This document shows, in pieces, positions 1 to 64,000 of a stretch of 64,000 nucleotides of DNA. The number at the start of each line of letters is the position of its first letter. Positions within the stretch are counted from its first letter, which is position 1. Made by a program: the position numbers and the translations under genes. The notes beneath the pieces were generated by a model. The model was not told the DNA's origin. It did no database searches and saw only the letters and a list, made by a program, of their open reading frames with translations. This DNA is from Trichoplax adhaerens (Eukaryota > Animalia > Placozoa): NCBI RefSeq assembly GCF_000150275.1, contig NW_002060943.1, positions 11,656,878-11,720,877 on the forward strand, written 5' to 3'.

Positions 1-918
1 GAATACTATACGTAGAGTGATCTAATAGTATTGAACCGAATTCAGTTGCAATGTAAGCCAAATATCTTCATCGTCATTTGTAGTCAATAAGTAATTTATT
101 CTGAGTTGTTACTATCTATTTAACCGTTGATAAAGAGGACACTGGTGGATAGCCTGTATGGTAGTTTAATTTATAACTTCGTTATGCAGGCACTTTAAAA
201 CGAACGTAACCTGCTAAATACTTCGACAACTCAATATGATTGTACAGAGTTATAGATTATTTGTTATACGACGTAGGTATCTGAGCATTTTCTGAAATAT
301 AGTAGTGATCTTCTGCAATAAGATCTTGGAGCTCTGTTTTAAAAGGTAGTAATAGCTATCGAAATTATGACTCTTATGAAACTTATAACTATTACTAAAT
401 TTAAATTAACAGTCATTGCGATGCCAACTGATCCTATAGTTCAAAATAGAAGGCATTCGTTATACGCGTATAATTACAATTTACAGTTCTATGAAGTGTT
501 CATACATTAGTAACCCTCGAGGAAAGAGTAAACAATGTAATGCTTTATATAATTAATCATCGTATTTATTTATAAAGTCTGTATGTTGATATCCTCTTGA
601 CAACAGAATGCATTGTAATATTAAATTTACATATAATTAATTGTATATGTACTACTTTATTGTCTGAGGCTGCGGACTCGGTAAAGTACAAATGTTTTCG
701 AAAGAGTTGATATTTGACAAAATTGTAAACATTAGACATTACAGATGCAAGTATAAGTTTTATCTTGCAAGGGCCATGAAGTAAACAGAATATATGCGCA
801 TGTTAATGTTGTTAAAAAACATGAGTTTATGCGCACTAGATAATATCTAATCCCAGTTAGCTCAGTTAAAACTTAGCTAATGTGATAAATGTAATTTGAA
901 TTCAATCTAATTTATTAC

Positions 919-1360
919 CTGATATGTTTAGTACGACAAACTGTGATAGTCTTATGATTTTCAATCTAGCGAATGGTGCAAGAGGCTAGTTGTTAGGTCT
1001 ATAAAATATGCTAGTTTGGTTGTTAGTAGGTTTAAGTTGGTAGATTGGCATTAATATATTGATTCCCTCATAACGATATTGCTCAAAGGGCACAGTCTTT
1101 ATACTAGGATCTCATAAAAATAAATTGATAGTTTTATCACGTAAGAAACCACAAGAACTAATGCTGAAATCAATAAGGTCTACACCAACACACAAAATTT
1201 GACTAGGAACAATCATAGTTAAGCCAGGCATTAAGTTGAAAAGGCTATTGATTGTAATATTGACAGAATAGCTGGTAACTGCTGGAAGGGTATCGCCAGG
1301 CGAAACAAAAAGTTTTGCCTACTTTTGAAGGTATCAATTTCAGTAATTTCCTCATAGGGC
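919..1360 (-). pseudogene. Disabled Spondin_N exon, paralogous to exon 2 of the spondin genes at 24-33 kb
   Basis: Minus-strand translation between AG (1361-1362) and GT (917-918): GPMRKLLKLIPSKVGK/LFVSPGDTLPAVTSYSVNITINSLFNLMPGLTMIVPSQILCVGVDLIDFSISSCGFLRDKTINLFL*DPSIK...IYQLKPTNNQTSIFYRPNN*PLAPFARLKIIRLSQ. It is collinear with the intact spondin exon 2. Lesions: +1 frameshift near 1306-1316, TGA replacing the conserved Trp (1112-1114), TAG (986-988). Confidence 0.9.
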
Positions 1361-1559
1361 CTATTAGATTACGGTGGAATACGAATAAATAACATCGGAG
1401 TATTAATGATAGCTTTTGTGTTTAGTTGCTAATAATTATCCTGCTTATGTAATAGCAAGGGACTAAAATCTGTCAGTTATATCAGATTTACTTGATCAAT
1501 ATTTTATCAATTAATTACACTCGGATACCTTGTAATGTTGGATAATAATAGAAAAAAAT

Positions 1560-2140
1560 ACTGTACAGTACGTACCAACTGAATGTACTGTACAGTATGC
1601 TTGATTGTACGGATCTCGAGGGACAAAGTAACAATTTGCACAGTACAGTACAGTACAGTACTGTAGCCATTACAATGTACAGTACTGTACAGTATAACGA
1701 TAGGTTACAGTATACTGTACTGTAACTGAAATCAATCCAGCAGTACAATGTACTGTAACGATTTGATACAGTACTGTACAGTGTACAGTACAGTACAGTA
1801 TCGGCCTCTAATGTTAGCTTTACTAGTACAGTACAGTACAAACTCCCGTCGCTTTGCTGACGGTTTACGATAATGCTACAGTACACTGTACTGCACAGTA
1901 TCATCATACTGTACTGTACTGTACGCTAAAACTGAAATCAATCCATCCAGTACCATGTACTGTAACTAGTTGATACAGTACCGTACCGTACAGTACTACA
2001 ATTTATTCTGCCGAACACTGTACTGTACAGTAAGCATTTTTGCCATTTTACTGTACTGTACTGTACAGTACAGTACCTCGCTAGTACAGTAGCTGGTACG
2101 GTAGTCTACAGTGTACACGACTGCAGGTACAATACTGTAG
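1560..2140. repeat. TACAG/CTGTA pentamer-rich array with an internal ~65-bp duplication
   Basis: Dense runs of tacag/tactg in both orientations. The segment aactgaaatcaatcca...tgatacagtac occurs at ~1725-1790 and ~1930-1995. Confidence 0.9.
1823..1875 (-). mobile_element. Helitron-like 3' end (hairpin + CTAG), copy 1
   Basis: 37 bp (1839-1875) identical to 56393-56429. The minus strand reads CCGTC-AGCAAAGC-GACGG hairpin, then spacer, then CTAG|T. The spacer here is expanded by two TACAG units. Confidence 0.6.
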
Positions 2141-2371
2141 GCTAAGGTGGATCAGTGGATCAGCCATTCAGCGACTTTATGGGGTAGTACGGTTGTCAGA
2201 GTGCGCGGGTATAAATAGAGGCAGTAGAGCGGCAAAAGTCCAGTAGGTCTGCAGGCCAGATCGGAAATCGGAAACAGACGGCGGACGAAGGGTACAGTGG
2301 ACTGGATGGACACCTACATAGAGACACAGTAGTAGTAGTAGTAGAGTAACCTGCAAACTTGGACTTCCAGT

Positions 2372-5300
2372 ATGACAGAGTCAGAGTTCTCGGTGAAAGC
2401 GCAATACTCCAAATCCAACCGGTCAATATGCAAGATTTGCCATAAGAAGATTGGCAAAGGTTCTTTGAGATTAGCTCTTTCAGATATGGTTAGTTCAAAG
2501 TAAAATTTTCTATAAGGATGTTGGACAGTGGTTATTAGTAAATACGAGTACAATAGCATGTGTATTGCCATGGGTGCACTATGCTGGTCGATGCAACTCT
2601 GTTTGCTAAACCTGGTACACTAGTTACGACTCTTTATTGTAGCCAATATTGCAAGAGTGTCAGAAAGAACAAATAGGCAGTCAGCGTTTCAACTTCCATT
2701 GCAATAGCCGATGTGAACTTGAAAAGTTCAACCGTGATAGTTTAAAATAAGATTTAAAATATACATTTTGCACACAATAAGATTGATTTATTGATCGACG
2801 CTGCTAATGCCCCCAAAATACAGCTCTTTGCCAACCCATATACTGCATATACTTATACAATGCACAAAAGCTGAGGTCTACACTCAAGTCTGCAGTATCT
2901 GCACAGACTGCATGCCACAATTGTCCTAGTCTGCTGCATACTGCATAGTCGCACACAAAATAACACCGTTTCTTCTTCGTCATCTGCTACACTAGTGCAG
3001 TACCTACATCTGCAGCAAGTCTACACTATCTGACGATGATGATTCAATATCATGCATGACCCTCAAGTCCATCAGAATGCTATATTGCAATCTCCGCTGC
3101 TGTATCAATTTTACAGTAATCCATATGTGAATTATCACGGATTTAACAATGCAAATATTTTCAACTTTGCTGTACAACTGCTGACGACATACGAAACAAA
3201 TGGCTACCATCTTCCTACATACTTGTCCACGTACATAGCCATAGGTTGTAAACAACGATGCAAAAGTATCAAAATTTCTCAGGGTTCATAGTACTGTACT
3301 GTATGTACAGTATGCACCATCATAGTAATGGAAATAAATGTGCAAGAATGCATAGTTCAGCATATTATACTGTAGGTATAATCAAAGTTGAACCTTAAAG
3401 GATGCAAATCTAAACGATGCTGATGATGCAATAATCACCTAATTAATTGAAACTAATGCAGTCTACGTAAATATTAATTTAACCAAAGTGGACCAATGTT
3501 ATTGCGAAATAACGGACATGACTAAACAACTATGCAATGGAAATTGAAGTTGAATATTCTTTTTCGCTAAATTTCAATCATGAATCAATGATTAACCATC
3601 CAAATTATAACAGACACTAGTTTGGAATCACTGTGGTTGCTTCTTCAAAAAATATACGCTGCCCAATGTAGAAGAAATTGATGGTTTTGCTACACTGCGA
3701 TTGGAAGATCAAGAGAAAATTAGGAAATATATAGCGGCAGATATTGAAAATGCCGCCAGTGAATACGTTGAAGAGACTGAACATCTCGATCAAGACCAAG
3801 ACGACTTACTTATCAGCTACGTCCAAAAAGATTGTGAGAAATGTACCAAATGTCAGCAGGATATCCATCAGGTCTAGCAGTTTGACAGATATTTTCTGAT
3901 TTCAATGTAGTAGAAAGACTATCCGTTTACATGATCATAAATTCATAAAATATCTGTATATCATAATATATACAGTATATACTCCTAGGTCTTAACGATA
4001 GGGAATTAACCTGCTAGGTTTAACATAGCGATGTAAAGCAAAGCTCTTTTTAATCCAATGAATTATGTAGGGAGAATTATACGTTGGACGAACGTCGTAC
4101 AAGCCACAAAACGGTTCAATGTCTACACCCTCCAACACAACCGACTTCTATCATCCACAGTGTTTTCGTTCTGCATGTAATACGTTAAAAATTGAAAATT
4201 CTATAGAGTCAATAAAAGGATTTTATAATCTAAACAAAATCGACCAGAGTAAATTAGCGGAATTGTTGCGGTATGTCAATATACTATTTGTTAAATGATA
4301 ATTATAATTAGTTAACACTACTATTGATGTGTTGCGGTGAATATACTATCAGTCGAAATGTGATTCCGTTTTCTTTCACTTACAGTATTTATCGATCAGC
4401 ATATTGATCTTACGCTTAGATAAAATGCTTAACCTTAAAATAATCCATAGCATAGATAGTGCTGTATTCTTATGTTCCCCTGCTGGAATGCTAAGATCAT
4501 CAATAGTAGGCTTTAGAACGCATTTATAGCATAGAGTTCGATGTATTGGATGATTGCATATATTTAAATGATATTAAAATTGATTAGAAGCGATGTTAGT
4601 ATTAGAAAATTATTTATTGATATTTACTTCAACACATGCCAACATAGAGGAGTGACGAATGGAAAAGATAAAAGAAAGCAAGATACTGACGACGATCAAG
4701 TTTCCAAAAAGCCAAAGGTAGATAAAGAAATCTACAAGAGAATGACACTAAAGGTAATTTAGCATATCTGATAATCGTATTGCTGTTTTGTGGCATCTAG
4801 TTACTTAGAAAGTAGTATTGTTTATTATGATAGGAACAGACAGAGCTATTATGGAACATTTATGACAATTTAAGAAGAGAATGTACTCGTGAAGTGATGG
4901 AAAAGATGCTGTTATTTAATAAACAGTATGCTCCTGTTGATGAAACGACTGTAAGTCATCAAATACAGACTAATAATTAATACATGCTTGCGCTAACTTG
5001 GAGGTGCGTCATTAAGCAATAAAATATTTGCATGAACTACCAGATGAAGCTTATACATTGTATATATACAGTATATATCAATCGTTGTTTTCTTATCTTG
5101 CCATTGTAAATTGGTATTTAAGAAAGTTGCTTTCTGATAGATAAGTACTTTTACAATACAATACTGTATATGGGAATACAATGTATTTCTGTTCAGACGT
5201 ACTAATGTCAAGACTATAGATGATATATTTCTTATCATTTCTCAATGTAGCTATATCGATGTTGTGTAGATGGTATGGCGTTTGGTGCATTAAAATGCTG

Positions 5301-8300
5301 TCCTGTTTGCACAGAAGGTCAATTATACTTTGAGTAAGTTTATGTCTCCTTATTGTAAGGGTAATAATAACCTTTTGTACTTATTCTTTTACTGTTGCAC
5401 AAACTATTCTTTCCTTGATTAGCTACAAAATACAGTGCTATACGTGTTTGCGTGCCGGCGACGACAGTTCCTGTCAATATACAACACAGAAACCTGAAAG
5501 AATACCTTGGAAAATACCAGAAGAACGCTACATTCAATCTTCCTTCTTGTACGTTATCACCATTATACTGCTCAAAATAGTTGACTCCTAACCGTGAGAA
5601 TGATTACTTGACAGTGAAATTAGTTTTACCAAGTTTAATACGAATTTTTATCATGTCTATGTAATAGTTAATATGGCTGTATCACGAAGAGATAATTTCT
5701 GTTTGGTTAGGAAACAATTCAAATTTGAACCATATGAAAGGATATTTTTTAACGCAGGCACCACAAATCAGACCGGTTTAAAAGTGAGGTCTTGGACAAT
5801 ATTGAGGTTAATAAACATGTTATTTTTTGATCATATCAAATTCCAAAGGACTCGTTAAAATGCACGACCTATTTTCAAATAGCTGGATTTATAATTAGGT
5901 TTCATTTTTTACTTTATATACAGTATTCGCGCAGTCTAGATCAATTAGATGTAACGATAGAGAGAATACATATATTTTTTTGCGAATTATAATTAACGCT
6001 GGTATTAATGAGATATTGGAAGACTAGAATTTACATAAAGACTTAAAAAGAAAGCTTGTAATTATCGTTAACAATTTAAAATCGAGTTAGTTATAAAGAG
6101 AGCTACTACTTTACATCTTTGACCCACTTATTAGGAAAGACATCATAAAGAAGAAACCTCTAGCCAATTTTCATTTCGCTATTATCGGTAATTCAAACCA
6201 AAATCAGGTGAGCTATAATTTTTTGGCGAGCATTGTATAATGGAATAAATATGATTGATATACGTTCGTGTATAAATATCAATTTAAAAGCGCCATTTAA
6301 GCAGAGCTTTGATTATCACATTTGCTAGATGAAAAAAGAGATTGAAGAATTCGGTGGAAAGATTGATGAGAAAATTTCGCGTAATACTGATTTGTGTATC
6401 AGTTCTCATGGTAATACTTTATGATTAATTGCTTACACATAGCTTAGTTGTATTTGCAAGTCAAGTTGAAGAGTTATACTCTAATTGGCATAAAGCGATA
6501 TCAGGTCAATATTCTATACTCTTTTGGTTTTTATATGAAATTGGATTGATTTTAATAGTTGAAATGATACGAAATAAAGACAAAGTACAGCAAGCTCAAG
6601 CATTAAATCTTCCAGTGGTTAACGAATCATTTATTACCGCTGTTACAAATGGCGACTTGAAAAATGTCGCAATGAAACATAATATAGCTAGCTGGACGGA
6701 CGGAAAGGTTTGCCAGATATAAATATGAGTGAATTCTGTCACTATAATGTTGCAATACTGCTGGCAATTGAAGTACCTAATTTCTAGCTTAATTATGCTG
6801 TACTTACGATATGATTAATCGGATAGGGTATCAATATCAAACGCGATGCATCTGGTTAGTTTCGATAAAATTTCATTTCTAATTATATGTAATTATTAGC
6901 ATATTGGTATTTTACAAATTGCCATTTAAAAGTAGTCTATCGTGTAGTACAAAAATTTGATATGATTCTAAAATAGAGTAGTCCTGTAAGTTTCTACCGT
7001 ATTAGGAAAAGGTTTAATTGTTACTTATTTTGCCTTCAGATCAAGTATCTACTAGTATCATTAAAGTAATGGAGAAAACTACGGTGGATCCATTGTCAAG
7101 TGAGGAAGAACTTCAATTTATAATTGTATTGTAGATATTGTTCATGTCCCGTATTACTCATTATCAATGTTGTTTGCAAGACAAGCAAACAACTCTTACG
7201 TTAATGTCTCCATACCCGTAAATTTTGATTATTCTGCTGCTATGGTTTGTAATGATAGGATTAGATGACGGTTATCATATTATTGCTGATGCCAATGGCA
7301 ATATCTATAGTACTGTTTTGGAAGCCAAACACGATACAAGTGACATTTGTTCCTTTTATAAAATCCAAGCTTTGGAACGCCATGATTCTCTTATGTTAGT
7401 GTTGTGGATGTTGATGAACAATGCTCGGATGAGTGCTAATTCTGTTTCTAATTGCTATTGATAATACAGATGCTGTCTCATTGTTATTACCAATATTAAA
7501 CATCAACTAAATGATAAAATAGACGTTATTGTTGAGGTAGGAAAATCTATTTGCACGTCATACTGTGTTGTGATATACTGGATATATTTTAAATATGTTA
7601 TAACATATCATGTTAGGTATAGGATAATTTGTTAAACAATGTATGATAGTGATTGCATTTAATGGTTACGACTTACACAATTAATTATAATAGGATGGCT
7701 ACTCAAAAGAAGAGGTGAAGATGGCTTTTGATGAAAAGTACTTTGAATTGACAGGTACGATTTAAAAAATAATTTAGAGATAAGCAACATCTGATTTTAT
7801 GATAAAAATTTTGCCTTCCTAAGTATTACAAAAATTTATTCTAATTTTAATGTACTGCAGGTAATCGTTTCGAGACTAGCGTGAATTTCAAGAAAAAAGC
7901 TGGTAAAATGTATCCACTTGATACGACCAATATTTATGCCAAGGTTAAATAATAAACATGTTTATATATAGATTCGCTTTATGACACACTGTAACAGACA
8001 AAACTTTAAAGGATAAATTTTATCATATTAGGATCAAGAAATACAGAAATATAACCAAATTATCAAGACTAAAAGCAATAAATTAGAGTCGAATGTAACG
8101 AAACTAATGAAATTGATTTTTGATATCAAGTTGATGAAAAATGCTATAATTGACTTTAAAGTATGATTTCTTTCTTAAATGATTCTACTGTATTTTCGTC
8201 AATGATGGGCATATTATAAACGTGAAAAACTGATTATGTATACTATACGTATTTGGATTACTTATGTTCATTATAGATTGATGTAGATAAGAATTCTATT

Positions 8301-10793
8301 GGAGATCTTACTAAGCAGAGAATTGAGGATGCATCTCAATGGCTTGATACATTAGAGACAGTAAGATTTCTAAGCTAATTATGTAACCTAATGTATTGTT
8401 ATGACATCACATGATTGAATACCTTAGACTCAAGAAACGCATTCCAAGATTTAAAATGTAAGTATTAACTTCTTTAATCCACAACCTTTTGTATAGATGG
8501 TATTGGAGAAAGAGAAGAAACGGGAAATCAAAAAAGCGAAAAATGAATTTACTAATTTAATTGCATTGGACTTGGATTTATCCTCCAATTTTTATCATGA
8601 TAATGTTAACATTATTCGGGTACATTCGATTCTCCAGCTGTTATAGTTGTTATCTGTGTTATAAATTAATGATATGGATATAATTTATGAGTATATATAT
8701 AATATATATATATAATTCGAAAAGCAGATTACTTTAGATTGGAATGAAATTATAAGCCTAATACTGATAATATAGTTGATGAAGTTCAACTAGATCGAAT
8801 TAATGCCAAACTACCGTATCAATTATACTTTTATTACTCATTTATGACCCGCTGATTTGAACCATTCTATGTTTACCAGGCAACAAAATACGATTTGGAA
8901 GACTTGCTGGATATTGTATTTACTTACAATCTTATGAAGCAAGTCGTCTATGTAATGAAGGACCCTCTTCACATGCTGTATAAGAGTTTAAAGACCGACA
9001 TTGAAGTAAGTAATATCGTTTATCCCTCTTTTATGTCATAACTGTTCAATTGCTAACCTTTTTTTACCTTTAGCCATTACAACATGAAAGTAATACGTTT
9101 AAGATCATTCGAAAGTATGCTGAAAATAGTCGTAATCATCCTTATAGCAACTACTTTAAATTAAAAATCGAGGAGGTATGCTGGTCTGATGCAAATTCTA
9201 TTGCTAATATACTATACTTGTATGGAATTACCCACTTATTACGATTGATATACTTATTTTACGGCATGACGATAAATTTACATATTTACCTCCGCGATCT
9301 TTGACAGTTGCTTTTTGTTATATCGTAGGTATTTAAAATCAATAGACATGATGATGATGAAAAATTTCAAAGCCACTCAAGCTATAGCAATCGAATGTTA
9401 TTGTGGCACGGATCGCGTACAGTTAATTCTGCCAGTTTGCTGTCACGGGGGATGAGATTTTATCCTCCAAAGACATCCTCGGTTAGTACAATGACCATCA
9501 CTTTTACTAAAGACAGACCGATAGTTTTCAATTGTTTTAACATTGGAATATTAAAAAACTATTTTTTAGAAAAGATCCTACATGTATGGTAAAGGAGTTT
9601 ATCTGACAGGTATACTAACTTATGATTAAGTACTGTAATTTAGATCAGATTAGCAATCATCGAAAATTAATGAATTACTTGCTATGATCGCTAATGTTAG
9701 TGCTATGTTCACTATTTCATACTAGATATAATGTGGAAGGTAGGAAACTAACTCATGACTTAAATCGGTTAATTTATCCTGGAAGCGATCTTAACTAGAA
9801 ATGATCAGGATGTGCACAATTAGATAACATGTTCTTATTTTGATGGACCGTAATTTCGGCAGAGTGCCATGCAATGTCAAGCCTCTTTCGCTTACCCTAC
9901 TGGTTTATTGCTATTATGTGAAGTAGCACTTGGCAGCATGTAAGAATATGTTGCAAGCTTGTAGCTTCGGTTATGATCTTTTAAAGTGTTCTTATTTAGT
10001 TATCATCAGTTAGCTTCTCTTTTCCTCTTGTTAATTTATGTAGCTAACAGGATGATTTATCATATATATTGCTGTTTAAATAATTTTATCAAAGATCATA
10101 ACTTGCGGCTTAAAACGCTGTTCAGATTATCTGCATGCATGGCGTTGCAGTAAATATTTCTTTGTAGTATGTTATTATGACAGTTATAATTTCTTATTAA
10201 TAGACATGTATGCTTATGTATTTCGTTATATTGTTATGCTCTTTCTATCAGAAATGTAACCAGATTTTAAATTTGTCTAACTTATTTGGTAGGCATGAAC
10301 TTAAAAATTATAAGGATATGGCTAGACCTGTTTTACCGAAGAACACGCATAGTTTTAAACGTATGAATTAACGATCGTATAATTTGAATGTCTTATTGCT
10401 GTTACGGTATAACGATATATCTGCACAGAAATATGAATTACGTAACGAATGCTGTGATATTAAATAGGTATAGGGGACGTAGCACCTGATCCATCTGGTA
10501 ATCATGTGTTAGAAAATGGAATAATTGTACCTTTAGGAGAGATAAAAGGAGTTGAGACAGGCACCAAATGCAATGAGTATCCTTAATATACTTTATCAAT
10601 TCAAACAGATGATTTTGCTCATTTTTAATCTAGTTTATTATAGAAGTTATTAGTATACAAAGACTGATATAGCTTATTTTAACTTATAATTCCTTAATAT
10701 ATTACAAGATATGTCGTTTATGATGTGCGACAAGTAAGAATTCGGTATATGGTTCAAGTGAAATTTAACTTTACTGACGTATCATTAGACTAA
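2372..10793 (+). CDS. PARP1: PARP1-like poly(ADP-ribose) polymerase paralog A (Zn1-Zn2-Zn3/PADR1-BRCT-WGR-HD-ART), multi-exon
   Basis: Exon 1, 2372-2488: MTESEFSVKAQYSKSNRSICKICHKKIGKGSLRLAL. 3614-3871: WNHCGCFF...DGFATLRLEDQEKI...CTKCQQDI. Zn2: YHPQCF. Zn3: DGMAFGALKCCPVC. BRCT: EEFGGKI...LPVVNESFI. Catalytic: MLLWHGSR (9395), YMYGKGVYLTD, LLLLCEVALG, NE|YVVYDVRQVRIRYMVQVKFNF; TAA at 10791-10793. A Zn1 micro-exon in intron 1 was not located. Confidence 0.92.
10577..10708 (+). other. U12-type (minor spliceosome) GT-AG intron in PARP paralog A
   Basis: 5' site GTATCCTT; branch-point TTCCTTAAT (10690-10698) about 10 nt before the AG; no polypyrimidine tract. It splits the GA|A catalytic Glu codon. 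Confidence 0.9.
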
Positions 10794-13243
10794 GTCTTAA
10801 AATGATTTAACTGAAAGGTTCTTAGTATTTTCGAGTTATTCACAATATGCAAAACTGCATTTATTATATATTTATAAAGTACTAAACACTCTAATTCTGT
10901 TTTAAAAGTAAGAATTAGCAACCCGTAATATTTTGTATTATTTTGAAAGGTGAAAATGTTGACGGTATCGTGTGCATTGTAAATACTACACACAATACAT
11001 GAAAATTTAGCACTATCTAATGTTGCTACCTCAATCCCAAGTATGTGCACTCATATACTTCTAAATGTTATTAAAACATGGCACTGCGAACGTTAATGAT
11101 TGTAAACCGTAAAAATGTTTTCAAAAACTTTACGTCACTACCTGATATTTTCTAATGCAGCCAAGCCAAGATCAATAGTAAATTAAATTTTACAAGAAAT
11201 TGCTTGTAGGTACAGTTTAGAATATCTGATTTAATGATTCATCATGATTCGTCCGTTCAAATTTTGTATCTGAGATTGGTTTAATTTATTGTTTAATTTG
11301 GAATCAAAATAACAAAATGATGTTCTTTACTCGATTGCTGTTGTCTGTCATGTCGTTTATGTTTACTCGAAGTGGGATAATCTGCATTAGATGATTATAA
11401 TTAACTCGTATACATAGGTATGAGTTATGATAATACGTACAACAGTACAAAGAGTAATGTCTAAGTTATTGTTACAAATCTCCTTTGTAACTAGAAAACG
11501 GGTCTTAAACACTATCTTCACTAGTACTCGTGTTCCCAACTAACTTAGGGACCTATCGTAGTTGAACTAACTCTCAGCTACACAAATAAGCTACTAATGA
11601 TTAGTTACGTTAATCTTAGTCGTAAAATGTACTAAAGAAAAACGTAAGAATATTCTTAGCAGTAATAATCAAGTGATCCTGCAAGTGACGGAATGGAACT
11701 GAGCAGCTAAGCTAGTGCTCGGCTTTTTATAGTCTCGGCCTACGCCGATGGTGCACTGGTGAATATTCTTGACATAGCGACTTACACTGTACAGTATACA
11801 TATCCTAGTATACGAATTCAGTTATAAGAAGTTAACATAGATCGGTATAAGTCAACGCTAATTAACATTAAATGAATTAATGAGCCAACTAGAGCCTCAA
11901 GGCTCTGCAACGTAATTGCACCTTACACTTAAGGTGTTATCAATTGACGTTTACTGACTAAGCGTGTTAGCTCCGACACGTCAACAATATTGAACTTTCT
12001 GATGCCTTGGTAATAACAAGTACTTATTAATAAACATGAATATCTAATAAGCTACTGGAGCAAACAACAATATATAAATGAGATATTATAATTAACATAG
12101 CAATCAATATTTCGAAGCATGGCTCCGTAACAGTTATTAACAAGGATGCAAAACCTGAAATGTACTTGAGCGGAAAATAAAGTCAGTTACGTTAGACTAC
12201 TTAAGTGTTGAGCATTAGATCATACACTTATTAGCGGTACTATCGACCTAACAAGTGCTATTGGTAATTAGCGTCGGCTTTTCCAAAAAAACATGTGTGC
12301 AAGCACTTAAAACGGATATTGCTAAAGCTACGCATTTTTGGCGTTTCTGTATAGCGTGCACTTCATTATGACATGAATACATTGCGAAATATTTATTGTT
12401 TTGTAATTTTACAAGTAGAAGTCTTAAGCAACAAAATCGCTGCAACTCTTGATAAAAAAGAATGGAGCATTAATTAAATCGTGTACATTTGTCTCAATGA
12501 ACAAAGAAAGTTACAGAATTTTTAATCCGTAATGTATTGCCTAAAAGGAAGGTTCGTGACAAAGAAAGATAATACAGCTATATAGGATCATCATCCTAAT
12601 ATTACCGATTAAGATCTTGCTATAGTTGCACGGGTTAAAGTTATAAAATCAAAGTATGAAGTCTTGCACTTCTCAGGAGAATAGTTTTTAGATATAATAC
12701 CTCTAATATCTTTCTAACAACAAGTTTGCTGCAAGTAGAAAAATTTAAGAATAGCTCAGTTCTGATCTTGGTGTAATATGTAATCTATTTGTTTTATGTA
12801 AAGAAGAGAATAAACTAATTAATTTGTATGATATTTTAGTCTTGCAATGATACAGATAACATTTCGTACCGTTGAAACTGTTTAAACACTTTTCAGAACT
12901 GTGCTTTAACTATAAAAATAAAGCCTTAATACGGTAACTCTCTGAGTGTCCTAAGAACTAACACCGTGAACAGAAGTCATATTCCCAAAATAAAAGGATC
13001 AAATCACTTAACAGAGAATTTTTGATTTAGTTGTTGCCAACTTCGTAATTTTCAGTATACAAGTATTATAATGTAATAATATTTAGTTCCAAATGATCAC
13101 GGCTAAGAATTAAATCCGAAGTTCTTTCAAAATTATTACATATTTCTATTTAGCAACTTTTTTATAGTGTTGTTTGTTACGTAACAGTTGACATAGGTAA
13201 TTATGATATATTAAATAAGTAATAAAGAATCTAGCATTAAATA

Positions 13244-16200
13244 CTAATGAAACAGGTCATTCCTGAAATTAGCTTTCGCTTTCACCAAGTACCTAATCTG
13301 CAATTGTCTCGTATCATAGACGACATAGCTGAGATAATTGTTAAGTCTCAATAGATATCATTTTCTAAATTAGTATATAGTGCTATCGTAGAATACACAT
13401 AGAAAATAGAGAAGAGATGTATAAAGATACTCATTTGCACCCGATCCATTATTGTCTTTTGTCATTTTTCCTAAAGGTACAACAGTGCCATTCTCGAGAG
13501 TAAATTTTTCTGATGGGTTCGGTATAAATTCGCCCGGACCTATATCATTTCGAAGTACACAAAGTAAATTGACTTTTTTTAATGTTTATACTATACTAGC
13601 GCAGGATGCAATGCTGAGCCACATAATAGATCCAGTAGTCGCACACATGAAATTAATTACTACAATACATTTAAAGCTATTAGCCGTTGCTGGCATTTTG
13701 GGCATTTCATGGCAGTCTGGAAATCTCATTTCATATCTGTTGTAATATAGAAAAGAGTCGTAATTAAGGGTAAATATGTATTACAAGTAAGGTAGATTCC
13801 TTTATTTATCACTAAATATTGCCATATAATACATTTTGCCAAGAGCTACTTCGCAAAGACACATAATGATAGTTGGATTAGTCATTGTTGGTTCACACCG
13901 CTCCGCACACTAAAACGTAGCAAATGCTATTATTAGTAGATATTAGATCAAAGTGATAAAAAGGAAACTAGCAATGTATATTTGGCCATTATCGTCCTAC
14001 CATAGATGCTGAATCTATAATTGATAAGAAGATAATGTCAGTAACATGAGTAAAGAATATGACGTTCGTGAGTTATAATCTAATCGGATTTATTATATCT
14101 TACCAGTGAAGTACACCCCTTTACCGTAGATGTAACTCCTATCCTATCAACAATAATAATTGTATAGCCTCATTATCACAGCACACTTAGAACACAGTGC
14201 TCATTGATTGCTTCAAGGGGAAAGGATCAGTTTATCATAACCAGTGATTATGGATAATACTTACTAAACACGTTTTAGGAGGTGTAAAACGAACGCCCTT
14301 AGATAACATACTAGCATAGCTAGTAAATCGAGTTTGATACCAGAGCAACATCCGATTATTGAAATTTGAAAAGTGCTGATACTGTTTATCTTCTCCATAT
14401 CTTTCAACTTTAAATACCTATGATCAGAAGGTATCTAAGTATAAATTTCTAAAACATTGTTTAGAATATTTGTTAAATGACATTAAAATGTGTGAAATAC
14501 AACTTGTATAAACAAATTAATTGATAAATGGTTAAATTTAAGTCATAATTTAGTCAGTAACCTCTTCAACAGTTAACCAGAAATAATTATGAATTGACAA
14601 ATGGCTATTTTCAGCATAATTCTTTACCATGCCAAATTCTTCACTATTGCTATAAAGATACTACAAAATTTTCATATTTTAGATCATAATTTCATATCAT
14701 AATATTCGTTATTAAAGAAAATTTCTAAAAGATATCTGTACCGTAATTTCGGTCTTTAAGGACTTATACAATGTATCCATAGGATTTTGGCCATCACTAT
14801 TTGCTCTTCTAATTATGTCATAACTAGTAATGATATCCATGAGATCGTCTAGCATGAATTCTTTATCCTAGTAAAAATTAATAAATTGCAAATTAAGTAA
14901 ACTATTCTTGTTGCACTTGATTAAGAAATATATACTAAATTTTATACAACAACCAGAATCAGAATATAACTGGTACGTCTATAAGGTAGACGTAGGAGAA
15001 ATAGGTGCGGTGCATTCATTACTTAATGCAATAAAATATTTAGTTGTAGTTACCTCTAGTTCATATAAATTGTTTATTGTTTCTGGGTCATCTATTCCGA
15101 AATTATGGGGAATTACGGCATAAAATCTATTCACTTGCTCCAAAATTTCTTTTTTATTCTTGCGTTTTGATATAAGCTGTTAGGTCATACGATTTTTTTA
15201 GTATCAAATGATAAAGGCAAGTAGTATATGGACATTGTCAATTTAGTACTCTGTATCCATGGATATAATAAATAATGAAAATATTACGATATTATACTGA
15301 CATTTTGCAACATAGATAGACATTGAGAAGCGTCATTAATTTGGTTCTCAGATAGATCAGCAAGTTTGATTGCCTCCAGGTCAACCTAAGGATTGTATTA
15401 TCTACGAGTTACCTTATGAATAATTAAAATTAATATAGTCACGATTTACTTAAATATCATTGGAATTTGTTACAAATATCGCACCCTGAATTCCAGCAGA
15501 GTATTTTTCATAGCTTGAACATCGAAAATCAGCTTAAGGAGATTTCTTATATGTCGAAACACTTTGCTACCTTTATCTGTAAAGATTAAGTCTACTTGTC
15601 TTCCTTCTTCGTCCTGCATTAACGGTTTGGAAACGAAGGGATTGCTTGTGAGTGAATCTCTACCTACGTGATATAACAACCTCTATACTTACTTTTTCGA
15701 CGTCTAGATAGACAGGATAAAATTTTCGAGCCATCTTAACAAATTTCTTTTCTTTTCCAAATCCATTACCTATACGATAAAGAATTAATATTACTAATAT
15801 CGAACATTATATTTCAGTGATAGTGTTTTCGAGTTCGATAATTAGAAAAAATAAAACTGATATTAATTAGTACCGGTTTTCTCGAAATACATTTGATCAA
15901 ATATTAGCATGGCTTCTTCTTTTGAATACCCAGTCTGTTAATAAATAGAAAAATTTCAATAGTATAATAGCTTATGGTTATATCAGTAATGAGATGAACT
16001 CTGCGTATTCTTTCTATTACTCAATGTCGCCTAACCCATAGGAACAAATAACATTATAATCTTACTTCGACACTGGTTTCTCCTTTCTTACTGTTGACGT
16101 CACCCCATGCATGAAAAATACAGCACCTAGTTTGTCATTATTAATTACAATCAACTAGAATAATAAAACCAAAAATACCTACAATCCAGTTTATTCAGAA

Positions 16201-19200
16201 AAATAGCTTACAGGTTCGTGGTGTTACTCTGCAATGCTTGTATTTTACAATAACTATGATGTCTGTATCCGTTTTCTAGATTTACGCTATAAACTGAACC
16301 ATCTGGCTCCTTAATGACGTGATGTGTATCTAGCAGACCTATTGGATATTATAAAATTTAAAAATTATTAATGTTATGGTAAATATTATAAACCCTTCTG
16401 ACCAAGATTTTATTCTCAGGTCAACAAAACTAGTAGGTATTATGCGTTGATAGTGACAGATATAATGCTACTTCTACACGAAACTATAAAATTGCTCCTA
16501 CCTGATCGATAATCAACAGCAACAGATTCGTTTGAAGTGGTTTTATTTTCAGTTGTTCTTCCTACAAATTTTAAAAGAAAGAAATAGTTCGATATTTTGT
16601 CTTAAAATTATCACATTAGTATCTATAGTCTAAGCCTGCAATACTATAATAAGTGTAAAATTTGGGGTCCAAAATCAAGTATAACCTGACTGTATTTCAT
16701 CAGAATTTGCAGGGGAGGTCGACATGAAAACTCTTTCACGCACTACACTTCTATATTCTCTTCTATTTAAGCAATTAGTCATCGATGGTGGCAATCCCGT
16801 AAAAGCACATATCCAATATTGCATTAAATATAATGTAGGGGTTTGAAATAAAATAGTTATAATTCGATGATAGAGGTAACCGTAGTGTAATTCATAAATT
16901 GATAAAAATAGAACTAGAATTTCTGAATTATAATTGACAATATATCATATGTGCATGTCACTGAACGTACAAATATTTCGATTTCTCACAGAGTTCGTCA
17001 GGAATTTTCCATTGGGTCCTGCTTGGGTTTTGAGTTAAACTATGACACCTGAGACAACGATAGCCATGATCTACTCGGCTGATGACAATCAACATAATTA
17101 AAATGCATGACTTTCAAGATACAAATAAAAAACTTTAAAGTGTTATTATTAGTACATGCTGTATTATAACTATTGTAATCCCGAACATTATCACTCCTTA
17201 ATAAAGCAAGATCATCCATACAAAAATAAAAATGCGAGTTACTTACAGAATGTTTGTATCTATACTAACCTAAAAAACAATATGCCACTGCACTCTTTAC
17301 AAGGGTTTAATGCACCAAATGCCATACCATCAACAACTAAATGAAATCCCTAAAATTAAAGGTATTATGCATTAATAATGAGGTATAAGACACAAAATAA
17401 AATAGAAAAATAACTGTAACTATATGCTTTAAATTGAGTTAAGTATTGTTTATCTACGTACCCTAGTATCGGCTACCAATTTTTGATTATTATATATTAG
17501 TAGATCCTTCAACATTTGATTATTACATTCTTTTCTCAGGTTGTCATATATACTCCATAACCCTACAGTTTGCTCCTGCAGCCAGTAATTATAATTTATT
17601 GGATTATATGGCCAGCACATTTAAACGAAGTGAATCATTTTTAATTATCTAAATATAATGCAATTTATAACGTGTACGTTACGAAATATAACAATTTTAC
17701 GTTCGATCATACCCTTAATTTCATTATTTTGGCCATATTCTCGTCACTTTTGCCTCTTTTATTCGCTATGTCTGTATCTATGTCTTTGCTTTTTCTTTTT
17801 CCTGTATCTTCTTTATTTCTATATTATTAATAAACGATTTAGTAATGTTATCAAACGTTAGTTGAGGCATCCATTAGAAACAAGGGAAACTTTTTGCCTA
17901 TCAATCGTATTTAAATTTCATTTATATTGCTCTTACAAATCTAAATTTGTAACGAGAAACAGTTGAAAACTATTATAGAAATTGCAAAATTATGAGTCTA
18001 CTGTCAGGTTTGTCCACCCTAACATTAACCTACTGTACAGTGTACAGTAAGACTCTAAATACTAACGATCTCCTATCGTCAGGATGAACAGTAATACAAC
18101 ACTAGTCTCTAGACATAACTGAACCCAAACTTTAATAAAAAGTCAGTCAATTTATAGTAAATTGATATAAACATTAATTATCAGTTTGTAATTATATAAT
18201 ATCATAAAACTGTGCAGTTATCTATTAAAAATATGTAAAACATCACAAATAACGGTATGTAAACACATTTCTAGATAAATTATCTTATGGAGTCTACTGT
18301 ACAGTATGTTACGAGAGGTTAAACTGATTAGTAAGATAGATAATCAAATCTTACATCGCTGAATTCGATGATCCTTCTGAAGGAATTTCGTGAGCCTGCG
18401 CTGAAGAGGTGGACGTTTTCGAATATCCCTGATTTTGAGTTGTGGGATCAATTCGATTTCTAATTTTCTCTTGATCTTCTGGCCGCAAGGAATTAAAGCC
18501 ATCAATATCGCCCTCGTTGGAAATATTCTTTTTTCTGAAAAAACAGCTGTAATGATACCATTTTGCTACCTAAGATCAAGGGTGTTTAATCAGTCAGATT
18601 TTGTAGTACTTTCAATGCTTGCATATGTATGCATTAATCCGATAATACATCAAATTAGAAATATCTAAGCAGGGCATCATGATTCATACACACAGGATAA
18701 AATACAGAATAAATTCTAGCTATTTTAATAAAATTGATGATTTTTCAAATTGGAATTATGTACCAATGTGTTAGTATTCTAGTAACTAATTTGTTGAAAT
18801 AATCTACCAACGCTGCACAAGCCTATTATATTAGACTTATATTACAGCAAATAACTTAACATTAATTGTGCACTATCGATTACAATTCTTATAAAATAAA
18901 TGTGACAATAGTAGACCTTACCTTCGCATCGTCAACATACCAAGACTAGACGAATAAAATATAAAATCAATCTGTTAAATAACCTTATAAAACACGTCAG
19001 TTTAAATATGTATCTCCCAAATAAGTAAATATATATACATAGACGACGAAAATTTCGAGAGATCAGCTGTTTAATGCGTCATACTGCAGCTAAATTTATA
19101 CATGCATGTTAATCGGTTGAAATATTATAAAATGTTACCTAATTTACTATAGTAGCAATTTAATACCTTCTTAATCTTTGTACTGTAGCTGTAAATAAGA

Positions 19201-19668
19201 TTAGGTGGGCGCTATGTTTATCGTTTAGCATTGCTTGTATTCGAATTAAGATCATGATTAAAATCAAGATGTACGCGTAGTCATACTGTAAGATATAATG
19301 AGATTAACTATAGTTTGCATTTCCGCTAATTAATCTATCCTAAATCGATATGGCCATAATGCAGATAGTATACCAGTATTTTAGATAATTCGGGTGGCTA
19401 TTACACGATATTCTATTGTAACTTGCAAAAATAATCAATAGCTTAGAAATTGTTAACATTTTAATTTTAGCACGTTCATTTCACATGAATGCACATGTTA
19501 AGCCTTTGTATGAAGTTTCTATTAATAAGAAAATAATTGACAACTTACAGAAAGCATAGCTGCTATCCTTAAAGAATTTTTACCAATATTTTTTTTACAC
19601 GCATTACAAAGTGAACGTTTCGATTTTGCATATTCTGCTTTGAACGGCAAGACATCAGTATCGGTCAT
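13244..19668 (-). CDS. PARP1: PARP1-like paralog B (Zn1-Zn3-WGR-HD-ART; no Zn2 or BRCT; predicted catalytically impaired), multi-exon
   Basis: Exon 1, 19668-19549: MTDTDVLPFKAEYAKSKRSLCNACKKNIGKNSLRIAAMLS. 24-nt exon 18945-18922: SWYVDDAK. Then WYHYSCFF...DGFNSLRPEDQEKI; DGMAFGALNPCKEC; AVDYRSG; NRFYAVIPHNFG; RMLLWYQTR; YIYGKGVYFTD; LCEVALG; ND|YVVYDTRQLQIRYLVK; TAG at 13246-13244. No stops in the exons I translated. Confidence 0.92.
13329..13430 (-). other. Degenerate U12-type intron in PARP paralog B
   Basis: Same position as the U12 intron of paralog A. 5' site GTATCTTT; branch-like GACTTAAC about 11 nt before the AG; splits GA|C. Confidence 0.65.
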
Positions 19669-21825
19669 CTTGTATTTCTATTAAGATATTAAAAAGTAAA
19701 AATGATGATAAACGATTAGAAACGAACCACGGTACAATTTTACTGCATGATACAATAATAACTGTACTGTATGTACAGTACAATAACGTCGTCGAATAGG
19801 CAATCCATTATATCATTATTATTATTAAAGTTTATTAAGATTAAACAGTATCTAGTTTACCCAGTTAAAATTACATGTGGTTATACTGTAACTCATTAAC
19901 AATATAAAATAATGTAATCGATATTCGATCTCAACATATTTATGCCCAGTCAAACGATTCACTTTCGACTACAGATTTAATAATGCTACTGTTGTACGTT
20001 TACTACTTAGTAGCAAGTGTCTTTATTTATTTTAAACAATGTATATCAATTTTTCAATCTGTATTTGTACAGTAGACGACGAGTGGAGTAATTAATTTAG
20101 AGAATAGTTTATTTAAGGAGCTTCCTGGCCTAGTTCTATCGATTTCAAATTGATGATTGCCTCATTGTCTTTGAGATGATCAAATAGAAGGTATCAGCCA
20201 ATCAATCGTCATTTGTAGCGTAGTTTGAAATTGAGTATGTGGAGATGATTTATAGTATGGTTAGAGACGATAGATAAAGTAGCAAGTAGAAAAATCGAGT
20301 ATACTGTTGTGACCAGCCTAATAAATGTACTTTGCTGTATTATTGCAATATGGTGTACAGCATGGGCTGTAAGCTTATGTAGAGAATGTATAAAGAGGAT
20401 TACGTTTCAAAACTATGCCCGTGTTAGTATAACGAAGTTTATGCAGTAACGTATGTGATGAAGCAGCTAGTAGCCTGATACTGTATGCATTAACACAGCA
20501 ATGGGAACATTATTCCAGGCATCAGTGGTATGTGATAATTTAGTTACAGTTTATAGTGGTGACTGCAAAGTTAGAATTAGAAATAAAGCATAATTTGGCA
20601 ATTGTTGCCATTGGTGGTTGCAGACAAAACCTGTACATGATACGTGGTATACTTGTTATGTGTGCACTTCTACAGTAGATCAACAACGACTAAAAAATGA
20701 ATTATAGAACTAGTTAGTGTCATAGAGCTATTGATTTCTCTTTAATAAAGGCAATCAATTTCACTGTCCAATGCAATACAGAATGACTTGTCCCATCTTT
20801 GATCGACTTTTCTTGCATAGCATAAAGCAGACAGCAATATGAATTAATTTGCTATCATCGCTCTAGCGCTGATAGCAAAACTAATTGATCACTTCTAATT
20901 ATTGCTCATTCAACTCGATATTAGTAGACTACCAGCATAAGAGAGAATCAACATTGAATACCAGCGATTCAACTAATTATAACCAACTTGCAAACTAGGA
21001 AGACTGACAAATCGACCATGGTTGAATAGTGTACATGATTCGTACATTACAACAAAACTAAGGTAGTACCCTTGTAGTACACTAGTACAGCATGGTTGAA
21101 ACGTCCATTGAAATGTCATTTTTGAATCATTATGCTATCTTGCCGGTCTGATACCAAAACATAGAGAAATAAAAGATAAAATCCTTGTACAAATTCTTTA
21201 AAGCCTTACAATCCTACTTCAATCCATCTCCATTAGCAATGCTACGCTTAAATCACTTACATGGATAATGACTAATCTGCAAGTATCCAAAGGAAGAAGA
21301 AATAAGGCAATGAAAACTCGTTCGTCTCTGTCAAAGAAACGATGAGCTATGTGCACCTTTGAAGTTGATTTCGTCAGTCCAGAACGGGTCAACCTGGCAA
21401 TGGTATGACTGGTATGGCAGGTCAATGACTAAAAAAAGATCGTCGTTCATTAGAACAATATCATTATTGTCATAGTGATTATTATTATTTCTTAATGATG
21501 TCACGCATGGCATATAAAAAACTACTTGACAAATGAGAGGCAAGCACTCACCCCTCGTAAGCTCTGGCTACAAGTACAGGTACAGGAAGGAGTTTACAGT
21601 AGTAGGGTTAAGAGGCGAGACTAGCGAAGATTAGGCCACCCTGAAAGCAGGGACTTATTGAAAAGAGAGAGAGAAAAGAAGCGGCCGCTCACTGCAAAAT
21701 AAGATGGCACATATCATTTTTCGAGTTATTGTACTATACGCTCCCACTGAAATCGTCGACAGTATTACACTGACAAAAGCGATCAAGCAACTGGATGACA
21801 ATCGAGTTGCAACGGTGAGCAAATA

Positions 21826-21940
21826 CAGTACAGTACTAGTGTAGTGTACAGTGTACAGTGTACAGTCTGTAGCCTGTTTACAGTAACAGTACTGTACCGT
21901 AAACATGGTTTTGGGCTCGTGCCTTGATTGTTACTGTACC
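21826..21940. repeat. TACAG/TGTAC(AG)-rich array upstream of PARP paralog B
   Basis: cagtacagtactagtgtagtgtacagtgtacagtgtacag...cagtactgtacc, adjacent to a GC-richer promoter-like segment (~21540-21820). Confidence 0.75.
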
Positions 21941-22002
21941 GACATTGATTGGTCAATGCTACAGTATACGCTATCACGCCATTGACAGGGCATTGACACG
22001 CC

Positions 22003-22500
22003 AGCTGCACGTTGATCGTCATGCAAAAGCTTTTTCTTTCGTTTTATGCCTAAGGCATCATGCTTGCTGCAGCCATGGTCATTAATTAATTATAATCATG
22101 ACGGAAACTTCCTTCTCAATACTTGTAGCTGCACGTCGATCGTCATGTAAAGCTTTTTCTTTCGTTTTATGCCTAATGCATCATGCTTGCTGCAGCCATG
22201 GTCATTAATTAATCATTAATCATGACGGAAACTTCACTCTCAATACTTGTAGCTGCACGTCGATCGTCATGTGAAGCTTTTTTTTTCGTTTTATGCCTAA
22301 TGCATCATACTTGCTGCAGCCATGGTCATTAATTAATCATTAATCATGACGGAAACTTCCTTCTCAATACTTGTAGCTGCACGCCGATCGTCATGCAAAG
22401 CTTTTTCTTTCGTTTTATGCCTAACGCATCATGCTTGCTGCAGCCATAGTCATTAATTAATTATAATGATTATGGAAACTTCTTTCTCAAAAGTTGGAGC
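22003..22500. repeat. Tandem repeat, 124-bp unit x4
   Basis: Units starting agctgcacg... at 22003, 22127, 22251 and 22375, with few substitutions. Confidence 0.97.
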
Positions 22501-22539
22501 TAAGCTCTGAACAAAAGTCTGTGTTACTAGCCATAAATG

Positions 22540-23300
22540 GATAGTCGCATTTTCTTCTCATAAAAAGCACAATGAGACTAGTAGAATGAGAGTTGGAATG
22601 CTAATGACTATCTGTTTCACCTATAAAATGAGTTCAAATCTACATGATCATTTGATCCTCCCCATATAGAAGAAGTTAAAATGTCATTTATATAGCGGAG
22701 AGTTGTAATGAATACTATATCTATTCGTTTCATCGATAAAAATGAGTTGAAATGGAGTGTAGTTTGGAGTTGTAATGTTAAAGACTCGCTGCCTCCTGTT
22801 TGGTAACAAGTTGAAATTGTCTGAGACCATGTACAAGTAGAAGTGTAGTAGACACAGATGCAAGGATAATTAATATAATGACCATTTGCTTTGGATATAA
22901 AACAAGTGGTAATGTAGTATAATGCAGAGATGTAATGATAATTAATTCATGACTATTTACTATTTTACTTCAAGTAGAAGACCAGTTGGAATGTTAATGA
23001 TAATTAGAATACCAAATAAACAGAGTTAATATATAGAGTACAATGTTATAATATCAACTATCTATTCGTCTCAAAGATACGTAAAACGAGTTGAAATAGA
23101 GTGTGTAGTACAGAATTGTTCTGTTGATGACTCTTTGCTTCGTATATAAAAATAGGTAGAAATTGTCAGGTCCACAAGTGTAAGTGTAATACACAGGTGT
23201 AATGTTAATTGACTATTTGCTTTACATACAGAAAAATAAGTAGGGGGTGGAGTATAGCAGTCGCAATGTTGAAGATAATCTCCTTCACAATAGATATGTA
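22540..23300. repeat. Old degenerate tandem repeat, roughly 60-bp periodicity
   Basis: Recurring gagttg(g/t)aatg...gactatct(a/g)tt and gagttgaaat motifs, e.g. ~22590, 22700, 22767, 22983, 23200. Confidence 0.55.
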
Positions 23301-24194
23301 TATTTAAAACTATAAAAGAAGCTGAAGTGCAGTTGCAACAGTAATAAATGCAACCAGACCATATTGGAGTAAAATGCAGTATTGGGATATATTACTGTAG
23401 CTGTGTGAAAGTTCTCGATTCAACATGCAGATAATAGAAATTTATTACTCTAGCGCTGGTGTATAATAATTGATTAAAAGTAAATGATTTGATACGTGTA
23501 TGCTGTCTACTATTACCTTGTCATACCCATAAATGCTATACGAGTACTGTACGTACTTTTATGTATATTATGTAATTTTAATCGATACCGGCACAGCAGT
23601 TCGCTTCCAACATAGGCTAATTCACGTATTGATCGCCAAACAAAATTATTTTGATGGCACCTTTCCTAACCTGCAACCAAGGCCTATCGATTGTCATGAT
23701 GTTACACAAGTAAGCCGTATCATGGTGTCAAAATTGTCCAAGTATTATTTAATCTTCCAGCTACTAGTGTATGAGAAAGCGTTAATATATACTGTATATC
23801 CAATAAATACATATGTATATTCACTGCACACTCAATAATAATTAATTATATAATTATTGAGTTACTACCGACTACAGTATGCGCTATGATTAAATAATAT
23901 TACAGATAATTAACATTGAATGAGCTTTTACTACTAGTAAAATGAAGACACCATCATAATATACTATTTATGTATAACTTAAAAATTTCAATTATAATTT
24001 TAATAGTATTAATTTTTATCGAGTAAATATCTTATGTAGATAGAACTGTAGCTTTTTCATGCAGCACACAGAACTCCATCAATCGTTGTCACAGTTAATA
24101 CGTGATATTGAACTAGTTTCTTCCTCAGTTTAAGAATGGAAGGAGTAAGGAATCAAATGATATTTGAGATTCATGCTAGATTTGCTAATTCATT

Positions 24195-25833
24195 CTACTG
24201 TAGGAGATGCAAATTTATAGTCAGGATGATGCCCACTACCAAAGATGCAATAAGTACCGGCATAGATTGAAATGAGCCACCACTTGCTCCATTTGTGACA
24301 ACTACAGTTGCGTTGACAAAGAATACAATTAGTAAATTTAACATATGTAATCAGTTAGTTAAAGCGGGAATATAATGATCGAGTTAGCTATTGCGAGGGT
24401 ATTCGAGTGTTTAAAACTAAATAGGAATACGTATATCGTACTGTATGTGTTCATCTATTGCTATGCCCTTATCCCTACCTGTAGTATTAGCTGTTCAAGC
24501 CATATCGTATATTGTCGAATAGTCAGCGGAGTTGATGTATATAGAGAAATTGAAATATAGCATACTTTAGATTAGTTGCAAGTATACTAGCTGTAATGAA
24601 TTTTTCTAGCATAGAAAACTATTGTATCATCTGAATACTTTAAAGATTTTATAATGTCTGTACTCATTTGATAGTTTAATTAAAACAACTATTAAAATGA
24701 AACAGACATTTTCAGTATTGTAAGTTGGTTACTTTAATATTAAAAAATATCTATGACACTAGTTGGAGAAATTCAGATAAGATTAGCTAGTAGTCAATAA
24801 TAGGATCCCATTTTGTTTACGAATATAAGATTAACCATTCTTTAATCTAGCAATCTTAAATATAGTCTATTATTGTTCAAATTACTATTGGTATGTTTGT
24901 AAATTATGATTTAGTAAGGCAGTGGAAAATTTAAAAATCTATAACGTTATGCAATGAATGAATACTTACGTGGGCTTAATAAATTTTGTGATACTCTCGT
25001 TAATTGTAATCTGGCATAAGGTAACAAAGATTGACCGTTAGCTCGGTAGAAAACACTTGCTGATTGATTAGACGTCTTTATTTGATAGATTGGCACTCTT
25101 GTCAATGAACCGGTATAGCTATATTGTTCAGTGGCGGCCGCTTTCGTACCAGCATCCCACAGATATAGATCAATAGTCTTGCTAGCAATAAAACCACAAG
25201 AACTAGTACAAAAATTCACTCGATCTACACCAACGCACCAATCTGGACTTGGAGCAATCATTGTTAACGCAGATAATAAGTTAAAATTATTATCAACGTT
25301 AACAGTCACTGAATATGTTGCAGTTGGTTGGAGAGATGATCCAGTGGACACAAAGACTTGCTTAACATTATTTGTCATGGGCTCTAGTAGAGCTTTTAAA
25401 GGCACTTTATTTTAACATAATAAACTCCTCATTAGTATCTTGAAATAGAGAATATCTTGGAATAAAATATGATAACCTAACAACACTTACTATGTAGGAT
25501 AATAGCGCACATTAAGAATACGCTAAAATTTTTGCATAGGATCACTAGATCGTTACCTGCATTTCCATTTTCAGCTACGGATTTAACCTGAGTCGATGCA
25601 TATTGTCCGTAAGCATAAACAGTTACTGCTGGGGAATGTATAGCGCCAATCAATGGCGACCAATGTGGAAAATTAGTTGGATAATTAGGATAGTTATTAT
25701 TGTTAGCCCATAGTCCAGTAAAAACAACAGTGTAAGTAGCACTACCAGAGGTGCAACACGACGTTGAGGAAGCTCCCAAGGTTCTTGTGATTATCAAACT
25801 CAGAAGAATAGTTATCAAAGTATACTTGCACAT
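24195..25833 (-). CDS. Secreted, predicted GPI-anchored Spondin_N (F-spondin/mindin N-terminal) domain protein, single domain
   Basis: Signal peptide MCKYTLITILLSLIITRTLG. Exon 25833-25557: ATYTVVFTGLW...PHWSPLIGAIH...VKSVAENG. Exon 25404-24970: LSALTMIAPSPDWCVGV...LYLWDAGT. 12-nt exon 24490-24479. Last exon: VVTNGASGGSFQSMPVLIASLVVGIILTINLHLLQ*. Additional micro-exons are possible. Confidence 0.88.
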
Positions 25834-28800
25834 TTTTTAATCACTTATGTTCTGGGTATTTCAGATTTGCTAGCCCTATTAAATTAAGAAGTAAGTTAAA
25901 GCTAGATAATAATAGTCATAATTCGTTTAATCATTAATATAGCTTTAAGGAGAACTGTGTGTATCAAGCACACGAATACACATTCTGATGATTCTTTTCA
26001 ACAAAAAGTCTCCAGACTTTGATCAAACTATTAAATAGAAAAAGTTGATCCATTCAAAGATGAAGCTAGAATCAAAATATATCCTTTACAAGATAAACCG
26101 TGATTGTAGTTGTTGCGGCACTGTTAATTACATCAATCGAGACATACAGTACGCTATGCTAGCCATTAACTTAGCAGCCATTAGTAAATTACCATGCTTT
26201 GTACAGTAATAAATGCTACTATTAGTGCTTAACATACGCGTATAGTCTTTAAAGTGTGTAAGAACTATCGATCCACAATGTACACGAATATTGTAAGTCT
26301 ATACGAACGCAAATTTTTTCCCTACAATCGCGTTTACTGTACTTCCTAGACTAGGATCTGGCAACGTGATACTAATATGGCATATTTATATGAAGTTACC
26401 GGCAGTTTCCGAAATTAAGCATTTTACAAAATCGTTAATCCCTTCGGTATATACAAGTACAGTGCGAGTCTTTCTTTCTTCAAATTAAGTCATTTCAAAC
26501 TATTAACTAAAACGGTTTTCACAATTGAATCGTGGTTTATACCCTTCTGAGGTGCAATTCAGTAAAGGGTTATCTGGTTTAATTGAAGTTGGAAACATTG
26601 ACGCGATTAATAATTTAGAACATATTTAAGCGTTCCATTTAAGCCAATAAAATTTTCCCTTGATATCGGTCAAGTAACGACGCTTTAGATGATAAGCTAG
26701 CTTTAAACTGTAGATTACGAACCTTTCTTTACTGTACGCTCTATTTATTTAGACGATAATCTCGAGACTTTATAAGTGTAGTGCAAGCAGCTCGCTAGTT
26801 AGAAAATGATTTAGATTGTAAATTATGGGTCCTCAATTAACTTCCATTTACGTAATAGTTGAGCAATAATGTCGTCGTTGATGATTTCGACACTTTATAA
26901 GTACAATACAAGCAGTTTCAATGATATAATGTCATATATCTAAATTTGATCATGCATTGTACTAGTATAGATACGTAATTCCCATTTTAACGATATGTTC
27001 ATATAAAGAATTTTTAATATGACATGACGTTGCAGTTAACAAAAATTCTCGTTTAAGGAATAATATGCCAGAATGTTGCACCATTGATTAGCGATAATCA
27101 AGTTAAAATAAAATTGCTATTATTCGCGTTCTCATCAATTATCTAATCTAAATACTTCTAAACGTGTGCCTGTACGCTAGTAAAGTAATTATACATAATT
27201 CATTCTAAGGATGAGTTATGAATCCATTGATGAAATTAATAATGGAAACAGGCCATTTCCGTTCAATTCCTTACAGCTAATCATAGTTGATATTCGTAAT
27301 CTGTAGCTAAATATTACGCTAATATCTTATTATCGAAATGAAATATTCGTACGTGACTGTCACGTTCAAAGGCTTGACAATGGGCTCTAGTTTGAAAATG
27401 TGTGCGTGATCCTTTTAGAGATTTTACTGCGACAATAAATATTTTTTAAATACTATTAGCATCTCGAATGCTATACGAATACGCGCATAAACTTGGATCA
27501 TTCTAAGTGCAGACTTATTTTAAAGGCATCTCCAGGGTGATTTGAAATATATTTGAAAGATTCTACATTAACACCACAAGATTGTTTTGATACAGATCTA
27601 TAAAAAGCAATTCTAAATATATCTCAAATACTTTAACCTTCGCCATGTTGTAATTTATATACTTATTGCTAACTTACCTTTCGTATTCTAGTACGGAAAA
27701 AAGGTAGATGAACTAGATATAATACAATCCTATCACCTGAACTGAAGCTGTAAAAAATGAATTAATTGACAAGAATTGTTTATTATATATGATATTGACT
27801 TATTGTTCTATATCATATTAATAATGCAAATAAATAAAAGTTCATTGATACATAAATAGTACTATAGTATAGACTGGTTTCTAAGCTGAACGGTATAATG
27901 TTTTCCGTTAACAGGAGGTACCTGGTACAGTTTAGTACTATTCATCCTACAGTACGTACAGTATAAGGATTTATTGTATTCGCCTAGTTGGAATAATTAT
28001 TTTTATTCTTTAATTATTGTACTATAATTGTATGGAGTATTTAATATGAATGATCTTGTTATGCTTACTATATATGTTATTTGATACGGTACTAATAGAC
28101 TTTAGTCACCGTTCAAAGATATTGAGATATTTATTGACGCGTGAATAATTGCATAAGATTTCTGCTTGTAGTTAATAGTAAATTGATAATCTGGCGATTA
28201 ACTAGCATGGGATAGTGCATTTTAATAAATCTTAATCATTTAGGATGTATAGTATTTATGAATGCATTTTATAAAATGCACCGGTAGTAATTAGAAACTT
28301 ACCGGAAGATAGTAATCAGCAATTCTTTATTATCTACTTCAGGTTTTGTTAAAAAAGAATTACGCTTACAGTACTGTGTTTAAAGCCGGGGAAGGCATCG
28401 TAGGTGATTTCGATCAAGAAAATACTTCTATTATGAGTATCGATAATTGTTAGCAAGCTTGTTCGCTCGTAATATAATAAATGATAGTACGAGCATTGCA
28501 CAACGTTTATCATTTCTTGAATGTAAAATGTTGTTGATCGGCTTATTTCATTCTCTTCCTCTTTCTGTATATATCTTAATCTGTCATCTAGCATGTTAAA
28601 ATTGTAGATGGCTATTGGAAATACTATCGTGGTTAATTTTGAATTGCAATTTAGTCGAGTGAGATATACCAGTAGCTGAGCTAATTTTACACTCTCATAG
28701 GAAACTCCGTCAACAAATTTAACCTTTTATTCTCTATGTATCCCTTCGAGCCTATTAAGTACTAAACAATTTCATTTTTGGAGCTTGCTAAGTAAAGATT

Positions 28801-29702
28801 TTGAAAATATCTTACATGATCTTTGCAGTTAAAATCAGTATATTTTATCTATATGAGATAAACGTAATTTTTCCAAAACTACAGGAATTAAGCTTACTTC
28901 TGCATCCTAAAACTTCCACGTAGACTGGTATCTTATAGAAGATAGCTATAATTTTTGTGTACTCGTGTATGTATGTATGCATTACCATCGTGTGAATTTT
29001 TTAAAGTATCAAAATGATGATTAAAACTAGGTCATCGTACTAGGAGTCTGCATAAATAGTGACATAGTCAATCACAAAGCTGTCATTAACATATTGATTG
29101 GATACTGCATATATAGGACGACAAGATTTTTAGCCAACACCAGAACTAGAATCCCTTAAAATCAGTCATTACGTAAGTATTACGTTTATTTAAAATTTAT
29201 GTGTGCGGATAGCACCGGGTATACATTAATAATTGAATAATAATCCCATATAATCGATAGTAAAATTGTGAAACAAATATTGGATGAGAAAAAAGCTCAC
29301 ATGAAAATTAAAACCAAAATTCAAAGTGTTGATTCAATCGATATTGCAGCACTTTGCATATAAGGGGTGCTACGGAAAATATTATCACCTTGCCCTTTCT
29401 ATCATGTTCGCAAATCTGCTACATTATAACCAAAACATCTTCGATTACATTAAGATACGCCTAAGGTTTCTAGTAGTAATTAAACTTTTATCAATATCCT
29501 AGAATTGAGATTACATTCGCACTTTCCCGCCTCGAAACTAGCTGTAAAACCACGTATACCCTAGAATATATCTCATCTGATATTTTATATCTGCAAAGGA
29601 TGTAGCTTAAATACATCCATACCGCCTTAATAATTAATCTACTATTTTATACTACGCAGACTCTACGGTAACATACCAAATCGATTGCGGCAGTATGATA
29701 GA

Positions 29703-32700
29703 TTAAGTGGAAGTAAGAAATTTAGCTACATTTGCAATAACCAAGGCAAAGAAGATCAAGGCAATTGATCGCGAAGGACCGGCCATGGCATCATTAATTC
29801 GACCTATCATAGAAATTATAGCGTTAAATTAAATTCTAATGACGCTAATATGCCGGCAACATTAAAACTGTTTAACAAGATCTCCAAAGACTAGCATAAC
29901 TCTTATGTTTTGATGGGAAATAGTTTTTCTTATTATGACCGTTTATATTGCGTATCAATTGATACTTAAAGTAATTACCTGTAGTTTGCAATCATTTCGG
30001 TAACGATCGGTAGCAAGATAATATGAACGATTAATAAAAATGTTAGTGTAACAGTATAATAGATTAACAATATCAGTTTTAATGTAGCAAAGTAATAAGT
30101 ATGTCTATGCTTTATTCCTTATAAAGTCACTACACTTCAAAAACTTGATAATAATTACCTGTAGTAGGTTTAACTGCATGGTAGGTGATCAAAATTATAA
30201 CAAATTTAGTTAGTAATTCGTAACAACAAGACGATCCGAAGGAATTTAATATTTAATGGCAAGCGTTTACTATCAAGCAATTATTCGAAGTATAGCTTCA
30301 AATTAATTCTATGCTTAATTACTATACATTACCTGTTGTCGCTGTGGGTACTGATAGCAGGAATTAAATATGAAATTAAAAGATTATTAACATATTCGGA
30401 TTGATAGGCGATTACAATAGTAAAGTTAATTTAAAGATTCTGAGATAATTTGATAACAAATATCTTCGATCAATGATTGATCTGAACATAGCTTGAAATT
30501 AAATTTATATTAACTACATTACCTCTAGTCGTTGTAGGTTCTGATAGCCCCAATTAAACATGAAATAAAAAATTGTTAGCATTTATGGCTTAATCAACGA
30601 TTATAATAGTAAAATTAATTTAAAAATTCTGCTTTTAATATTCGACGGCAAGTGTTTTCCATCAAATGATTATTTTGAGTATAGGTTGAAATTACTTTTA
30701 TATTAAATACGTTACCTGTTGCTGCTGTGGGCGTTGATGGCAATAATTAGATATGAAATTAAAATAAAATGATTGTTAGCATTTTTGGATTATTTACCAA
30801 TTGAAAAAGTAAGATCGATGTTGAATCAGTAAATAAATAAAAGTCGAAATTTTGCTTGAATGACGATATGAAGTTTTTAAGTCAAGGTATCTTGACAAAG
30901 CTTGAACTCTGATACATATTGAAGATTTCAGACATATTTGAGTATTATGCTATCGATTGTAGAAATACCTTGAGTTGTTCCTGATGGAAATGAAACAAAG
31001 AAATAAAAGACAATTGTTAAAATTTAGAAAGTTATTAAAAGTCATCGAATATATCTGTACATTAAATCACTGATACTTATGTTATTATCTGTCTACAATA
31101 TCGCGAACCTAGCGTGCCGAGTGAACCTAGCGTGCCAAGTGAAAGCAACCTGATATGCAACTTTGCAAAAGGTGGCAAGGAAGTGCCGTTAGCTCGATAA
31201 AATACACTTGATGAATCGTTAGTTGATTTGAGTTGATAAATCGTTCTATTAGTTGCGCTACCGGCGTAGGTATATTGTTCTGTAGGTCCGGCTTTGGTAC
31301 CAGCATCCCATAAATACAAATCCAAAGTAGTGTTGCCTATGAATCCGCACTGTTTGGTACAGAAGTTTACACGACTTACGCCAACACACCAATCTGGACT
31401 AGGAGCAATCATCGTTAAAGCAGATAGTAGATTAAAATTTTTATTAACATCAACGGTGACAGTATATTTTGCGGTTGGTCCAAGATATGCACCAGGAGAG
31501 ACGAAAACTTTTTTAACTTTGTCAGTCATAGGCGTTAACAAATTTTTTAATGGACCTATAGAGCAAAACAAATAATATCGGTATACGAGGATTATTATCT
31601 CAGCTTAATTTCTCTAATTCACCGCAAAAATTAATAATTGATTACTTTAAGGTTATGCTAGCGTTGTCGTAATGTCTAGTACAGACTGTATCTGTATAAT
31701 TTTATCTATTTTCAAACTTACCTGCGTTACCAGCTTCAGCAACAGATTCTACTTCAGGTGATGCATATTGACCATATGAATACACGGTTAGAGCTGGAGA
31801 GTGGATAGCTCCAATAAAAGTAGACCAATGAGGAAAGTTAGAGGGATAGAAGGGGTAAGCGGAACTGTTAACCCAGATTCCTTCGAAGGTTAACTCGTAA
31901 GTAGCACTACCTGCGCTACAGCAAGTTGCATCATCTATTTTGAATAGATATAACGATGTATTCGCAATAAGATTATTATTTATCGTTAATTACACCGATA
32001 ATAAATAACTATAGAATAGCAAAGAATATAAACTAATTTAAAATAGTAAATATTTCAATTAAACCACAGTATCAAGCTACCGTACTGAACTTTAAAAAGG
32101 AAACAATTTCATATTAATTAATTAGTGAATTTACTTTGAATAGGTGTGATTGATATTGTTAATACGTAAATGCAAGAGTCCTTGATACGAGCGTTATTAG
32201 TTAAAAATTTAAAATAATTGTCGCTATTAGATTAACATTTTAATCAAAAAGCATGCGGATGATCATAATAGCGATGCTTTGAAATATTTATTATCGTACT
32301 TGAAGCTATATTTTGTGATAATCTCTCGATGTGTAACTTAGCATAAGGTGGCAAGGAACCGCCGTTAGCTCGATAAAATACGCTTGATGAATCGTTAGTT
32401 GATTTGAGTTGATAGATCGTTCTATTGGTAGTACTGCCGGTGTAGGTGTACTGTTCAGCAGCTCCGGCCTTAGTGCCAGCATCCCATAAATATAAATCCA
32501 TAGTCGTGTTGCCTATAAATCCACACTGTTTGGTACAGAAGTTTAAACGACTTACACCGACACACCAATCTGGACTAGGAGCAATCATCGTTAAAGCAGA
32601 TAATAGGTTAAAGTTATTGTCAACGTCAACAGTGACAGAATATTTTGCAGTTGGCCCAAGAGATCCACCAGGCGAGACGAAGACTTTTTTAACTTTACTT

Positions 32701-33140
32701 GTCATGGGCGTTAATAAATTTTTCAATGGCTCTATTAGAACGAGGTAGATTACGTGTGCAAAAATTAGCATCATTACAGCTCTATAATTATGAGTAATTA
32801 TCTGGAGTAAATCCATCAGTAATATATGTCGAATTATTTTAATTTTATTTTTATTCTTACGAGCTTGACCAGCTTCAGCAACGGATTTAACTTGAGACGA
32901 TGCATATTTTCCATATTCATATACCGTTACAGCTGGGGAATGGATAGCTCCAATGAAAGGAGACCAATGGGGAAAGTTAGTCGGATAGTAAGGGTATGAA
33001 GCAGTGTTGGTCCAGATTCCTTCGAAAGTTATCCGATAGGTAGCGCTTCCAACAGTGCAACAACTTGCATCATTAGCCGCCAAAGTAGATGCAAAAATGA
33101 TGCATAGCAGTGCAAAAATGGCAGAAGAATGAGTAGTCAT
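29703..33140 (-). CDS. Predicted GPI-anchored protein with two tandem Spondin_N domains and a Thr/Pro micro-exon stalk
   Basis: Signal peptide at 33140. Exons 33140-32861 and 32731-32300 form domain 1; 31934-31722 and 31555-~31109/31127 form domain 2 (no ATG or signal, phase-1 acceptor). Micro-exons at 30980-30969, 30540-30523, 30350-30333 and 30173-30159. Last exon 29803-29703: GRINDAMAGPSRSIALIFFALVIANVAKFLTST*. Confidence 0.85.
30245..30800. repeat. ~190-bp diverged tandem unit (intron + 18-nt micro-exon) x3
   Basis: Parallel sequences: ttacctgttgtcgctgtgggtactgatag...atatgaaattaaaa (30329); ttacctctagtcgttgtaggttctgatag...catgaaataaaa (30519); ttacctgttgctgctgtgggcgttgatgg...atatgaaattaaaa (30712). 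Confidence 0.85.
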
Positions 33141-35224
33141 CTTGACAGAAATAAGAGTCTGAAACGGATAATGAAAGAACTATCAGCAATAAAGGATGGA
33201 AATAATTTTGTATATTTCCATCTTTGTGTAATAGAGCTACTATGATATGACGTATCTCTTTAACATTTGCAGTAAGATATTTTAGTGAGAATTACGAGCA
33301 GAATGATGAAAGTAAAAATTACGCGGTTTATTTCGCATTTAAATTGTATTAACAAACATAGGAAAAATTTTTTAATTAATGATATTCGTACTCTTTTCGT
33401 TAGAATTACCATGAGAAATTTAAGTCTATTTTTTAGTATAGCAATCATCTAACTGTATATAATTTTGCTTTCATTTTAGCAACAAGTTGGCTATATTTTA
33501 CTAACGGGTATCGATAGATAGATATATCGTAATTTCACTTACCAATCTTTAGAATCGATGTACTGCAACGTCAAAGCAAGTGTTAATGACTCTGCAATTA
33601 TGCTGCAACCTTCTGATTAACAGGCTATATGTACCGTATATCTTGACTGTATCAGTATATTCATGTAATCTTAACCGTATTCAAGAATAGAAATTATAGC
33701 ATAATTGAATAGGAATGCAAAGGTGATGGGTTCGTACCTGGTATAATAAGGTACAGTGCAATGGTCGTCATAATGATGTTTGCATTTATACAATTGCATA
33801 TTATTTTAATAAGGCAATTATTTAATAAGGGCATATTAAGAATATAATAAATGTCTTTTATACAATATAGTGAGTGTACAGTAATTGTAGTTTAGTAGTT
33901 ACAAAAGCAATTCTCCTCATTGGCACAATAGGGTCACATTTTAAAAAAGACTATGGTAAAATTTTTCAAGCAGTTACGACGAATAAAAATTGCGATATCT
34001 TCGAGTAATACGAAAGCAACTCTATAATAATGTTTGAGTTCATTATGTAAAATGAGTACGTACTGAACCATTCATTACACATCTCTAATTACAGCTATTA
34101 AATAAAGTGAATCACGTACGTATTGACAAACAAGTACTTTTAGAGAGCTTATTGCTATATTTTGCCTGTACTACATGATTGAATAAAAATTTAGTGTGAT
34201 GGTGATAATTTTGTGGTAACGTATGAACAAGAACCACTAGAATTTAATTAGGTGCATTAAAGCTCAATATATATAATCAGCTTCAGCAATAGAATACAAT
34301 TCAGAGAAACATTTACAACACTTTAATTAGCTCATTGCTTAATAATATAATCCGTGCACGTTTAGACTTTCTATGAAGGCTCTTAGGAGACCAAACCTTA
34401 AAGAATACGTCGCGTTAAAAATATTTAAAATACATTACAGTTATTAAATAATCCATTATTCAATATTTTACTAAGAATGGCGTGATTATGTCAAAAGTAG
34501 CATCCTCTAATTCAGCTTGGCCTAAGAAGCTCATTACTATCTTCAATTTAATTTTTTTATGCTGTTTTAACTTTATATACTTATTATTGTAATCTGATAT
34601 ACAATATAGACGTGTATTATTATTATAATTTATAATATAATGCCAAGCCATTACGTATGATGCTGTTAAATATTGTTCTTTCTTACCCTAATTGTACGTA
34701 AAGAAGATCATCTTAATTCTAGTATTTAGGCCATCCTCATACCTACATATGAAACTATTAGATACTAACTGAAAGTATTTATGAATATGGACAGAATATA
34801 CTAAGGCGAAATTTTTATATAATGCCCGGTCAACTTACACATTGTCTAAAGTGGCGACCATTGTATATATATGTATGTATTAACATATGCATTGCTAGAT
34901 TTTTTCATTACCATTAACATGGAAGTAATGTACATGTTGGTCAGCAACATGTCGAATTGTCGATGCGTAACAATTGCAATTGATTAAAGAGTAAATATAC
35001 GTTGATGTTTCCGTTCGTAGTCATGGATATTAGAATGAACATGAGTCATTCAATGGCATAAATTGTAGTATACTAGAAATTTAAGACTAATTGGCGATAA
35101 ACTATATCTATATAAAAATGATATGTCCATTTCTGTGATACCGGTAGAACGGGAACGGTAATTGTATTCGTATTCTGATTAGCTACTGTAACCGTATGTA
35201 ATTTAGTCTGTCACATTATGGCAA

Positions 35225-35262
35225 GGACTTCTAGGACTAATACGTATTAGTCTTAGAAGTCC
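35225..35262. repeat. 38-bp near-perfect palindrome
   Basis: ggacttctaggactaatac|gtattagtcttagaagtcc: 19-bp arms, one G-T mismatch, no spacer. Confidence 0.95.
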
Positions 35263-38200
35263 CTAATTATGGGCTATAGAAGATAATCTAGAATTAGTAC
35301 TTAGATAACGCATTAACGATATCCAATAAATTTTACGTTTAATCAGCAGAAATCATTAAAGTTGTAGATATACAGTATGTACAGTATATTGTATAGACAC
35401 TACCACATTTCATTTCCTTATCGCATACGGTACCAAAACCCCTTAGTGGCGAATAAGATACGCATTAGCGATGTAAGTATTCAATAAATTTTATGTTTAA
35501 CCGGCATAAATTATCGTAGTTCTCTCTCTCTCTATATATATAACATAACAATATGTCATATACATTACTATATTCTATCTCTTTTCTGCATACGCTTTAA
35601 TGGCTAGCAAGCTTCGTAGACTTACACTCGTATAATTAGAAAAGATTATAATATGGAAATTAATTTTTGATGATATACGGTCATACGAGAACTTATATCA
35701 TTATGGTCGTTAAGTAAGGATATGTGCAAGGAGCCCATTAGTATGGGAAATGTAGTCAAGGACTTCCAACAATGTAATGATTTCAGCTAATTACAGTATT
35801 TATCTACTAGGGGATACAAAGAGAAAATTCTAAATTTTCTCTTAAAAATTCTTGATGCAGTACTGCATTGAGAACCATCGTCATGTTAATAACATTTGAC
35901 CAAAATACAAGAACAACAAATTCGTTTTAATATATTCATTTATCGATCATTTATTGATAAAGTGATGTTATCTGCTCACTATTTTAAGCTATACAGTAGC
36001 CAATTTCATATCATATATAACAAAATATATTCTAACTGCAGTAGTGCAAGTGTAAGTTATCGTAAAGAGCATAACGCTATAGCGTTCGATTCAAGACCAA
36101 AATCAACCAAGGCACTACCAGGGTAACTTCTTGTCCATTGCGTCTCTGTTGTTATTGGCTAACCAGAGCTGCAGCACTATGGAAATAGCTATAATCACTC
36201 TACAATGTATCAGTGCTAATGCCCCACCTCTTCTGCATGAAGCTTTACATACGTTTAAACGTTTAATGAAACAAGAAAAAATTTACGGTATTACTAACGC
36301 AAAATAAGGTTTAAAAACAAACAGGCAATATGCTAGTAGAGATAGATAAAAAAACCGGGTTTTATATCTACGAGTATGTTGCGTACCAGTAGAGTATTCA
36401 TATGTGTTAAGATTAATGATATCTCCAGTTTTTAGAGATTATTATTTAGCATTGATATTGATTATTACATGATCTAGTAGTATTATCATAGCATAGCTTA
36501 TTTACTGTAAAGTGAAAAAATATCTGACTAAATAAAGATATAAAAATTGAAAGCACTAGACATACATAAACTGACGAACTCGTATAATTTTATTCACGTA
36601 GCTACATTGTTCATTTGGCTGCTGATCGAATACAAATGGAAAATCAATCCAATGATTAGTAACGTGAGCAGCCATAAGCATATTTTACTGTTTTGCAATG
36701 ATTGCGATCCTTAAATAAGAATTAGGTTTGAAGTTACTATTATTTGAATCGTGTCCAAGTATGGATATTACAGGAATGTTATTGTCATGTTACATGATTT
36801 ATACATATACCATCAAATTCTCCTATTTTGAGCATCCACTACATAGTGCCAGTGCCACATTGGATCACGTTTAAGTATCGTTAGAATGCTAGAAAGTTCC
36901 TTCAAGCAGCTATAAAGCTCTAATCATGATCTCAGATGTTGATCTCTGAACAAAATTATTGTTAAGTAAGCGGCTGATTATATTATAGCAGCAATGGGTT
37001 ACTAGAAATTATAACGGTATAATTTCTAGTAGTCTATTTAGCAGCTCAGAATAAATTTCTGGAAAAGAAATGGTGGCTTGCATTATGATTGTGCTAAATC
37101 TTTATTGATAACAATTTTAGTATTTACGATCACTAGGATATTTCATTACTTATCTCCCAGAAAAGATTATATGAGATGGGAAGTAGTAAACGAAATTTAA
37201 TTTAATTGTAATTCATTTCATAAGCTATCGCCGATATTATTCCGTATGCTCACAAATTACAAATACCATAATCCCTAATCAGAAATCTAGAAGAGGAAGT
37301 AGTAGCACGATATATCCCTGATACACCCATTGCTTCTATGACATCATACAGCAAGTGAAATAGGATGGTATTAAAGCAAGATTTGAGCCTTGTAGAGAAA
37401 AAAATACAAGAACTTTTACGTACAGGATATGTGTGACGGTTGACTATAAATTTCTTTTCAATACTTCAAACGATAAAAGAAATTAAATTGACACTGGTCC
37501 CTTAAATTAGAGAAAATTTACACTGTGACTTATGGGTAATTTAATTTTTATAAAGCAGACGCAAACATGGAATATTTTAAGCTTTTTATAACAGCTAGAA
37601 GAGACACAATGATACAGTTCGAGTAGTACGGTACTATTATTTTCTGTGATCAAATTATATGATTTCGAAGAGTATACTACCGGGCTAATAGAATTTTCAG
37701 TTTGTTAAATAGAAGTCAATGGATAGCCTTACAGGTAGGCAACAGTCTTTAATTTTAATTTTTATCTGAATAACTTTCATTTTTCATCAACAGCAATGCG
37801 GGTAATACTTACAGAGTGAATTTTTAAGGAAACTCCGAATATATAAATCAATGTGATTAATTGATATGTATTTAAAAGCAATTTGAAGTTTCAAAGTTAT
37901 TTCTAATATATTTTGGATAAAAATTAAATTACTAGCTAGTACGTATCTCAAAAATTTTCTATGGCCACCATAGCAAAAATTACTCAAACGTGATTCAATC
38001 GCAGAGAGTCAAAATTATAACTGTCTAATTGCATATCTCCGAGTATATGTTTTCTACTTAGTGATAGCAATAGATACAGTAATCTGCAATTAAATAAAAC
38101 TCTACAGCTTCTATCTCGTTTACAACAATTAGTTATGGATAACTGGAGACTCTGATACATATACTCGTAAATACATGCAGCCGTATAAACTAAAATTATC

Positions 38201-41200
38201 ACTGTAATATAGATAAAGATCAATACGATATAAGGTGGCATATATCTATACACTCCGGGCAGTTGCGCTTATTTCAGTCGGCCTAAATATACAGTAGTGA
38301 TACCTTTGCCCTCTGTAACGATGATTGCTTGAATTAGAAAAAAGCTTTTTACCATGTTATGCAGTTTAAAAGTGAGAATTTCAATGCTTATAAGAACGTT
38401 GAACAGTAAATAAGTCATTGAGACGGTTATTGATACGGTATATAATTGTGGCGGCATTCCAAAATATCCCCAAATTTATCACTAAAGTCTATTGCATTAT
38501 ACCTCCTTGCGTTCTACTTAGTCTTGTTTATTTCACGATCGATAGATAACTGAAAAGTATATCAATCTTCTTATTTAGATTCCACTGCACTATTCTAATA
38601 GTAAGGATTCGATCAACACTGCATACGTAAATACATCATCACGTATAGGAGTATCACAATCAATCATAACATTGATGCCGGAACAATAACATTTTCAAAA
38701 CTTCAGTCACTACCGAAGCCAACTAGTTTAATTTATCTTTTGTGAAAGATAGCTAATCTGTTCGTTATAAAGAGGCTCTTTTACTTTCCGCCTGTCGTCT
38801 ACTGTCATTTATCTGCTGCTACTTTCTTTCTATTTAATTAAGGCTATAGAATAGCCTATTTATATCAATTTTAAGAGAATTTATTTTATTTCAGATTCTA
38901 AAATAACACTCAAGTCATCAAATCAAAAAATTTCTAGTGGTCTGTGAAAGGATTCATTTCTTTTACATATCGAATAGATCAAACTATAGTTTTTTTTAAC
39001 TTTTCACTAGTAATTGGGAGTGCTCATAAGATCTCTACCCCAGTAAATTGTACGTAGGAATATGTTTCTTATTAATGTAATATACTCTCTTCGTACTAGT
39101 AGTAGCGTAATCACATATTACATAAATTTTACTGGAATAACACTACCGCGTAAAATTATCATCTTGTACATTGTACAGCATCAATAGTACTTATTATTAT
39201 TTTTTAAAGAAACCATAGATTGCTTTATAAAATATGGCATATAACATATGAATAAGTTAATTGGGATTGGAATAGGCATCAGTGACCTTTACTTTTTCCA
39301 GCCATCGATGCGCAGTCAAATATAACATTGGTAGTCATTAGTTTTTGATGAAGGTAAGGATTGTCTGATAAATTATGAACAGGCCAACTTCGACCAGGAC
39401 AAGCATCAATGACCTTGATTTGCTTAGTCATAGATACCGTCATATACTCCACAATACAATTTTTAATGAATATGGCGTTATCTTGATCGTATTGGAGCCT
39501 TAATAATTAAAAACATTATTGTCTCATATCGTCTAGTATTTGCTTAAAGAATGTTTTACCAGCATACCGTCCGTATACAATGCGGTATATAGGCTAATAT
39601 CAATGCTCGATATGGTTATCGTATTTTGTTAAACCCGTCAAAACTTAATTCTGGGTTTATATCTTCGATAGTGGAATCAATTTTATAGTATATGACGGTC
39701 TACCACATGTTATGATTAGTTAGTTCTTTTTAATTCCTTTTTCTTCACGTAATAAGTTATCTGGAAATTGCCGTATTCTACATCAACAATACAGCAGTCT
39801 CATTTTATCGGCCATGGCGATGATGATTCTGAAGTTGCCGCCGTTTTGTCCATCAAGGCAAATCTACTAGACTATTTCATCGTAAAATAATATCAATTAG
39901 CTCATCAACCTACGGTTGTTTAATAATAACTAAAACATGCAAAATGTTACGGCATCAGTACTCGGCAACCTTTAAGTTGACGTGATCAATTTATAGAAAA
40001 TACGCCATTGGATCTGTTCTTTCAAAGAATAAGTGGAATAGCTGTGTTCTAATTAAATTTGATACAGCATTATAAGAAGTTGTATGATCTATTTTAAACG
40101 CTTTTTGATTACTGATGGATAGGGTAATCTCTGCACATAAAGGTGTAATTACTATGATTATGATTATCAACGAGGACATTGCCGCAGTAGTAAGAACCGT
40201 GGATTCATCCGACATTTTCAATTCGTATAATGGCGTCAGATGATTATATGGCACATTAGATTTGGCCACCAACTGTGCTATTTATTAATTGATCTTAGTT
40301 ACCGACAATTAATGAAAGAGAACTCGTACTTAAAGAACAATTAATTCTATAAATATCTATATGAAACTGTTATGACTAAGGTAATTAGGATGATTTTTTC
40401 TTGGGATAAGAAAGTAATGTTTAAAGATAAATCCTTAAATACCGACATTCAAAGTCTAATTTTACCGCTATCCTGTCTTTTAAATACATCGCATTGATAA
40501 CATCGCCTCCATTCCACATTGGTACGTGTAGGTGAAAACGAGTTTAAAGATCTCAATATCCAAAAGCAAAGTCAATTTTTTATGTTGCTGAAGTTTTAAT
40601 CTTGGCATCCTCATTTATTAACCAACTTGCGTCTCTACTTCGTTAGATTGATGGATGTTTAATAAAATTTTCATGTTAGAAACTTAGTGCCATCGAAGGA
40701 GAAAAATCTTGAGGTCAAGATAGAGTTTTAATGGTAAATGAGCATACGCGTAAATCAGATAAAGAAAAGGTTTTAATCTTATCTCGTTAAACTTTGCCAA
40801 AACCTACTCAAATCTTCGTATCCTATCCCAGAAAGCAGCAAAACTGCAGTAATTGTTGCCGGCTTATTATCTGGTAAGTAAATGCAATGATGATATACTT
40901 AAATTATTCATAACAACTTTATAAATATCGTCGGTTGTATCCTGAGATGCTAACTTTATCGCGATTATGAAAAAACAGAATTGCGGTAACTCTTAAATTG
41001 GTATAATTAATCGTTCAAATTTTATTTCATTTACCGTATCTAATATATGAACTAAAGATTTTTATCTGTCCCATATCTGTATAACTAATTTCGATTGGTA
41101 TTTTAATGTTTGATATCGTCGAATGATAATCCAGATACATTAAGATTAAGATTTTTTAACGTTTTTTAAAGATATTGAAATTTCACTATAATAGTATGCA

Positions 41201-44137
41201 TAGTATCTACTATACATGCATATTCCTCAATGAGTAAAGACTGAAAATTTTAGAAAGAAATAGCTTAACTTTGAGGTTCTTTAAAGTTCACTTTACATAG
41301 TTATGTCTACTAATAATCATATGATCACTTTAAAGATTAAGATCAAGAGACTTAAATAATACCATATGGTTCTAATATAAACATTCCTTTTAGTTCGTCC
41401 TCTGTTTATAGTATACACTTTTGATACTAGTAACGATGTTCTTTACTATCTATTGCTAAGAAATTTGAGCCATAAGTCATTATTGCTGTATGGATAGCAT
41501 ATCATACACTCACTTTGATATAATGCTATAAGCTACAGTAGTATTTATGTACATATATAGGCCCATACACAGAGTAAATTATATGTAAATTACAAATTAA
41601 TATCATTACCTAGCATAAAGTGGTGCAAGTACCCATCTTACTTCTATTAGTCCTATCAGTTACGTGTGGCTTTGATGATTATGATCATAGTGACATGTTC
41701 TTCATCTAGTACTAAAAACTTAGTATCACCTATCTTTAATTATGACTATTTAATTAGCGAATGCACCGTACCGACGACACCATGTATTCTTTCATTGCGA
41801 ACAAATTTTTAGCAGATATATTGGTCATCGGGAGCTGTTCATTTGCATATGCTTTGACTACCTAGACAACTGTTTGTTTTGATTAGCCCCGGATTGATTT
41901 CAAAACAAATCGAACTTTACGTTTATTATACTTTAACAGCGTTATAAGGTTCATTGGTTAACAATTGCAAGAAATAAACACCTAGCAACTGCCAACGTAT
42001 CCGTTTCTAACTATCTTTCTTCCTTATTCCTGTTTTGTAAAAGTAAAAGCTTCCCCTTCAATTTAATGAGAATATAGACTGGCTAAATATACTACTCAAT
42101 TTGATAATTGATCACTACCGTAGCCGTTCCATACAGGTACTGAATATCTATCTTTACGATCATTTGCAATTAAAAAGTATTCATAAGTGATTATTAGAAG
42201 CAAACCACAAATTTATAAGGAGATTACGACAGCGAATCTAAATTTCGTGAAGGCTTTTTTAGTCGGATTTAAATAGAATCAGAGCATAGACTTTATGAGA
42301 AGCAGATGAAGATCTAAATAAATTAGAAAGGACAAAATCCAACTAATGATCAGTCTTGAATGAAACATATTATATTGAAATTAAATTTGTTAATTGAAAA
42401 GTGCTTTATTAATATTATATGTCGCTTTTATAATTTACTTGCGTTCTTATTAAACTGCCATTTCGGCCATAGTCCATTCTCAACTAATGTTAGATGATTC
42501 GCGGAACGAACTGTACTATCTTCTATCGTATTATTTTTTAGTCGCAGTGAAAAATTCATAATCTATAAAGATTATTTGAATAGTGATCTTTTATTGTTGA
42601 TTTATTACTACGATGCAATCGAATCACAATCATTTTTGATCTACGATAAAGCATAAATATTCTAAATATGTAAATTAAATTGCCATGTGTCCATTCATAC
42701 TAAAAATAGTAGTACGACAAAATCTTCCATTCCCACTCGATCACTTAGCAATAAAACCATTTGATGCCCGCTTTAATTTCTAAAATCAGTACTTTCTTTG
42801 CCTTATATTAATTTACCATGTCCTTCGCAGTTAGTATCGAATTCATTCACAACAGGAAAAAATTACTTTGCTAGGTGGACTGCCCATCTACGTAATTTTA
42901 CTTGTTATAGATTTAGCCTTGCCTCTCATTCACGTTAGCCAATTTATAACAATAAATTATCTTGTAATGTTTACATAAACTAATAGCTATGGACATTGAA
43001 CAGGAATGAAAGGTTAATTCAAAATAATTTAGGTGCAATGTAAAACATGAATTTTTTTTTAAATCTAGTAAGGCGTGTAAAAATAGAAAGATTCAGAGAT
43101 GATATTTCTCATTTTCCTTCGCTAGGACTTTAAGTTCAAAACTTAGTTATTATATTTATGGATACAGAAGACATCAGATCTACCTCTTAAAAGATTTAAG
43201 TAATATAGTTTTACAGTAACCTCACAATTTGATTTGAGAGCTTTATTTTTCTCCTCCTCTGCAAGGAATAAACACATGTTACGGTAGAAACCATATATCT
43301 ATAATATGTTCTAGAAATTATTCTTGTAGGCTAAATTTCGACGATGTTGTTTTAATTTTACGTCGGACGACATGGAGCGAAATTTAATAACTAAGGCGTT
43401 ATTTTTTAATATTTATAACCAATTTTACAAACTTCATTACAATTAACACACTAAATATTACATTCTCCTTCGATTTTATTTTGTAATATCTAGTCAGAGG
43501 GAGAGCTACAATTTGAGCATTCGGGCCGATATCTCTTACTTATTATAGTTGATTCGAAATTAATCTAATCAATTCAATTTCTTATATTAAGTTATATTAT
43601 TGGCTTATTGAGCAGCCTAATCGTTTGATATTAAGCAGGTTTAATATTAATGAAAAAGCCCATTAAGCATACTTTATTAGACGACATAAGGTTAAAGCCA
43701 CTAATGAGAACATTAGTTGAAAATTAATTTCTTAGATGATCTAAGGCTATAAATATCTAATCGGGCCTACCCAGTATTTAGTGTTTAGATCAGTGTTAAT
43801 ATTGATTCGTAGTGCGGTAAGATAGCAAGTATGATAGAATATGAAATAAAATCCAGCCATTATCATTAGATTTTGTAGCTAAAGGAATCACAAATCAGTT
43901 TATATCATATGCAACATCAAAGCTAACACCGATTGATCTTTTAGTTCTACTATTATAAGATTGCGAATCATTCTGCCATATTCGTAACGGTTGTTATAAA
44001 TGTCATCCTCATTTTAGCTCCAGCTAAGATTTGCTTAGTAACGTGCTGCTATAATAATAATAACAGCAGTTCTTTGTACCCCTGTGTGATTGCAGATCGA
44101 AATATAATAATCTAAATTATTAATTTCAGTAAACAAG

Positions 44138-47100
44138 ATGGAAGAGTTACGCGATACAACTATCCAAGTTACTAAAGATAACATCAGTGAAAATTATGGT
44201 TTTCAAGTCAAGAATTACGACGCAATGACTTACTGCACAGTATCTCACATTGTGGATAACAACAAAAACAATAAAGCTAATCCAGATATTAGTGAATTGC
44301 AATTAGGCGATCTATTGATAGCCGTTAATGATATATCACTAGCGGATCAATCAGTAGAAGACATGTATGATATTATTGATCAAAATTCAAAAAATGATAT
44401 GGTAAATTTGACTATTAGATCAAAACATCAGCTACTAAATTCTAATAATCACAACGGAGGCGAAAATATTACAAAATTGAACGGCAATTCAAGAATTAAG
44501 ATTAAAAGGAAAATTGGTCTGGGAAGAGATCCTAGTTTGGATGGTACTTTTGAAAGTAATAATAACCAAGACCACGGTCAAGATAGCAATAATGGTAAGA
44601 AAGCATCACCGATCGCACAAATCAATATCGATGAATTAATGGCAAGCGATGACGATGCTATTGGCAGTCAGAATGATTGCCCAGAACAGCCTGTTGATGG
44701 AGTAAATCTCAGAGTAAAAAAAAATTCCGAGGTAGATAAAATACCGGCTAAGAAGTGGACCAAGGAAGCTGTATTAGAAGATCTTACTACGGATAAATCG
44801 AAAATTAATAAGCTCCTTTATACAAGATCTCGTCGTTGTCAAAGCGATGGCTCTCAGGGCAGTCAAAAGCATTTAACCAAATTATTAATTAATGGTAAAG
44901 AAATACCTGGTGCTATTGCAGAAGAAGATACATCTAAAAACGGCTTTATTCGCTTAAAGAACTGGTCTAACAGCAGTTATCTACACGATACTCTTCACAA
45001 GAAAGCCAAATGCGTAAGCGATAATTAGCACTTAAGCATAATTTATTTTATGACAAGTATTAAATTAAATAGAAGAAATTCTTATTAGTGCCGCCACTAT
45101 TCAACTACCTCATTTGTAAACAATTATGTGTTATGGGAATTAATTAACATAATCTAAATATTCTTGATTATCTTTACGTAGCCAATGACTTGTGGTAGCC
45201 AGGTCTGCTACGGTTCTAGCATGAATTTTTTGCCAGAACAGAAACCTGAATATACTACCGAAAGCTATCGGCAATATATCATTGACCAAGCCGTTAATTT
45301 TATCAGAGAATATTACCTAAATTTAAGGAAGTAAGTTGAAAACATAGAATAATTTAATGTCTACGAAACAATGATATTTACTGGAAAAAATTGGACTATC
45401 TACCAATTTCCATAGTGCTAAGTGTTCCTTACATTTTCAATAAATCTATATTTTGTTCTTACAGTGAAAACCCGAACTCTAATATTGATTTTGAAAAAGA
45501 AGAGCTAGCTCGCCTAGAGCAAATCATTGAAGATGTAGAACAGACTGGATTTTATGAACAGACATATAGCGAATTGGTCTTTGGAGCTAAATTAGCCTGG
45601 AGAAATGCAACGCGTTGTATTGGTCGCATTCAGTGGTCTCGACTAAAAGTATGGGATAGCTTCATACAATTTGAGAGCTCAAAGTTTTGCTCTATTACTT
45701 ATTTTTATAGCTCATAGTAACTGCTCTAAGGCTTTTGGGATTTGTATCTATAGCTGAAACAAACAGTAATGAAACCAATATATCCAATTTTTGCACCACA
45801 GGTTTTTGATGCAAGGCACGTGAAGACAACTGATGAAATGTTTCAAGCAATATGCGAGCATTTAAAATATGCTACTAACAACGGCAACTTAAGGTTATAT
45901 TGCTAGTATAATAACCTGTAACCAACTGTTTGAATTAAAAGTACACAAAAAATTTACTTCGTGATAGCTGAATAATTGTTTCTTTGGCATGATATAAAAT
46001 TGTTGAACATAAAAAATGATTATTTAGGCTTTGTGATCCTTAGTACTATAGTAATTTATTGCCGCCATCTAAAATATGATGATAACTATAGTTATACAAT
46101 CTCAACAGTTTACTCTGTCGACACAGTACTAACGTCAAATTAAATATTAAGTCAAATTTAAAGTCTGCAATATTAAGGAGTGGGATATGGATGTGATTAG
46201 CAAGTGATTTTAACATTTAGAATATCGCATGAGCAGGTAGTGGAGTTAGAACTGTGTGCTATTTTACAGTATTTTAGTGCCAAATAAAATATGAAATTAT
46301 ATTCAAACTTTGCTAGTATTAAATGATATAAAGGATATAGCTGAAAGTAACAAGTAATGTATACCTTATGAGATGCTCTTTCTCTATTTCTACTTCCGTA
46401 TTGGTCTTTTATGAAGCTGACTAAACTCAATTTCTCCAACAGATCAGTTCTTACTATCTTTGCTCCAAGAAATGGAAGTAAACAAAACGACTTTCGAATA
46501 TGGAATGCTCAATTAATTCGCTATGCTGGCTATAAGATGGATGATGGTTCAATCATAGGTGATAGAGCAACAGTTGAATTTACTGAGGTAACTTTTGATG
46601 ATTGTTTTTGACATAACGCAGTAAAAATTACAGATATTTGCAACTAAATCATAATTGAAATTGATATGAACATTCTAAGCTATGTCTAAGCTTTGGCTGG
46701 AGAGGGTCTGGTGGAAGATTTGATGTCCTTCCTTTGATTTTGCAAGCAAACGGTGGTGAACCACAATTTTATGAGATACCTCCGGAACTTGTCTTGGAAG
46801 TTTGTTTACGCCATCCAAAGTAAGGAAGCAATTACCGTATTTACATTTTCTACTTTTACTTGATCATGAACCAACCGTTACATAGTCACTAGCAATAAAT
46901 ATCTTCGTATAGATTAGTCCTTTATTCCGTGTAAATAAGTTGGTTTCAGTGCAATATTTTATACTTTCATTTCTTAGGTATCCTTGGTTTGAGAACCTGG
47001 GTCTGAAATGGTATGCTTTGCCAGCTGTCGCAAATATGATGTTTGATGTCGGTGGAATTGAGTTTCCTTGTGCACCATTTAATGGATGGTAAGGGGTTTA

Positions 47101-50100
47101 GTTTAACAAGATGACTTGTTAGTCTAATCGATGGTAATCTAGCTTACTTTATAAGCATCATAATGTGATCTATTTGTAAAAGAGTGTAAATAGTGTTGCT
47201 GTCTACTATTTGATAATAAATTCACTGATTATTGAAGGTACATGGGTACTGAAATTGGATCTCGAGACTTAGGTGATACTTATCGCTATAACGTATGCGA
47301 GGTAAGATAGCAGGTAGATAATAACTGTTCTACTTGCCTATTTATACTTCGCAGACAGACTAATATAATTGCCTTTTTGCGAATATTAGACGGTAGGACA
47401 ACACATGGGACTAGATACTAAGAATAATTCATCATTATGGAAAGATAAAGCATTAGTGGAATTAAATATAGCAGTTCTGTATAGTTTCCAGGTATTTTAT
47501 AATATTTGAAAGCCATTTAGTTTTGATTTATTGTCAATGTTTAGGTAGTGTACCGTACCTGATAGCAAATATCTTGGCTGCTAACCGGGCTAAATCGCGT
47601 ATTTTTCTAATTTACGTTTATTTATGTAAACTATGTAGGAAGATAACGTAACTATTGTAGATCATCATTCAGTCTCTGAATCTTTCATGAATCACTTAGA
47701 GCACGAGGTAAATTGCTTGAGGTCTTATGCTTGATAGTTATGTCTTGTTCCATTTTTCTATTGCTGCTAGAACTAATGTTAGTATTATAGGTCCTAATAT
47801 TGGTATGATGAAATTAGTTTGATTTACTTTCTTTATAACTTACTAAAGACGAGTATAAGAGGAGGCTGTCCATCGGACTGGGTTTGGCTTGTACCTCCAT
47901 TATCTGGCAGTGCTTCAGAAGTCTATCATCAAGTAAAGTTTTCTTGTTATGCATTAAACAAATCATATGTACTAAACGTATTACATCTAATCTTATCATT
48001 AATATTAATCATGAATTGGTTTAATCTGTATAATAATCTGGCAGGAGTTACTGAGCTATCGATTGAAACCATCATTTGAATACCAGGTTAACCCATACTT
48101 TCTATTAATTTTTGAATCTACACTGTTGTATATACTGTAACTAGTTAGGAGATATGGAAATCTGTAGCAAAATGCCTACAATTATTTTACCTTAAATTGT
48201 GGCGTTTATTTACAATTTGTAGAATTTGAAATGAATTCATTGCATAAGTATAAGTATGATTTGATGAACAAACTCCAAATATCTTCTTATTTTAGCCGGA
48301 TCCTGCGATTGATTATTATAAAAGAAAGAGAAAAAGAAGAATAAAATTTAAAAATGCTGGAAAGTATGACTGATTGTTAATCGTTTTGTATCATGCTTAA
48401 ATTGGTAACTTTCAGTCATTTTTTAATTTATGTGGTCTTTAAACCCGAACATTATGCTTGTACTGTTGGCTAATTTGTCGTATAGAGTCTACTTAAGTAG
48501 CTTTATATAATGACTACTTAATTTATTATTTTACAAACTTTTTAAATCATGTTTAGTGCAATACTCTTTGCCCATTATCTCATTAAGAATACCTTGGCTA
48601 AACGTCCTAAAGTTACGATTCTATATGCTACTGAGACTGGAAAATCGGAATATTACGCTAAAATTGTAACCAACATATTTTCCTATGGATTTGATGTTAA
48701 GGTTGGACATGTTCAATAGCAGTCTGAAAATATAATGAATAAGTGTTAAAATCAGCTGGTATTAGCCAAAACGATTAAGATCGGAATCATTTGACAAATT
48801 TTGTAACGTCCTCATTAAGATTGTTATTCTTTTGCAATCATAGCTGGTTTGCATGAAAGACTACGATCCGAGCAATCTGTCTCAGGAAAAATTATTGCTT
48901 ATTGTTACTAGTACTTTCGGTAACGGAGATCCACCTGATAACGGAGTGGTATGATTTTTAGTTAATTAGTTCGAGATTTGCTTACAAATTACAATTATCC
49001 CATATATCGATACGGGAAATGATGCAATTTCTTTGTTCTTATTAGAAATTTGGAAGCTATCTATACCAAAGATGCAATCCCAGAGCCAAGTATTGCATTT
49101 ATTAATGCTATCTTATATATTAAAGCTTCCTGTTTTTAAGAAATCAATTTAAATTGACTCCATTAGAGTAAGAGAAAATCGCAGAAGTATTCATTTACCG
49201 AGAGGTTCCAATAAACCTATGCTTTCGAGAATAGCATCTAGCAATTACAGCAATATGAAGTAAATGCTGTTGTATAAGTGGATATATTTTTTATTACTTT
49301 TAAATTGTGATTGAGTCATTAATACCTTATTTAATATTTAAAGGTATGCAGTTTTCGGGTTGGGTTCGCGAGCTTATCCGCACTTTTGTGCCTTTGCTCG
49401 ATCTGTCGATCGGCTACTTTGCCATATGGGTGCTGAGCGTATTCATGATATTGGTGAAGGAGATGAACTATTTGGGCAAGAAGACTCTTTTCGCAAATGG
49501 ACAGAGGAAATCTTTCATGTAAGAAATAAATGAAATGGGATATTGCCTTGTTTGTTGGATTCATTTTACATTAATACCATGATTTTGTTGCTGCTTCAAT
49601 TCTAGTACTAAAGAGTCCGATTAATCTTACTTTACTAGTAGCATAAATTTCAATATTTTGCTTGGATAATTTTGTTTTTAGATCAGTTGTGAATCATTTC
49701 ATCTAAAGAGTATTGATAAGAAGGACGCCCTTTCGACTTTATATAAAAACAGCAATCACTGGTATCCGGGTAAATTCCGTATGCAGGAAGAATCGCTTGA
49801 TATAGAAAAAACTGATATTTGCATCGGTTAGTAGGCAAAATCTAATTAAAAGCATTTTTACAATTCCAAGTAGTGCAGTACTATTATGATTATATATATA
49901 TTGTAATTTTGAGGTTAGTTATATTATCTATCGATAGGTTTATCTAAGGTACATGGTAAAGAAGTTATCTCAGGGAAATTGATTTCCAGGCAGAACCTTC
50001 AATCGACATCTTCTGAGTATGACTTTAATAATCATTTATTTTATATATATGGCAAAAGCTTGTTAAATCTATTTTCTTATTTAGTAATTTCCATCTATGT

Positions 50101-53100
50101 TTAAACTTACTATCAATATTTGGTGATTTATTTGTTGATTTAGTCGATCAACTATATTGGTGCGTATCGGCACAAAAGGGAAGAAATCATTATCTTTTCA
50201 TCCTGGCGATCATCTAGCTATTTTTCCGGCTAATCATCCACGTTTAGTCCAGCGATTAATTAACGCTTTACATGATGCCCCAGATCCAGATCAACCCATT
50301 AAAATCGAGTATTGTCAGGAGAAAGCCGGTAAACAACAATATGCATAAGTCATGATTATAATTAAGCTATATCCCTTATTAAGTCTATTAAATATATGTT
50401 GACATTTGGAAATTAAAAATAGAATATAAAGTAATGATTATTAAAGTCTATACTGTTACAAAAGTGAACGCTTTGATATTTTATTAGGTCAAAAGATTTG
50501 GCAAGTTTTCGATCGTTTGCCACTACCTTGCACATTGCGCGATGCTTTTACTTATTATCTGGATATAACAACTCCGCCAACACCTCAAATGCTGCAGCAC
50601 CTTGCTACAGAGGTAAATTTACTATTCACCTTTCGTAAAACTATTTAATCATTCAATTATAAAATGATCTATTAAGGATAATAATATGATGATAATGACT
50701 TTATCCTATTCTATTTGTATCAAGGCTGCTCGTGATACCGATAAACAGCGATTAGAGTTATTAGGAAGAGTGAGTTAATGTTAAAAATTATTAGATTAAT
50801 TATGTTTAGTGTATTTATATCGATTGATCTAATCCATTTTGCTTCGATAAAAATATATAATTCTATTGATTTCAAAGGGTTCACAAAAATATGAAGACTG
50901 GAAATTTGAAAAATGTCCTCATATCATCGAAGTTATTGAAGAATTTCCTTCGCTTAAAGTTTCTCCATTATTGTTGTTAACTCAACTACCGTTGTTGCAA
51001 CAAGTAAATTTAATTAATTTTCTTTTTGTAGATACTAACTACACCTATAAAATACTCATACTTAATTCTCTGGTTATTTTAAAATTACAAAGTACAGTTA
51101 TATATTGTGAAATATAAGCTAATATTTTACTGAAATATTTCAGAGATACTATTCGATATCTTCATCGCCCAAACTGCATAAAAATGAAATCCATTGCACC
51201 GTTGCTGTTGTCAGCTATAGAACAAGTGGAGGTCTAGGGGTTAAACACGAGGGAGTTTGCTCAAACTGGCTAACAAGGCTAGAAGCAGGAGCAACAATTC
51301 CGTGCTTCGTTCGACCGTATGTTTGTTTAACTCACAGTATTTTCTTCAAGGTAGATACTATGCTCATTTTAAATCGCTTCTTGAATCCTTAGAGATGCAG
51401 CTTTTCATATGCCTGAAGACGTGTCTGTGCCAATAATCTTAATTGGCCCTGGTACCGGAATTGCACCTTTCCGAAGCTTCTGGCAACAACGCTTCTACGA
51501 TATGAATTTATCGACTCACAGGCCAGTTGAACAAGATATTGCTATCTCAACTCATTCGAAATTTGCAGCAAACATTGAAAAAAAGAGATCGCATCTACGA
51601 CGTACACAATCTGATGCATCTGATTACCCTCCTACCGGTACGAGAAGCAAAGATCGAGGAGAAACTGATGTGTCTGGAAAATCAAAAAATCATTGTTCCG
51701 GTATAGAATTTGATCGTATACAGCTCCATTTATTTCTAGAAGTCGGAATTGTTTAATAGCTTTGGCTGCATAAACATTTTTGCTTGCATCTTAGTTGCAA
51801 AGAGCGTTTTTGGAGAAATGATCTTGTATTTTGGATGTCGAAATTCGAAGACTGATGATATATATAAGGATGAGCTACGAAAAGCGTTGACAGATCACGT
51901 ACTGACCCATGTACAAACAGCCTATTCTAGACAAGAACATAAGCCAAAAGTATTTAACTTAAAATCTCAATTTTAGTATTAAAGCATAAGTTTTATCGAT
52001 GCATGCAAAATTATAACGATAACTATATTTCACTGTAAAAATTTCAGCAATATGTTCAAGATTTAATAAAGAAGGATGCTTTCGAGTTATGTAAGTTAAT
52101 TCTTGATCATGGAGCGCACATCTACGTTTGTGGAGATGTTTCTATGTCTGCTGATGTTGGTCGTACAATTCAGGTATGCTAGTAAAAGTAATACAAATAT
52201 ATTACAATTTGGAATATCAGAAATAAGTATTAGTGCTAAATTTAGCTATTATATTGACAATTATTACTTGTTTAATATATAGAATGTTTTGGAGGACTAC
52301 GGTGCAATGTCTAGTACTGAATCGCAGGAGTGTATAACCAGACTTCGAGTAAATTACAATCTTCCAAACGATACATTTGATTTATTAATAAAATTAATAT
52401 ATAATTATCGTCTACTATTATTAAAGAATCACTAATGTAATTGGTTAACAGCAATTTCTATATTGAATTGAATTCTTTAAATAGGACTCTGGTCGCTATC
52501 ATGAAGATATATTTGGAGTAACTTTGAGAACATTCGAAGTGACCACTAATCGGCGAAAAGCTGCGCAGAGGTAAAATAATGAAATCAGCAGTCCCTTGAA
52601 TTTACATCGTTGCTCACTTATTTGCTGCTTTTACTTTCAATTCTAAATATAACTTCTAATTTATGATATGTTCTGACTACTGTCAACTCATTGATAGATA
52701 TATGATATTTTACGGATTATAAAACACTCTTACGATTTTTCTTACTTTATTTACAATATAATCATCAACATAGAGCTTGGATTCTAGTTTCTGGAGATGA
52801 TAAAACCGTCAAAGCTAGTGCCTCTGGCAGTAGTATTATCCCGCGTATATTTCCAGTAAGTCTTATTGAAATTGTAATAGAGTTATCCAAAAATTAATAA
52901 GCCAACTAAGCAAACTTAGAGTCAAGTTAAGATTCAGAAATGAGCCAAAATGATATCTAGCTTTATACGGCGTATTAAAAAATACAATGTCTTTATAGTA
53001 CATTTGATTGAACTTAGAGTAGAATAAAGATTCAGGAATGGACCAATAACAATATCTTACTTCATTCTGCGTATTAAAATATGCAAAGTTTTTATAATAA

Positions 53101-53517
53101 ATTAATTATGACTTATAATGACTATGCAGAAAGCTGGTGGGGGTGTTTCAGCAGGTAGTCCGAAATTAAGACATAAAGTTCGATCACGACGAGCTAGGCA
53201 CAGTCCAACAGTGACGGTTCTATTAAATCCTGACGAACAACAGCAACTATTTAATTCTAATACAGAAACACAAACATCAACAGAATCGTAAGTAAATTTC
53301 ATCAATTGCAATTATTACTCATTCCTTATTTTATTCCAAATTGCTGTTAAACAAATGAGAGTTTAGTGTAACATAATGTAGATTTTCGTTCATTAAAAGC
53401 GATAACCGTGCAATGATTTTGCGTAGGAATTTCAAGCGCCTTCTTGAAAGGAGACACTCTGTGCATGCAGCAAAACCTGACGAATGCGATACAGAAGATT
53501 CTGATGATGAATTTTAA
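44138..53517 (+). CDS. NOS: Nitric oxide synthase with N-terminal PDZ domain (PDZ-oxygenase-CaM-FMN-FAD-NADPH), multi-exon
   Basis: PDZ in exon 44138-45013 (NYGFQV...[12 protein letters not shown]). Zn motif [11 protein letters not shown]; heme [13 protein letters not shown]; FNGWYMGTEIG; [14 protein letters not shown]; [11 protein letters not shown]; [10 protein letters not shown]; RYYSISSSP; [18 protein letters not shown]; IYVCGD; RYHEDIFG. Three further in-phase exons lead to TAA 53515-53517; an alternative stop lies at 52572-52574 if that intron is unspliced. Confidence 0.97.
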
Positions 53518-54943
53518 AATATGGTCATTATTTATTTAAATAGTTTTTCCAATCGGAAAGTAGTGTGATATTAAGGAATAATGATGGCGAAATTACATTG
53601 ACTTAATTTAACAATGGATTTAGTAATAATTTCAATATCTAATGCGCTTATTCTATCATATCGGTTTAAATTATCTTTTTGAAGTTTGTTTATTGCTCTA
53701 ATGATTTTATTATGGCTAGGAATATAAAGATATTCGTGCACATTTATCAGTTATTTTCCTTTTATTAGTTCAACTTTTATTACCAGGAACTGAAGGACTT
53801 TTTCGATTTGATCATTATAGTGATTAAAATATGTATTTGTGAATTGTATACTTTACTGATGCGATTTCCTTGTCATGATGCTATATTAAACTATATCAGC
53901 TATAAATAAAGGTCGATTGCATATGATAAAAATTCTTTGTTATTTTCATGTAATATTTATTACCCTTTACCATTTAGTCGTTAGAATCGACTTATTGGTA
54001 TCCTATATTCTATCGTATTTGTTGATACTTAACCAAAACTGTCCTGTAGGCTGTAGCCACATCTAGTACTACTACGTTGCCACAACTACCCTTGCGACAC
54101 AAGAAAATGACACAGCACTTATAATAAACTTTACTTCAATCCGCATAACTACTTCTCTAGCCTACGGTATAGTAATTGGAATTCTTGCGCAGTGCTGTAC
54201 AGACTAATTTGCTTAACATAACATACGGTATATAACTTTTACACAACTTAGCCTTAACCTGAAGCACTTTTTATTGATCGCAGTCCTACTTGCATACTCT
54301 TTTAATCGGTATATAACCTATTTACTATGCTATCAACGTATTTCAATAACAAACATGTTACTACGATTAAATTATCCAATATGGACATTCTAGGTAATAA
54401 ACAATTTCATACGTAAGTCTACTTCGATAGGTCAAACATTGTCGATACGGGCTAACTTGAGTTTGCCCGTTAGGCAGGGCAAACCTAGGTTTTCCTGTAA
54501 CATATATATTGCATGTTCATTTCGAACGGATGTCTCAACTAGTACTGTATACGAGAAGCCATTTCGATATTCTACCTATACCATAAATGGCATGGAGGTC
54601 AATGGTATAAAATGATTAAAAATAACTAGTAGACCTATACGTAGAATATTTATGCCTTCATTAGCAATATGCAAGATTCCTGTACGCAACATCGTACCCC
54701 TTTAAAATTAACTTTATGTCAGCATATGCAAGGTCGGATTACAATTCGTGCAATAGAAACTCTCCTTTGAAAATACTTCTGACGGCTACTAATAAAATAA
54801 AATAAAATTAAATTAAAAGCACTAGAGAAAAGAGAGAAGTTCAGCAAGTCCGCTAGCACCGTCTGTCTGACTCTAACTGAGTATCACTTTCTGTCCGTCG
54901 GTGTGTATGGGCAGGTAACCAGTTCACGATAATTGGTCCTTGC

Positions 54944-54996
54944 TGACATACTGTACACTGTCCAGTGTACAGTACACTATACTGGACAGTATGTCA
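54944..54996. repeat. Nested inverted repeat upstream of ACOX3
   Basis: Outer arms tgacatactgt / acagtatgtca; inner palindrome tactgtacactg-tc-cagtgtacagta. Confidence 0.85.
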
Positions 54997-55436
54997 TTGA
55001 TGCGATCATCCAAGTCTGAAAGACGATATAACTCTGGTATAGGAAGTTCTGGGCCAAAATAATCTCGACTTCTGTATCACTCGATTGCTGTTCAAAGATC
55101 CAAAATAATTATATAATCATCTTCATTTTTGTATTAGTTGTTTGCTGTTAAAAGGTGAGTGAATATTGTAAAAATTTAAAGATACCTTTGATAGACTGAA
55201 CGCTTACTTATGCTTATAGCGCTTGCTGATAGAAGTACGAATACTTTGCGATGATGCATCGACAGTTCAAGTCACTACTGTTATTTATACTTTATAAGTA
55301 TTGATCAATAATTCATTAATAACTAATAACTAATCCATAACAATCATGATAACTAGAAATTACCCGTTCGATTGAACGTCAAGTTGAAACTTACCAAAAA
55401 TAATAGAAAACTCAAATTTTGAAATAGTAGCCAACT

Positions 55437-58400
55437 ATGGCAGGAAAGGACAGGTTTGTGAGTTAGTCTGTAATTAGGAGATAGGATTGGAATCTGAAGG
55501 AGTTTCCTTTATTAATTAATTGTATTTTTAACTAGCTGGTAGTAGAGTACAGTACTGGTAAACTACCCGTATGAATATTAACGGTAAAATAAAATTAGAA
55601 ATTGATTTACAGAATTGGTGGTATTGTGATAATTGATTATAATTTTCTGTGCTAGCTAATTAAGCAATAAATTCAGTATGCTCGTTCAACTGCAATCATT
55701 CATTGATTAATTAGAATAGATTAGTAATAAGACTAACTCGCCAGTTGCTAGAGGAAACTAGAACACAATTGCCATGAAAGGAATGATATATCTTTCAAAG
55801 ATACGTTATAGAATTGAAAAGGATTAGCAGTTAAACGGTAGTAATAAGACTAACTCGCCAGTTACTAGATGAAACCAGAACACAATTACCATGAAAGGAA
55901 TGATAGATATATCATTCAAAGATACGTTATAGAATTAAAAAGGATTAGCGGTTAAACGGTAATAATATCCCTGAAATATGATCGGAAGATTCGTTTTGCT
56001 TTACAGCTATAACAATACCTCCACGAATCCCTTGGATCGATATAGACACCAAGCTTCATTTAATTGGCAAAAATTGCAAGAGTATTTCTTTGGCGGTAAA
56101 GATATTGTCCAATTTAGGGCAGCTGTTTCCAAAATGTTGGAAGCAGATCCAATATTTCATCGTCCTATTAAAGAGTTGAGTCGAGATGAAGAGCAACGTA
56201 GAGCTATGATTCAATGCATGAGATTTAGTGAATATAACTTCTTGTCCGAGGAAGAAACGGAGAGCAACATTTGTAAAAGAAGAGTATTAACTGAACTCTT
56301 AAACATGGTGAATCGCAATGCAGCTGCAAAGCGATATCTGCATGAAACGGTAACTAACCTATCTAGTACAATTCAATTCAGTAATACTAGTGCAAACTCC
56401 CGTCGCTTTGCTGACGGTTTACGATAATGTGCTCATTTAACAGATAGTATTACCATTTGATAGACCTGTCAGAGGTTCAGTAACTTTTTACCGTTATCCG
56501 TGTACTGTATGCTGTACAAAAGTACAGTACTGTTAATTCTAAATATGTCTGCATGCATTGAAAGTTAGTTTGTTGTTGTTGCATGATAGTGCAATTATGG
56601 TGTTAGAAATATTCTGTCTTATTAACTATTATCTTGATTACTATTATCGTTTATAAAATGCCTATTGGTATGCATTAGCTATTCTCAAAGGGCGTTACTT
56701 TGCTGGGTACGAGGAGACATGTCCATTATGTTAAGCAATGTCTGCAATATCAGGTAGGAAATCGCTCAACTATTTCACAGTGCTCAATATATGGTGCTTT
56801 CGTTCTATTGTAACTTTAGCCAATAAAACTAGATAGTTACAATTGAATTTTGCGATATTGATACAATATAAATGTAGTTAAGCGTATCATAAACTAGTAA
56901 TTTGATTTTGTTTATTGATGTAAGAAGATTAATCACAGTCATACACGAAAAGATGCTTTGAAATTTGATGACATCACAAGCTGTTTAGTAGCGTTTTGTT
57001 TGCTTTTTTTAGTTATATGGGTGTTTTGCGCTGACCGAGTTAAGTCATGGTAGTAATGTACGAAGTATGAGGACAACTGCAACATTTGATCCTAATACTC
57101 AGGTATGTTGCTATACGAGCGTACCTATGGAAAATGTTATCAATATCGGCAGATGTGACAACCATTGCGAAAAGTGTAACTTCTTGTATCATATGTTTTC
57201 GATATTACATTCGTTTACGTAAAAAAGACCTGGATAGGTTTTATTCGGTATTTGTACGTGCATGTTTTTTGAAATGTGTAAACTTCTTCCTATGTACTCT
57301 GATTTATTAAATGCAAGTATTAGTATAGGATAACAGGTCATACGTCAATATCAAATACTACTTTATGAATTAGGAATTTGTGCTCAATACTCCCAATTTC
57401 GAAGCTACAAAGTGGTGGATTGGTAATTTAGGAAAAACTGCTACCCATGCACTTCTTTTCGCTCAACTGTATACTGCTGATGGAAGATGTCATGGTCTTC
57501 ATTCTTTTGTTGTCCCTATCCGTGATCCCGTATCTTTAATTCCTTACCCTGGCGTAATAGTTGGAGATATTGGCAAAAAAATTGGTCAAAATGGTATTGA
57601 TAGCGGGTAACATATTTTATGTCTAAATTTTGATGTTAATAGGTATTTTTATATTTGACAATGACCTAGTTACGTATTTCCAGTCCATACGGTGTACTAT
57701 TTTATTGAAAGTAACCCTTCAATGTTTTAGGTTTGTTGCATTCAACGAATTCAGAATTCCTCGGGAAAATCTTTTGAATCGGTATCGAATATTTTCTTTA
57801 ATACTTATAAGACTTAAGGGCAAGAATAGATAATACAATTTAAGGTCTATATCGCTAGGACTGGTGATGTTACGTCTCAGGGAAAATACGTAAGCTCTTG
57901 CAAAGTAAGTACAGAGCTTCTCTGCATATTAGACTACAATTTCTGACACGATGTTATCTCTTTCAGTTTACGTTATTGCCTAGTTTGATATAGTTCAATT
58001 TAAACAATTTTAGGATCCAAATCAGAGACTTGCAATAACCCTTCCGATATTATCGATTGGCAGAATTCTTATAACGGATGCGGCAGTTATAAATATGAAG
58101 GCTGCTATTATACCCGCTATTAGGTTCTACATAGCCTGAAATAAACTATATTTCTTTGATACCTGAATCTGTATTCATTAATGTCGGTATATGAGATTTT
58201 TTAATTGTTTATTTAACAGGTACTCAGCTGCTCGGCGTCAGTTTGGACCGAAGTCTTCTGGAGAGGTTGCAATAATTGAATACCAACTGCAGGTACCGCA
58301 GCTACTGTATTTTATTTTAATTTTATGCAGGATTAGATAACTCAGGTAACTGAAAATATCGACAACTTTATTCCACTCTCTTTCAGCAATGGAGACTCTT

Positions 58401-60290
58401 CCCGTACCTTGCTGCAATTTATGCTTTAAATGCTTTCATGGTCAGTTTCTTTGAGGATTATGCCTACATGGAAAAATTAGCAGCCACCGAATCTCAATAT
58501 GATTTACAAGCACAATTAAATCAAGAAATACATGTTCTATCTGCAGCTAGTAAACCATTAAGTACGTGGCTTGCTCGAGACGCAATACAAGAGTGTAGAG
58601 AAGCTTGTGGTGGACATGGCTTTCACGAGGGTACTATGTTATATATGCTGTAATTTCTACTAATTTACAATGTCTACATAGATTTGACTATTTTATTATC
58701 CTCTGAATTTTAAGCTTTATAATAAACGCATTATTTTTTAGCCGCTCGATTTGGAGACTTACGTAATGACAATGATCCAAGCTGCACCTATGAAGGAGAT
58801 AACAATATCTTGTTACAACAAACCAGCAATTACTTACTGACTCTACTTTTCCTAAAATCTACTAGAGGTTTTATTTACTATTCGTCAGCGTTTATACTGA
58901 AATTAATAGCCTGCAGATTTGGTACAGTGATGTCGAATTACGTCATATTCTACTATTCTATTTGATAGGCATCGAGATACGATCACCATTAGGTAGCGTA
59001 AATTTTTTAAATAATGCTGAGCCTATTCTACGCAAAAAATTTAAGCCCAGAACAGTTGCTGATTGTAGAGATATGAAAGGTATTTTAATTTAACTAATTT
59101 TGTAGTACTATTATGTTAAATTCTTTAGAGGTGTTAAACAACTGTGAAAATTGATAGTAAGACATTCAATACTTTCAGTAATACTCCGAACTTATCAATG
59201 GTTGGTGGCATATTTGGCTAAAAGAAGCGTCGAAAGAGTACAGAGTAGCCTAGGAGTAAATAAGGTACCATCTTTCGGTCATAAAGAGCACTCTTTTCTA
59301 GTGTCAAACCTTAAAGAGATGTGGTAAACGTTTAATTTATATTTCTGCAGGATATGTTTTCGGCCAGGAATGGTAATCAGGTATTTCATTGCCGTCCATT
59401 GGCATTAGCATTTATAGAGGTAATCCGTTGTGTAGATACACACTTTATCATCGTTACTATATTTATACCGATGCTCTATAGCATAAATAATTAATTAATC
59501 ATAATGAATATTCATTAACTGTAAATATAAAATAATTTTTCGTAACAGAATCGGGTTTTGGAAAAATTTTATGAACATATTAATAACGCACCTGATAATG
59601 GCAATATTAAATCAGTATTAGTAAGGCTTTTTTTACTGTATGGATGGTGGAGCTTAGATAAACACCTAGCCCTGCTTCTTCAAGGTATGTGTTAATCGTA
59701 GATTGAAAGGCATTTTAGTCGACTTGTGTCATTTTTATCGATGGAGTTAATGTTGTAATCTTAGGCTTGTTTAACTATTGAATTCAGGTTCTTATATCAC
59801 CAATGATGAGTGTGTAGACTTGATCCACGATACTATTGTACGCCTTTGTGATGAGGTATGCAAAAGTTAACGTAATTCGAAAGCCAATAATTGTATGATG
59901 TTTTAAATTTGATGCAAAGGTCTAAGATCAGAAGTTTTTTGAGGCAACTTGCTTTCATTCAACGAAACATTGCTATAAAAATTATTTACGATTTTGTCAT
60001 ACTATTATCTAGCTAAAACGTGATGCCGTACGTTTGGTAGACATAATAGCGCCGTCTGACTTCTTACTGGATTCAGTAATTGGAAGTTACAACGGCCAGG
60101 TAAATTTGATTTATATTGTAAAACAAAGCAATACTTGCTCATTTTAAATCACTCATGCTTAATTTCTTAGATATACAAGGATATATATCAGCGGACAATG
60201 ACTACGCCAGGCTCGTTATCAAGGCCGGATTGGTATGACGTTTTTTTAAATAAGCCGAAGATTCGATCAAAACCGTTAGCGAAACTGTAA
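55437..60290 (+). CDS. ACOX3: Peroxisomal acyl-CoA oxidase 3 (pristanoyl-CoA oxidase type), multi-exon
   Basis: Probable first coding exon 55437-55453 (MAGKDS), phase-matched to [20 protein letters not shown]. Motifs: [69 protein letters not shown] (catalytic Glu). Ends in PTS1 AKL* (TAA 60288-60290). Confidence 0.95.
55722..55962. repeat. Intronic direct repeat, ~117-120 bp x2
   Basis: tagtaataagactaactcgccagtt...ggattagc(a/g)gttaaacgg at 55722 and 55839. Confidence 0.95.
56387..56429 (-). mobile_element. Helitron-like 3' end (hairpin + CTAG), copy 2, in an ACOX3 intron
   Basis: Minus strand: ...ccgtcagcaaagcgacgg gagtttgca CTAG|T, a GC hairpin 9 nt before CTAG followed by T. 37 bp identical to 1839-1875. 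Confidence 0.65.
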
Positions 60291-60681
60291 CACAATCTTA
60301 TGTACATATAACTTAATTTTGCACTTATTATTACAATGAATGGCATTGTTCTTAATAAAAGGATGAACGCAAGTACAGCAATAAGATTTTGAAATGGTAA
60401 AGTGTTTATTTCAGTAATATCCCATGCTTAAACTTTGTTATGAAGCTTTGCGCACAGAAAATATGGTTGTAACTATCATCATTTCTTAAATTTTTGATTT
60501 CTTGCATACCTATTAGAAATAAAAATTATAAACAGTTACGGCATTTACCTTCACCATACGGTTGTAGCTAATAAATTTATTGAATAAGGCTACATCAACG
60601 TTTGTGCGTACAGAGATTCAGATAATATATTTGATAAGTCACCCACAAATGTCAGACAATGTAGGTAATAGTGATCATCAT

Positions 60682-60760
60682 GATTGCAGTTATGACATGC
60701 ATGCTACGTTGAACAATATCGCTCAAGTAACTCCGTGTGGACACAAATTTCGTTGATGTT
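60682..60760 (+). pseudogene. Possible decayed RING-finger (TRAF/TRIM-like) fragment
   Basis: Reads ...LNNIAQVTPCGHKFR*C. TPCGHxF is typical of C3HC4 RINGs, and the next codon CGT is one base from TGT. Weak. Confidence 0.25.
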
Positions 60761-62164
60761 CAAAGGGATATTTCTCTACTGAATCAGCTGTACAGTATAC
60801 GAATTTCTTTTAAACAATCACCCTCACAAAAATCTCGGTATTGTGCATACGTACATGTGTTGTTTTTCGTATCGGCACATGAAGTAGTCACGAATAAGCA
60901 ATTATTAAAATTTTGCTTCTGTCCAAATCTTAGTCAAAACCTGCATCACATCATTTGGCTAAGCGTTCCATCTTGAAAATCTATGGAAAAGTATGTTAAC
61001 GAAACAGGGAGTATTTAAGCAGTGGTTATGTTGTCAACAGCTTAACCATTATAAGTCATTATTTAAAAACTATCTCAGAGAATTGTAGTCATTGTATTCC
61101 ACATGGATGATTCAAATACATATTTTGATCTCATCATACACGTATGATATTTATTTATTTTCTACTTTATACAGTATACGTATCATAGCTGTACGAGCTA
61201 TATAATTACAGGAATAAAACTTTAAGAATAACTTTTTATCTTACCTTATGATTCATTTCTTTCAAGCGATATTCTTTATTATAAATGGAAAGGGATACTT
61301 GATAGCTGCGTCATAGCTTCTGTAGTATACGTTCATGTTACAAATACACGAAGATTATAATATCAGTGTTAATGCAGTAAATTACATCACCAAAGATAAA
61401 CTGAAACTTATTAACATTAGACATGTATGATTAATTAGGGCTATTCTAGGGCTGTCATTTAAATAAGTATTTCAAGATAGATCAGAACTTCAGCTATTAT
61501 CACGGTTGAATCAGAAACACGGACCATGAAGTTACAATTTCATCACATACTATCTTGTACCCAATTTCGCTATTACACTTATTAGTTTCATTGCTTACAA
61601 TGGAGACGATACCTATTTAATTGTGGAAGTGAGCTGTCGCGAATCTTTATGTGGAACGATTCCAGCGTCAGTATTCCTGCCATGCTTCCACGAAAATAGT
61701 TTTCAACAGCATTCTTTCAGCTTTTTAAGCTCTTTTCAATCAAAGTTATGTAGATATTTAAGATAGAAAGATCATATAAATAAGTAAGTACAATTTACAT
61801 CAAACTAAAAGTAAAACGGCTCTTTCAACATACCAAATTTAAGCTGCAGCACTTGTCAAGAATAATGATGTCCCAGTCATTCCGACATTTGCAATTCATC
61901 CTCTCGATTCTCCTTGTCGATGACTATCACAATACTGTACTATGTATAAACTAGCTTATTACTTCAACAGATCCAAATGTCGAACATGTCAAGTAATTGT
62001 CTGTCTATTTACGGAATTAGTAAATTAAAATCGCGCAGTTTTATTCTCGGATAGGCATAAGATCTAACGTAAAATTCAACTTTGTAGCGGAGTGTTCGAG
62101 GCCTTGCAAGGAAATCTCAACCAACACGTGCAGCTAGGACTGTTGCTTCTTCTTTTCTGCACGT

Positions 62165-62760
62165 ACAGTACTCAGGGTGTCTCATAAAAGTACAGTACAG
62201 TACGGTAGGATTGTATGGAGCACTATAATAGCGGAGACCTTCCAAATAGTGTGGAAAGGACGGACGCGAGGACTGCCAAGGATTTTACGGTACTGTACTG
62301 TACTGTATCATACTATACTTACAGCCTACAGTACTGTATACGGTACTCAGCGTGTCTCATAAAAGTACAGTAGGATTGTATGGTGGAGCACTGTAATAAC
62401 GGAGACCTTCCAAATAGTGAGGAAAGGACGGACGCGAGGACGGTCAAGGATTTTACTGTACTGTACTGTACAGTACAGTATAGGGTATCTCATAAAATGT
62501 ACAGTATACAGTACAGTACAGTACAGTAGGATTGTATGGGAGCACTGTAATAACGGAGACCTTCCAAATAGTGACGAAGGACGGACGCGAGGGCGACCAA
62601 GGATTTTACTGTATCATACTGTACGAAGGTCTGTCTGTACGATTGTCACCGGGAAGTACAGTATTTAGTACAGTAGTCTACAGTACTGTACTGTACTGTA
62701 TCTCTAGTCAAAACCTTATCACGTTAACTTGACAAAGTACTGTACGTGCAGTACTGTGCG
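62165..62760. repeat. Three-copy ~130-175-bp tandem repeat interleaved with TACAG/TACTG arrays
   Basis: Core tctcataaaa...taggattgtatg...gagcact(a/g)taata(g/a)cggagaccttccaaatagtg...aaggacggacgcgagg...caaggatttta at ~62180, ~62355 and ~62488. Confidence 0.95.
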
Positions 62761-62893
62761 GTAAGTCAGTCCTAGCGGTAACGAGTGTACACTGTACAGC
62801 ACAGTAATACTCTCTATACTGAATGTGGTGCTAGTACTAGGAGCCGTAACTTGTAGTCTTGTACGCTCTACAGTCTATGCTATTTGCTCCTTT

Positions 62894-62907
62894 GTTGCTA
62901 TAGAAAC
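62894..62907 (+). promoter_or_regulatory. RFX X-box upstream of MORN3
   Basis: GTTGCTATAGAAAC fits the 14-bp X-box imperfect palindrome, about 235 bp upstream of the ATG of a cilia/flagella-associated gene. Confidence 0.7.
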
Positions 62908-63140
62908 GACCAAATTGATGCAATACTAATTCTGTATAGCTAATAGAGCGTTGTGTTGAAGACTTCTTATTATAACCAATCAATAATAAAGAGTAAGAAC
63001 TAGCAAACTAGTTAATATCACTATCATTTATACCCATAACAGTCCTAGGCTATTGTACATTAATACACTTACTGTACTTCATCATAATACCACGAAGATT
63101 ATCAAAAGTGAATCGACTACCAATAAAGTTTATAGACAAG

Positions 63141-63906
63141 ATGCCGATTGAAAAACAACCAAAGATTCGCGAACCGATGTGGCACGAATGGGATGATAAG
63201 GCTCAAAAGAAAGGAATACATCATACAGTTTACACCGTGAATGGAGATCATTACACCGGAGATTGGAGCAATAATAAAAAAAATGGTTAGAAATGATCTC
63301 ATATTCCTGCAACATGAATTACAAATTGTCATCGTACATCTTATACCGTAGTCTCATAATAGTATGGGAACTTTTAAATGAAATATGCGTAAAGATGTGC
63401 TACAAATCCAACAAATTAGAACTAGTATCAAAATGATCTACAACTTTCACGAAAATAAGTACACGAAAAGTACTGAAATTATTCGTATATTTAATTCAGT
63501 AGACACGTTCATTACTGTAATATACTATCATTGGTTATTGCCATACTTGAACGCTAAATTTTATGGGTTTATATAATACAGAAGCCAAATCAATACTTTA
63601 GTAAATCATATTAAAAAAGTTTTCACTTAATCTAATTGCTTTTTATCTAATAATATACTTTATTAAATATAAAACTATCGTATTCTTTCCGCGTTACGAT
63701 CACTGAAGGAATTTCAGAGAAAAATATTGATACCTAAAAAAATGACTTTATTAGGCAAAGGTACACAATTCTGGAAAAAGTCAGGTACTATCTATGATGG
63801 AGATTGGAAAGACAACAAACGTCATGGTTTTGGCACCCTTAGTGTTCCAGTTAAAAATGGCTATCGTAAGGTATATTCTGGCGGTTGGAAAAACGGCATG
63901 CGACAC
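63141..63906 (+). CDS. MORN3: MORN repeat-containing protein 3, first two coding exons; continues past the window
   Basis: 63141-63285: MPIEKQPKIREPMWHEWDDKAQKKGIHHTVYTVNGDHYTGDWSNNKKN. 63755-63906: GKGTQFWKKSGTIYDGDWKDNKRHGFGTLS...RKVYSGGWKNGMRH. Matches the MORN3 N-terminus (MP.K.PK...W..WD.KAQ..G). Confidence 0.9.
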
Positions 63907-64000
63907 GTAAGTTAGTTTGATGTCTTGCGTCTAACCTTAGCAAGTGAATTGTTAGATATATTACATTTCCGTACTAATCTACGTCACTGATAACATTTTA

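What the first reader, a model, noticed from the sequence alone, without database searches (positions are those of the whole stretch)
2372..19668. Convergent pair of rewired PARP1 paralogs: candidate enzyme + pseudo-enzyme ADP-ribosylation system
Seen: two PARP1-derived genes tail-to-tail (3' ends ~2.45 kb apart) with shared intron positions and open reading frames in every exon translated, but complementary remodelling. A keeps all domains and H-Y-E. B lacks Zn2 and BRCT and has a rewritten NAD+ site. Both have lost the DNA-damage allosteric residues and the HD MPLG motif. Known: canonical PARP1 is highly conserved at these sites, and catalytically dead PARPs (e.g. PARP13) act as nucleic-acid sensors or scaffolds. 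Inference: neither is the housekeeping PARP1; they may form a lineage-specific sensor/decoy + effector pair, e.g. in defence or chromatin control.
Basis: partly seen in the sequence, partly recalled or inferred. Interest (0 to 1): 0.85.

Follow-up and report, generated by a model that had tools for sequence, protein, structure and literature searches.

The report
Diverged PARP1 paralog pair in Trichoplax
Two neighbouring, expressed copies of the DNA-repair enzyme PARP1 in the simple animal Trichoplax belong to an undescribed family of at least seven remodelled PARP1 copies; most of these, including copy B here, have lost the catalytic residues, while the normal PARP1 lies about 200 kb away.

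Summary
The window is Trichoplax adhaerens scaffold DNA. It carries two convergent PARP1-derived genes: A (TRIADDRAFT_52697, + strand, 2372-10793) and B (TRIADDRAFT_52698, - strand, 19668-13244).

Both genes are intact, with 29 and 26 exons. RNA contigs from four studies show both spliced exactly as modelled. Both are under purifying selection (dN/dS 0.10 and 0.21 against Trichoplax sp. H2).

A keeps Zn1, Zn2, Zn3, BRCT, HD and H-Y-E. Its WGR domain is no longer recognised by Pfam, and Y907 is Q. B lacks Zn2 and BRCT and has a destroyed NAD+ site (H862Y, G863Q, K903M, S904C, Y907R, E988D).

Three new points:
- A canonical PARP1 (gene C) lies 192-209 kb away on the same scaffold.
- A and B are not a private pair. 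Five more intact A-like paralogs and one decayed copy lie on two other scaffolds. All lack Zn1 and Zn2, and all have mutated triads.
- A and B are not sisters: B branched first (AU test p = 0.0002).

The whole clade lost Zn3 W318, WGR R591 and Y907.

Best reading: this is a Trichoplax radiation of PARP1 derivatives uncoupled from DNA-break allostery, with no closer relative found outside the genus. A is the only possible enzyme and B is a non-catalytic DNA-binding scaffold. A dedicated A+B system is neither supported nor excluded.

The parts
2372..10793 (+). Gene A (TRIADDRAFT_52697) coding region from ATG to TAA. It has 29 exons and encodes 1003 aa in the H2-guided model. The mRNA runs on to about 11334.
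   Evidence: Spliced mapping of P0151. All junctions from 9005 onward are confirmed by RNA contigs of 4 studies, with contigs of 3413-3585 nt. dN/dS is 0.10.
2372..3757 (+). A Zn1 (exons 2372-2488 and 3614-...). The zinc ligands C-C-H-C, R18 and R34 are kept. The base-stacking loop (M43/F44) is missing from the annotated model.
3245..3265 (+). Candidate unannotated 21-nt micro-exon of A (VVNNDAK), flanked by AG and GT. It is homologous in place and sequence to B's micro-exon 18922-18945 and C's SMHFDGK exon. It would restore the Zn1 loop, but without an aromatic residue.
   Evidence: Not checked with RNA.
3779..4270 (+). A Zn2, with the CxxC...HxxC ligands kept.
   Evidence: Second zf-PARP stretch in Pfam; alignment.
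4730..5771 (+). A PADR1_N plus Zn3 ribbon. The four Cys are kept and W318 is lost.
6145..6692 (+). A BRCT domain.
   Evidence: Pfam BRCT E 1.1e-9
7078..7937 (+). A WGR-homologous segment. W-G-R is replaced by K-H-Q and there is no Pfam WGR hit. It is modelled as a four-strand sheet plus helix.
8074..8942 (+). A helical (HD / PARP_reg) domain. MPLGKL reads NSIGDL, and the core leucines are kept.
   Evidence: Pfam E 4.4e-21
8952..10790 (+). A ART (catalytic) domain. The H862 codon is 9407-9409 and the E988 split codon is 10575-10576 plus 10709 (GAA). Y907 is Q, Y986 is C, F897 is L.
   Evidence: splice junctions
11335..12435 (.). Gap of about 1.1 kb between the two mRNA 3' ends. Three of the four runs show no contig here. 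One run (X11) shows shallow contigs as far as about 11,930. No overlap of the convergent transcripts was seen.
   Evidence: tables 2 and 8
13244..19668 (-). Gene B (TRIADDRAFT_52698) coding region from ATG 19668 to TAG 13244-13246, about 778 aa from this ATG. The H2 model adds a 5' exon (19861-19896) and reaches 793 aa. The 3' UTR runs to about 12436.
   Evidence: Spliced mapping of P0152. All junctions from 15054 downward are confirmed by RNA contigs of 2977-3387 nt. dN/dS is 0.21. Residues 1-18 of the 793-aa model have pLDDT < 50.
18426..19668 (-). B Zn1, including the 24-nt micro-exon 18922-18945 (SWYVDDAK). It keeps 20 of 21 residues that are invariant in canonical PARP1s.
16702..17736 (-). 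B PADR1_N plus a shortened Zn3. The four Cys are kept. A 7-residue deletion removes W318.
16443..16701 (-). B linker where BRCT should be. It is about 20 coding residues, predicted disordered. The open frame around the exon still shows a faint BRCT-like remnant.
15699..16523 (-). B WGR domain (W-G-D; R591 is D).
   Evidence: Pfam WGR E 7.6e-9
14805..15571 (-). B helical (HD) domain. MPLGKL reads IKLADL.
   Evidence: Pfam E 3.8e-29
13247..14795 (-). B ART fold with a dead NAD+ site. The Y codon at the H862 position is 14337-14339. G863Q, S864T, K903M, S904C and Y907R are present. The E988D split codon is 13432-13431 plus 13328 (GAC).
   Evidence: the junction 13431|13328 is seen in RNA contigs of 4 runs

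Best explanation
A and B are two functional members of an undescribed radiation of PARP1-derived genes, found so far only in Trichoplax.

Origin (inferred from the tree). A duplicate of the animal's own PARP1 first lost the residues that relay DNA-break detection to the catalytic domain: Zn3 W318, WGR R591 and the M/P of MPLG. It also lost the nicotinamide-stacking Y907. It then split by a local inverted duplication into the B lineage and the A lineage. The A lineage later seeded five more intact copies and one decayed copy on two other scaffolds. Those copies lost Zn1 and Zn2 and, independently, the catalytic His and/or Glu.

A is the only member that keeps the ancestral full domain set and H-Y-E. 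It is probably a weak, or mono/oligo, ADP-ribosyltransferase. Its intact autoinhibitory helical domain must be released by something other than the canonical Zn1-Zn3-WGR relay.

B cannot bind or use NAD+ in the normal way. It keeps a nearly canonical Zn1, a Zn3, a WGR fold and the HD-ART scaffold. It most likely acts without catalysis, as a nuclear DNA- or chromatin-binding protein that competes, regulates or adapts.

The tail-to-tail layout is most simply a relic of the old duplication, not a sign of a two-part machine.

Shown here: gene structure, expression, selective constraint, phylogeny and residue states. Inferred: the activity of A, the DNA binding of B, and any role in the animal.
For: Identity: P0001 is TRIADDRAFT_52697 of T. 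adhaerens. P0012 is TRIADDRAFT_52698, and P0151 and P0152 are the H2 orthologues in the same convergent layout.

Intact genes: 29 and 26 open exons.

Transcription and splicing: every predicted junction in 9000-14999 is present in RNA contigs of four studies, including both 14-nt micro-exons. Contig lengths fit full-length mRNAs.

Constraint:
- A: 2 non-synonymous against 5 synonymous changes (dN/dS 0.10, p = 0.004).
- B: 6 against 7 (0.21, p = 0.007).
- D3 against D4: 0.31 (p = 1e-21).
- A decayed copy, D0, shows what a dead member looks like.

Canonical PARP1 elsewhere: gene C at C1414:11868393-11876685. Its H2 orthologue P0246 has all 7 Pfam domains.

Family: D1-D4 on C1389 and E on C1399. 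E's H2 orthologue P0295 has no zf-PARP.

Tree: (C,(B,(A,(E,(D1,(D3,D4)))))). Support is 100/100 for the Trichoplax clade, 100/100 for the divergent clade and 100/99 for A+E+D. A and B as sisters is rejected (p-AU = 0.0002).

Residues. PDB sequence matches rank PARP1 above PARP2 above PARP3.

Folds: all retained domains are modelled with high confidence. B's Zn2 and BRCT places are disordered linkers.

Range: no closer relative was found outside Trichoplax among 5.8 billion proteins.
Against: - No biochemical data exist. A's Y907Q, Y986C and F897L could make it inactive too, in which case no member of the clade would be an enzyme.
- The H1-H2 comparison rests on only 7 and 13 substitutions.
- No genome of another placozoan genus could be reached, so the age of the clade and the long-term conservation of B's dead site are inferred only from paralogue depth.
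- The 5' halves of both models rest on the H2 annotation and on contig lengths, not on junctions seen here.
- The complementary pattern of losses (A lacks WGR and the Zn1 loop; B lacks the catalytic site) and the retained adjacency are also what a cooperating pair would show.
Confidence: 0.68

Rival explanations
1. Dedicated enzyme plus pseudo-enzyme system. B senses a nucleic acid with its conserved Zn1, Zn3 and WGR. It then activates or targets A in a heteromer, much as dead 'prozyme' paralogues activate their catalytic partners.
For: - The losses are complementary. B keeps 20 of 21 invariant Zn1 sites and the W-G of WGR, while A keeps H-Y-E, Zn2 and BRCT.
- Adjacency is conserved in H1 and H2.
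- Both mRNAs are present in all four RNA runs laid.
Against: - B is not A's sister. Triad loss arose at least three times in the clade, in genes that are not next to A.
- Both genes lack W318 and R591, the known relay.
- The genes are convergent with separate promoters 17 kb apart and no transcript overlap.
- H1 and H2 are too close for conserved synteny to mean anything.
- The only interaction test gave no verdict, which is not evidence either way.
Confidence: 0.12
2. Conflict-driven family. The radiation is a fast-evolving nucleic-acid surveillance or defence set, like vertebrate PARP9/13/14/15. A and B are two of its members, tuned to foreign or aberrant nucleic acids rather than to DNA breaks. 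This overlaps with the best explanation and does not exclude it.
For: - The family shows birth-and-death dynamics: tandem copies D1 and D2 with dN/dS 0.61, a decayed D0, and dispersed copies.
- Branches are long.
- The same NAD+-site positions were replaced repeatedly and differently: H862 to Y, L, N or K; E988 to D, K, Q or R.
Against: - No site-wise test of positive selection was possible.
- No immune-type domain is fused to any member.
- There are no expression data after infection or damage.
- dN/dS is below 1 in every pair tested.
Confidence: 0.15
3. One or both genes are decaying pseudogenes, or A is simply the animal's working PARP1.
For: The old JGI models were truncated (873 and 749 aa). 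A 2010 survey held both genes only in a supplementary file of partial catalytic domains.
Against: - All exons are open. Both genes are spliced and transcribed, with dN/dS of 0.10 and 0.21.
- A true pseudogene copy, D0, looks quite different.
- A canonical PARP1 exists.
Confidence: 0.03

Closest known systems
Canonical animal PARP1 (human PARP1; gene C of the same genome, JGI 19562, H2 orthologue P0246)
   Same: - Common descent: A and B nest inside the animal PARP1 clade as sisters of C.
- They share the exon-intron structure.
- They share zf-PARP, PADR1, HD and the ART fold.
- PARP1 is the best match among solved structures.
   Different: - W318, R591 and Y907 are lost, and MPLG is altered, in both.
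- A has no recognisable WGR motif or Zn1 stacking loop.
- B has no Zn2 or BRCT, and no H862, G863, K903, S904 or E988.
- Retention of sites that are invariant in canonical PARP1s is 31 and 29 of 50 in ART, and 14 and 20 of 27 in HD.
Catalytically inactive PARPs (PARP13/ZAP with Y-Y-V, PARP9 with Q-Y-T), from general knowledge and PMC2964712
   Same: B has Tyr in place of the triad His, as PARP13 does. It lacks the catalytic Glu yet keeps the ART fold and nucleic-acid-binding zinc fingers.
   Different: Those proteins belong to the mono-ART clade 3, with CCCH or macro domains and no HD. B is a PARP1-clade protein that keeps the HD, WGR and PARP-type zinc fingers. Citarelli et al. state that in Clade 1 only land-plant Clade 1D members have an altered triad.
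Trichoplax JGI 61730 (paralogue D3 here), placed in 'Clade 1C' with Phytophthora in PMC2964712
   Same: It belongs to the same radiation as A. It carries the same derived motifs and the acidic C-terminal tail.
   Different: With full-length models and the other paralogues included, D3 groups with A, B and E next to Trichoplax PARP1. The published placement with oomycetes therefore looks like a long-branch effect. D3 lacks Zn1 and Zn2 and has N-Y-Q.
Enzyme plus dead-paralogue heteromers ('prozymes', METTL3-METTL14 type), from general knowledge
   Same: One copy looks active and one looks dead. They come from one ancestral gene and are encoded side by side.
   Different: No interaction has been shown (one search gave no verdict). 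PARP1 catalytic domains are not obligate oligomers. The dead state recurs in five unlinked paralogues.

Membership tests
Canonical DNA-break-activated PARP1 | Two N-terminal PARP-type zinc fingers (Zn1 and Zn2) | tested here: inconclusive
   A meets this: Pfam finds two zf-PARP stretches and the ligands are kept. B does not: it has one stretch and Zn2 is absent.
Canonical DNA-break-activated PARP1 | Zn3/PADR1 with four Cys and the relay residue W318 | tested here: not met
   The Cys ligands are kept in both genes. W318 is substituted or gapped in A and removed by a 7-residue deletion in B. B's PADR1 ribbon scores only E 0.069 in Pfam.
Canonical DNA-break-activated PARP1 | BRCT / automodification region | tested here: inconclusive
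   Present in A (E 1.1e-9). Absent in B, where a disordered linker of about 20 residues takes its place.
Canonical DNA-break-activated PARP1 | WGR domain with W589-G590-R591 | tested here: not met
   A has K-H-Q and no Pfam WGR hit at E <= 1. B has W-G-D and a Pfam WGR hit at E 7.6e-9.
Canonical DNA-break-activated PARP1 | Helical (PARP_reg) domain before the ART domain | tested here: met
   Pfam E 4.4e-21 (A) and 3.8e-29 (B). L698/L701-type hydrophobic residues are kept.
Canonical DNA-break-activated PARP1 | H862-Y896-E988 triad and NAD+ contacts G863, S904 and Y907 | tested here: not met
   A keeps H, G, S904, Y896 and E, but Y907 is Q. B has Y, Q, C, Y, D and Y907R.
Canonical DNA-break-activated PARP1 | Orthology to animal PARP1 | tested here: not met
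   They are in-paralogues. The orthologue is gene C, and A and B sit on long branches beside it.
Canonical DNA-break-activated PARP1 | DNA-stimulated poly(ADP-ribosyl)ation | not testable with these tools
   Needs a biochemical assay.
Pseudo-PARPs (non-catalytic ART-fold proteins) | Loss of the NAD+-binding His and the catalytic Glu, with the fold retained | tested here: met
   B only. It has H862Y, E988D and four further pocket changes. The ART fold is modelled at pLDDT mostly above 85. Pfam PARP scores E 2.4e-43.
Pseudo-PARPs (non-catalytic ART-fold proteins) | No NAD+ binding or transferase activity | not testable with these tools
   Needs a biochemical assay.
Enzyme / dead-paralogue heteromer | Specific physical complex of the two proteins | tested here: inconclusive
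   ESMFold2 gave ipSAE 0.00 in both runs; the tool's verdict was 'no answer'.
Enzyme / dead-paralogue heteromer | Co-expression in the same cells | not tested
   Both mRNAs are present in whole-animal RNA contigs. The held single-cell supplement did not contain the gene ids.

The most novel reading that the evidence does not exclude
Placozoans rebuilt PARP1 into a break-independent nucleic-acid surveillance family. A would be the only writer. The catalytically dead members (B, E, D1-D4) would be sensors or regulators that gate it. B, with its near-canonical Zn1, would work directly with A.
Probability: 0.1. Interest if true: 0.8.

Novelty: new variant of a known kind. Interest (0 to 1): 0.55.

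Why it matters
PARP1-clade proteins are regarded as almost uniformly active H-Y-E enzymes (PMC2964712). Here a single early-branching animal keeps, beside its normal PARP1, at least seven expressed or intact derivatives.

In these derivatives evolution has removed one part of the allosteric machine after another. First went the W318/R591 relay and Y907. Then, in different copies, went the zinc fingers, BRCT, the WGR motif and the catalytic residues.

That makes the family a natural dissection series for two questions:
- How do the helical-domain lock and DNA sensing depend on each other?
- What can a PARP1 scaffold do without catalysis?

The work also corrects the published placement of one member with oomycete PARPs, and it gives full-length models for two genes that earlier surveys held only as partial catalytic domains.

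It does not by itself open a long-standing question, and function remains inferred.

Tried and rejected
- **Complex prediction.** A(505-1003) plus B(330-793) gave ipSAE 0.00 in both runs and no verdict. The alignments were not used by the tool. This is not evidence for or against binding.
- **More distant placozoan orthologues.** All three homologue searches returned only T. adhaerens and Trichoplax sp. H2 proteins. A deeper dN/dS and a test of long-term conservation of B's dead site could therefore not be done.
- **Literature.** No paper holds the locus tags. The Trichoplax-plus-PARP papers do not discuss these genes. The held supplement of the placozoan cell atlas lacks the ids. The Hoilungia genome paper does not mention PARP.
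- **Large tree.** The 33-row careful tree did not finish in two runs. A 20-row careful tree was used instead; the 13 rows left out were D2, further bilaterian PARP1s and unnamed metagenomic rows.
- **Contig look-up.** The look-up of encoding contigs on P0001 found nothing.
- **Pseudogene reading.** Considered and rejected.
- **Antisense regulation by convergent overlap.** Considered and rejected: the mRNA ends lie about 1.1 kb apart.
- **Joined models.** Searches used the single-exon reference window:9329-9481 and database proteins (P0001, P0151, P0152, P0246, P0295). My joined models were used only in offline scripts.
Full report
**What the window is.** The window is G000:C1414:11656878-11720877 of a 105.6-Mb assembly in 1414 contigs. 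A 51-residue exon of gene A (window:9329-9481) hit a 100%-identical database protein, P0001. That protein is TRIADDRAFT_52697 / B3RJW1 of Trichoplax adhaerens. Gene B is TRIADDRAFT_52698 (P0012). Trichoplax sp. H2 carries better-annotated orthologues: P0151 (1003 aa) and P0152 (793 aa), in the same convergent layout on one contig.

**Gene models.**
- I wrote a protein-to-genome spliced aligner and first tested it on the canonical gene.
- Guided by P0151 and P0152, gene A maps as 29 open exons (2372-10790, + strand, 1003 aa, 2 residue differences from H2). Gene B maps as 26 open exons (19896/19668-13247, - strand, 793 aa, 6 differences).
- The stop codons are 2.45 kb apart.
Searches used one exon by reference and database proteins; joined models were used only in offline scripts.

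**Expression.**
- One 6-kb stretch (9000-14999) was laid with RNA contigs of four runs from four studies.
- Every predicted junction of A from 9005|9074 to 10576|10709 is present. So is every junction of B from 13328|13431 to 14867|15054.
- This includes the 14-nt micro-exons 9726-9739 and 14001-14014, and the junction that creates B's Asp codon.
- Contigs of 3413-3585 nt (A) and 2977-3387 nt (B) fit full-length mRNAs.
- The 3' ends lie near 11334 and 12436, so the convergent transcripts do not overlap.
- Contigs cannot give expression levels or cell types.

**Constraint.**
- Against H2, A has 2 non-synonymous and 5 synonymous differences (dN/dS 0.10, binomial p = 0.004). B has 6 and 7 (0.21, p = 0.007). 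Introns differ at 0.4-0.6%.
- The counts are small. However, the two genes are only 14-47% identical to each other by domain and have kept 26-29 exons open, which needs long-term selection.
- A decayed relative, D0, shows the alternative: most exons are gone and the rest are full of stops.

**Domains and residues.**
- Pfam finds in A two zf-PARP stretches, PADR1_N, the PADR1 ribbon, BRCT, PARP_reg and PARP. It finds no WGR even at E <= 1.
- In B it finds one zf-PARP stretch, PADR1_N, a weak half ribbon, WGR, PARP_reg and PARP, and no BRCT.
- I aligned both to an echidna PARP1 whose numbering matches the human numbering I recall for Zn1 and from WGR onward. Results are:

| Feature | A | B |
|---|---|---|
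| H862-G863-S864-R865 | H-G-S-R kept | Y-Q-T-R |
| Y889, K893 | kept | kept |
| Y896 | kept | kept |
| K903, S904 | kept | M, C |
| Y907 | Q | R |
| E988 | kept (GAA) | D (GAC) |
| Y986, F897 | C, L | gap, F kept |
| W589-G590-R591 | K-H-Q | W-G-D |
| Zn3 W318 | gone | removed by a 7-residue deletion |
| Zn1 stacking loop | absent from the model | present (SWYVDDAK micro-exon) |
| Zn2, BRCT | present | absent |

- MPLGKL reads NSIGDL in A and IKLADL in B, so the buried leucine positions survive.
- Retention of sites invariant in 18 canonical PARP1s:

| Domain | A | B |
|---|---|---|
| Zn1 | 17/21 | 20/21 |
| Zn3 | 14/16 | 14/16 |
| WGR | 6/10 | 6/10 |
| HD | 14/27 | 20/27 |
| ART | 31/50 | 29/50 |

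- AlphaFold2 with a 50-row alignment models every retained domain confidently, including a WGR-like sheet and helix in A. It leaves B's Zn2 and BRCT places as disordered linkers. These models lean on the canonical rows of the alignment.
- B's HD-ART matches solved PARP1 (E 1e-80) ahead of PARP2 and PARP3.

**A canonical PARP1 exists.**
- Genome-wide Pfam scans found a third zf-PARP / PARP_reg / PARP gene on the same contig, at 11868393-11876685 on the - strand.
- Its 29-exon, 966-aa product carries every canonical motif.
- Its H2 orthologue P0246 has all seven Pfam domains and lies at the same distance from A in H2.
- It is the JGI 19562 sequence used as the Trichoplax PARP1 by Citarelli et al..
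- So neither A nor B is the housekeeping enzyme.

**A and B are part of a family.**
- The supplementary files of PMC2964712 showed further Trichoplax sequences with A-like motifs.
- Searching the genome with P0151 and P0295 and fetching the loci gave four genes on C1389 (D1-D4, with D1 and D2 recent tandem copies), one on C1399 (E) and the wreck D0.
- All are closer to A than to C, with spliced-alignment scores of 630-738 against 377-442.
- All start at the PADR1 region with no Zn1 or Zn2. No zf-PARP hit falls on those contigs, and P0295 begins 40 residues before PADR1_N.
- Their triads are L-Y-K (D1, D2), N-Y-Q (D3), K-?-Q (D4) and H-Y-R (E).
- Y907, W318 and R591 are lost in all seven divergent genes.
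- D3 against D4 gives dN/dS 0.31 (p = 1e-21). D1 against D2 gives 0.61.

**Phylogeny.**
- A careful mixture-model tree (20 rows, 780 columns, amoebozoan and other outgroups) gives (C,(B,(A,(E,(D1,(D3,D4)))))).
- Support is 100/100 for all Trichoplax genes together, 100/100 for the divergent clade and 100/99 for A+E+D. The quick 33-row tree agrees.
- Forcing A and B together costs 33.5 log-likelihood units (p-AU = 0.0002).
- C has a short branch, so the grouping with C is not long-branch attraction.
- The published placement of 61730 (my D3) with Phytophthora in 'Clade 1C' is probably such an artefact.
- On this tree the His and/or Glu were lost at least three times (in B, in E and in the D ancestor). 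A therefore keeps the ancestral state.
- No protein closer to A or B than ordinary PARP1s was found outside Trichoplax. No other placozoan genus was represented.

**How it most likely works.**
- Shown: both genes are real, expressed, constrained PARP1 in-paralogues. B's NAD+ pocket is dismantled at six contact positions. The clade-wide relay residues are gone.
- Inferred from established PARP1 structure-function knowledge (my own recall, not tested here): W318 and R591 couple DNA-bound Zn1, Zn3 and WGR to unfolding of the autoinhibitory helical domain; H862, G863, S904 and Y907 hold NAD+; E988 drives elongation.
- On that basis A cannot be switched on by breaks in the canonical way. With Y907Q and Y986C it is at best a weak or mono/oligo-transferase, at about even odds of any activity.
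- B is non-catalytic. With a 20/21-conserved Zn1, basic linkers and an intact scaffold, it probably binds DNA or chromatin.
- What either protein does in the animal is unknown.

**The pair hypothesis.**
- The complementary losses and the adjacency fit it.
- The tree, the unlinked triad-mutant relatives, the shared loss of the relay and the separate promoters argue that adjacency is a duplication relic.
- The single complex prediction gave no verdict.
- I put the dedicated-pair reading at about 0.12 and a conflict-driven family at about 0.15. The latter is compatible with the main reading.

**Novelty.** The genes are annotated. Both were held, as partial catalytic domains, in a supplementary file of a 2010 survey. 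I found no paper that describes them, the radiation or its serial triad loss. I rate it a new variant of a known kind, of moderate interest.

Noticed in passing
window 3245-3265 (+): A 21-nt open segment (VVNNDAK) flanked by AG and GT lies in A's first intron. Its 3' half plus donor matches B's Zn1 micro-exon at 12 of 15 bases. It is probably a micro-exon missed by both annotations, and it would restore a non-aromatic Zn1 loop.
   Followed up: partly
window 4588-4753 (+): The H2-guided exon 4 of A is 166 nt. The homologous exon is 106 nt in both B and C, and an in-frame acceptor at 4648 gives 106 nt in A too. The extra 20 hydrophobic residues in the annotated model may be intron sequence.
   Followed up: partly
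window 19861-19896 (-) and 19669-19677: The H2 model of B starts 15 residues upstream of the conserved ATG at 19668, through a short 5' exon. Those residues have pLDDT < 50 and no counterpart in A or C. The real start is probably 19668.
   Followed up: partly
window 16443-16601 (-): The open frame around B's 60-nt linker exon still reads like the first half of a BRCT domain (for example IVSCRSS against IVLCISS of gene C). It looks like a fossil of the lost BRCT exons.
   Followed up: no
G000:C1389:549000-628000 (L004-L012) and C1399:1370000-1376500 (L013-L014): Five intact A-like PARP1 paralogues lie here (D1-D4 and E). They have no Zn1 or Zn2 and carry triads L-Y-K, L-Y-K, N-Y-Q, K-?-Q and H-Y-R. 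D1 and D2 are tandem copies 12.5 kb apart.
   Followed up: partly
G000:C1389:541898-549125 (L018, L004): D0 is a decayed family member. Only a WGR-like exon and the last exon are recognisable, and many stops lie between them.
   Followed up: partly
G000:C1409:5148725-5149918 (-) (L020): An intronless 582-aa open frame encodes a PARP with a SAP-like N-terminus (judged by eye) and Pfam PARP_reg and PARP matches. It has Phe in place of the triad His (LLWFCT) and no Glu at the E988 place (NAYFIY). It is another candidate pseudo-PARP, unrelated to the A/B clade.
   Followed up: no
G000:C1404:352036-352557 (-) (L019): An open frame of 200 aa with no internal stop encodes an H-Y-E catalytic domain that resembles PARP3 by eye. 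It adjoins a masked stretch (a run of X in the translation).
   Followed up: no
L015:4066-4952 (H2 locus, about 5 kb beyond B's start): The next gene past B's 5' end in H2 encodes a 244-aa Spondin_N protein. Upstream of A lie dynein light chain, a UbiE/COQ5-type methyltransferase and DENR. No neighbouring gene is related to ADP-ribosylation.
   Followed up: no

Follow-up and report, generated by a model that had tools for sequence, protein, structure and literature searches.

Pseudo-enzymes built on the PARP fold are known from several lines, among them PARP13, PARP9, TASOR and the plant RCD1 lines. The catalytic triad of PARP13 reads Y-Y-V, and published work considers the human protein (PARP13/ZAP) non-catalytic. 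The pseudo-PARP domain of TASOR, in the HUSH complex, serves as an assembly or targeting module (PMC7532188). Within Clade 1, H-Y-E is kept in almost all PARPs, with land-plant Clade 1D as the sole exception (Citarelli et al. 2010); these PARP3-like proteins have the triad Cys-Val-Glu, having kept Glu and lost His and Tyr. In PARP1, the triad consists of H862, Y896 and E988, the pocket is lined by Y907, and the nicotinamide amide is held by S904 and by two backbone hydrogen bonds from G863 (PMC8931346).

Here, we describe a PARP1 paralog of the placozoan Trichoplax adhaerens, termed paralog B, in which most of these contacts are replaced. The window analysed comprises 64,000 nucleotides of spliced eukaryotic, AT-rich DNA (about 32% GC) from scaffold_1 (G000:C1414:11,656,878-11,720,877). 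B carries Zn1, PADR1, WGR, HD and ART in the order seen in human and other vertebrate PARP1 (ARTD1) and in the canonical PARP1 of Trichoplax (JGI 19562), and it shares their intron positions and predicted fold (TM about 0.9). Unlike these proteins, it lacks Zn2, the BRCT/automodification region and the Trp loop of a truncated Zn3, and the pocket residues G863, S904, Y907 and K903 are replaced. Judging from its sequence, B probably descends from placozoan PARP1 as a functional, protein-coding gene whose product turned into a non-catalytic pseudo-enzyme and has been maintained as such.

Gene structure and annotation

Paralog B (TRIADDRAFT_52698, B3RJW2) occupies positions 13244 to 19896 of the window on the minus strand, in 26 coding exons that make up 793 codons and a stop. 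The exon map was derived from P0151, the orthologue of Trichoplax sp. H2, a protein of 793 residues annotated as 'PARP1' and possessing a complete catalytic domain. P0151 was placed exactly on its own locus (L013), giving 26 GT-AG exons, which were then carried to the window via a gap-free alignment, L013 being 99.3% identical to window positions 3253-29448. A separately written spliced aligner returned the same 26 exons. The 25 introns are without exception GT-AG and their 50 splice sites are intact in both assemblies, H1 and H2. Moreover, no stops, frameshifts, indels or broken splice sites were found across the 26 exons and 793 codons in either assembly, so that the frame is open throughout, as the original prediction had it. 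The H1 protein of B differs from P0151 at six residues, and the database protein P0151 stood for B in the Pfam, fold and Foldseek analyses.

The helical regulatory domain (HD, PARP_reg) is encoded by exons 15-19 (14562 to 15613, minus strand). The ART domain is encoded by the seven last exons, 20-26 (13244 to 14417, minus strand), on both the H2-derived map and the spliced aligner. Exons 20-23 lie at 14417-14265, 14143-14104, 14014-14001 and 13909-13833, and exons 24-26 at 13736-13669, 13539-13431 and 13328-13244, the last including the stop. The junction between exon 24 (ending at 13669) and exon 25 (from 13539) reads ..SFKC/PGEF.., matching P0151.

At its 3' end, the JGI model of B (P0001) is faulty: four ART exons are passed over, and the splice leads into an unrelated ORF at 12251-12448. 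Because this model is without half of the catalytic domain, B was left out of the main survey of the family as 'incomplete': 52698_Triad, ending in ..GKGVYFT, stands among the 46 incomplete sequences excluded from the alignment (Citarelli et al. 2010, Additional file 2). The H2 model P0151, with its 14-nt micro-exon, comes from an evidence-based MAKER annotation fed with transcriptomes (PMC6057997), which gives an indirect hint that the gene may be expressed. A phmmer search with exon 20, which encodes WYQTR, against 1.84 billion representatives returned the 749-residue TRIADDRAFT_52698 at 98% identity, along with ordinary PARPs. In the literature searched, we found no mention of the TRIADDRAFT_52698 locus tag or of a placozoan pseudo-PARP1; the sequence of B is public and its altered pocket is undescribed there.

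The faulty 3' end of P0001 could raise the suspicion that the substitutions in B are artefacts of sequencing, assembly or annotation. This is refuted by the independent Sanger H1 and Illumina H2 assemblies, which agree at every pocket position; moreover, the mis-annotation drops exons and creates no substitutions.

The NAD+ pocket

The alignment of paralog B to human and chicken PARP1 is colinear across 352 residues (37-43% identity, E 1e-80), and the altered and retained motifs named in the original prediction are all encoded on the minus strand. WYQTR replaces WHGSR at 14328 to 14342 (H862Y, G863Q, S864T) without a gap in the phmmer alignment to either PARP1 chain. The triad Tyr, Y896, is kept at 14111 to 14113, inside GKGVYFTD. 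MCAERC replaces KSANYC (K903M, S904C, N906E, Y907R; 13895 to 14003) across intron 22, the Met codon (14003-14001) closing the 14-nt micro-exon and CAERC following at 13909-13895. Likewise, the last intron splits the codon of the catalytic residue, GA at 13432-13431 and C at 13328, which changes NEY to NDY (E988D; 13328 to 13432); in the neighbouring paralog A, the codon is split identically and reads GA/A (Glu). Further changes in the alignment are N868S, M890I and Y986A. Besides GKGVYFTD with its GKG motif, B retains CEVALG, VVPLG (VPLG in the original prediction), YVVYD and the ART core strands.

The triad of B is therefore Y-Y-D rather than the H-Y-E of PARP1-type PARPs, and the loss of the triad His together with the nicotinamide-anchoring residues G863, S904 and Y907 gives B the residue pattern of a pseudo-PARP. 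These states are rare among relatives. In 205 related PARP catalytic domains, the site reads WHGSR in 194 and WYGSR in a single sequence, a Papaver PARP2-like isoform, and no residue other than Gly occurs at position 863.

Two observations count against a pseudo-enzyme, namely that Y896 is kept and that the change from Glu to Asp is conservative; a viral PARP with Asp has been treated as possibly active (Perina et al.).

Paralog B could still be an ADP-ribosyltransferase of altered chemistry, with Tyr/Tyr/Asp doing the work of His/Tyr/Glu; it might, for instance, act as a weak mono-transferase or use a different donor or acceptor. Asp can in principle stand for Glu, and B retains Y896 and GKG as well as the core strands of the ART domain and the HD. 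The HD, a known gate of NAD+ access, is in fact unusually well kept, with 15 of 21 invariant positions against 7-12 in the other paralogs. We nonetheless regard such an activity as unlikely, given that His, the amide-anchoring Gly-Ser pair, Y907 and K903 are gone together, that none of the 205 relatives tolerates a non-Gly residue at 863, and that PARP13, the sole human PARP with Tyr for His, is regarded as inactive, as Karlberg and colleagues are said to have reported in 2015. On the favoured reading of B as a pseudo-enzyme, replacement of the triad His, the catalytic Glu, the amide-bonding Gly and Ser and the pocket-lining Tyr, with the HD and ART fold kept, would leave the protein unable to bind NAD+ productively or to make ADP-ribose, and its fold and open frame would be kept by some other job.

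Domain architecture and predicted fold

AlphaFold2 on residues 430-793 of P0151, with a 44-row alignment, gave a model with a mean pLDDT of 90.3 and a pTM of 0.89, with values below 50 solely in the D-loop region. The best Foldseek matches of this model are human PARP1 catalytic domains (TM 0.89-0.93, rmsd 2.4-2.6 A), so that the structure prediction proposed as a check points to a folded protein. The Pfam matches in P0151 are all of PARP1 type, consisting of one zf-PARP, PADR1_N, WGR, PARP_reg (3.8e-29) and PARP (2.4e-43). No Pfam match was obtained in P0151 for a second zf-PARP, for Zn_ribbon_PADR1 or for BRCT, nor were PARP13/ZAP-type CCCH zinc fingers or a WWE found. An ART fold preceded by an HD places B among the PARP1-type (Clade 1) proteins, and the PARP1 scaffold that had been proposed is supported jointly by the phylogenetic tree (see below), Pfam and the colinear 352-residue alignment.

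The full PARP1 module set (Zn1, Zn2, Zn3/PADR1, BRCT, WGR) is incomplete in B. In the full-length alignment, Zn2 and BRCT are missing as whole modules, whereas Zn1 retains its Cys/His ligands; the Zn3 ribbon is shortened and has lost the loop bearing the conserved Trp, and the WGR domain reads WGD. In human PARP1, the Zn3 Trp and the WGR Arg couple DNA-break binding to unfolding of the HD. With the Trp loop missing and WGD in place of WGR, B would be uncoupled from DNA-break allostery, and the loss of both residues fits a protein that may have no need to switch on catalysis.

A placozoan family of PARP1 paralogs

The whole genome (a 105.6-Mb assembly) was scanned with PARP, zf-PARP, WGR and PARP_reg profiles, and the loci found were then modelled. 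One fully canonical Trichoplax PARP1, JGI 19562, lies on this scaffold at a distance of about 200 kb and retains WHGSR, KSANYC and YNEY. Paralog A (JGI model P0026) lies in the window at 1902 to 10775 on the plus strand, its 5' end being approximate, and has Zn1, Zn2, PADR1, BRCT, HD and ART domains. It keeps H-Y-E and carries Y907Q and N906M. A and B stand tail to tail, 2.5 kb apart, an arrangement also present in Trichoplax sp. H2, and an all-against-all comparison of stop-free pieces links them through fourteen exon pairs at 36-67% identity. Elsewhere, paralog D (JGI 60629, on C1399) has WHGFR and E988R, giving the triad H-Y-R. Contig C1389 carries a cluster of four catalytic-domain matches, two of which were modelled: G1, with WLGNR, E988K and the triad L-Y-K, and G3 (JGI 61730), with WNGNR, E988Q and the triad N-Y-Q. 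Loci on C1391 with PARP_reg matches were considered as family members and rejected as PARP4-like.

In a maximum-likelihood tree of the HD and ART, the canonical Trichoplax PARP1 and its paralogs form one clade, with the paralogs branching as (B,(A,(D,(G1,G3)))) (support 100/99), and this clade falls within the animal PARP1s. Branch lengths, in substitutions per site, are 0.084 for the canonical protein and 0.92 for B alone, the latter following on a stem that is common to the paralogs and drawn at 0.59. The paralogs, including B, are a placozoan-specific (Trichoplax-specific) clade derived from PARP1, and B is thus no one-off. The original prediction of a folded pseudo-PARP is supported in part: in silico, the PARP1 scaffold, the predicted fold, the lost nicotinamide and triad contacts and the constrained frame bear it out, and it is to be amended by setting B in this family.

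N906, Y907, L984, L985, Y986 and A898 are lost in all five modelled paralogs (A, B, D, G1, G3), and His, Glu or both in four of the five. Since these six residues are changed even in A, which keeps H-Y-E, erosion of the nicotinamide and acceptor sites probably began in the common ancestor of the paralogs. The triad His then disappeared on at least two occasions, once in B and once in G1/G3. Glu changed at least twice independently, in B and in D, G1 and G3, the latter three having three different residues. The sister paralogs A, D, G1 and G3 share with B the PARP1-derived ancestry, the six losses and fast evolution, but only B alters G863 and turns S904 to Cys, only B lacks both BRCT and Zn2, and the HD is best kept in B. 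The pocket changes would reflect a relaxation of catalytic constraint that set in with the ancestor of the paralogs and proceeded furthest in B.

The vicinity of A and B also raises the possibility that B is a dedicated regulatory partner of its neighbour, the two forming a pair of enzyme and pseudo-enzyme. The tail-to-tail order kept in Trichoplax sp. H2 and the intact H-Y-E of A would suit such a pair. However, a local inverted duplication gives adjacency anyway, and conserved synteny carries no weight where H1 and H2 are 99.3% identical. Furthermore, B is the earliest-branching paralog rather than the sister of A, and A itself is without Y907 and N906, which together make a partnership a very improbable explanation.

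Distribution of losses and constraint on the frame

Whether the pocket is hit PREFERENTIALLY was judged on 99 HD and ART columns with a conservation of 90% or more across 19 canonical animal PARP1s. Of these columns, 58 are kept in B (A 61, D 55, G3 56), and the losses in B are unevenly placed among them. On an 18-residue donor-site list drawn from general knowledge of PARP1 structures, 13 of the 18 positions are changed in B versus 35% of the other conserved columns (one-sided Fisher p=0.004). For the contacts named in PMC8931346, 5 of 6 are changed (one-sided Fisher p 0.043), the remaining conserved columns being changed at 35-39% in the two comparisons. The same test revealed no pocket enrichment in paralog A. 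Relative to other conserved positions, the pocket positions of B have therefore changed significantly more than expected by chance. The pattern of losses across the paralogs would be the signature of catalytic constraint lifted while the fold stayed constrained, and not of a directed 'rewrite'. The pocket had been called 'systematically rewritten' in the original prediction, and although the changes are real, the wording is better amended to a release of constraint on the pocket alone.

The exon sizes of the HD and ART in B are 129/84/123/126/99/153/40/14/77/68/109. Those of A are identical except for one exon of 102, and those of canonical PARP1 are nearly identical. These shared sizes and intron positions, down to the 14-nt micro-exon, indicate that B arose as a DNA-level duplicate of PARP1. 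Relative to A, the ART exons of B contain no indels, despite about 55% amino-acid divergence.

Random substitutions in the coding sequence of B give stops in 4.5% of cases. In a neutral simulation that counted stops alone, leaving aside indels and splice sites, the frame stayed open in 0.7% of runs at 10% amino-acid divergence and in 0.025% (about 3e-4) at 20%. Of 73 conserved positions that are otherwise kept, 15 (about 20%) are lost specifically in B. As change of this extent is needed and an open frame at that point is so rare, the pocket is unlikely to have been lost in a neutral phase that spared the frame by luck, and the view that the open frame of B is held by constraint is supported in silico.

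Comparison of H1 and H2, which are 99.1% identical genome-wide with a mean dS of 0.024 (PMC6057997), gives weak direct evidence of selection on B. There are 6 nonsynonymous and 7 synonymous differences in B (pN/pS 0.21, binomial p 0.007, from 13 substitutions only) and 2 and 4, respectively, in A (pN/pS 0.12). The pN of B, 0.31%, is half of the local noncoding divergence of 0.61%, a difference that is not significant (p 0.12). Word-index searches with P0001, the ART piece and residues 430-793 of P0151 returned no orthologue of B beyond the near-identical Trichoplax H1 and H2, the best other match being 42% identical.

These data bear on whether B might be a pseudogene of the unprocessed type, or a functionless gene with a frame that mutation has so far spared. 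The branch of B is very long, about ten times the canonical branch without the shared stem and eighteen times with it; the Zn2 and BRCT modules and the allosteric residues are lost, and pN is not significantly below noncoding divergence. Against this, the marks of a pseudogene (stops, frameshifts, broken splice sites) are absent from both assemblies, in which 793 codons and 25 introns are unbroken, and the ART exons have the same lengths as in A. Moreover, an open frame after the required neutral divergence has a frequency of about 3e-4 even with indels ignored, the substitutions are gathered in the pocket instead of being evenly spread, pN/pS between H1 and H2 is 0.21, and the evidence-based annotation of H2 includes the 14-nt micro-exon. 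We consider a pseudogene improbable, slightly more so than a transferase of altered chemistry.

Possible roles and comparison with described pseudo-PARPs

Taking B to be a maintained pseudo-enzyme, a speculative role is that of a non-catalytic scaffold or regulator binding DNA or chromatin. It would bind nucleic acid via Zn1, the remaining PADR1 and WGR, and its dead HD-ART would act as an interaction or ligand-reading module. A more far-reaching and doubtful idea is that B, D and the C1389 cluster form a small, fast-evolving family of non-catalytic sensors of nucleic acids or damage, akin to genome defence or innate immunity. If so, the DNA-break sensor itself would have supplied the starting material of the family, B would be the most complete pseudo-enzyme in it, and its logic would be analogous to that of PARP13 or TASOR with an independent origin.

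Convergence with PARP13 had been put forward in the original prediction. Both proteins have Tyr for the triad His, keep the middle Tyr and present an ART fold without NAD+ contacts. However, the third triad position is Val in PARP13 and Asp in B, and PARP13 is a Clade 3 protein of the CCCH-zinc-finger/WWE type, without HD, WGR or PARP zinc fingers. The parallel is real for the His-to-Tyr residue; the resemblance is a convergent and limited one, B being no member of that clade. The pseudo-PARP domain of TASOR likewise has a PARP fold without catalytic residues, but the domain has diverged much further and its architecture is unrelated, and nothing here ties B to transposon silencing. Closer in descent are the land-plant Clade 1D PARPs, which share with B the Clade 1 affiliation, WGR and HD and an altered triad; B, in contrast, kept Tyr and lost His and Glu, and its change arose independently inside Placozoa.

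A PARP1 in which Zn1, WGR and HD surround a probably dead pocket would amount to a natural separation-of-function allele, which could reveal roles of the PARP1 scaffold that are free of catalysis, such as DNA-end binding, trapping-like behaviour and HD-mediated interactions. Together with its sister paralogs, B offers a case of repeated independent triad loss that followed one burst of duplication, in an animal of an early-branching lineage. In practical terms the yield is modest: two corrected Trichoplax PARP gene models and a defined panel of proteins for expression.

The A/B pair and its spacer

Paralog A, the plus-strand PARP1-like neighbour of the candidate pseudo-enzyme paralog B (TRIADDRAFT_52698), retains the H-Y-E triad (window 9329-10775, plus strand). 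In human PARP1 numbering, its KSAMQC motif corresponds to N906M and Y907Q, and in its KCNEY motif L984, L985 and Y986 are gone. The presumed ‘enzyme’ of the A/B pair is thus likewise missing canonical nicotinamide and acceptor-site residues. The JGI model of paralog A (P0026) is mis-spliced, skipping three ART exons and reading into an intron. The 2.5-kb spacer between the two genes contains a 65-codon open frame (window 12251-12448, minus strand), which serves as the last exon of B in the JGI model and may represent an alternative 3′ end of B, one that would truncate the ART domain.

Triad loss in other Trichoplax PARPs

Four matches to PARP1-derived genes form a cluster on contig C1389 of the T. 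adhaerens assembly, G000 (positions 557967, 570453, 615387 and 625958; loci L010, L011, L020 and L021). Both of the modelled genes (two of the four), G1 and G3 (JGI 61730), comprise PADR1, BRCT, helical regulatory (HD) and ART domains, with the triads L-Y-K and N-Y-Q, respectively; their loss of the triad His and Glu is separate from that in B. Paralog D (JGI 60629; G000:C1399:~1366700-1376500; loci L016 and L017) reads WHGFR, ESASRC and SSRY, the last corresponding to E988R; no other branch of the tree is as long as that of D (1.41).

An intronless locus, L003 (G000:C1409:5147243-5150818), consists of a single minus-strand ORF of 582 aa, in which the PARP_reg and PARP domains come after a basic N-terminal region. 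It has WFCTH where WHGS. is expected and GNAY instead of YNEY, and is a further Clade-1-type PARP lacking His, Gly and Glu, possibly a retrocopy.

Among 205 relatives, Tyr at the triad His occurs, besides B, only in a Papaver somniferum PARP2-like protein (isoform X2, P0185), which reads WYGSR. Two PARP4-like (vault PARP) genes, L018 and L019, lie ~40 kb apart (G000:C1391:420000-469499), in agreement with the PARP4-like duplication recorded by Perina et al. 2014.

Other elements in the window

A tandem array of at least four ~124-bp units (window 21900-22500) has copies 87-95% identical at the amino-acid level, with open frames on both strands, and is also found in Trichoplax sp. H2, whose copies share ~91-93% identity (blastn). 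Four minus-strand ORFs (24950-25836, 31080-31989, 32247-33179 and 989-1318) constitute a paralogous family with 44-81% identity, and the H2 counterpart of ORF 24950-25836 matches Spond_N (PF06468).
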